From the NCBI RefSeq assembly GCF_020745735.1, contig NC_083418.1, positions 372,001-436,000 on the forward strand: a stretch of 64,000 nt of DNA, in the 5' to 3' direction. The notes under the pieces were generated by a model. It searched no databases. It saw only the letters and a list, made by a program, of their open reading frames with translations, and had not been told where the DNA came from. The stretch is from Hemiscyllium ocellatum. Its lineage: Eukaryota. This document shows positions 1 to 64,000 of this stretch, one piece after another; within the stretch, counting starts at the first letter, position 1, and each line of letters starts with the position of its first letter. A program made the translations under genes and the position numbers.

Positions 1-161
1 AATGCTTACTCTACCTCCTTTTCGGCTCCATTGTGGTTTCCAACATGGGTCTGAATTCTGTCCCCTCCATATGTATTGTCAGCTTGTGCAATATCTCTCT
101 GTGTGACCGAGTTTGGTATGATGCCAGCGAGGCAATCACGATCTCTCGTGAGAAAAACAAT

Positions 162-236
162 TACCGGTTGGGTGTTAGTGGTGGGGGGACGGGGTGGGCG
201 GGGGTGGCGGTGTCAGTTCGATCGGATCACTGGCCC
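162..236 (+). pseudogene. possible tRNA-Ile(AAT)-derived relic with a G-rich centre
   Basis: Ends resemble tRNA-Ile-AAT (ACCGGTTGG vs GCCGGTTAG; AGTTCGATCGGATCACTGGCC vs GGTTCGATCCCCGTACTGGCC) at tRNA-length spacing; the middle does not match. Confidence 0.3.
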
Positions 237-887
237 CACTGTGTGTCTGTGAGGGAGCAGTTTTCACGTTTTCCTCCAAACTGAAGTATCGCTGTTTCCA
301 ATTTTCGAGCACAAAGAGCGATAGGCTTTTTTTCTGAATAAATGTGACTCTTGTTGCTTGCTGGTCTTGCAAGTGAACTTTCCTTTGAATGTCCCAGACC
401 ATTCCTGCCGCTGTGGTGCAAGCGAATACAGGTCCAATTAATTGTTGTCTACGATTTTGTTCGATGTCTATTCTTCCTTGTTCAGAATATGCACGGAATT
501 TCCACCAAGGACGGTAAGTATTTTTAAGAGATCAGTCAGCGAGCCCTGATCCTTCCTGTCGAGAAGAAGTATCAGCTTCTGCGAAAGTGGCCATGTTTAG
601 AGACGGGCAGAAACATTGCTGTTCCTTCCTTATGGGCGACAAGCTTCCGGATTGTGATGAATGGGGATTGATTGCAGTCTCTTCAGCAAACCTCGTTTTG
701 AATTTAGTCGCCCAACACTACTTGAATGGCGAAAAGGAATGTAATTCCAACTAATTGCTGCATGAACCTCTTTTTCTCAAATTTGTCTGTTCAGCGGGAC
801 TGAATATCTGCAGTACTTGTGGCTATCCTGTTTAAGTGGAAGTTACGAGCTTCCTTTCACCTACAGAGGAAATTTTCCCAACCGAAA

Positions 888-934
888 TTCACATCAGACA
901 CGGGACATCCCCGGTTCGAAACGGAGCAGAAACA
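888..934 (+). pseudogene. tRNA-Val 3' half pseudogene
   Basis: TCCCCGGTTCGAAACGGAGCAGAAACA vs vertebrate tRNA-Val 3' end TCCCCGGTTCGAAACCGGGCGGAAACA; 5' half not recognisable. Confidence 0.55.
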
Positions 935-1242
935 TGCTTATTCCATTGTTACAGGCGGTAGCCTTTTGGATTGAGGTGAACAGATCTTCACTTTTTGTGG
1001 TTCTATTCGCTGAGCTGTGAATTTGTGTTGCAGAATTTTTGTCCGCGAATATAACCACAACAACGAGCAGCCGAGATACAAATCTTCTCGCAAACTTCTC
1101 GTGTTTGATGTTCTCGTGAGCAAAACTACCTTTGAATTTGCTCGCCCATATCTGTTGCCTTGGTGAAAAGGAATATAATTATTCAGGATTAATTTCTGTG
1201 AAATTTTGTGTTGTTTCTTTCTCCCCGTGGAAAGAGTGTTGG

Positions 1243-1325
1243 CGATGATGAATGGCTTAAGCAGAATCGTCGATCCTCCAGCTGCTCCGACTTGCTGTGC
1301 TTTTCCAGCACCACTTTCTCTTCTA
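1243..1325 (+). mobile_element. Penelope-like terminal fragment with degenerate hammerhead motif
   Basis: GATGATGAATGGCTTAAGCAGAATCGTCGATCCTCC...TGCTGTGCTTTTCCAGCACCAC, matching the termini at 16135 and 57015. Confidence 0.5.
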
Positions 1326-1950
1326 AGTTTCTGTCCTCCTTGTTCCTAAATATAAGTCGAATTGTGTACCTTCGATGACCGTGCTGTGTAAGACCAGTTA
1401 CCGGGCATTGATCCTTTCTGTACCAGTCATAACTCATTTGCTTCACATGCGAAGATGGCTCAGTTCAGTGTCAAGGGGATCTCTCAATTGCTGATGTCAT
1501 AGTGAACACTGGATACCGATGTATGGTCTCTGTCAACTGCATTCAAATCTAGAGTATGAAATGTCTGATTGGACGTTGTCTGCCGTTTCTCAACCTTTGT
1601 GAACCAAAACCAGAAATCCTTAATCATGATTTGCAGCAATTCACGTTTTCGAGTTTTTCAACAAAGGGCACATTTGCCGTTTATTCGGTCAGCAATAGGA
1701 ATGAAAATGTTTACGTACTCATATGAATGGCTTGAGTAACACTCTCATATCGTCGCTCTGAAATCTAAGCCATGTTGGATCTGAAACTGAGGAAATACTA
1801 GACTTTCATACCAATGACTTCGTATCAATTTTATTTCCTTCATGTCAGCAAAGTCGAAACAGGGAGAAATAGGAAACAGGCACATGCAGCTCCCGAGAAA
1901 CACCTCTTTGATTCAGTCATCAACAAGAGGCGTTAAAACGACTCAGGGAA

Positions 1951-1978
1951 GAGGGAGAGAGGGAGAGAGAGAGAGAGT

Positions 1979-2013
<35 letters not shown>
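1951..2013 (+). repeat. (GA)n microsatellite
   Basis: Directly visible, slightly interrupted GA dinucleotide run. Confidence 0.95.
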
Positions 2014-2014
<1 letters not shown>

Positions 2015-2039
2015 AAAGAACGACAATAAAATTGTCACG

Positions 2040-2190
2040 TTTTTTCAAATCGAACAAAGAAACATATAAATACAAAGCAGGAATCAGCAACAGACCTTTG
2101 CTGGAACGCCCACTGAAGATGTTACCTCGTAGGTTGACAAATCGTCTGGAAATGAACATTCCAGCTCAGTGAGCAAACCTACATTCAGAT
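2040..2190 (+). mobile_element. Penelope-like 3' fragment with degenerate hammerhead (2110-2149)
   Basis: CCA-CTGAAGA-T-GTTACCT-CGT-AGGTTGAC-AAATC-GTC-TGG; homologous to the minus-strand copies at 23430-23560 and 46130-46245. Confidence 0.65.
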
Positions 2191-2319
2191 AAATAGGCGA
2201 GTGGGAATGTGAGGCTCTCGTGGGTGGTGCACCCCGACGTTCAGGCTGGAAATGACCACCAGTGATCTGATCAATGAGGACAAGATCCTTTTCCGACGGT
2301 AGAGAGGTGCGTGAAATGC

Positions 2320-2660
2320 TGAGACTGGAATCTGCAACCTCACCCGGTTCACCTTTAATTGTTGCAGAGCAGGAAGAATTGTGACATGAGGCTGGGGTTT
2401 TGAACCCCATGTGGCCCAATGTTTTGACATGGAGCAGCAGGAATTATTGGAATATCAGGCTGGTAGCTCCAACCTCACTTGCTGCAGTTTTTATTGATAT
2501 TGAGAAGGAAGCACTGGGACGTCAGGCTGTAAGCTCCAACCTCACCAAGCGCAGCTCTTCTTGGCATGGAGCAGGGAACATTTGAACATCAAGCTTGGAG
2601 ATTAAAACACACCTGAAGCAGCTTCGATTGACATGAAGTAGGAAGCATTGGGGCATCTGG
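2320..2660 (+). repeat. ~67-bp minisatellite (about 5 degenerate units) inside the amplicon
   Basis: Recurrent AGGCTG..AGCTCCAACCTCACC..GCAGC..TTGACATGGAGCAGGGA.CATTG..CATC at about 2455, 2523 and 2590. Confidence 0.75.
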
Positions 2661-2794
2661 CTGAGGGAAAGGATGCTCAGCTATTATAATCTGAAGTGAA
2701 ATAGTTCTTAGCAGGACACATATTTGAGGACTGAGGGAATATGCTTTCAAAGAGAAATGTCTCAGTTATAAAGAGACATCCTGCAAAGGTTCTC

Positions 2795-3097
2795 GTCGTG
2801 GAGGAGTTCAGTAGTTATCGCTGCACTCTCAAAGCACCATTGATCGGATTCGATTCCAGCAGTGGGCGACTGTCTCTGTGGAGTTTGAACATGCTCCTTG
2901 AATATTTGCGAGTTTCCTCCGAGTTCTCTGGTTTCCTCTCACTATATGAAATGTTCAGTTGTATTAACCATGTTAAATTGCCAATACTGTTAGGTGCATT
3001 ACTCAGAGGGGAGTAATCTTGTGGGTTCTTCTTTGAACCATTAGTGTGCATTTGTTTGTCCAACTGGCCTGTTTCCAGTTTGGAGGGAAACTAATCT
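2795..3097 (+). mobile_element. HE1-type tRNA-derived SINE (old)
   Basis: GGGCGACTGTCTCTGTGGAGTTTG..GTTTCCTCC..GGTTTCCTC core and GGCCTGTTTCC tail as in the young copy at 62533. Confidence 0.8.
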
Positions 3098-3190
3098 GTG
3101 CAGAGAGAAATGGAGGCATTTTTTACGCTCTGTGACCTTTCTCATATTGCTGACTCTGCACTGAGTTAAATTTACAGAAGCGAGTTTTAG

Positions 3191-4366
3191 AACATAGCAC
3201 ATTGAAAAATACAGCGCAGTACAGGCCCTTCGGCCCTCAATGTTGCGCCGACCGAATCCTACCTAACCTATACTAGCCCAATAACTTCCAAATGCCTATC
3301 CAATGCCCGCTTAAATGACCATAAAGAGGGAGAGTTCACCACTGCTACTGGCAGGGCATTCCATGAACTCACAACCCACTGTGTAAAGAATCTACCCCTA
3401 ACATCTGTCCTATACCTTCCACCCCTTAATTTAAAGCTCTGTCCCCTTGTAACAGCTGACTCCATTAGCGGTAAAAGCTTCTCAGTGTCTACCCTATCTA
3501 AACCCCTAATCATCTATCAAATCTCCCCTAAACCCTCTTTTCTCCAATGAGAACAGCCCCAAGTGCCTCAGTCTTTCCTCATACGATTTTCCTACCATAC
3601 CAGGCAACATCCTGGTAAACCTCCTCTGCACTCGTTCCAATGCCTCCACATCCTTCCTATAGTATGGCGACCAAAACTGCACACAATACTCCAGATGAGG
3701 CCGCACCAGAGTCTTATACAACTGCAACATGATCTCAGGACTCCGGAACTCAATTCCTCTGCCAATAAAGCCCAGTACACCATATGCCTTCCTCACAGCA
3801 CTATTTACCTGGGTGGCAACTTTCAGAGATCTGTGCACATGGACACCAAGATCCCTCTGCTCATCCACACTACCAAGTAGCCTACCATTAGCCCGGTAAT
3901 CCATCTTCTTGTTACTCCTACCAAAGTGAATGACTTCACACTTAGCTACATTGAATTCCATTTGCCACCTTTCTGCCCAGCTCTGCAACTTGTCTATATC
4001 CCGCTGTAACCTGCCACATCCTTCCTCACTATCCACAAATCCACCGACTTTTGTGTCATCCGCAAACTTACTCACCCAGCTTTCAAGCCCCTCCTCTAGA
4101 TCATTTATAAAGATAACAAAAAGCAATGGTCCCAAAACAGATCCTTGAGGTACACCGCTAGTAACTACACTCCAAGATGAACCTATACCATCAACTACTA
4201 CCCTCTGTCTCCTTCCAGCCAGCCAATTTCTAATCTAAACCTCTAATGCACCCTCAATGCCATACCTCCGTAGTTTTAGCATTAGCCTACCATGGGGTAC
4301 CTTATCGAACGCCTTACTAAAATCCATATACACAACATCTACTGCTTTACCCTCGTCCACCTCCTT
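3191..4366 (-). mobile_element. CR1 (HER1-like) LINE, 5'-truncated, RT C-terminal part and 3' UTR
   Basis: ORFs 3506-4135 and 3268-3513 carry GPLLFVIFINDL, KFADDTK, LVRPHLEYCVQFWSP; 12-bp TSD AGCGAGTTTTAG (3179-3190) / AGCAAGTTTTAG (4367-4378). Confidence 0.97.
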
Positions 4367-4758
4367 AGCAAGTTTTAGCTTGTTTCATGTTATTGAATTT
4401 CCTGCGATCTCGCCCAGATCTTAAAAGTAATCTCAAGCTACGAAAATTAACGGGAACGTCCATTGCGATTACACTCACGTTTACCTCGATTTATGGTCGA
4501 AAAGCAGGGAACAAGAGTTGAAATTTATCAGATTAACATTGATCATATTGAATACTAGCACAGATATCGGGTGAATGTCAGCTTCATGGGGGCAGACGTG
4601 TTTTCTTTGCATCTGTTGCTTCAAAAAGAGGGGGTCATTGACGTGAAGCAGTGATGGTGAATATCTTTGCTGGTTATTGAACTTGTGAACAGGAATGTTG
4701 TTGTTCATATTCGTGTTAACAGCTCTGCTTTGCAGCCTGGATACATGCCGTAATGTCA

Positions 4759-4831
4759 TGGCCAGTGGCGCAATGGGTAATGCAACTGTCTACGGGTCAG
4801 GAGTTTGTAGGTTGGAATACTGTTTGGCGCC
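4759..4831 (+). pseudogene. tRNA-Arg(ACG) pseudogene
   Basis: TGGCCAGTGGCGCAATGGGTAATGCAACTGTCTACGGGTCAGGAG aligns ungapped to tRNA-Arg-ACG; anticodon ACG kept, T-arm (GGTTGGAATAC) and stems mutated. Confidence 0.8.
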
Positions 4832-5209
4832 ACAGCAAGGCCTGTTGGCTATACCAAACTGATGACAAGTTGCTGTGAGGCTAAGATGTGGATTTGATTC
4901 CTGACATTCAAGTGCAAGGATCGCTTCCATAAATCCCCTGAGTATACCATGGTCACCACAGAAGTGGAATCTGAAATAGTTTTTTTCTTTCTACTTTGTA
5001 TTTGCCAAACACAGCTGCCCAATTGCTGCAACTCCAGGGAATGGCAAGGAAACCAAACAAATACCCAATCTCAAGTTTCAAATTCCTCAGAAACTCCTTC
5101 AGAAATGGAACTGGAGGAGAACACAGGCTGAAATGAAAGAAAGAGAATGGACTATCCAGACATCTTGCCCTTCTGTCAGAATCCGACTCATTGACACGAA
5201 TGTTCTCGG

Positions 5210-5520
5210 GGTGATTAATTGAACCGATGCTTCCAAAGGAATCCTGTCACAGATGCCATCATCACTTTCTGAGGTGGTCAGTTTCATTGGCAAAGAAAGC
5301 ACATTTGTCCACATGAAGCTTCCTTTCACCCTCTGTCTGCCCAGATATTTAATTTGATTACGGCCGATCAGATAAATTTCACCTCCTCTCTCCTGTTGTT
5401 CCTCCATTCTTTGAGGGAAACTCAAGCCGAATCCCAGCATCATATATCTCCTTTGATGTTCGCATTTTTAGTTTACTTTAATGGCCTGAACAAGCTTGCA
5501 GGAAATTGAATGGTCCGAAA
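5210..5520 (+). mobile_element. old CR1 3' fragment
   Basis: Degenerate CR1 3' tail ending AATGGCCTGAACAAGCTTGCAGG..GAATGG. Confidence 0.4.
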
Positions 5521-5539
5521 AAACGATTTTAAAAAACCC

Positions 5540-6355
5540 TTCCCGAAAGGCAACCGACTGTTGAGTCAGACATACGAGAAATGTCAGAGAGCGATATAAT
5601 TAAATTATTTTTCTCACTGTACACGAGCTCAATCTTTCCAACATGCTTATTTGCAATTGAGAATATTCCCTGGAGCAGATCCTCTCTCAATCAACAATCA
5701 TGTGTGCTGCCAGGAACTATTTCAATTCTGATTAAAATAATTCAGAATCTTACCCCCCCAAGGCAGTGCTCCCTGCGCCATGACAATTCAAGCATCTCCA
5801 GGTGATATTAGACGTCCCAGCCCGATGCCCCAATGCTCCCTGCTCCATGTGAACAGAGATGCTCCAGCTGAGATTGGAGCTTCCAGCCTCAGCGTTTCAC
5901 GCGCCTCTATGCTTTCATAGAAGTACTGCATTCTCATGGATTTCGTCATCGGACAACAGAGGAGATGCAAGCACTCACTCCATTCCCCATTGCCGATTAG
6001 ATCATCGCCTCTGTGCCACTCAGTTTGTCTGATTCCAGACCTGGGAACGGGTGACATGAGAGTATGAAACAATATTTACTTCCACGTCTCGTGGAACTGG
6101 TAAAATAACGATGTGAAACTTCGGTGTTACTGAAACCTATATTTCGACAATACCGTGAATTATCACCTGTATATTTCATCTTTTGTAGGAACCTAAAGGA
6201 TTCAATCTTCAACATTCTGAATGATTGAATATACATAGTCCCTGGGGATATCGAAGAAAAAGTTTCAACTCAATCTCAGGATCCACACCTCAGTCTAGTA
6301 TGTGACAAGTTTTCCTGTTGTTCATGCAGTGCTGTTCCTCACCTACCTCTGCCAT
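5540..6355 (-). repeat. inverted partial copy (B) of the tRNA-Arg amplicon unit
   Basis: Reverse complement contains GGAAGCTCCAATCTCAGCTGGAGCATCTCTGTTCACATGGAGCAGGGAGCATTGGGGCATC and CCCAGGTCTGGAATCAGACAAACTGAGTGGCACAG, matching 44660-45000. Confidence 0.75.
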
Positions 6356-6387
6356 TGCATTTTTTGATTTTATATCGTGTTTTTTTT

Positions 6388-6459
6388 CGCATGATCATAT
6401 AGTGGTTCGTACTCTGCGTTGTGACCGCAGCAATCTCCGCTCATTTCTGAGTAATGGCA
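6388..6459 (+). pseudogene. tRNA-His(GTG) pseudogene
   Basis: GATCATATAGTGGTTCGTACTCTGCGTTGTGACCGCAGCAATCTC..GAGTAATGGCA aligns ungapped to tRNA-His-GTG; B-box destroyed. Confidence 0.85.
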
Positions 6460-6949
6460 TGGCACACGTGTTCCATGTTTTGCGACGTAACCTGTGTGAA
6501 ACAAACTCTGAAATGAATCAATCCCATTTTAACGGGAATAAAATCTCCAAGGTGATGATTTTATTCCTTCAGTATGCTCTCTGACGTCATTGCGATTCAT
6601 ATATCAGGATTCCAATTCACCCAATATCGGAAACTCCTCTCTCTTTCACAATCTCTGTCCCCCTTTCCTTCAGTCCTGCCATGTCACTGATTCATTCCAC
6701 TGTCTAACACTCACTTTCACGTTGACACCATCAAGTCGCTGTTTCTAGGTGAACGTGCCCCAATATCACCGTCAGGACCTTCAGACCACTTCATGCACTC
6801 AGATAAGTAGGTTGCATGATCAATCCTCATGTATAGTTTTTTTATTTGAATGGACCTGAGAGTATTGTAGCATGAGGTTCACGAAAAAAAGTTCTGAACA
6901 GAATCGAGGTGAAGAGACTTTATTGGAAAAGACCAATATCGGTGGTTTC

Positions 6950-7470
6950 TGCACATTTGTCTCATATCGTGATTTGGTTGTCGCTCGGGCATTGATTACA
7001 ATTCTGCAATTCACATTAAACAAGCGATATGACAGCTATCAAAATGGTGCAGAAGTGATTTTTCAAGATATTGTCTGGCTTGAAGACGTGCAGCTATTGA
7101 AGTGTTTCAACAGACTGGCGTTATTTTCCTGAGAGCAGGGGAGGTTCAGAGGAGAAATCATTGATATGTAGAAAATAATGAGGGGTATGGATTGGGCACA
7201 TTGAGCGAAACATTTCCCTATGATGGAGGTGTCAATCATCAGTGAACTGCAGATTTAAGGTAAGATGGAAGAATGTTTGAGTAGATGTATATAAAACTTG
7301 ATCAGACAGCAAGTGTTTGGAATCTGGAACTCGCTGTCTCCAAGTGTCCGAGCTGCAGAAACCCTAATAACCTTCTGAGGTCCTCACTTGTGAATTTATA
7401 ATGCCAATGACACACAAGGCCAAAACATGGAAAATGGGATGAGGAGAGTCAACCAATTATTTTTAACAGG
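6950..7470 (+). mobile_element. old CR1 3' fragment
   Basis: Degenerate GTGCAGAAG..TTT, AGGTTCAGAGGAGA..ATTGATATGTA..AAAATAATGAGGGG and GGAATCTGGAACTCGCTG CR1 motifs. Confidence 0.7.
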
Positions 7471-7509
7471 GTTGCGAACAAGGAGCTGGGAGCTTGGCTA
7501 GCTCTGACG

Positions 7510-7581
7510 TCCTACATAGTGAGATAGTCAGTATCCTCACCTGTCACGTGTGAGTCCAGATTTCATTTCCGTGCTGCCACG
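7510..7581 (+). pseudogene. tRNA-Asp(GTC) pseudogene
   Basis: TCCTACATAGTGAGATAGTCAGTATCCTCACCTGTCACGTGTGAG vs TCCTCGTTAGTATAGTGGTGAGTATCCCCGCCTGTCACGCGGGAG. Confidence 0.65.
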
Positions 7582-7634
7582 GCCCGGACTGTTTTGGGGT
7601 TTCAAGGTTTGTGTAAAGATTTATAATTCTAGTG

Positions 7635-8365
7635 CAGGGAGCAGTTGTGGGTAAATTTGGCGGTTTTGGGAAGTTGGTTTGCAGCCGTTTCCTCCCCTTT
7701 CTCGGGGACATCTTCAGGGGTGCTGAGACTATTGTAAAGTGTGACTGTCCTGTAGCGTTTGGAATTGATTTGAGTTCATTTCCACTGCTTCTGTTTGTCG
7801 GTTCTGGTAGCTCGTTGCAGGTCCCAGTATGTTGGCATTAGCTCAACGTGCTTGTTGATAGAGTTCTCCTTCCAGGAATTGTCTGGCTGCCCTCTATTTG
7901 GCTTCTCCTATTATTTTTGTGTTCACGGGTCCAACTTGTTTTTCCAGTCGACTGTGTGTATTGCGACGAGGGGCAGCTAGCCTTAGTTTTCAAAGGCTCC
8001 TCCAGAAATGTTTTGCCAACAATAGATATTCCCGCAGAATCCTTACAGAGAAACAATGCTCGGAGGACATGCTATGACCCGATATACTAAGCATTCTACT
8101 TTATATGTGAAGAGAATATCTCAGGACTGACAGCCACACTCCTCTCACCATTCGGATTTATGAGAGAACATGAATCGTATGCCAGGTTCAGCCAACAACT
8201 CACCAGAACAAATGTCCAATACTCAGCATGTGCAGGACACATGTGGACCAACAATGCTCCACACAACGAGTGCAGAAAACATTGTAAAGGACCAAGAGGA
8301 AGGCAAATCGAGACCCGCATTCATGAAGAACAACTTGCCCCCAAACGCCACTGCGAAATGTCTAC
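7635..8365. mobile_element. old Penelope-like element: minus-strand 3' end (7635-7975) head-to-head with a plus-strand GIY-YIG piece (7980-8365)
   Basis: ORF 8160+ GRQIETRIHEEQLAPKRH is homologous to GRQLTIRIQEHQLATKRH at 49254; the minus part matches 47640-47960. Confidence 0.75.
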
Positions 8366-8439
8366 GGTAGGTGTACTCAGGGAACTCGGACTCTCTGATC
8401 AAGTGCCTGGAAACTCGGATTATGCGACAGTCTGTCGCA

Positions 8440-8640
8440 GTGGAGAGTTTGTTGCTGGAAAAAGGACAGCATGTAAGGTAGCATCCAAGAAGCAGGAGAA
8501 TCGACGTTTTGGGAATGAATACTTCATCAGGCTTATGCCACAAACGTCCAAGCTCCTGTGCTTCAGATGCTGCCTGACCAGCTATTCTTTACAGTACCAC
8601 GCTTTCGACTCTGATCTCCAGCACATTTCGTCCTCACTTG
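8440..8640. mobile_element. palindromic Penelope-terminus mini-element (two inverted hammerhead-derived ends)
   Basis: GCTGGAAAA..CAGCA..GGTAGCATCCAAGAAGCAGGAGAATCGACGTTT / AAACGTCCAAGCTCCTGTGCTTCAGATGCTGCCTGACC form inverted arms around CTTCATCAGG. Confidence 0.7.
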
Positions 8641-8838
8641 CACTTCCTTCCGCAGCAGTGGTTAGTTTTTTGTTTGAGAGAACTGTTGATGTCACCAGTT
8701 TAAAATTCGATTGTTGATTGAGACACACAACCAGGTCCCACGCCGAATAGAGCATTTCTGTTGTGTTTCGGGTGCAATGCATAGCACGGCCTCTGGCAGT
8801 GTACTTATATGGAGTTTCCTGGAGTTTCGGTATGTGCT

Positions 8839-8910
8839 TCTGTGATCATACAGTTGACAGGACTCTGAGATGTGGCTACAGTCATTTGCGTTTGGAACCC
8901 AGTATCGATT
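8839..8910 (+). pseudogene. tRNA-His(GTG) pseudogene, highly degenerate
   Basis: TCTGTGATCATACAGTTGACAGGACTCTGAGATGTGGCTACAG vs GCCGTGATCGTATAGTGGTTAGTACTCTGCGTTGTGGCCGCAG. Confidence 0.6.
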
Positions 8911-10049
8911 GCTACTGTTTGGCGTTGTTCTTCATGTGTGCATTAGTAATACAGTGATGGATCAATTGATATTGTAAACAGCCAGACAGTTCTGGGAAAA
9001 GTCGAGGTTTTAATGACATTTGTACAGTGTTTAGACGTTACCTAGATGCAGGAGGTAAGAACATTGAATTCTTTCGTGGTGTGACGAGAAATAGTGAGGA
9101 AACACGTCACTAGAGCGTGCAGTTTACAAGTTCACTCGCAGGAACCACAATGCGAATTAAAACGTCCAAAATTGAAGAAGACAGATAAAGGATGGCAGTA
9201 ATCATGGATCTCCTGACTTCCACTCCCCAGCTCCCACAATTCCAACTCCCGAGTCCATTGCAAAAAAAAATTACAGAACCATACACGTCAACGGTGGCCA
9301 ATAGAATGGCACAAGTCTTTTCTTGGTCTTCGTTTCATAGTTTCGATTTATATTTTTTTTCCAGAAACCATTTCTTTCATTGCAATCTTTCAGAAACGAG
9401 GTCAGACGGTTTTGTCCGAAAAAATGACGCAAAACTTTGTTTGCGTCAGGGACAATAACTCTTAGATTCCTCTGTGCTACAAGTTTTTACTATTTTCCCT
9501 CTATTTTAAGAGTGCTCTGCCTTTTGACCCCTTCCATCTGACACTCCTAACATGAAACTTCATCTGGAAAAATTTTCCCCCACTCACTCAAACTATTTAT
9601 AGGCCTTTCCAGATTCCCACGTTCTCATCGCAACATGCTCCCCCATTGTTGTCTATCGTCAGCAAACTTGGACACATTTCACAATGCCACCTGCTCCATG
9701 CTATTAACAGAGAGATAAGCAATTGAAGCCGTAAAAGTACCCAATCTTGACAGAGATCTCTGTTGTAAATAAGTACACGTAATCGCTACCCTCAGAATGT
9801 GACAACAACCTCCTCATTTTTGTATTAATTGGGTAAACCCTTCTCCTATATTAGCATCTCCAGTCCTACACTATCCCCGATAGCAATCAGAGCTTAACAA
9901 ACGCTAAATGTAAGGCATAATCTCACTGGCGTCTCTAGTATCAGTTCTACGTATTTGTAGCAGTTTCTTTTTAACGTCTGGTTGAATACATAGCCCGGAT
10001 TTGCGAATTAGATTAGAAAACGACACATCTGCTTCAAATTTTCTACTGT

Positions 10050-10950
10050 GCCTGGGACACAGAGAGTGCTGAAAGGCACTTTAAAAATACGATGACATCT
10101 TCGTTTCTCGATCCATTACATTGTTACTCATCTCACTGGTCATAAAAATGCATCTTCCCAAGCACTCTATCTCTCATCAATATGTGTCATTCAATCCAAT
10201 TTCCTGTCAGCCTCCTCCATTCTAATCAATTCCAGGAGGACCCCAAATTTTGGAGTCGCCCGAAGATGAAATTGAACCAGTGTCGCCGAGGCTTTAAGAC
10301 GGTAGTGCTCAACACTGAGTCAGCCACTGTAATCCTTCTATCCACCACTAATAATATACCTTCCATTTAACATGAGTCCAAAAGCAACTCCCAATATTCC
10401 AAATGCACCTGACGAGAGCCTCTTATCGTGTCTGTTGCAAAGCTCTGTGGTTGGTTTTTAACTCGTGTGAATGAATGCTGCCTTTGCATTTAATCTCCTC
10501 TCAAACAACAGAACCTGCAGGTTTAACATAAGAGAAAACTCAACTAGCCCTCTCAAGTGCATTTAAACTATATATCTCTGAAAACTTTCCCCGTCACAAA
10601 ACGGTGTTCTATATGCAAACCTTTTTTATCGAAGCCCTTAGCCCATCCACGTCATTCTGCAGCCTGTCTGCTTCCTCAATACGATCTGTCCTTCCACCTG
10701 TCATTGTGTATTCTGCAAACGGACCAGCAATTCTGGAAAAGTCCCCGTCACCCAACTGTCTGCCTTCCGCCAGTCAACCAAAACTCAAGCATGCCAGTAC
10801 TTTGCCCCTAACACCAGACACTCTTATTTCACGGCTTCCGATACTTCACTTTGAAAAATGCCTGCTGGAAATTCAAGTTGATTGCATTCACAGAATAGAC
10901 GTTTTCTCGCTTGCTCATTATCGCGTCATAAAATTCTAATTCATTTATCC
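10050..10950 (-). mobile_element. old CR1 RT/3' fragments with an embedded HE1 head at about 10252-10330
   Basis: Reverse-strand CR1 RT remnants (TCATCTGC-like CATTCTGCA, CTGCCTTCCGCCAGTCAACCA); the SINE head reads GGTTCAATTTCATCTTCGGGCGACT on minus. Confidence 0.55.
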
Positions 10951-11129
10951 GTGAGAACCTGTGCTAATGCTTCAAGTACTGTGTAATCCCATCATAACAT
11001 TGACCTCTCATAAGTTATTATATCCAAAATTGATGTGGTTGACATTTATCTAAACTACTAGAACATTGTTTTCAGTCCTGAATGTCATGAACAACAAAAT
11101 CCATTCGCAGTTGAGATATGTAAACTTGC

Positions 11130-23895: not shown

Positions 23896-24276
23896 GTAGG
23901 ACAAACGCGCACGAAAACAGAGCATGTTAGCTTTCTTATTCAGTTTACAAGTTGAGGAATCACACCTCCCTTTTCCCATCCCATCATAAGCCGATTGCCT
24001 CACTTTTTTTTTCTGTCTAGTTATTTTCTTATCTGGCCATCCTGCTGTACTTGCATTTTTGCATTCTTTGTTCCTTGTTTGTTACAGCTTGTTCTTTTAT
24101 CCAGTTTCTCTTAGCATATTATAAGCTTTATTGTGAAATACCCCTGCTGCTTCTTTTTGTGGTCAACTCCAACACTTTAAAGTTATTTCCTAGCTTAAAA
24201 CTATTTTCTTTAAAAGACCCTCTATATTCATCAAGGTCTTAGCCTTATGTATACTACATTCTACATGCTACAAGAA

Positions 24277-24592
24277 TTAGATTAGATTAGATTACTTACA
24301 GTGTGGAAACAGGCCCTTCGGCCCAACAAGTCCACACCGACCCGCCGAAGCGAAACCCACCCATACCCCTACATTTATCCCTTACCTAACACTATGGGCA
24401 ATTTAGCATGGCCAATTCACCTGACCCACACATCTTTGGACTGTGGGAGGAAACCGGAGCACCCGGAGGAAACCCACGCAGACATGGGGAGAACATGCAA
24501 ACTCCACACAGTCAGTTGCCTGAGGCGGGAATTGAACCCAGGTCTCTGGCGCTGTGAAGCAGCAGTGCTAACCACTGTGCCACCGTCCCGCC
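24277..24592 (-). mobile_element. HE1 SINE, full-length, young
   Basis: Complete head GGGCGGGACGGTGGCACAGTGGTTAGCACTGC, B-box GGGTTCAATTCCC, core and (TCTAA)n tail. Confidence 0.95.
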
Positions 24593-24676
24593 CCCGTTCC
24601 ACGACCGTTTGTATCATGTCCCACCCACGCAACACCCCACCCCCAACCTGCAGAAACTACATTTCTAATCTTCCAC

Positions 24677-24690
24677 AATTCCCCCTTTTT
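24677..24690 (-). other. ERV polypurine tract and start of the 3' LTR
   Basis: Minus strand AAAAAGGGGGAAT followed by TGTGG, just downstream of env. Confidence 0.65.
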
Positions 24691-27600
24691 ATGTTTTTTT
24701 GTTAACAAAAACTGTTGTTTCTGCACTTATTAAGTCTCTTTTAATCCATTTTATTCTGTTCTGCCCTCTTACGCCTTTTGGTGATGAGGTTCACAATCTT
24801 ACATTTTACATTCGTGTTGTTCATCCATCGAGCCCTAGAAGCATTCTTTGACTTTCTCTTTGTTGCATATCACCTGTAGATTGTCAAAGCATCTGATGAT
24901 TTTTTTGGCTTCCTTTCCCAAGGGATGTCATCAGTCGGCTCATTGCCCATTTTAGGACATTGAACCCGACCACCACATCCACTCATATCAACAATCCATA
25001 GATAGACAGATTGACTAACCACCTTCCCCAATTTATGCATAGGTGCCACTTTTCTCTGCCAGAATATAATCTCGAGCCATCCTGTTCTGAAGAGTCGTTC
25101 GCCTAGTGGCAAGCATTTCGGTCGTTATGGCTGTTATTTGGGATTGGGTTTCGGCCAACGCATCAGCAGCATTGTTGGCCAACTCTTCCAGGGAAACCGC
25201 TAACTTTTGTATTTCTACTCCTGCTTGACCGGTCCCATACATAGGTATCAAAGTCCAGAGGAGGCGATCTCCTTCGGTTACTTTCCGGGTTACTCGCCTT
25301 TTTCCCTGTTTATTCCGAAGTATTTTTGGGGCTATTTTTAACAGCCTCAAGTGGAGAATTTTTTAGGCAAGGTGACAGCAGCCAGTCCAACCTTTCTGGT
25401 TTTGAGGTAGTGTCTGAACTGGATGGTCCCAGAATCCATTCCCGTTACATCCGCAACTCCAAACGTACTTCTCACCGGGAATAAATGGGTAGGCCTTTCA
25501 GCCTCCCACATAATATGTTCCATTCAATACTTGTGGAGTGGTTGTGGCAGTGGCTTGGCTGGTGTAGATACAAGATGATTTTCCTAATCAGAAGGGTGCA
25601 GCATCATTCTGATTACAGAAACAAGTGGTATTTACTGCTCCTTTGGCGGGGGGAACCCCTAACACCATTGATAGTACCCAAAGTTTTCTGGGCTTGTCGA
25701 GGGAACCATCCCACAAAGTTTGAATTACCCCGTCAGATTTCCACTTTGTATTGTTTGAGCCCGAGTCAAATGGTTGTACATCGTACACTTCTTTGGTAAG
25801 TGGTATTACCGTGAGAGGAATTCCGGATTCCCCATGGTGTGGGATTTCTGCACATACTCAACAGTCGATATGCCCCTTTAGTTTAGCATAATTCTGATGT
25901 AAAGTGGTAAAATGATTTTTCCCACTCTCCTTGGCAGCTAGTGCCAATATTATCGTGACAATATAAAGCTGACCACTCATTTCATTCACAACCCTATCTG
26001 CCTATTCCCTAACCCTTTGTATGCCAGGGAGAAGTGAGTTCATGCAACAATTGTTTTGGGATACAGTTTTTTTAACCAATGCTTAGTAGTCACTTATCTC
26101 AGTCCATTCCTTTTGCTCAGCTTGACTTTCAGAGATTTGTCTGTACGATGAGCTTGCCACTCTGCTGAAGAGGAAGGAGCATCCACGGGGCCCTTAACAC
26201 GAGTGTGATGACCCCACACTTTTTCAGCAGTTCGGACAGCTGTTTCAGTAGTCAGGCGGGTGAGGAACAGTCCTACCCAGCTTGTTATTTGGGAGTTTGG
26301 TATCTTTCCAGGTTTTGATCAGGACCCAGTCACCCGGATGCATTCGATGTACGGCGGACTCAAGTGGAGCTGCCTGGAAAATAGACCCTTCTTCCTAAGG
26401 ACAGACAAAGAAGTGCTGAGCGTCGCAATATAGTTCTTGAAAAACTTATCATTGAACTGCACAGTTGGTAATTCCACTCTTCCACCCAAGAAAGTTAATC
26501 CAAACATAATCTCATGAGGAGAGAGGCCTATATCACGCCTAGGTGCAGTCCTAATGCGTAGCAACGCGATAGATAAACATTTTGTCCATGGTAATCGAGT
26601 CTCTTGGACGAGCTAAGACAATTGTTTCTTTAAGGTTTGATTCATTCGTTCCACACGTCCAGGGGAAGGCTTGTGCCAAGTAGTGTGGAATTCCCAAGAG
26701 ATTTCTAATCCCGCCATTACTTCTTGTAGGATCTTAGAGGTAAAATGGCTACCTTGGTCTGAATCTGTACTTTCCCCCATTCCATATTGAGGAATTATAT
26801 ATTTTAAAAGAGTTTTCACTACTCCCTTCGAGATAGCCGAGGACATTGGAAACGCCTCCACCCATCCATTTAGGTGATGCATTAGAACAAATAAGTACTT
26901 TTATTTTCCCTACTGGGCGTAATTCTGTGTCATCCACCTGTATTCTTTGTAAAGGTCTTACCCCAGGGTTTCTTCCACGTCTTGCCCGCCTCCCCCCACC
27001 TCGTTACTTTCTTATTCATCTTTATGCAAGTCGGGCATCCTGCGCATACCTGCTTGGCTGATGTGAATATCCCTATATACCTGGACTTCCTTAACACTAT
27101 GTCACACATAGCTTGGGAGCCCCCATTACTGCCTTGGTGCAAGGTGGTTAGGATGTTTCTCATGACTGGTTTTCTAAACAACTCCCTTCCATCCGGGAGG
27201 ATCCATCTTCCTTGGGTTGTCTCAGACATTGTTACAGTTACTGCACTAACCTCCACTCCAACTTTTAAGCCCAAAAATATAATCAAATCCCTACCTAATA
27301 GATTACTTGCTATGTCAGGAGTATCTAGTAATTGTCTTACCCCTTCCTCATCATTTCTTCTAATTAGGATTGGTGCAAAAATAGACTCCAAGAATTCTTC
27401 GCCTTTTACTCCAGGAACCTTAAGATACTCCTTAGTCAATTAAACGCCCGTAGGTCTAAAAGTTAGTGATGACCGCTTCCATGTCAACCAAAAATACTGC
27501 CACCTCCCCTTCAGGTCCCACCTTTAAATTTATCAAGGTTTGCCAGTGGGTCTCAGGAGCAAGGAGCCACTGGCTCCTCTTATCTTCGTCTATGGTCATT

Positions 27601-27845
27601 AGGGAAACGGCTTCCATTTCTGGTGCTAACTCCGGGTATTCCCGTTTAAAATGCCCCACTTACCCGCAATGGTAGCACCCTGCCTGTTGCCTCCTTCCCC
27701 GGATGCCCGACCTTTGTCTTTCGTGTCCTCCATTATACTTCTTGTTATCCCTTGATCCCAGTCTCCTTCTTTGTTATTTCTTTTACCACCATTTTGGCTT
27801 TCTGTTTCTGCTTCTCATCTCCCCTTTTCAATACACTTTCGCGTT
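24691..27845 (-). mobile_element. defective epsilon/gamma-like (class I) endogenous retrovirus: gag end, protease, integrase, env; RT-RNase H absent
   Basis: Gag knuckle GCYHCG*VGHFKRE; PR FLVDMEA and NLLGRDL; IN HHCC, GWVEAFP, DSDQGSHFTSK, GRVERMNQTLK, LRIRTAPR..LSPHEIMFG; env ISD LQNRMARDYILAEKSG. Confidence 0.92.
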
Positions 27846-28099
27846 TCCCGGCGCCGAGAGACAACAGTGTTACGCACAGCGTTGCCTGAAAAGGCAACCA
27901 CTTTTCTCGATGGGTAACTGATCTCCGATTAGCGCGATGACAGACAGACTTACTACCCAGAGCGACTGTGAAAAAGGAAGCCTCCTCAGCCTCTATGTCT
28001 GGACTGTTCAGTAACACATATTTCACTATCCTAATCCCTTCAAAACCACTGACCCCATAACTATGTGATGGCTTCAGAAATTCACATCTGAAGAGTTCT

Positions 28100-28490
28100 T
28101 CAAGTGATGAGGGTTTCTGACCGAACTGCGAGTTCAAGATTCCAAACATGCGATGGCTGAAAAGGTGGTTTTTTTCCCCCAAACTCATACTCAAATCTTT
28201 CTGCCTCTTAAATCGTTGCATCCCTGGGAATTGACCACTTCATCAAGGGGGAAATGTTACTTTAACTTTACCCTTTCCTTATCCCTCGTTACTTTATACA
28301 TTTCAATCTTTTCTCCTTTCAATTCCTTCTGCTCTCAGAAAAAAACCCCGAACTCTCTTTATATCTGAAACCTCACAGCCCAGACAATATCCTAATAAAT
28401 CTCTTCTAATCCATTTCCAGTGCTATCTCATCTCCTTTCTAAAGTGAATTGCAGACTGCCCATAATAGTCCAGCTGGAGCCGAACGAACA
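28100..28490 (-). mobile_element. old CR1 3' fragment
   Basis: Reverse CR1 3' remnants (CAATATCCTAATAAATCTCTTCT..CCAGTGC..TCTCCTTTCT). Confidence 0.55.
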
Positions 28491-28569
28491 AATCAAATGA
28501 ATGGTCAGAAAATCGCATATACTTTTCCAGCAAACTCTCTTTTCCTCAATAATATCTCGTGTCCTTTTC

Positions 28570-28770
28570 ATAGAACCATGGAACTTGTACAGTGTGGAAA
28601 CAGGCCGTTCAGTTCAACAGGTCCACAATGACCCTCCGAAGAGTAACTCAACTAGACCTGTCCTTTTATTGGATATTTACCACTCACTCATGCGCCCAAC
28701 TTACACATGCCTGAACACGATGCGAAATTTAGCATGTCCAATTCACCGAAATCTTCTCATCTCCAGATAC
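28570..28770 (-). mobile_element. HE1 SINE 3' fragment
   Basis: TACAGTGTGGAAACAGGCC..GTCCACA..AATTTAGCATGTCCAATTCACC. Confidence 0.75.
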
Positions 28771-29576
28771 TCGTGCTCCAAGAATCTGTGGTTCATGCCA
28801 GTTAAAGTTGCGACATGAGGTTTGATCGAGCAATCACATCATCAAATTGGTTCAATTGGTTTTAAGTTGCCAAAGCTGATATTAGAGCATGTGCATCCAG
28901 CAATAATGACTGCAGCTCCACAAATTGAATGGAGCCAATGTGAAATTAATTGTAAGATTGCGCAGTGCCTGATGGAACTTGGAGGATATTGAGAGGAGGG
29001 TCAGTTAGTGTGGGAGAAAGACAAAAATATCCAACAGTGGGTGGTTTCGATTCCTTATATATAACAGGCTGAGATGTGCGCGAGCAGGTTCTGAAGAAAG
29101 AAAATCATCACGTTGGAGAAAATTTTCATGTGCAAACAATTGATCCCATGCTGTGATGATTTAGTACATGTCACATAGAGTAAAAGGGAGAATATATTAC
29201 GTCACATGACTCGAATTCTAAACGTACTGCTGCAGCCATAAAGCAAGGTATTGACCACGGAATACTAATGCAGCATTTCAAAAACCAATGCACTTAAAAA
29301 ATACTTACAGTGGCAGAAGATATGTCAGAAACAGCGACACAAACACAAGAAGACCACTTAGCGAAGTCTCGACTGAGATGTTGGAACTCAGAATGGGCTG
29401 AAACTTCAACTTCAACTTTTCCAGAGGCTGTGAAGTTTCTATCATTGGATATGATGACGACTGAGATGAACTTTTTTTCACAGAATATCAAATGCTGTGA
29501 AGATAGCCTGAGATAATGTTTAAATGCATGTTTTAATAGTCATGCAGTTTGCCATGATTTACTTCAGCAGTTTGTG

Positions 29577-29801
29577 GTCGGCACGGTGGCGCAGTGGTTA
29601 GCACTGCTGTCTCATAGCGCCTGAGACCCGGGTTCCTCCCACAGTCCAAAGCTGTGCGGGTCAGGTGAATTGGCCATGCTAATTGCCCATAGTGTTAGGT
29701 AAGGGGTAAATATAGGGGTATGGGTGGGTTGCGCTTCGGCGGGTCAGTGTGGACTTGTTGGGCCGAAGGGCCTGTTTCCACACTGTAAGTAATCTAATCT
29801 T
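29577..29801 (+). mobile_element. HE1 SINE with internal deletion
   Basis: Head to ACCCGGGTT joined directly to CCTCCCACAGTCC (microhomology GGTT); tail intact. Confidence 0.9.
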
Positions 29802-32800
29802 ACCTCACATATGGAAGTAACCACTGCTGACAACGATCACATATATTTAATAACCATTCAGAGAAACTGAGTGGTACGGCTGCGAAACTCCCAAATTAAT
29901 GAGAATACTCAACATTTTTTATTCAGCTCAACTCTACATCGAGATATCGAGGAAAAGCACGATAGTAGACTTAGATTTTTTCAGATTAGCGGTAATCCCA
30001 TTAAATGGCTGCGCAGACATGGGTGAATGAAAGCTTTATGAGAACAAGTGCACTTTCTTTGCGAAATTATCTGCTTCACAATGTGAGGACTATTGCAGTG
30101 AAGTGGTGAAGTTGATTATATTTACTAGTTGTTGACCCTGAGACGGTTACCATTGTATCTCCTGTCCCTGATATCATCACAGACCTGCAGCAAGCGCACT
30201 TGAAACAGTGGCTTCATGATTTGCTTGTTTGCAAATCTTGGAGTTGGTCATTCGACACGTCAATGTCTCAACAATACTGCTGCATTTTATTACACTTGCA
30301 AACTCATTGTCCCAAAGTCGAGATGTGTTTTGAGTTCCTTATCTGCAGGAAGATGTATCTTTCCTCAACAACAATGCACCACTTTCTTATGTACAAGAAT
30401 GTTTGAAATGCTGGGATGTCTGAATTATTGATATGAAGCTATGCCCAACTTCAATCTATGTTCCACTTATAAGTATTGTCGGCTACCAAGGCTTACTGTT
30501 GGCAATGTTTCAATCGATTATAACGCAATTCGCTTTTAAACAGGGGCTCGGTGTGGTAATAGAGAGTACTAAAATGATTAACATAATTCCACCGAATCGT
30601 TCAAAAGAATTGACGTCTTCATTAGAAGCATCTTGCAAAGTGAATTGTTTATCTTCTTGAACTTGATTTTCCTCCATTTCTCTCTAAACTGTGCAGTTTC
30701 TGAGGACGTTGTAGCCAGAACATTTGAAATAAATTCATTATGTTTGGAATTAATTGTGGAAATTCTTAATATACCGATTAATGTCTACGATCGAGGAATG
30801 TAACCGAGAACATCAGAGTCAACCTAAAGGCGCTGTCAAAAGAGGGAAAGATAGAATAGTCTCACACGCTGCTCTTGTGCCCATTATCAATTTCAAACCC
30901 ACCCAATCTCTGCAATCTCTGGGAGCAAAAAGGAAACAATTAAACAGAGCCCCGTTTAACACCTGTGAATCTTTAGAAACTCTGTGGGAGGGGAATGAAA
31001 GGTGACCTGACCGACTGTGCAGAGACTGTCAATGTACATTCCCCTTCTGGAAGGAGCAGGGGCACTCGGATGTTCTCGAGGCATGAACTGATCTGAGACA
31101 GTGAAAGGATCCCCATCAGTGCTGCTCCACTCTCGCTGTTGTCACTGTCAGGAACAATAAAACCTTATTCCCTGACCAGACACCCAACTCTGGCCACGGT
31201 GAAGAAAACAACGACTCTTAGCCATTATACCACCAGTGCTGCCTCATGAGTTGTTGGACAGCCTCTTAATGTCAAAGCATATCGTTTGTTATTTATCAGA
31301 ACATACGTTTGAGCAACTTATCGACTATTCACAGAACGGAAAGAGGCCCATCATCCAAGTTTTCAGCACTTGGCCTGTCCCCTTGTTTTCTCAGATTTTT
31401 CAAGCACTCGTCAAATGCTATTATTCAGTCACGTTTTGCAATGAATGGACAATCTGTGTTAGGTTAGGATGGACAACCTGTGTTCATACCCTCTGGGTGA
31501 GCTGAACCCCATTTCCAACACAGAAGGAAACACACAGACACGTTCTGGTGGAGTGACTGAGGTCTCAGGAGAGATCAACCAGAAGGAAGGATTTCATCCA
31601 ATTTGCTTATTTTGTCTCATTTCAGATTTCAACACCAGAGTCTGCTTACAGCAAAGGAAGGAAACATTCAGCCATTCTTGTGTCCGTGTTCCTCCCTTAT
31701 CTAAGCATTGAGCGACAGAGGCAGTGTGCTCTGAGGGAAGGATTCTCACTTATTAGAAACAGCAACATAATAGATGATTGGATAGCCTGTGCATTGGAAA
31801 CCAGTCGTTACAAAACCAAGACAGAACTGAAGGCATCATTTGCAGAAGGATGAGAGAATATAATGCCGAATCAGACAGTGTCCAGGGTGAAAGAAACAGA
31901 GACTGTCCCTGGAAGTCTCGTCATTTGGTTTCCGTGCTCTCACAGCCATGGCCTGCAAATAATGAGCATTCATGGTTACCATTACGAAATGCTGCCTTCG
32001 CCTTAAAGTAAAATTATGACCTGAACATACGCACATGAATTGTGAAATTGATAAAAAATTATCCGAGTTTTTAATTCCATATTTGGGCAGAAAGAGTAAC
32101 ATGCAAACTCTTAGATTATCATTAAAATCCAATATTAAAGGCAGTTTGTGTTTTCACAAAACTACTAAATCAGAGCAAGAGCTGGGAGTACATGACTGAA
32201 GGAGGCGACTGCGCCTGCTTTCGACCCACAACTTTTCATCCCTTTCGTCCCAAGAGCAAGTGCAGAAGCAAAATACTGGTAATCTGACATATATATGAAT
32301 ACAAAACGGAAAACGTTGGAAATATTCAACTTGTCTGGCATCTTCTGAATGTGTGGTCGAGGTCAACGCCATGACAACCTGATTGTCTTTACTTTGTATT
32401 CATGATAACTAATGCCCAAGTCGCAACTCATTCAGACACGTTTCATCACCTTTAAACGGGATGCACGCTTTTAGTTTGCCATGAGAAACGTTTTGTCAAT
32501 TAATTCGGTACTGAAAGGACAACCGTTTAAAGCTGTATGAAACATGTTACAAATTTTCAAACCAGACAAAATGAGGTACCATGTGAAGAAATATGTGTTT
32601 CAGTCAGGAAAGCTAAAATAGAATTTTTCAGAGAAGATTGTGTTGAACTGTCGCCGATGTTTTGACAGAGATAAGTAGAAATCTCGATGATGATAATCCA
32701 AAATGATCAGATAAATGTAGATTGCGGGGGGAAATGGCAAAAGTTCTGTGAGCCCACTGTCTGTGAAAAATGGAAATGAAGGAATATAAGGGAAAGTAGA

Positions 32801-32829
32801 AATATTGATCATAAATTGTCTGCGTGATA

Positions 32830-32965
32830 GGTTACTGATGAAGGCTGCCTGCCTGAAATTCAATTTTCATGCTCCTCGGATGCTGCGTGACCTACTGCGC
32901 GTTTTGAGAACCACTCCGAAGCTGAATATGATGTCCAGCATCGGAAGTACTCACTTTCGCCTGCA
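32830..32965 (+). mobile_element. Penelope-like terminus with partial hammerhead core
   Basis: CTGATGA-AGGC-TGCCT-GCCT-GAAA, then TGCTCCTCGGATGCTGCGTGACC; stem III/cleavage site degenerate. Confidence 0.7.
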
Positions 32966-33089
32966 GGAAAGGGAGCATAGTCATCATTAACAATTGTCTT
33001 TTGAACTGCAAGAATCTTTCAAGCGAAGTTTGATTGAACGTTGAGGTGTGGATATTCTGGATAGCTTAATTTAGCCCAACAGCATTCTC

Positions 33090-33340
33090 TGAATTATCAG
33101 GGCTCCCAGCGCGCCCAAGAGTTTCTTTGATTGGTTGGAGGCCCTCCAGCTTGGACCTGTAGGGCCGCCTCTTCTTCGCAGTTGGCCATTATACGTCATC
33201 AGTTGGTATGGGTCCTGCAGCATGCAAAGGGTGAACATAAACTGTGAGCATGCTCTCAGCGAGTGATCATTGGAACGAAATTTTATTGTCTCCAATCGAC
33301 AGTCGGCGAGAGAAGGCGAAGGGGGAGGGAAGCGCTAAGT
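33090..33340. promoter_or_regulatory. CpG-enriched promoter-like segment
   Basis: GATTGG and CCAATC (CCAAT boxes in opposite orientation), TACGTCA (CRE-like), locally GC/CpG rich. Confidence 0.3.
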
Positions 33341-34149
33341 GCTTTAGCCCAGTTAGAGGTTTAATGTTTGGTCATTGTATGATTCTGCACCCAAACATAG
33401 AATATCTGGGGCCGAGATTGAAGTCACAGAGAGCCTGAGCTTCTTCCCAGAAACATACCCCAGTCAGTGGCCGCTATTCCTGCCTCAGTTTATTTTGTTT
33501 TTGTATGATTTTTTTGGAATTTATCGGGTCACTGTTCGTTTATTTATCTTTAGAGTGAACAGAGCTGAAAATTAATGATATTCTTTTCAATCATTGCTGT
33601 GGTCCATGATTATTTGGTGTTTTTGTGAGACGCTTGACTGTGCATTCGTGACTGAGATTGATGGGAAAGTGAACCCCATGAATATCACTTCCCCTTAGCT
33701 TGCTGCAAATGTGACGGAGACGGCAAGTATGGAGGGGGGAGTAGAGGGACAGGACTCCTTAGCAAGCTATCGGGTCACGGGGTATGTGGAATTTGCGGTC
33801 ATTCGTTGCCAATCCCAACACCAAAAAAAGACCCAATGTTTTACTCACTGTTCCTTTCCCCACAGTATCCTAACACTCCCTCCACCCAGTATCAGCAACG
33901 TTTCAAAGACGTTTACTTATTTCATACATAATATTTCGCTTTTGTCAGAGCATTCAGTGATTTGTGAACTGGATTGAAATTGAGAGACTGTGCAGCCAGT
34001 TGAAGAACATCAAAAATCATTTTGCACTTCCTCGAACTGCTGAAGTTCTGTGCTATAATTGCTCACCGATTGCTGTTTGGTAAGGATTTACAGGATTTTT
34101 TTGTAATCTAGATAATGTGTTCCTGATATCTGTGTCAGTTGAAGACAAT

Positions 34150-37100
34150 TGGTTTTTATATCCCACGTTTAACAGAATGGAAATTTGAAAAATCAGAACA
34201 GGACTGGCTTGATGTCTTGTTTGATCCTTCTCCATAATTCAATATAATCTTGGCTAGTCATTTCGCACAGTAACCTGCTTCCTCTCCAGACCTGTACCTT
34301 TTGATCCCTCTTACCCTCAAACTTATAGACATTTTCGTCTTGTAAGCATTCCATGTTCTGGATTTAATTACTTTCTGTGGCAGCAAATTCCAGTGAGAAA
34401 CCAGTGTTTGATTAAAAAATAAAATCCTCATCTCAGTCTTAAATGCACTAACCCAAATTCTTAGAAGAGACGCCACTTTTCCACCCCCGATGTTATGGAC
34501 GCCCTGGTCATTGACAGTATCCTTCCTGCATTTACCTTATTCGTACCTTTTAGAATTTATTCGTTTCTGTGACAAACTACTGCATCTTTCTGAACTTGAG
34601 ACATTTTCATCCTCACGAATCCATTCTTTCCTCATACGTCAGTCCTGCCATCCCATGAATCAGTCTGGTAAACCTTTGTTGTGGAGTCTCGGTATGGCGA
34701 ACATCTTTGTCATGACAGGATTCCAAAACTGCGCACAACACACTAGGTTGTGGTCTCAACAAGACCCCGCACAATTTCAGAAAGTCATCCCTGCTCCTGT
34801 GTTCAAATCCTCTCAGGGCAAAGGCTAAGACACCGGTTGTCTTCCTCACCTGCGGCTGCGCTGGCATGCTGATGTTCAGCGATTTGTGTACAAGAAGACG
34901 AGATCTCTTTTCATACTTTAGTTTCGTAAATTTATGCTGGCTCTGTCCAATCCAGTTACTGTTTTCCAGTGTTAGGTTAACATGCCATTCCATGTTTTCT
35001 CACTACTCCCTTTTATAAATAGTCGGGTCACATTAACTGATCTCCTATCCATAGATAATGTTTCAGAGTAGATAGAATATTGAAATACGACAATTAATTT
35101 GCTCTAAGTACACTCCACACTGTAGTTACAAAACGCATTCACTGCATTAAGGGTGACTTTAAGTACACGGTTATTTGATTCGCAGTTGGTGGAATTTATT
35201 GTCTTTTAATCATTTCATTTTCCACAACAACATCTTCCTGATAACATTGATTTCCTTCAGTTCCTCCCTTTCTTTTTCTTCCCAGCCCTTTATGAATATT
35301 ACTTGTATCATCATTTGTGATGACAGAACCAATACACATGTTTGTTTGTGATGCCCATATATTTATCCCACATTATAACATCCTCTATTTCTCATTGTAA
35401 GGGATTGGTTTTCAACAGTCGTTTTTTTTCCCCCATTCACACACTTTCATGGGCTTTAACAATTCATTATATCTTTCTCTGAAGCTTACATTTAAATGGA
35501 ATTTTTCGCTCTACGTTAATTCTTTCGTCTTCTTGTGCTGAAACCGGAACTGCCCTCAGTCTTAATGTCTTCTGCTATTTTCAGCCACTTTGTAAGCCTC
35601 TTCCTTAGTGCAGTTCTATGCCTTAATATCCCTTGTAGGTCATGACATGGCCACCTTTCCCGTTTTCGTTTTGTCAGACAGGTGTGAGAAGCAGTTACAG
35701 TTCCTGCAAATGCTTTTCAACTGCTTGCCATCCCTTTAATATCTGTTCCCTAAATTGTTGCACCCTGCCCTCGCATCTTAACAGTGTCACTTCTTCGATG
35801 TAGACTTCGGCTCATAATCGAGACAGCTGTATCACTCTCCACCTTAATGAAGAGTTTCTCACCGTGTTCTTCACTCTTCCATTACGTAATGCATACAGAT
35901 AGATTGAAAATTACTCCTTGTCATTTATACAAATAAAACTTTGAAATCAAAGTTGCCATATTCCCAAGCCTGCTCTCTAATTACAGAGACAGAAAGATCA
36001 CGCAAGTTGACTGATGGTGCTTTAACTCGAGAGTCACTGTGCCTCAGGCAAGGCGCAAAATTGAGAATGCAGGAACTTCATGGAGCCGATACAAGAAAAT
36101 TACACACGCTGTTGCTGTCATTCTTCATCACAATATAGTCGCCCAGCCAAATAAACTAGCCCACCAATTGCCATTAAACATTACTTAAAGGAGCATGCTC
36201 GGTCCCCAATTTGTGTCCTTAATGTCTCGACGCAGAAAACCATCTCATACATACACCAAGTATGTCTCGTTCATAGTATTGTTACGGATCTGATTTGCTC
36301 TCTCTATGGGCATATTGACGTCACATGCAATAACTACAAAGCCACAAGATAAACGAGCAGAATTCGGCCATTCAGCCAATTGGGATCTCTCCGATATATG
36401 TCTTGGTTGATTTGTTTCTTAACTTCATTCTTCTGCTTTCTGCCATCTCCTGTAACGTTTGGCCCCCTCATCAATCAGCGACATATCAGTGTCTTCTTGA
36501 ATATTCTCAATAAAATTTAGCGCCACAGCCCTCTACGGCAAGGAGCTCCAAAGAATCACTAGCCTCTGGCTGAAGCATCTCACTTCAAGATGTTCATCAT
36601 TTCTCTCTGAGGCTGGACCTCGGATCCTAGTCTCTTCTACCTGTTGAAAAACCTCTCCACAGCCACTTCAATTACGCCTGTCGTTATTGCATAAGTTTCA
36701 ATCAAAGTTCTAAACTCCGTCAAATACAGACCCCGAGTCTTCAACTGCTTCATTTTATGGCAAGCCTATTTCCTCGCACGTCATTCTTATGAACCTTCTT
36801 TGGATACACTCCAATGCCCGCACATTCCTTGGAATATTGTGTACAGTTCTGTTTTCCTTGTTATGAGAAGGATTTTGTTAAATTGGAGAGGGTTCTGAAT
36901 GTATTTACCAGAATGATGTCATGAATGAAGATCTTCTGGTATAAAAGTAAGATTTGTCAAATCAGAAGGAGCATAAATAAGATTAATGTCAAATGTGAGG
37001 GAGATCGTATCTAGAGGTACATTTTTGACGTATAAGAAGATTTTTAAAGGACATGAGGGGCAACTTTGTTTTAGCACTTCTAGAGGAAGTGATGGATGCA

Positions 37101-38040
37101 GGTGCAGTTAAATTATTTAAAAGTTATTGGGATAAGTACCTGATTAAGAATGTATTTGAGGTGCTTGGGCCAAATTCAGGCAGGTGGATCTATTCTAATT
37201 TGACAATATATTCTGCATGGTATATGTGGAGTGAATGGTCAGTTAGAGTGTTGTATGACTCCGACTCTACCCTTAGATGTTAGGTCTACTTTCAATATTA
37301 TCAATGCTGTCTGACCACAGCCATATAAACTCTCAACTGAATGTCTCCGCTGTTCTATTCGAGGCCCCTTAATATAAATGATAAAATTGCATTTTCCTTC
37401 CTTATTGGCAACTTAACCTGCCTGTTCTAGAACTCCCAAGTGCCTTTGCACTTCAGATTTCTAAAGGCTTTCCGTGTACAAAAATTAGTCGAGACCTGCC
37501 TTCTTCCTCATTTGCTGCATAACCTGACGCATCCGATATTGTATTCCATTTGCCACTTCTTTGCCTACTCTCCGAGCCTGACCAAGTTCTTATGAAGCCT
37601 CCCGGCTTTCTTGACACGATCTGTCTTTCGAACGACCTTTTTGTGAACTGCAAATGTAGCGAGAATTCTCTACGTTCCTTTCCCAGATGGTTAATGCATA
37701 ACATGAATAGTTATGCTCCCTGAAACGATCCCTGAAACAATCCCTGTGGAAGTCTTAAAAGTCACTGGCTGCCATTCGATAAAAGACTCCTCTGTTCTCC
37801 CTCAGCCAGACAGCCAATCCCTCCACACACCCTTGTCACGAACAAAGCTGTTATCTTATTTTGCTGTATGCTGTATGGCTCCTCATCACATGCATTGTGA
37901 GCATTGAATTCTATCACGTCCACTGGCTCTCCTTTAGCAAACTTCTTTGGGGGTTTCTCAAAAAAATCTGGCATAGCTGTCAGACATGACTTTCCCCTTA
38001 TGAAGCTGTGCAGACATTGCTGTATTTTAGCATCCATTTC
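34150..38040. mobile_element. cluster of old CR1 fragments (mostly minus; 36840-37270 plus) with a SINE at 35975-36165
   Basis: ORF 34613 RRFTRLIHGMAGLTYEERM and ORF 37762 HSFIRGKSCLT..FFE..KGEPVDVI. Confidence 0.75.
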
Positions 38041-38779
38041 TAAGTTTGTGATTCAACTTTAAGCAAACAGTTTCGATTACGTCTCAGTAAACTAAAAGAC
38101 AATTGAGTTCGAATTTATTATTCTGCCAACATCGATCCAATGAGATATTTCGATTTTGTAGATATAAGAAAAGCAGGCATTTTGAACATCCGACAAAGTA
38201 ACTGCCATCAAGAGATTCCCAAAGGAAAAATTGAGTTAAAGAGACGAGCCTAAAAAACAAAAAAGACAGTTTGTGAAATGAGTGGAATGACTCTGGTAAT
38301 ATGTGCAGTTGAAACAAAATAAATGTTAGCATGAAAGCTGCTGGATTGTGCTGCTCGATCTGATCATTTCAACGACCACATGTTCCCCACATGTAGATAG
38401 TTGATAACTCTCCCGAATCTCAGTTCATTTGAAGCTGAACCTCTCACTTTTTCCCGCTTTGACATCATTAGAAGAGAGTTTAAATGGAATGCAGGTAAGT
38501 GTAACCATATTTGGTCGAATGAGAATTGCAATTCTGACGAATGATGTTTTCAAATGAATATCAAACGAGACAATGAAAATTCAGTGAAGGAACAAAACAA
38601 CATGACTTAATTTACTGGAAGAGTGCCACAGACGCCCGATCACCGTAGGGGTGTAGAGGAACTAATACGCAGTTAATTTCGCAATAATGATAAAATAACA
38701 GGGCCTGAATAGAAGGGAATTTTCACAACTCCAATTTAATGTGTCACTGTGATGAAAAATGATTTTTCCAGTGATTTCA

Positions 38780-39120
38780 AGTGCACTGTTTTGGTCAGTC
38801 ATGGCAAGACCAACAAGAGGGGCACAATTGTGGAGCTAGATTTAAGAAATTAAGCTGGGCAGTAGGAGGAATGGCAGTGAGATAGCATCGTTGTGGCAGA
38901 GATCATAACTCAGTCAGCTTTACCATCATACTGAAAACAACCTGTGGTGTATGTTGATTTTACCAAGGCTTTTGATGTAACCCCACATGGCAAACTGGTT
39001 AACAGATAGAAGTTTATGGCATTAATGGAAACGTGACAAATGAGGTAACATACTAGCTTAGTGGCAGGAAATAAAGATGAATTGGTGACCGGTAATCCCT
39101 GGTCCATGTGAGTAAAGGCG
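38780..39120 (+). mobile_element. old CR1 RT fragment
   Basis: GTGGTGTATGTTGATTTTACCAAGGCTTTTGATGTAACCCCACATGG encodes VVYVDFTKAFDVTPHG. Confidence 0.7.
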
Positions 39121-41512
39121 ATTGAAATGGATCGACGAGTTTTAAGGTCCCAATTGTGGGAGGGGACACGTTTCCCCAGAAACACTGACAGCATTAGCAC
39201 AGTAACAACAGTGTCGATATTAGAGTTGAATTATGGAATGCCTCAGTAAAATGGGAGGAGCGAGGTAAAGGGGGGTTATTCACCGTAGGTGGGAGAGAAA
39301 TCTCCGAGAATGTGTGGGTTTGAATTCCGACATATGGAATGCAGAAGTGTGATATTCCTCAGAAGTAACCAATTCTGCGGAATACCATACAGTCCCAGTG
39401 AACAGGCCCAAAATCAGAGAAACTGAATGGCACAGCAGCGAATATCAAACTGGAAACGTGGATGGGGATGAGCCTGCTGTGATGGTATAAAGGTGCATGT
39501 AATCCTGGGACTGGGAGCTCCAACCTCACCTGGAGTACCTCCTACTGACGTAGAGCAGGGGCACTGCGCCATCAGACTGTGAGTTCCAATTCACACGGAA
39601 CAGATTCTGTTGGCATGAAGCTTTGTGCATTGCGGGATCAGGCTGGAAGTTCCAACCTCTCCTGGTGCAGCTTTTATTGATAACGAGCAGGAAGCAATGA
39701 GACATCAAACTGAGGGAAAAGTTATTTGTTATTTTATTCTGAATTAAAGTAGTTTTTAGCAGGACCCAATTTTGTAGTTTGAAGTCAATAGCTATCCCAG
39801 GGAAATCTCTCAATAGTAAGGGGAAATGCTGCGATGGTTTAGGTCGTAGAGGAGAATCTATGCAGAGAGAAACTCAGGTTATATTTTCACTTTCTGACTT
39901 TTATCATATGACTGACTGCAATTCGGTTCAATTGCAGCAAGCGATTTTCAACCCGTGTCATATAATTGAATTTCCTGAAAGCCCACCCACGTCATTAAAG
40001 CAATATAAACGTCCAGAAATGAATGGAATATATGATGTTGTGATATGCTCGAGTTTATCTTGATTTGTGGAAGAAAAGCAGGAAACTGATGAGGAAATGT
40101 GCAAGATCAGCGGTTATCCCATTCAATGGCTGAACAGACAGAGAGTGAATGGAAGCTTCATGAGGACAAATATGTTTTCTTTGTGAACCTTGCTGGCTCA
40201 CAAAGTGACGACGGTCGGATTGAAGTAGTGATGATGATTTTCTTTTCTGCTTGTTAAAGTTTTGAACATGACTGCTGCTTTTCATGTCCATGGTAGCAAA
40301 AAAAAACGTTTTGATTCCCCTCCGCGTTTGTTAAGCATGCGTTACTTTGAATATAATGACAGAAATGACAATACTGTAAGTCAAATTCGAGGTGATCTTT
40401 CTGCTGCCACAACGCAAAGCGCTAATCACTGCACGATATCGATACCACATGGAATAGCATGATGCAAAAAGCAGTAAAGACAGTGAGAGAGGATATCTTA
40501 GGAACAGAACCACATAAACGATTGGAATGTTTGGCAGACAGTGATTGAGGCAGGCGAATTCAGGGTGGGCTGAAACTTAAACTTCGGTAACTCCAAAGCC
40601 TTTGGAAATTTCATCACTGAGCTTGATGAAGGCTAAGATTGATATACTTCTCCAGAAGATGAGAGCGTCCGGTGATATTGCAGGGTATTGGTGGAATGTA
40701 TTTCAACAAAAAACTGTAGTTTACCATTGGTTACTTCACCAATTTCCTCAGACAAGGAAGTGACCACTGCTTTGGAATATCATATAGTCCCAATTCCAGG
40801 CCTGGAATCTGAGAAACTGGTGGTGCAGCAGCGAGGAACAAACAGGAAAAGGAATTGGGATGAGCCAGTGGATGTGGTTTCAGTGATGAAATTAGTGATT
40901 GCAAAATATTTCTCTGAAAGTATGGAGTTAAATGAAATGCTGTGGCTGGGAGCTCCAACCGCACCTGCAGCAACTGCCATTGACAGGAATCAGGGATCAT
41001 GGGACATCAAGCTGACAGATCCAACCTCACCTGGAGCAGCGTCTATTGACGTCTGAACAGAGAGAAACGTAGGTCATGTTTTTGCCCTCTGACCTTTCTC
41101 ATATGCCTAACTCTATTCTGGGTTAAAATGCAGGAAGAGATTTTTTTTGTTCATTTCACATTATTCAATTTCTTGCAATCTCGCACAGGCCGTTAAGTAT
41201 TCTAGATCTTCGAAAATTAGCGTGAATACGATGATATAATTAGGCACTAGATTACCGCGGGTGATGGAGCAAAAGCAGGAAAGTGAATTTGAACTTCATC
41301 AGACGAGCAGAGATCCCATTGAATGGCTGACTCGACACAGGGTGAATGGAAGCTTCATGAGGATGAGTGTGTTTTCGTTCCGAAACTTCCCGCTGTAAAA
41401 ACAGTGGATCATTGGAATGAAGCAGTAACACGGATTATCCTTCCTGGTTGTTCGACTTGTGAACATGAGTACGATTGCTCATGAATGCAGCATGCCAACC
41501 ACAAGCACGCGC

Positions 41513-41584
41513 GAGACAGTGTCACAATGGATAATGCGCTTGCTTACAGTCCAGAGATTGCAGCTTAGTTTTCTACTTGATTCA
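41513..41584 (+). pseudogene. tRNA-Arg(ACG) pseudogene, very degenerate
   Basis: GAGACAGTGTCACAATGGATAATGCG..TTACAGTCCAGAGATTGCAG at the same position in the unit as 4759 and 45613. Confidence 0.55.
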
Positions 41585-42872
41585 AGAACAAGCCTGGCAG
41601 GCTTCAAATCCCCATACAAGTTAATCTTCTGCACTGTTCCAAAGCCGAATTGAGGTTTGAATTCTTAACCTGCAGAAGCGAAAGTCATTCAGGAAATGTA
41701 CCAAGAACATGAGAGTCAGTATCCCAGTTTCCTCACAAGAGAGGAAGCTGAAAGCACATGCTGCTCAAGGGTACCTTTCAATTTTCCAAACCCACCATAG
41801 AACTATATCCACAAGAGGTATACTTGGAAAACATTGACTGAGATGTGGAAACTCAAATCCAGTTGATTTTTTTACTTCAATCATCCTCGAGACCGTGGAG
41901 ATTACAACACTGAATTTCTAGGTTGATCGACTTTTTTTTACAAAACTTCCAAGGGTCAAGTGATGTTGCACGGTTTTGTTGAAATGAATTTCTCAAGAAC
42001 AATGTAGTGCATCATCGCTTACTTCACCAATTTCCTCACTCAATCACGGCTGTGAAATATCACATAATCACACTTCCATAGGGTTAGGAGTCAGAGAAAT
42101 TGAGTGACGCATTGGAAATGAGCATAACAATGAGCGTGAAGATTTGGCTGCAATGATGAAATCTGTGAGTGTAATGTCCTTCTCTTATGATAGAGAAGTG
42201 CATGCAATGTGAGCTCCATTTTCACCTGGAGCAACTTCTATTGACATAGAAAAGGGAACATTGGAACATTAGACTGGGGAAAGGGTGTTCAGCTATTAAA
42301 ATCTTAAGTGACGTAGTTTTGTGGCAGGACACATGTTTGCAGATTGAGGGAGTATCTGTCAGAGGGAACTATATCAATAACAAAGAAAACATCTACAAAG
42401 TTTCAACTCTTGGGGGAGCAACTGTGCAGAAAGAAGCAGAAGTAATGTTTGTCCTATCTGACCATTCCTCTCTGGCAGAGGTTTCACTGGGTTACATTGG
42501 ATAACGGCATTTTTAGCTCATTTCACAGTATTCAATTTCATGCATAGTCGCACAAGTCGTTAAAGTAATCAAAACTTCCGATGTGGTGATTGGGCTCGGG
42601 TTCACTTCAATTCTGGAAGAAAAGCAGGAAAGTGGATTCGAAATTCAAAAGATCAACACTGATCCCATTGAATGGCTAAGCAGACAGAGGTGAGTGGAAG
42701 CTTCATGAGGGCATCTGTGCTTTCATTGGAAAACTCGCCACTGCGCAAATTGTGGAATAGTGGACTGAAGCAGTAAAAGTGATTATCTTTTATTAATTTT
42801 TCAACTTGTGAACATGACATCTATTGCTGATGTCAATCATAACATCACAACTCTGAAGGGCAAAGCCTGACT

Positions 42873-42939
42873 GGGTCAGTGGCAAAATAGATAACACGCC
42901 TGACAACAGCGATTGTATGTTCGAAACTTACCTGGCTCC
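42873..42939 (+). pseudogene. tRNA-Arg(ACG) pseudogene with a deletion in the anticodon arm
   Basis: GGGTCAGTGGCAAAATAGATAACACGCCTGAC..GATTGTATGTTCGAAACTTACCTGGCTC. Confidence 0.7.
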
Positions 42940-44099
42940 CGGGCGGTGCTGAGTTTACCCTGCTCTTCTGTCGTTCTGAGGCAGAACTGCGGTGTCAAAC
43001 CCTGAACTGCTGGAGTAAGATCTATTTCATTAAATGGGATGCTGAAGTAGTCGCACACGCTGCTCTTCACATCTTTCAACCCCACCTCAAACCCACCTCC
43101 GGTTCACTGCGGCAGCTGGGCCTGGCAAGTAAAGGATAGAGAACCAAGTGTCAGCCATGACAATCTTGAGAAACTGTTTGGGAAGTGGAAACAGAGAAGG
43201 ATGGAATGTGAACTGTCTGACTGAGCAGAGATTGCTGAGGCACCATCCCTTTCTTTAAGAGGCCGTGAAATTAATTCTCATGTTTCAAGGTCATTAATTG
43301 ATCTGATGTATGAAAAGCACTCCCATTGCAGGTGCTCTGCTTTTGCTGATGTCGCTTCCAGGATCAAAAGAAAACCCAAATCCTTGACTGAGAATCAAAA
43401 CCAGGTCACAGCGAAGAAAGCGAAGAAAATGGAACCGCTCCCCCAACAGAAACAGCTACACGAATCGTACTCATCTACGCTCTGTACTTTTTTCTGAGGC
43501 CCTGCTTCAATTAACTGTTGTCCGTGCCAGTAAGAGATGCTACGCAAAGATTAAACTCAGAACCGCTGCATCGAAATGGATTGAATTGCTTGAAGGTCCC
43601 GACCGTAGGATGGGGCCACTTTCAACCAAAACATTGACCACAGCAGCATAGACCGAAAAGAGACAAGGGAGTGTTGTATTGTGCAATACCTCAGTGAAAT
43701 GGGTGAATGGACGAACAGGAGATTTGGTGCTTGTCGGAAGGAGGTAAATCTGCGATAATGCATGGTTACGATATTTGAAACACAAAAATCTGAGAGAACA
43801 GGTGTTTGAAGAAGCAAATTTATCACCAGGAAGAGTATTTTCATGTAAAAAACAAAGATTGTTTTGTTTGTCGTTTTTGCTAAGCACGTATTACATGGAT
43901 CAAAATGGGAAGAATGCCGACTGCTGTCACTGCGCTTCGAGCAGAACTTGCTGTGGCCACAATTTCAAGGATGAGCCATTTCATCATCCCGGCGCTGCAT
44001 CGTAAAGCACGAACGAAAAAGCAATATGGATCGTGGGAGAGGTTATATCAGGAACAGAACCACATGCACAAAGGAACACTTGCCAAACAGTGACTTAGA

Positions 44100-44424
44100 T
44101 AGAACTTTGAACGTAGAACAGAGAACAGTACAGCCCAGAACAGGCCTTCAGCCCACGAATTTGTAACGACCTCTGATCCTCATGTATGCACCCTCAAATT
44201 TCTGTGACCATATGCATGTCCAGTAGTCTCTTAAATGTCCCCAATGGCCTTGCTTCCACAAATGCTGCTGGCAACGCATCCCATGCTCTCACAACTCTCT
44301 GTGTAAAGAACCCGCCTCTGACATTCCTCCTATACTTTCCTCCAACCAGCTTAAAACTATGTTAGTCATTTCTGCCCTGGGAAATAGTCTCTGGCTATCG
44401 ACTCCATCTATGCCTCTCATTATC
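44100..44424 (-). mobile_element. CR1 3' fragment inserted into the amplicon unit
   Basis: TAGAAC-type tail, CAGGCCTTCAGCCCAC, GTGTAAAGAACC; splits the unit motif GACT.AGAT|GTGG.AACTC seen intact near 41837. Confidence 0.85.
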
Positions 44425-45612
44425 AGATGTGGGAACTCAGGTTAAACTTTAATCTTACGAGAAACTGTGGAGATTCCAACACTGTGTTTGTAGAAGACAA
44501 ATATTGCTCGATTTCAGCAACAGTTTGAAGAGTCATGGGATACTGTGTGGTATTGTTGAAATGTATTTCTCAATAACAACGTAGTTTAACATCGGTTACT
44601 TCACTGCTTTCCTCACTCATTTTCGTTATCAATGCTGTGGAATATGATATAATTCAGTTCCCAGGAGTGGAGTCAGATAAATTGAATCGCACAGACCCGA
44701 AAACCAAGTGGAGATGAAGATGGCGATGAGTGCGAGGGTATGGCTGCAGTAATGCAATTGGTGAACAGAGTGCCGTTCTCTGATGGTGCACAGGCGCCTG
44801 AAGTATCGAGGCTAAAATCTTAAACATCACCTAAAGCAGATTCGCTTTCCGTGCATGAAAAAGCAGTGGCACATCAGCCTGAGATCTCCAATCTCACCTG
44901 AATCAGTTATATTCACATGTAGCAGGGAGCCTTGGGGAATCTAGCTGTGAGCTCCGATTTCACCTGGAAGACCTTCGTTTGACATGGGGCAGGGAACATT
45001 GCGACATCGTCTAGGGGAATGGATAGTCAGCTGTTTTAATCTTAAATTAAGCAGATTTCAGCAGGACACATATTTGTGCATGGAGAGAATATCTCAAATA
45101 CAAAAAAGTACTTTGTAAATATTCAACTCATGGAGGAGCATCTGTGCATAGAGAAGCAGAGAAAATGTTTACGTAATTTGACCTCCCTGATATGGCTGAC
45201 TCTGCATTGGATTAATTCGCATGAAGGATTCTTTTTGCTTGCTTCATAGTTTTCAATTTCTTGCATACTCACAGAGGTCGTTAATTTAATCGAGATTTCC
45301 GACAAAATTCTGGCATGCAATGTGGTGATCAGGCTCAATTTCACGTCAGTTATAGTGGAGAAGTAAGAAAGTGAATTGGAAATTCATCAGATCAGCACTG
45401 ATCCCATTGAATGGATGAGGAGCAAAGGCGGAATGGAAGGTTCATGAGGGCATATGTGATTTATTTGGGTAATTCGCTGCTTCGCAGGATGATGAGCATT
45501 GGACTGAGGCAGTGACAATGATAATCTTTCTTGGTTTTTCAACGTGGGTACATGACTGCTATTACTCATGCCCGTTTTAACAGCAAACATCTGAAAGCTG
45601 TAATTGCGCATA

Positions 45613-45685
45613 GGGCGAGTAGCGCACTAGGTAACGCGTCTGACTACGGGTTAGGAGATTGTAGGATCGGCTCATAACTGGCTCG
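45613..45685 (+). pseudogene. tRNA-Arg(ACG) pseudogene (best-preserved copy)
   Basis: GGGCGAGTAGCGCACTAGGTAACGCGTCTGACTACGGGTTAGGAGATTGTAGGATCGGCTCATAACTGGCTCG, 73 nt ungapped vs tRNA-Arg-ACG; T-loop GGATCG is non-canonical. Confidence 0.85.
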
Positions 45686-46129
45686 CGGGAAGCACGCGCT
45701 TCTTTTGCACATACAAACTTTCTGGTTGTTCTGAAGTCGAAATAAGGTTTGAGATCCTCCTCTGAAGGAAATAATATGGCTTCATAAAATATCTCCGAGA
45801 GCATGAGAGTCACTGTTTCACTGTCAGCACACGAGAGGAAGCTGAAATATTCGCATACGTTGCTCATCGTTACATTTCCAATTCACAAACTCACTTATCC
45901 AATCACAGCGGCTTGCGGGAATGGGAAAGAAACATTCCAAATCGCTCATTCATAGCTTTGATTATCTTTGGAAACTCTTGGGACAATGGAATTAGAGGAG
46001 AATGAAGGGTTAACTATCCAACTGAGCAGCGACTGTCGAGGAAATTTCTCCTTTCTTCACAGGCTTGCATATTGAGTCTAATATTGTGGGGGACATTAAT
46101 TGATCCGAGGCATTGAATGTACTTCCGTC

Positions 46130-46245
46130 AGGGTGTAGGTTTGCTAGCTGAGCTGAAGGTTGATATCCAGACGGTTCATAACCTGGCAAGGTAACATCAT
46201 CTGTGGAGACCTCCAAGAGAAGCAAAGCTGTTGTCTCCTGCTTTC
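46130..46245 (-). mobile_element. Penelope-like terminus with mutated hammerhead (46166-46205)
   Basis: Minus strand CCA-CAGATGA-T-GTTACCTTGCCAGGTTAT-GAACC-GTC-TGG; homologous to 23430-23545. Confidence 0.75.
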
Positions 46246-47666
46246 TGGAAATCAAACCTACAGCTCAGCGACCAAACATGCGTAACTTCGTAATTTGTTT
46301 TGGAAAATGTACAGTGAAATTTATTCAAAATAAGTTAGCGAAGGTGACTTCCAGGTTTTCAAACAGACAAAAAAATTATTCACGCAATTACGGAATTAGA
46401 AACAAAGAGCAAAATATAGAATACGCACGGAACTCAGCTGTCCAACTCGACTTCATTATACTTTTTCAAAAATACTCAACAGTGAAAATGAAACGGAGGT
46501 TTCCAGGTCGAAATTAGACAGGCAGCAGAAGAGAGACGCCCACATCACTGACATCGATGGGCACATTGAAAGTCTTCGTGAAATTTGATATAACTGATAC
46601 TTTGGCAATGGTTAATACAGTATGTAGGCTGCCAATTACGTTCTGAAAGTTTTGTGTACACTAAAACTTCTTGTCTGTTTTTAGAATTCGTTGTGTGGAG
46701 TAGTCCCCTGCACACATTCAGCACAAAATTTCCGTAAAAGCCACTCAATCTGTGGAACTGTAGTACTCTGCTCTTTTCGTTAACGGTGTGAAATAGTTCC
46801 CTGTAACTTTTGTTTTTGTGTCCCCTGAGGCTATCTGTCCGCGTTCAATAACATGGCCAAGGATGGTGCCTTGGGCTTTGGCAAATTCACTTTCAGCGAG
46901 GTTTAGCAGGCAGCCTGACGTCTGAATTCGATCAAACAAATCCGATAAATGATAAAATATGTTCAATCCATGTGTGACTGAAAGTCACCACGCACAATAT
47001 ACCCCATGCAGTTGGGTATTCCGGCAATCACCTTGTTAATTAGTTTCTGAAACGTGGCTGTTGCGTTTTCCGTATAAATGGCATTACTTTAAACTGCTGA
47101 AGTCCAGTTGTCGTGACAAAAGCTGAAGTTGCCTTTGATCTTTCTGACAAAGTTTACTTCCAGTAACCCTTGAGCAAGCCGACTTAGAAATGTAAGTTGC
47201 TCTTCCCATCTTTTCCACAGAGTCCCTCAACCACAGATATGTATATGCATCAGTGTTTCGAACAACAGTAACCTTTTCGTAGTCCACACATAACTATTGA
47301 GTCTTATCTGTGTTTGGCACCATGATGATGCGTGAACTTCATTCATTGAAACTCAGAGCGATTATGCCATCCTCGAGCATGTGTTCTCATACTTATGAAC
47401 TTGTACCAACTTTACAGGGTTATTCTCACCAGGATGTTACGAAATCAGAACAGCCTCTCCTATAATTGCATCATCTATAATTCGGTTAGTAATTCAGTTT
47501 ATTTCTGCATATCTCTGCATGCGAGAGTAACAACTCTTTCAGGTCATTTCGATTTTCTTCTGGAAGATAACTGAATAGCTATACCAATTGTTGACAACTG
47601 CTGCATTGTCCAATTTTATTTAAGAAACTTGTAGTGGTTCTGTTCGCCAAGCTGGAAGTTTTGGTT

Positions 47667-47706
47667 GCAAACGTTTCGTCCCCTGGCTAGGAAACATCAT
47701 CAGTGC
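47667..47706 (-). ncRNA. minimal type I hammerhead ribozyme (Penelope pLTR)
   Basis: Minus strand GCA-CTGATGA-T-GTTTCCT-AGCC-AGGGGAC-GAAAC-GTT-TGC: full core, 7-bp stem II with GU pairs, palindromic ACGT stem III, stem I GCA/TGC. Confidence 0.8.
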
Positions 47707-49822
47707 TCTGGAGCCTCCTGCGAAGCGCTTCTTTGATGTTTCTTCCGGCATTTATAGTGGTCTGTCCTTGCCGTTTCAGGGTGTCAGTTTCAGCTGTCCG
47801 CTGTAGTGATTGGTATATTGGGTCCAGGTCGATGTGTCTGTTGATGGAGTTTGTGGATGAATGCCATGCCTCTAGGAATTCCCTGGCTGTTCTCTGTCTG
47901 GCTTGCCCTATGTTTTCCCAATCGAAATCATGTAGCTTGTTGTCTGAGTGTGTGGCTACTAGGGATAGCTGGTCGTGTCGTTTTGTGGCTAGTTGGTGTT
48001 CCTGTATGCGGATTGCTGGCTGTCTTCCTGTTTGTCCTATATAGTGTTTTGTGCAGTCCTTGCCTGGTATTTTATAAACTACATTAGTTTTGCTCATGTT
48101 GGGTATTGGCTCCTTTGTTCTAGTAAGTTGTTGTCTGAGCGTGGCTGTTGGTTTGTGTGCCGTTATGAGTCCGAGGGGTCGCAGTAGTCTGGCTGTCAGT
48201 TCTGAAACGCTCCTGATGTATGGTAGTGTGGCTAACCCTTTTGGTTGTGGCATGTCCTCGTTCCGTGGTCTATCTCTCAGGCCCTGTTGATTAATTTGTG
48301 CGGGTATCCGTTTTTGGCGAATACCTTGTATAGGTGTTCCTCTTCCTCTTTTCGCAGTTCTGGTGTACTGCAGTGTGTTGTAGCTCTTTTGAATAGTGTC
48401 CTGATGCAGCTTCGTTTGTGTGTGTTTGGGTGGTTACTTTCATAGTGTAACTGAAACACCTGGTCAGCGGATCCAAACACTCCATACAATCAACACAGGA
48501 ATTCTTGTACGCCATCAGGAATACACACATAGACAAAGAAGAAACCATGATCTCATTCGACGTGACGGCACTGTTCACTTCGATTGACAAAACCCTAGCC
48601 AGAGAAACAATAGCCAACCTACTGGACATACATAACAGAAAACAGGAGGCGGAACCTTAAAACAAAGACGGCATACTTAAACAACTGGACTTATGCCTCA
48701 CTACACACTTTACATTCAACAATCAGATATACGAACAAATCAACGGAACACCCATGGGATCACCAATCTCGGGACTCATAGCAGAGGCAGTTATGCAAAG
48801 GTTAGAACAAACAGCCCTACCACAAATTCAACCCAAACTCTGGGTCAGATATGTCGATGACACTTTTGTAATCATCAAAACCACGGAAATAGAAAAAACA
48901 CACCGGATCATCAACGCCACACTCACAGGCATCCGATTCACCAGAGAAGTAGAAAAGGATAGCCAACTCCCATTCCTAGACGTGTTAGTACAGAGAACAC
49001 CGAACGGAGAATTCACCACAAGGGTACACAGGAAAACAACACACACAGGCCAAGTCCTAAACTATGAAAGTAACCACCCAACACACACAAACGAAGCTGC
49101 ATCAGGACCCTATTCAAAAGAGCTATAACACACTGCAGTGCACCAGAACTGCGAAAAGAGGAAGAGGAACACCTATACAAGGTATTCGCCAAAAACGGAT
49201 ACCCGCGCAACTTTATCAACAGATGCCTAAGAGATAGACCACAGAACGAGGACATGCCACAACCAAAAGGACTAGCCACACTACCATACATCAGGAGCGT
49301 TTCAGAACTGACAGCCAGACTACTGCGACCCCTAGGACTCATAACGGCACACAAACCAACAGCCACGCTCAGACAACAACTTACTAGAACAAAGGAGCCA
49401 ATACCCAACATGAGCAAAACTAATGTAGTTTATAAAATACCAGGCAAGGACTGCACAAAACACTATATAGGACAAACAGGAAGACAGCTAACAATCCGCA
49501 TACAGGAACACCAACTAGCCACGAAACGACACGACCAGCTATCCCTAGTAGCCACACACTCAGACAACAAGCACCATGAATTCGACTGGGAAAACACTAC
49601 TATCATAGGGCAAGCCAGACAGAGAACAGCCAGGGAATTCCTAGAGGCATGGCATTCATCCACAAACTCCATCAACAGACACATCGACCTGGACCCAATA
49701 TTCCAATCACTACAGCAGACAGCTGAAACTGACACCCGAAACTGACACCCAGAAGCGGCAATGACAGACCACTATAAATGCCGGAAGAAACATCAAAGAA
49801 GCGCTTCGCAGGAGGCTCCAGA

Positions 49823-49862
49823 GCACTGATGATGTCTCCTAGCCAGGGGACGAAACGTTTGC
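49823..49862 (+). ncRNA. minimal type I hammerhead ribozyme (Penelope pLTR)
   Basis: GCA-CTGATGA-T-GTCTCCT-AGCC-AGGGGAC-GAAAC-GTT-TGC; predicted cleavage after 49859. Confidence 0.85.
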
Positions 49863-51784
49863 AACCAAAACTTCCAGCTCGGCGAACAGAACCACGACAA
49901 AAGCACCCGAGCTACAAATCTTCGCACAAACTTTGAATATTTAAGAAACGTCCAATGCAGAATCCCCGGCAAATTGGTTCTTCCCACAGTATTGTCGTCA
50001 ACAACACATTCACCTCTTGCATTATTTCTTTGTCCAATATCTTTGCAGCATATTCACGTGACACACTCTGTGAGTTTTCTTCATGCCTGGAGTCCCTATT
50101 AAGTAGATAACCTCATTCAATTTCCTCTCAATTTGATCAAATCTGCTCAACCTTGCTTTAAAGTTTCAACTATTACTGAACGTTGGACCAATACATTATT
50201 CCCAGTGGCAAAACCAGTTAACTTTTTATTTCTCAATAACTTCCAGCGAAAATTTTAAATGCTGTCTCGCCAACTTCCTAGCATTATTTCATCAAACTCA
50301 AAAATTTGACACAACATCCAATTGCGTCGTCTCTGCAACCCGACTTATTAATTTCTTTTTAATCAATTTTATTGGTCCTTCTACATGATGCCCAAAATTC
50401 GATTTAGATGGACTTAATTTGGTAGATTCGTTTGGTGCATCTCTGATCGCAAACAGCACAAATGCAACTCCCTTATGGAAATCATCTGGCTACTCTCAAC
50501 CATAAAACCTCAACATCTTCTTTTATATTTGACGTCACCTTTCTAGTTTTCCCTGTGATTCTGAATGGTACACAGTACATATGAATTGTTTTAGACGCAA
50601 GCTATGCATGTACACCTTGAAAAGTTTAGATGTAAATTTTGACTCTTGATGTAATTGTTTCTCTGATTGTAGTCTTAATCTAGGAACAAAAAAAGTGTAA
50701 TTGTTCCACAATCCTTTTAGGTGCAATATTGCACAACTGAACAGCCTTTGGAGATCTCGTCAATACATCTATTAATGTTAATAAATGCTTATTCCCACCT
50801 TTATTGGAAATAGGGAACCTACACAATGAATGAAGACACGTCAGAAAGATTCCTCGAACGCTGGAATAGGTATTAAAGGTTCAGGCTTTATTATTGCGCA
50901 TGGTTGTTCAGATTGGTTGAAATATATGACACGTCTGGCAAAATTCAACTACATTCGTGTGCAGTCCAGGTCAGTAAAAGTGTCTTTGTATTTTAGCCTA
51001 TGTTTTCCTCACGACTAAATGACCTCTAATTTGAATCACATGCGGCAGTCTGAGCACCACTTTTCCGTACTCTACTGGAAAAAAATTCCTGCCCATTTCA
51101 AATCTGTTTGAATATGTGATGGTCTCCATTTCCTCATTAATAAATCATTTATTATTAATATCATAAAGGGATGCTTTCACTCTCCTTCCATGTATATGTC
51201 TTCTGATAGAACTGCTTTAACTCTTCATCTTTCTGCTGTAACTCAGTCGCATATCCGAGATAAAGATACTTGAATTTTTAACATTTGGCCCTGCTGTGTC
51301 CCACTCAATTAATCAAAAATATTTTGTAATCATATTTCAGCTTCCTTATTTGTGCCTTTTGATTTCTCCTGCCTCAGCTAGTCACTCTGTGATCTCGTTA
51401 AGACGCAATCTAAGAAAGGTCATTGATAAACGGCGAGCATTGCTTCACTTGCCTGCATCTCCACTGGCTTTTCAACCAGAGTAGGCAGCACCCTTTCCGG
51501 TGAATGAGCTATATCATTTGAAAGCACAAATTTTATTCCTGGATATGAGAGTTTGTCCAGAACTCACACCACAAAGCCTCCGCTCTTTTCTGCACACTCT
51601 AGTCTCACTTTACCTAATTTAGCAATTTTTCATCTCACCTTGAATTCCCATACACAGCACCTTTCTGAGAATAGTACTTCAGGCGTACGTATTTCCCCAG
51701 CCATCAGTGTCACTGACTTAGAAGATGCTGTTTGCATAATTATTGTTATCTCTCTACCAGTCACTGACACAGTGACAGAGATGC

Positions 51785-53395
51785 AGTGAGTGTGAACGGG
51801 TAATGGTTGCACAGTGAGTTTGAGGGGCTCAGGTTGACGTTCACGTAGTGAAAGTGAGAGGGTCAGGGTGACGGTGCCTCAGTGAGTATGAGAGTGTCAG
51901 AATGATTTGAGTGGTGTAGGAGTGAGTGTGAGGGGGTCAGCCTGAGGATGACGATCTGCATGTAAGTGGCTCGCCTGACAGTTGGGGAGTGAGTGTGAGT
52001 TGTACAGCATAACGGTGACGGAGTTAGTGTGAGGGTTCAGGGTATTGCATTAGGTGTGAGTGTGTTAGGTGAAAGTGATGGCATGAGTGAGGGGTTCAGG
52101 GTGATTGAAACAGAGTGAGTGTGTGGGATACAAAGTAACAGTGAAGGAGTGAGTGTGACGTAGTCAGTGTGACAGTGGTGCAGTGAGTGTGAGGGTGTCA
52201 GTGTGATGGTGATCGAGTGAGTGCAAGGTGGTCAGTGTGACTTTGGGGTACTGACTGTGAGGATGCCAATGTGAAAGTGATGGAGTGATTGTGACAGGGT
52301 ATGAGTGAGGGAGCGATGTCAGGTGGTCATTTTGATTGTGACCATGTAAATGTGAGGGGGTCAGGTTGACGTTGATGGAGTGAGAGTGACAGGCATCAGT
52401 GTGACCTTTGGGGGAAAAAATGTGAGGCGACCAGGGTGACAGTGATGGAGTCATTGTGGCAAGGTATGGGTGACTGGGTGAGTGTGAAGTGGTCATGGTG
52501 ACTGTAACAGAGTGACTGCCAGAGGGTTCGGGTCACACTGACGGAGTGACTACGATGTTTGGAGGGTGACAGTGATAGAGTGTTTTTGAGCGGGTCGGCA
52601 TGATGGTGATGGAGTGATTTTGAGTTGTCAAGAAGTAGGTCTTGAAGTGAGTGTGACGGGGTCAAAGTGCCAGTGACAGATTTTGTGTGAGGGCATCAGG
52701 GTGACTGTGACAGACTGAGTGTGACGGCGTTAGTCTGAGGGTGTGGCTGTGATGGCATAGGTGTGAGGCTGTGAGGATAACAATGATTGAATTAGTGTGA
52801 GGGGTTCAGCGTGATTGTGATGGAGTCTGAGAGTTCCAGTGTGACAGGAAAGGAGTGAGTATGAGCGGGTCAGTGTGACAGTAATGCAGTGAATGTGAGG
52901 GTGTCACTATGATTGTGATGGATTGAGGGTGACAGTGTGAATGTGCGTGGGTCAGGGTGACGGTGTTTGAGTGAGTGTGAGCGGATCAGTGTGATCATGA
53001 TGATGCAGTGAGTGAGGGTATCAGTGTGAAGATGAGGGTGCTGGTGTAAGGGGTGAGAGTGACAGTGGAGGAGTGAGTTTGAGATGTTAACGAGTACATG
53101 ATGGAGTGAGTGTGACAGCGTCACGATGATGGTGACAGTGTGAATGTGAGGGCGCTAGGATCACAGTGATGGATTGAATGCGATTGGGTCAGCTTGACAG
53201 TGATTAAGTGATTTCGAGGTGTCAGGGTGACGTTGATGGAGTGAGTGCGAGGTGGTTATGGTGATGTTGACACAGTGCTAGTGAGGAGGTCAAGGTGACG
53301 GTGATGGAGTGACTGGGAGCAGGTCTGGGTGACTGTGATAGATGTGTGTGAATGTGACAGAGTGACGCAGTGATTGTGAAGGAGTCATAGTGACA
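51785..53395 (+). repeat. degenerate GT-rich tandem satellite, ~32-34-bp unit
   Basis: Dozens of variants of GAGTGAGTGTGAGGGGGTCAGGGTGACAGTGATG; the His/Ser/Thr-rich minus-strand ORFs are a by-product. Confidence 0.85.
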
Positions 53396-53897
53396 GACAC
53401 GGAATGCGTTTGAATGGGCAGAGTGTCATGCCTGCCTTGTCTGGGCACATGTGATTCCACACCAAGATAAACGTGTTTTGCTCTTTTCTTCTTTTTTTAC
53501 TGTGCCCTCTCAACAAAGGAGATTCTTTTTTTCTCTTTTTTGTCTTAGTGTGTATGTGCAGGTGTGAGACGCAGTGAGATACACTAAGTGCACAAATCTT
53601 TATTAAATTTCCACCATCAGAAAAATAGGAAAACACCCAGTGGCCACAAGCAGTACTCTTCACATCAAAGGGCAATGTTGTGTGATCAAAACAGTGAAGG
53701 GGAGGGCAGGGACTAAATCAAAATAAAGTTGGAGGGGGGAATTATGCACTCCACTCCCTGCGGCGCCCACCTCTCCCTGAACAACTCCAAGGTGTTGGTG
53801 GACACGGCGTGCTCCCTCTCCAAGGACACCGGGCTCTAACATAACCGCAGAAGAGGGGCAGGCAGTCGGCCCTCACGAGCCCCTCCACGGCCCGTGT
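53396..53897 (-). mobile_element. L1/Tx1-clade LINE 3' end
   Basis: Minus strand RAVEGLVRADCLPLFCGYVRAR / SLEREHAVSTNTLELFRERWAPQGVEC resembles a Tx1 ORF2 C-terminus, followed by a UTR with AATAAA and A-rich runs. Confidence 0.7.
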
Positions 53898-53904
53898 TTT
53901 GCTC

Positions 53905-53990
53905 TTCACTGCCCTCTGAGCAATTAAGATTGGGCAATAAATTCTGCCTCGCCATTGAAACCTATATCCCGTGAATAGACAAAAAAAAAA
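53905..53990 (+). mobile_element. L2-type/SINE 3' tail
   Basis: GCAATTAAGATTGGGCAATAAATTCTGCCTCGCC..ATCCCGTGAATAG followed by an A tail. Confidence 0.5.
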
Positions 53991-54689
53991 CTCCATGCTT
54001 AGAATCGGATCAGTTTTTCAAGCGTTTTCGTAATAGTTGAAGAAGGAATCTTAAAAAAAAACAAAAGGAGAGAAGAAACCAATGTCTGCAGGAACAAGGA
54101 ACAATTAAGAAAGTGAGTGATAGCAATGAGGGAGTTGTTCGGATGCTTTGCACTTTAGGCTACGGTCGGAACATGCCCTTGCTAGTGTCATGTTTGGGAA
54201 ACATCCTTTGACAGGCTGAATCAGGAGACCTTTCCTGAGGATAGGAGCTCCACCTACAAGTTCTGGAGTTGAGTATATGGCTGTGTGAAGCAGAGAAATT
54301 AGCGAAACGAATGTTGGGGCGGGAGTTGGGGATGGGTCAAGGATACTTTGAAATGAGTGCATAGGGAAAAGAAGTCTGTAAATTGTGTGTTGGAGGAAGA
54401 GGGACTGCAAGAGGATCGTGAGGGGATGAAGAGGCCGAAAATGAGTTCAAGAAGTGAGCTTAAAATGTTTTCAAAGTGCAATTGAAGTTACCAGGATAAG
54501 AAAGTGACACTAATGTAGTCAGATATTTTACAGCTGACCAAACAGGTACATACAGTCAACTGGGGTCCCCTAGATCTTTACAGTGACAATGAATTTATTG
54601 CTAATTAATACAGAATTTCTTGTTCACGGCTGCAACAATTGTGAAGGGAGGAGGAAAACCTCACTGCCCCTCTTGACCTGACAACAACA

Positions 54690-55080
54690 CTTCCCTAACA
54701 CTGAATTCAACACTCTCGAATTCTCCTCTCTGTCCACCCCATCCCAGATCCAACCCTTTGACTTGGCACCGCTCTCTTGGCATGACCTACCTGTCCATCT
54801 TGCTTCATAACTATCCGCTCCACACTTTCTACCAAACTATCAAAATCAATTCCTACTTTTGCCTATCTTTCACCATCCCTCCTACATTTCACTCACCCCG
54901 AGACCCCTTTCTCTACTTGTCATTCCTTCTCCCCCCCTCACTCCTTGTGGAGGGTTATGCCCGAAATGATGACTCTCCAGCTCCTCAGATGCTTTCTGAT
55001 TTGCTGTGCCTTTCCCAGCAACACAATGTATCAATTCTTGTTTGTGGTTTTGCAATTTCAGGAGCTACTCCTATTCTTAG
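54690..55080 (+). mobile_element. Penelope-like 3' fragment (degenerate hammerhead near 54945-54970)
   Basis: Homologous to 56760-57110; GGGTTATGCCCGAAA..CTCCTCAGATGCT. Confidence 0.7.
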
Positions 55081-56629
55081 GAAATATGTAGTTGAACTGA
55101 ATGTAACGGCAATGTGCCAATTAGTAAATTTAAATCAGAGATGCAGTTAAAAAAAAGCTAGTAACTACCTGGTTTAATGTCCCTGTTCCTTTGTATTTGT
55201 GATGGAAAAGTGTCAATTGTGACCTCATTAATCTGTGGAAGATATGTTTAGGCTTACCGAATTTTATATGTGGAAAGGTATAAGACTTATGTTGGAAAAT
55301 AAAATTGTTGCATGCCTCGTCCCTTGTGTCAAATTTAGTTGTGTGGTATCCAGAAAATGAATGTTTCCATGGTATGTTGCAACCTTAAAGATTAATTGAG
55401 TGTTGATTGCATTTGAAGAAATTGGTGACTTCTAATTATTGTTCCTGTGTGAGTCTAAATTGTAGTTCAGAAGTAACTAAAATAACTGAGTCCAGTTACT
55501 GCATGACAACATCACCCATTTTAATAAGCCATTTAAATTGAAAAAAGTAGTCCTCAAACAAAACCAAGAGGTGCCCTCAAGATAGTTCTGTTCAATCATG
55601 AAATGTCATATTAAGAGAAATCCTACTCTTGTTACTCTTTTTGTAATGATATATAGAGCAGAACAGCCCAGAGAAGACGTTTGCAGGTGGTTCTTTTGAC
55701 CCTAATTGATATTAACAAGTCATTTCTAACTTCTCGTCAGTTACCTTGGGATTAGAAAAAATAATATTTCGATGTGTATTACAATGTAGGCAATTGGCAA
55801 TAATTTGTCAATCCAATACTGAGCAGAAAACGAACACGTAGATTGAAAAAACTTAGACTCCTGCCGGTGAGTTATGACTCTCAAATTGCAAGCTGGAAGT
55901 AGTATCAGTGTTTGAGTTAAAAAAATAAATCAGTAGGTCCTTTAAGAATGCAGACCCAGGCTCAGACCAAAAGTGTCCAGTCATCTGCAACCTTACTTCC
56001 AAACAAGTCTGCATTATCCGTTAGCACTTATAAAGTACTTATGCCCAGTCTCTTCAGCTCACTCTGTGCAAATTCTGTGGAAAGACGTAATTGGATAAAG
56101 ATTGAAAAATAGAAAATTTGTTCAACAGCAGAGCTAATGTATTGAGGCAATCTAACAGACACACAATCGAAAGAACAGAAAAAATGAAATGTCCAAAGAA
56201 ATCGAATCACTATCACAGGAGCTCTCTCTCAACTCACATTCGAAGGGGGAACGGCTTGAGCAAGACAAATGGAGATCCTATATTATTAAGCAAAGGACAA
56301 TTCACAGCAACCCTCCGACTAGCATCTCAATTCTATTAAAGCGTAATCAGCAAGTGGAAGTACTCAAATCCTAGGAGTGAGATCAACAGTTTCGTCTCTT
56401 CAGGAATGTAGAAAGAATAGGAATGGCAGGTAAGGTTTCAAGGTATGCGGGAGGTGCAAGGCATGAGAGTCATGGCAGAAGAAGAGCAGCAGTTAGCATG
56501 TGGGGAAACAATGAAGCAGCAGAAGCGTAGAATACAGGAATTAAGGGCAGTCAGGTGCCGTCTCATGGCAGCAGGAGGATTGGGCACTGGGAGAGCCGTG
56601 TAAAGGAGAGGATACAGGGAGCAGTGACA

Positions 56630-57150
56630 CAACACCTTAACTCCTCCCCACCCACTCTGCAATGAACTTTCAGATCCTGGGCGTCCTCCATCACCACTGT
56701 ATTCCCTACCGACGTCCAGAGGAAGACCGCCTCATCTTCTGCTTTGGGAAACTTCAATCCTATGGCATCAACGTGGATTTCACCAAATCCCTCATTTCCC
56801 CTCCCCTCACGTTATGCCAGTTCCAACCTTCTCGCTCAGCACCATCTTAATGACCTGTCCCATCTTTTAATCTTCCTTACCAACTATCCGCTAAAGCTTC
56901 CCACCTACCTATCATCATCACCGCTACGTCGATGCACCAATTGCAATCTCAGCTTCCTTTTATCAGCCCCATGCCCGCTAATTTATCTCTCCACGCCCAA
57001 GGGTCCCAGCCACATTCTTGATGAAGGGCTTTTGCCCGAAACGTCAACTTTCCTGCTCTCCGGATGCTGCCTGACCTGCTGTGTTTTTACAGCACCAATA
57101 TAATTTTGACTCTAATCTTGATTATCTGCAATATTCGCTTTCGCCTCGCA
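56630..57150 (+). mobile_element. Penelope-like 3' fragment with near-intact hammerhead (57018-57045)
   Basis: GIY-YIG tail QILGVLH..EEDRLIFCFGKLQSYGINVDF; TTGATGA-A-GGGC-TTTT-GCCC-GAAAC-GTC (C3 replaced by T). Confidence 0.85.
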
Positions 57151-57451
57151 GTGAGACAGGGAAGTGCTCTGGGAAACTTCAAGGGCCAGGAGCTTTGGGG
57201 GTGGGGTCTTCCGAGGCGGTAGGAGGCAACGGAAGATCAGGTACAGGCATTCGGTGAAAGGGTCATGTGTACAGTAGCGATTGGAGGGTCTAGAAAAATG
57301 CGCGAAGCAGTGAACAGAGCCGGCAAGGGGATGAAAAATTAGAAAGACAGATAGCAGGCAAGTTTGAGAAAACAGTCAAAACATAGGTTCTAAAGTAGTG
57401 AGGTCAGGTGGGGCAAACAAGTGAACGGGCAAGAGACAGAGTGACAGCACG

Positions 57452-58862
57452 AATGTGGTCCCATTGTTCAAGAAAGGGAGTAGGGATAGCCCTAGTAACT
57501 ATAGGCCAGTGAGTCTGACTTCAGTGGTGGGCAAAGTCTTAGAGAGAATGGTAAGGGATAAGATTTATGAACATCTGGGTAGGAATAATGTGATCAGGGA
57601 TAGCCAGCATGGTTTTGTGAAGGGCAGGTCGTGCCTCACAAACGTTATTGAGTGTTTTGAGAAGGTGACTAAGGAAGTGGATGAGGGTAAAGCAGTCGAT
57701 GTTGTGTATATGGATTTTAGTAAGGCGTTCGATAAGGTTCCCCATGGTAGGCTAATGCTAAAACTTCGGAGGTATGGCATTGAGGATACATTAGAGGTTT
57801 GGATTAGGAATTGGCTGGCTGGAAGGAGACAGAGGGTAGTAGTTGATGGATTATGTTCATCTTGGAGCGCAGTTACTAGCGGTGTACCACAAGGATCTGT
57901 TTTGGGACCATTGCTTTTTGTTATCTTTATAAATGATCTAGAGGAAGGACTTGAAAGCTGGGTAAGCAAGTTTGCGGATGACTCAAAAGTCGGTGGAGTT
58001 GTGGATAGTGAGGAAGGAAGTGGTAGGTTACAGCGGGATATAGATAAGTTGCAGAGCTGGGCGGAAATGTGGCAAATGGAATTCAATGTAGCTAAGTGCG
58101 AAGTCGTTCACTTTGGTAGGAATAACAAGATGATGGATTACTGGGCTAATGGTAGGCTACTTGGTAGTGTGGATGAGCAGAGGGATCTTGGTGTCTATGT
58201 ACACAGATCTCTGAAAGTTGCCACCCAGGTAAATAGTGCTGTGAGGAAGGCATATGGTGTACTGGGCTTTATTGGTAGAGGAATTGAGTTCCGGAGTCCT
58301 GAGGTCATGTTGCAGTTGTATAGGACTCTGGTGAGGCCTCATCTGGAGTATTGTGTGCAGTTTTGGTCGCCATACTATAGGAAGGATGTGGAAGCTTTAG
58401 AACGAGTGCAGAGGAGGTTTACCAGGATGTTGCCTGGAATGGTAGGAAAATCTTATGAGGAAAGGCTGAGGCACTTGGGGCTGTTCTCATTGGAGAAGAG
58501 AAGGTTTAGGGGAGATCTGATAGAAGTGTATAAGATGATTAGGGGTTTAGATAGGGTAGATACTAAGAACCTTTTACCGCTAATGGAGTCAGGTGTTACT
58601 AGGGGACATAGCTTTAAATTAAGGGGTGGTAGGTATAGGACAGATGTTAGGGGTAGATTCTTCACACAGCGGGTTGTGAGTTCATGGAATGCCCTGCCCG
58701 TATCAGTGGTGAACTCTCCTTCTTTATGGTCATTTAAGCGGGCATTGGATAGGCATTTGGAAGTTATTGGGCTAGTATAGGTTAGGTAGGATTCGGTCGG
58801 CGCAACATCGAGGGCCGAAGGGCCTGTACTGCGCTGTATCCTTCTATGATCTATGTTCTATG
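57452..58862 (+). mobile_element. young CR1 (HER1-like) LINE, 5'-truncated, with an uninterrupted RT domain
   Basis: 441-aa ORF 57455-58780: YRPVSLTS, QHGF..SCLTN, DFSKAFDKVPH, GVPQGSVLGP, FADD; 3' UTR and (TTCTATG) tail. Confidence 0.98.
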
Positions 58863-59707
58863 GGCAGCAGGAACAGGAGGACAGCGGGGAAGAGAGTAGA
58901 AACTTGCAGGTAAGAAGGTGGTTTCAAGAGAAGAGAGTGACAGTGGAGCGAAGGGTGCTGCAGTGATGGGGAGGAAGAGAGTCACAGGAAAATATGGGCA
59001 GAATCAAGGGTTGACAGTGAGCAGGACAGAGGAGAGACATAGTTACTGCGGTATGACTGGCAAACCAGGCAAAGTCTAGGGGCACTCACCAGAAAGGAGA
59101 AGGAACAGCTCGACGGCTATGAAATGGGAGAGGGGAACAGGCTGTGGTAAACGGGAAACAGGACGGATGGTGGAGAGATAGGGCTGAAGAGGGACCAAGG
59201 GATAATTCCGGTGACGAGAACACCCCTCGCCAATGTGCTCTCTCAATTCCCAGGAGTCACAGTAACACCAGTGTTTGTTGGAGCAAAAAATCAACTGCCA
59301 ATCTAACTGGTCAACTTGATTCAATTCCAAATCCTCGACAGCCTTCACTCTGAAGGCTTCCTTGTGACAGCGCCTACTGAACTGAGGGCAAACGGAACGC
59401 CTACCCACCTCGGACGACGTTGATCGTCGCCAGGCTCACTTCGTTGAAAAGGCTGAATCGGTCTTCTGGATGGAATCACCCAGTACGTCTGAGTTTTCAC
59501 CTGGACGTACGGCGCAGTGACATCGTCGTGTAACGACGTATGATGTTGATCGTGAAGAGGTGTCAATCGAAATAACTCGGGCTCATTATTCATCCACAAT
59601 AAGGGCAGGTTTGCACCTGATGGCAGCAGAAGGCAGCACACATACAGGAAAAATTTGTCACTCTCTCTGCATCTGTTCAACCAAAACATTCACTTTTCTT
59701 CAAAGCA

Positions 59708-59789
59708 TCTGTGATTGCTGAGTGGCATAGGCATAGAACTTGTAATCTGAAGGAGTTTCCTCTTGCAAGTTCGAGCCCAAAAAGGTGGA
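59708..59789 (+). pseudogene. tRNA-Ser pseudogene
   Basis: TCTGTGATTGCTGAGTGGCATAGGCATAGAACTTGTAATCTGAAGGAGTTTCCTCTTGCAAGTTCGAGCC vs GCTGTGATGGCCGAGTGGTTAAGGCGTTGGACTCGAAATCCAATGGGGTCTCCCCGCGCAGGTTCGAATCC. Confidence 0.65.
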
Positions 59790-60880
59790 ATCTTTAAAAA
59801 GGGATTCTGACGAGAATAACATCAGCCATGAACATGCTAAATGGCGGAGCGTCATCGAAGTGCTGAATTGTCTGTGCCTGATCCTAATTTCATCTTAACC
59901 CTCTGAAACCATATATCAAGGGAAATTCTAGAATGAATTTGGGATGTTTTTGCAGAATATGACATCAGCGACTCTCAGTTTCGATGACAGAAATAAATTA
60001 TCTTTTAGTTGCTCCAAAACATGGCTCGATTTCCAACTTCACGGAAGTAAAGATTCGAGACCATATTTGTGCTGCTGGTCGCATTCGGTCTCAAAAGGTC
60101 TCACTCTGAAAATAATACACTCTCAATACAACCTATCTCCTGACACTGGGCAAACATCCTACGAAAGTAACATTACTCGTATGTGTGACTCACAGAGTCA
60201 CAGAGTCTCAGCTGTTGGCAACTGGTGACATTCATAGTTGAGATCCATCTGTGGGATCCGAAGTACATTCACGATAGATATCAATTGCACATGTCTGGCC
60301 ACTTTCTGGAAAGCAATCGGGCTCTGTGCACTTGACTATATTTGCAATGCAGATCCAACTGCAGGCACTTGGCTACATTTCCATATAACTGTACCTGCTT
60401 ATACTTGGTCGTGTTACTTAAAATTGGCACCTGCCTAAACGTAGTTAAAATTTCGGCATAGTGGCGACTTCCAGCGTCTTAAAAACTTAGCCTGATCTCG
60501 GAGTTGAAAATTTGCCAGTTTCGGAAATTAATGCTACATTAACACAGAACCAGAGTGATGGTCAAAATGATTCGGAATAAAAACACTTCTTGGCTCAGTA
60601 AGGCATGGGATAAAGAACGAGTAACTAAATCTACGAGGCAATCACCTTAGATGACAGGACACGAATCTGCACAGGGAAAACCCTGCGGATTTCTCAGAAG
60701 TGCGGAAATGACTCCATTGTCAAAAATATGAGATACTCCAGAGCGCCCTCAGATGTCTGGTCAATAGTTTGGGGTTAAAACGCCGATTTTACAAGTAATA
60801 AAATAGCATCTTAGGAACAGCATATAATTATGCAGTTGTTTTTAAGTTTTAGTACATATGCCATTCTTTCTGAGCTCCAA

Positions 60881-61140
60881 ATTTAGACTTAGACTTAGAC
60901 TTAGACTTACAGTGTGGAAACAGGCCCTTCGGCCCAACAAGTCCACACCGACCCGCCGAAGCGAACCCCACCCATACCCCTACATTTACCCCTTACCTAA
61001 CACTACGGGCAATTTAGCTTGGCCAATTCACCTGACCCGCACATCTTTGGAGTGTGGGAGGAAACCGGAGCACCCGGAGGAAACCCACGCAGACACGGGG
61101 AGAACGTGCAAACTCCACACAGTCTGTCGCCTGAGGCGGA
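60881..61140 (-). mobile_element. HE1 SINE lacking its tRNA head
   Basis: Very similar to 24290-24530; (TCTAAG)n tail. Confidence 0.92.
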
Positions 61141-61199
61141 AATATAGTAGATATAAAAATAAGTTGAATTTTGAACTGATTGCTCAGTTGAAAATGATA

Positions 61200-61400
61200 T
61201 CCACCAAGAGATTTGTGGAAAGCAAATCTTAGCAGAACTTACACACTTAATGGAATTGTCCAAGGGAGTGATACTGAACAAAGAGACCTTGGAGTGTAGA
61301 TTCATAACTCCTTGAAATTGGAGTCGCAGGTAGATAGTATAGTGAAGAAGGCTTCCGGTATTCTTTCCTTTATGGGTCAGAGTAGTACATACAGGAGTTG
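61200..61400 (+). mobile_element. CR1 RT fragment
   Basis: GAACAAAGAGACCTTGGAGTG..TTCATAACTCCTTGAAA..CGCAGGTAGATAG encodes EQRDLGV..HNSLK..QVD. Confidence 0.75.
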
Positions 61401-62275
61401 TGTAATTTTTGCTCCTATGCCTTATGGTCTGTGACATGTCAAATGGCGTCCTTTTCTGACATAACAATTTGGTGATTATATGAACTGCGTGTTCACTCCA
61501 ATCGGGTCTTCATCTCCATCTGACTTCAGATGCTCCAAAGTATAGTTGACTTATGGAAGGGCAGAGAAAGCTTCGTTTGGGAACATTCTGTGATAATTAT
61601 TGTGATGCAGTCAATGTTGTCTTAACTCTGGACCTTTGGTCTTTATGTTTACTGACAAAATTGAAAAAGAAAAACGTGTAAATCAATTTTATCGATTGAA
61701 TGTGTTTCTGTGACCAATGGAAGAGTCCTGTATGAGAGAGTGTTTTCAACGGAGCAGGTTCACTCTGAATGAATTATCTTTGGAGTGTATACAGAGTAAT
61801 TATGAAGGACAGAAAAGAACGAGTGTGCATTTTGATCTAACAAGCCTTCTCCACTATTTAAGTTGATCATGGCGCTCGAATCCATCTAAGACCTGTGTCG
61901 ACACAACCACATAAAGGTTCAGGTTGTTGTTATTTCGAAATCCAACAGCTTAAAGGCACTCAAAGACGGAAAATCCACTGTTCATTGTAGTGGAGAATTG
62001 CAAAATATCTCAAGGCTGAGTCTACAATCAAATAGTCCTTATCTTGGTCATACATCAGAATGCCTCACGTTAAAATTATGACCGCGTGCATCCAGATTCA
62101 GCTGTGTAAGAATGCAGGTTGTGATAAAAGACTGTCAACCTGAAAAGGTAACATTCGTCTCGGTCTCTGCAAAGGATATGTCCAAATCGTTGCATCTTGA
62201 CAATTTGTTCTTCCAACAACTTAAATGTTCTTTGTATTCGGTTGTTTTACTGTAAAAATTGAGGACTGCAGGGGT

Positions 62276-62356
62276 GCTATAATGGCCGAGAGGTTAAGGC
62301 GTTGGAGTGAATATCCATTGTAGCTTGCTCTGCAGTTTCGAAAATTGCTCCCCGCG
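62276..62356 (+). pseudogene. tRNA-Ser pseudogene
   Basis: GCTATAATGGCCGAGAGGTTAAGGCGTTGGAGTGAATATCCATTG..GCAGTTTCGAAAATTGCTCCCCGCG; long variable arm; TTTT run about 7 nt downstream (Pol III terminator-like). Confidence 0.8.
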
Positions 62357-62531
62357 TTGACGTTTTAAATGGTCACGAACTCCTTTGGCCAATTCTGAAT
62401 ATCATGGTGCTGGAGCTTCTGATCAAATCAAAGTCAATTTTCGACTGCAAAGAATCAGAAGTAATTTCAAAACTGACTAAGTCGCTTAAAAGAATAAATT
62501 ACGCGTCGAGACAGAAAAAACAACCACCAAA

Positions 62532-62850
62532 CGGGCGGCACGGTGGCACAGTGGTTAGCACTGTTGCCTCACAGCTACTGTAGACCCGGGTTCAATTACC
62601 GACTCAGGCGACTGACTGTGTGGAGTTTGCACGTTCTCCCCGTGTCTGCGTGGGTTTCCTCCGGGTGCTCCGGTTTCCTCCCACAGTCACAAAGATGTGC
62701 GGGTCAGGTGAATTGGCAAAGCTAAATTGCCCGTAATGTTAGGTAAGGGGTAAATGTAGGGATATAGGTGGGTTGCGCTTCAGGGGGTCGGTGTGGACTT
62801 GTTGGGCCGAAGGGCCTGTTTCCACACTGTAAGTCTAAGTCTAATCTAAA
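62532..62850 (+). mobile_element. HE1 SINE, full-length
   Basis: GGGCGGCACGGTGGCACAGTGGTTAGCAC head, GGGTTCAATT B-box, core, GGGCCGAAGGGCCTGTTTCC tail and (TCTAA) repeats. Confidence 0.95.
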
Positions 62851-63039
62851 GTCCAACACGAATATGTTGCAACAGAAATGAAGAATTATCATGAAATTTG
62901 GAATTTGGGCGGTAATAAAACAATGCATAACATATAACTGCAGACGATGAATGCTTCATTTTCACGGATCTGTTGAAAGACAAGCTAAGATAATATTTCA
63001 GGCACACACTTTGTGATTGTTTTGAATTAATCGAGTGGC

Positions 63040-63770
63040 AGAGCCAGACAGACGTAGACCAAGGAAACAGAGCCCTCTGTCCAATTCGTCTATGTGTACA
63101 AGTTACTCTAACCTAGTCTCTTCCCATGTGCCAGCACTTAGCCTGTATACCGCCAAACCATTCTTATCAAAGTGGCTTTTAAATGTTTTAATTGTACAGG
63201 CTCCACCACTTCGTCTGGCAGCTCATTCCATGAACCTACTAGCCTTTGCATGAAAAAAAGTCCCTTCAATTCATTGTACTGTTTTCCAGTCTAATCCTTA
63301 ACATATGCCCTCTAGTTCTGGACTCCACCACCCGCGGGAAAAAAACCTGTTCTATTTATTCTATTCATATCCGTCATGGTTTCATAAATCGCGAAAAAGC
63401 CAAACTTCACCCTTCGATCCTCCATGGAAACCAACCCCAGCCTATTCAGACTCTCCCTACAGCTCAAATCATCCAACCCTGGAACCATGTCTGAAATTTT
63501 ATGAACCTGTTCCAAGATTCATAACATCCTTCTGATACGAAGGAGACCAGAAATGCATGTAATATTGCAAAAGTAGCCGAACCAGTATCGTGCGTGGTCG
63601 TAACATGATCAGCCGTCTTCTACACTCAAAGCTCTGGCTAATAAAGGCAAAAAAAGGAGCTTCTTCACGAGCCTATACACATGCGACTCTACTTTCAAGG
63701 AACTATGAATCTGCACTCCAAGTTCTCTTTGTTCAGCAACACTCCCCAGAAGCTTACTATTAAATGTAGA
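63040..63770 (-). mobile_element. old CR1 3' fragment
   Basis: ORF 63312 MVPGLDDLSCRESLNRLGLVSMEDRR is a CR1 C-terminal motif. Confidence 0.8.
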
Positions 63771-63789
63771 TCTGGAAACAAGTCCCGGT

Positions 63790-63960
63790 GGACCATAGAC
63801 GTTTCCTGAACAGTCTGCAATTTTGCGCTATGTCTTTCTGATGTAGAGGAGACCACCTCAGGATCATCAGATGCAGTAAATCAGGGTCGAGGAAACCCAG
63901 GTAAATTTCTAGCGGATTTCAATAATTATTTGGTGTCTTGGATGTCGATAGTAGAGAGGA
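63790..63960 (-). mobile_element. Penelope-like GIY-YIG fragment
   Basis: GATGTAGAGGAGACCAC..GATGCAGTA resembles 13120-13160 (CIxCxxxGLLYI on minus). Confidence 0.5.
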
Positions 63961-64000
63961 GAGTAGGGTAGAGAGAGAGAGAGTTGAGTACAATGAAAAC

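What the first reader, a model, noticed from the sequence alone, without database searches (positions are those of the whole stretch)
39330..46050. Amplified ~1.4-2 kb cassette carrying a tRNA-Arg(ACG) gene, tandem here and dispersed ~35 kb away
Seen: about six homologous copies (A 2195-5130, B inverted 5540-6355, C-F 39330-46050) share one block order: leader, 67-bp minisatellite, spacer, a CR1-3'UTR-like relic (AAAAGCAGGAAA..GATC..ATTGAATGG), tRNA-Arg(ACG) and a conserved downstream flank. Four copies keep the tRNA at the same position, and each has decayed differently. Inference: this is a DNA-level tRNA amplicon, either a birth-and-death tDNA array or an unrecognised composite repeat. It is not a SINE, because over 1 kb of upstream flank travels with the tRNA. 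I do not recognise it as a named repeat.
Basis: partly seen in the sequence, partly recalled or inferred. Interest (0 to 1): 0.7.

Follow-up and report, generated by a model that had tools for sequence, protein, structure and literature searches.

The report
Decayed tandem array of tRNA-Arg genes
This stretch of epaulette-shark DNA is the worn-out remains of an old tandem array of a ~2.2-kb unit that once carried an arginine tRNA gene; every copy is now dead, so it is a genomic fossil of a known kind, not a new mobile element.

Summary
The repeat is real. A profile built from unit E (41874-44102, 2238 nt) finds at least nine copies or fragments between 2.2 and 46.1 kb, all with the same block order. 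Copies are only 55-68% identical to each other and 73-79% identical to their consensus. Their tree is almost a star.

No copy holds a tRNA gene by ARAGORN or by Rfam's gathering score; the best relic (45613-45685) scores 20.7 bits against a cut-off of 29. The plurality consensus of five relics is called tRNA-Arg(ACG) by ARAGORN at default settings, so the ancestral unit carried a real gene.

The "dispersed" copies are collinear, in cyclic unit coordinates, with the tandem ones across large gaps. All minus-strand pieces lie together at 5.2-21.2 kb. The simplest reading is one old array later broken by insertions, about 1-kb deletions and one inversion.

I found no terminal inverted repeats, target-site duplications, Helitron ends, coding capacity or conserved RNA structure. 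The 6 kb I laid contigs on (units D, E, F) is low-copy in the genome, unlike the neighbouring LINE and SINE-like repeats. The "CR1-like relic" label is not supported.

Verdict: a fossil tandem tDNA array, a new member of a known kind and of modest interest.

The parts
2257..5304 (+). Unit A (model 277-1524). It has 4-5 copies of the 67-nt repeat. A young CR1-type LINE fragment is inserted at 3211-4366.
   Evidence: nhmmer profile hits E 1e-35 to 2e-220. The insert encodes an RT fragment and is 95% identical to 57669-58524 (I1).
4759..4831 (+). tRNA-Arg(ACG) relic of unit A, 81% identical to the relic consensus.
   Evidence: Alignment A1. ARAGORN calls it only at the relaxed 80% threshold.
5200..7040 (-). 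Unit B, inverted (model 1473-2238, then 2-954). It is cut off before the tRNA position where it abuts unit A tail to tail.
   Evidence: nhmmer E 1e-96 to 2e-206.
8648..8904 (-). Weak remnant of a further minus-strand unit (model 2066-2216 and 117-187).
   Evidence: nhmmer --max, E 0.0049 and 0.25. Each hit is weak on its own, but they are collinear with B: a cyclic step of 1286 across 1608 nt.
16262..21211 (-). Remnant of another minus-strand unit. Model 276-411 lies at 21076-21211 and model 493-643 at 16262-16411. The two are split by about 4.7 kb of inserted DNA, including a LINE fragment at 17914-18604.
   Evidence: nhmmer E 1.7e-20 and 7e-4, with a cyclic step of only 82 across 4665 nt; LINE copies.
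28419..31215 (+). Unit G (model 1474-2238, then 1-1572), with a SINE-like insertion near 28567-28690, another at 29574-29800, a deletion of model 247-727 and an insertion at 30358-30828. Its tRNA relic lies at about 30200-30270.
   Evidence: nhmmer E 1e-36 to 6e-150. The first 130 nt are only E 0.14.
39121..40553 (+). Unit C (model 1702-1932, 162-983, 1978-2240). It has two internal deletions, one of which removed the tRNA position.
   Evidence: nhmmer E 3e-59 to 7e-172.
40581..41843 (+). Unit D (model 1-1243, then 2193-2237). It has a 950-nt deletion after block d1. Its tRNA relic is at 41513-41584.
   Evidence: nhmmer E 4e-106 and 7.5e-167; relic coordinates.
41874..43430 (+). Unit E, the most complete copy and the source of the reference profile. 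Its tRNA relic is at 42873-42939 and has a 6-nt deletion in the anticodon arm.
43500..46134 (+). Unit F (blocks X-Y at 43500-44102, an old LINE-tail insertion at 44105-44424, then model 1-1477 at 44446-46134). It ends where a high-copy repeat begins at 46133.
   Evidence: In one search a paralogous contig joins 44095 to 44427 without the LINE piece.
45613..45685 (+). The best-preserved tRNA-Arg(ACG) relic. The anticodon loop is intact but the acceptor and T stems are broken. A TTTT run follows at 45703-45706.
   Evidence: Rfam RF00005 at 20.7 bits against a gathering score of 29, E 1.5. ARAGORN makes no call. Sequence read.
2436..2636 (+). The 67-nt internal tandem repeat, here in three register copies. 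The same repeat is at 39497-39710, 40932-41052, 42208-42278 and 44861-45008.
   Evidence: the repeat finder family D6; repeated profile hits to model 342-417.

Best explanation
This is a fossil tandem tDNA array.

1. Origin. An ancestral unit of about 2.2 kb held one functional tRNA-Arg(ACG) gene with its own terminator. It also held a variable 67-nt internal repeat and about 2 kb of non-coding flank. The unit was amplified head to tail at the DNA level, by unequal crossing-over or replication slippage, the usual route for tandem repeats. The array reached at least nine units.
2. Freeze. Amplification, or the homogenisation that keeps array units alike, stopped at roughly one time.
3. Decay. 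All units then decayed independently and neutrally, to about 75-80% of the ancestral sequence.
4. Break-up. The array was later broken by LINE and SINE insertions and a 7.9-kb spacer of unknown origin. Deletions of about 1 kb shortened units C and D. One inversion covers roughly 5.2-21.2 kb.

Nothing in it works today. No copy has an intact cloverleaf.

Shown: the copies, their collinearity, the dead tRNAs, the intact consensus tRNA, the star-like tree, and the lack of transposon hallmarks. Inferred: the amplification mechanism, the single inversion, and that the tRNA genes were once expressed.
For: 1. Family and block order: self-BLAST and the iterated nhmmer profile.
2. Ancestral gene: the plurality consensus of five relics is called tRNA-Arg(ACG), 73 nt, by ARAGORN at default settings, while no single relic is. 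Relic F keeps a TTTT run 18 nt downstream.
3. One array, not dispersed copies: cyclic model steps across the large gaps are small, 82 across 4.7 kb, 130 across 7.9 kb and 25 across 221 nt. By my own estimate, a step of 130 or less out of 2238 has about a 6% chance each time. All minus-strand pieces are contiguous, at 5.2-21.2 kb, and mutually collinear.
4. Neutral decay since a single time: the tree has tip branches of 0.18-0.35 and inner branches of 0.02-0.04. Identity is about 0.6 all along the unit.
5. No selection on the tRNA: relics and their flanks are 0.50-0.56 identical against 0.66 for the block upstream. This tracks consensus CpG density, 5.3 against 0.83 per 100 nt.
6. Low copy in the 6 kb laid (units D, E, F): only 2-8 variant contigs per position, and summed depth a few times that of exact contigs. 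The LINE tail and the repeat at 46.1 kb are 1,000 to 20,000 times deeper.
7. No TIR, terminal direct repeat, TSD or Helitron end, and no ORF beyond chance.
8. Tandem tDNA clusters with rapid turnover, mostly in parallel orientation, are well documented in animals (PMC2888827, PMC4041453).
Against: - Copy G is almost exactly one period long (model 1474 to 1572 of the next turn), and B starts at the same model position as G. That pattern is also what a discrete mobile unit would give.
- The 7.9-kb spacer between G and C has no recognisable repeat or coding content. I cannot show it is inserted DNA.
- Three of the collinear fragments are individually weak (E 0.005 to 0.25).
- Contigs 82-88% identical to units D, E and F exist outside the window. 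The family therefore has other loci or a continuation that I could not place.
- The contig depths come with the tool's own warning that they are not copy numbers.
- No intact tRNA-Arg(ACG) array of this unit type has been seen, so 'tDNA array' rests on the reconstructed ancestor.
Confidence: 0.7

Rival explanations
1. It is a low-copy, non-autonomous mobile or composite element of about 2.2 kb that captured a tRNA-Arg gene. It spread by local hopping or rolling-circle-like tandem insertion, for example as a Helitron-type element with an internal minisatellite.
For: G is almost exactly one unit long, and B and G begin at the same model position, about 1474. The tree is star-like, as after a burst. 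There is an internal variable tandem repeat. Related contigs exist elsewhere in the genome.
Against: There are no TIRs, terminal direct repeats, TSD-like matches or CTRR-type ends at the inferred boundaries. There is no coding capacity. Only a handful of related contigs lie at each position, against thousands for true interspersed repeats in the same stretch. All copies in the window are cyclically collinear as in one array. Heavy decay would, however, hide short TSDs and TIRs.
Confidence: 0.12
2. It is a plain macrosatellite or segmental tandem duplication in which the tRNA gene was only a passenger. The amplification had nothing to do with tRNA supply, and the gene may already have been dead or silenced when it was copied.
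For: The tRNA part is no better conserved than the rest, and is in fact worse. It makes up only about 3% of the unit. No copy is intact.
Against: The consensus of the relics restores a complete cloverleaf with an ACG anticodon, so the gene was intact at or near the time of amplification. Relic F keeps a downstream T-run. The data cannot tell whether the gene drove the amplification. This rival differs from the best explanation only in what was selected, not in mechanism.
Confidence: 0.15
3. The tRNA-like segments are heads of a tRNA-derived SINE that inserted into each unit, or into the ancestral unit.
For: tRNA-derived SINEs are common in this window, for example the tRNA-like heads at 24534-24593 and 29576-29635 (I20).
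Against: The relic sits at the same unit position in five copies, so it predates the amplification. The bins holding it are not high-copy. The consensus is a complete canonical tRNA followed by a terminator-like T-run rather than a SINE body.
Confidence: 0.03

Closest known systems
Tandem tDNA arrays and clusters of animals: zebrafish and stickleback clustered tDNAs (PMC2888827), and the human 1q23.3 tRNA VNTR of 7.3-kb units (PMC4041453)
   Same: A kilobase-scale unit carrying tRNA gene(s) is repeated head to tail. Most of the unit is non-coding flank. Turnover is rapid and pseudogenes are common. Orientation is mostly parallel.
   Different: Here there is one tRNA species per unit and every copy is dead. 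Units are 55-68% alike rather than near-identical. The array is broken by insertions, deletions and an inversion. No CTCF-type conserved motif was tested.
Silenced plant tDNA clusters: the Arabidopsis Ser/Tyr (SYY) and Cys clusters (PMC7544208, PMC10701932)
   Same: These are tandem units of one or a few tRNA genes that are largely inactive, which shows that arrays can persist without contributing to the tRNA pool.
   Different: The plant genes are still intact and can be reactivated. The shark relics have lost their cloverleaf.
tRNA-derived SINEs
   Same: They contain a tRNA-like segment and are repeated.
   Different: This unit is about 2.2 kb, the tRNA part is internal and followed by its own terminator-like T-run, copy number is low, there is no LINE-type tail, and copies are arranged in tandem.
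Non-autonomous Helitron/Helentron derivatives with internal tandem repeats (DINE-1/HINE type; from my own knowledge)
   Same: Kilobase size, an internal variable minisatellite, and a tendency to form tandem arrays.
   Different: No 5' TC or 3' CTRR-plus-hairpin ends were found. Copy number is low. There is no evidence of insertion into unrelated sites.

Membership tests
Functional tRNA gene (tRNA-Arg ACG) | A cloverleaf that passes a tRNA detector or covariance-model threshold | tested here: not met
   ARAGORN finds 0 genes in the window. Rfam finds 0 at gathering score. The best relic scores 20.7 bits against a cut-off of 29. Only the consensus of the relics passes.
Tandem tDNA array | Head-to-tail repeats of one unit with conserved block order | tested here: met
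   Units C, D, E and F are contiguous at 39121-46134. A, B, G and three fragments are cyclically collinear with them.
Tandem tDNA array | Each unit carries a tRNA gene at a fixed position | tested here: met
   Relics lie at the same model position in A, D, E, F and G. The position is lost by deletion in C and by truncation in B. All relics are pseudogenes.
Tandem tDNA array | tRNA genes transcribed by Pol III (intact A and B boxes, expression) | not testable with these tools
The relics are too decayed to expect activity. The ancestral consensus is intact.
SINE (tRNA-derived) | High copy number, dispersed insertions, tRNA head at the 5' end, LINE-related or A-rich tail | tested here: not met
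   Only a few related contigs lie at each position, against thousands for true repeats nearby. The tRNA part is internal to a 2.2-kb unit. The block upstream of the relic has no similarity to the CR1-type LINE tail or the Penelope element in the window.
DNA transposon / MITE-like element | Terminal inverted repeats and target-site duplications | tested here: not met
   Start against reverse-complemented end gave z = -0.35 (E/F junction) and 1.06 (G). A TSD-like match of G's flanks gave z = -1.03. Power is low after about 25% decay per copy.
Helitron-type element | 5' TC and 3' CTRR ends with a subterminal hairpin | tested here: not met
   No CTRR-T motif lies near any of the three inferred 3' ends. 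The boundaries are known only to within 20-50 nt. I did not test the 5' TC end or the subterminal hairpin.
   There are no hits better than E 0.2 between three R blocks and either the CR1-type LINE (57455-58900, whose tail has ATG-ending octamer repeats) or the Penelope element. No Repbase or Dfam library was available.

The most novel reading that the evidence does not exclude
The unit is a previously undescribed low-copy element that carries a tRNA gene as cargo and spreads both in tandem and to nearby or other sites. The 82-88% identical contigs seen elsewhere in the genome would then belong to a younger, possibly still active, sister array or element that supplies tRNA-Arg(ACG).
Probability: 0.1. 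Interest if true: 0.55.

Novelty: new member of a known kind. Interest (0 to 1): 0.25.

Why it matters
It documents, in a shark, the end state of tRNA-gene birth and death: a whole tandem array that died together and has been decaying ever since. Three practical points follow.

1. Annotation. About 15 kb of this window is one low-copy family that repeat libraries built from high-copy elements would probably miss. tRNA finders rightly ignore it.
2. Dating. Star-like divergence of 0.18-0.35 substitutions per site per copy sits awkwardly with the direct epaulette-shark mutation rate of 7e-10 per site per generation (PMC10587355). At face value that is several hundred million generations. Either the array is very old, or repeats, CpG-rich DNA and formerly transcribed DNA mutate much faster than the callable genome.
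3. Other loci. Closer relatives elsewhere in the genome point to other arrays, perhaps living ones.

None of this changes how tRNA gene families are understood.

Tried and rejected
- Coding exon in the R block. The consensus has an open frame of 41 codons, and unit D has a 44-codon ATG-to-stop ORF (41264-41398). Variability shows no three-base periodicity (p = 0.52). A 1-nt indel splits the copies 4 to 3. Pfam gives only one sub-threshold hit (DUF5997, E 0.043, 14.4 bits against a cut-off of 27), and the ESM Atlas gives nothing usable. Rejected as a chance frame.
- Structured RNA in the R block. RNAalifold gives -5.9 kcal/mol with a positive (unfavourable) covariation term. The permissive Rfam hits (SNORD59, mir-202, MIR8706) are far below their thresholds. 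Rejected.
- Long ORF in the unit consensus. The longest stop-free stretch is 96 aa against a mean of 104 in shuffles.
- Transcription-associated mutagenesis as the cause of faster decay at the relics (PMC6130373). This is possible, but the roughly six-fold higher CpG density of the ancestral tRNA explains the effect equally well. Left open.
- ORFs in the 7.9-kb spacer (31216-39120). There are no Pfam hits and no in-window repeat partner, so its origin is unknown.
- Literature searches for shark tRNA arrays returned nothing specific.


Full report
**Source.** Earlier notes of this scan name the genome as the epaulette shark, Hemiscyllium ocellatum. Public contigs from two studies of one organism hold the stretch exactly. 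The window contains no N runs.

ARAGORN finds no tRNA gene anywhere in the 64 kb. Rfam finds nothing at gathering score. TRF reports no 67-nt array in the region. Even so, seed-and-extend repeat finding, sensitive self-BLAST and nhmmer all show a diverged family with one block order.

I built a profile by iterating nhmmer from unit E (41874-44102; model length 2238). It finds the following pieces:

| Unit | Window position | Strand | Notes |
|---|---|---|---|
| A | 2257-5304 | + | |
| B | 7040-5200 | - | |
| fragment | 21211-21076 | - | |
| G | 28771-31215 | + | |
| C | 39121-40553 | + | |
| D | 40581-41843 | + | |
| E | 41874-43430 | + | |
| F | 43500-46134 | + | old LINE tail at 44105-44424 |

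The true period is about 2.2 kb. The 1.2-1.4 kb spacing of C and D comes from internal deletions of about 1 kb (model 983 to 1978 in C; 1243 to 2193 in D).

The 67-nt internal repeat is real and varies from about one to five copies per unit (family D6; repeated hits to model 342-417).

**The tRNA.**

A permissive Rfam search of 38.5-47 kb gives a single tRNA hit, 45613-45685 on the plus strand, at 20.7 bits against a gathering score of 29. Aligning the corresponding segments of A, D, E, F and G places relics at:

- A: 4759-4831
- D: 41513-41584
- E: 42873-42939
- F: 45613-45685
- G: about 30200-30270

Over the columns each one covers they are 41-85% identical to their plurality consensus. G's 41% is an underestimate, because my cut at 30215 left out its first 17 columns.

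ARAGORN calls none of them at default settings. It does call the consensus as a 73-nt tRNA-Arg(ACG) with a full cloverleaf. Relic F is followed by TTTT at 45703-45706, where a Pol III terminator would be expected. The ancestral unit therefore held a genuine tRNA-Arg(ACG) gene, and every present copy is a pseudogene. C lost the position by deletion and B by truncation.

**What else is in the unit?**

- **No coding capacity.** The longest stop-free stretch in the unit consensus is 96 aa, against a mean of 104 in shuffles.
- **The "CR1-like" R block** is the best conserved part of the unit, at 0.66-0.72 mean pairwise identity against about 0.60 overall. It has no similarity to the CR1-type LINE in this window (57455-58860, RT domain, octamer-repeat tail) or to the Penelope element.
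- **No conserved RNA fold** in the R block.
- **An open frame** of 41 codons in the R-block consensus lacks three-base periodicity (p = 0.52). Its only Pfam match is a sub-threshold one (DUF5997, E 0.043), and the ESM Atlas gives nothing usable.
- **Why R is better kept.** Its conservation matches its low CpG content: 0.83 CpG per 100 nt in the consensus, against 5.3 around the tRNA.
- **No purifying selection on the tRNA.** The tRNA and its immediate flanks are the least conserved part, at 0.50-0.56.

**Tandem plus dispersed, or one array?**

A maximum-sensitivity profile search adds weak pieces at 8904-8753 and 8727-8648 (minus strand), 16411-16262 (minus strand) and 28419-28550 (plus strand). 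The last lies just before a SINE-like insertion that precedes G.

I then walked along each strand in cyclic unit coordinates. The model position advances only slightly across the big gaps:

- 82 positions across 4665 nt (21076 to 16411). This gap contains a young LINE fragment at 17914-18604.
- 130 positions across 7906 nt (31215 to 39121).
- 25 positions across 221 nt (the SINE-like insertion in front of G).
- 1286 positions across 1608 nt (8648 to 7040), which is about the expected spacing.

All minus-strand pieces lie together between 5.2 and 21.2 kb. All plus-strand pieces lie outside that span.

The simplest account is one array of at least nine units running from 2.2 kb or earlier to 46.1 kb. 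It was later interrupted by insertions and carries one inverted segment, with a breakpoint at the tail-to-tail A/B junction (5200-5304).

There are caveats. Three fragments are weak individually (E 0.005-0.25). The 7.9-kb spacer has no identifiable content.

**Mobile element?**

G spans almost exactly one period, and B and G begin at the same model position (about 1474). That pattern kept this rival alive. Tests at the inferred boundaries found nothing:

- Start against reverse-complemented end: z = -0.35 (E/F junction) and 1.06 (G).
- Start against end as direct repeats: z = 0.42 and 0.51.
- TSD-like match of G's flanks: z = -1.03.
- No CTRR-type ends.

I laid public contigs at 80% likeness or more on 41000-46999.

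- Positions inside the units carry 2-8 variant contigs.
- Summed depth there is a few times that of exact contigs, rising to roughly 10-20 times over 41000-41600.
- The LINE tail and the repeat starting at 46133 are three to four orders of magnitude deeper.
- The tool warns that these depths are not copy numbers, so I use them only as a contrast.
- Several contigs are 82-88% identical to parts of D, E and F. One joins 44095 to 44427 without the LINE piece.

Closer relatives than any in-window copy therefore exist elsewhere, and at least one split off before that LINE insertion. This fits later segmental copying of array pieces, or a continuation of the array beyond the window. It does not fit a high-copy SINE or other transposon.

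**History.**

- Pairwise identity is 0.63-0.68 among C-F and 0.55-0.64 for pairs involving A, B or G.
- Each copy is 73-79% identical to the plurality consensus.
- The maximum-likelihood tree is nearly a star. Tips are 0.18-0.35 substitutions per site and inner branches 0.02-0.04. Only the E+F pair is supported.

This is what an array looks like if it was made, or last homogenised, at about one time and then left to drift.

With the directly measured epaulette-shark rate of 7e-10 per site per generation (PMC10587355), 0.2-0.35 substitutions per site would need several hundred million generations. That is implausibly long. That paper itself notes that repeats were excluded and probably mutate faster. 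CpG decay and, possibly, past transcription-associated mutagenesis at tRNA loci (PMC6130373) would also raise the local rate. I take the array to be very old but give no date.

**Comparison with what is known.**

Tandem and clustered tDNAs with fast turnover, many pseudogenes and mostly parallel orientation are described across eukaryotes (PMC2888827). The human 1q23.3 tRNA VNTR has 7.3-kb units in which the tRNA genes make up less than 6% of the unit (PMC4041453). Arabidopsis has silenced tDNA clusters (PMC7544208). Notes of this scan mention other tRNA arrays in the same genome; I did not check them.

The present case is a dead and fragmented member of this kind. It stands out only for how uniformly and how far it has decayed while remaining recognisable.

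**Verdict.**

- The "unrecognised composite repeat" half, the "dispersed" reading and the CR1 label are not supported.
- Interest is modest.

Noticed in passing
window 46133-46400 (also 23431-23545 and 2110-2183 on the minus strand): A very high-copy interspersed repeat begins exactly where unit F ends. An inverted copy lies just upstream of unit A. Its summed contig depth is about 1,000 times that of the tDNA units. A sub-threshold MIR8706-like hairpin hit lies at 46141-46275 (21.6 bits against 95).
   Followed up: partly
window 57455-58860 (+), 3188-4380 (-), 17914-18604 (+): A young CR1-type LINE family: an RT domain, an octamer-repeat 3' tail, and copies 95-97% identical to each other. One copy is inserted into unit A and an older tail into unit F (44105-44424).
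   Followed up: partly
window 51780-53350: A GT-rich 34-nt (68-nt higher-order) minisatellite of more than 20 diverged copies, with strong GC skew (0.42).
   Followed up: no
window 47629-49900: A large inverted-repeat structure with arms 95-99% complementary. Another note of this scan describes it as a Penelope insertion with hammerhead ribozymes. I did not examine it.
   Followed up: no
window 24276-24600, 28567-28690, 29576-29805, 60883-61143, 62582-62856: Several copies of a SINE-like repeat with a tRNA-like head. Two of them are inserted in or next to unit G.
   Followed up: no
window 26930-27439 (-): An ORF with a weak integrase zinc-binding (H2C2) hit, E 0.009. It is probably a decayed LTR element or retrovirus fragment lying between the inverted part of the array and unit G.
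   Followed up: no
window 41000-41600: Unit D's R block and tRNA relic attract contigs with several-fold higher summed depth than the same blocks of units E and F. This hints at a more numerous D-like subfamily elsewhere in the genome.
   Followed up: no
window 31216-39120: A 7.9-kb spacer between units G and C has no in-window repeat partner, no Pfam hit in its ORFs and no unit remnant. Its origin is unknown.
   Followed up: partly
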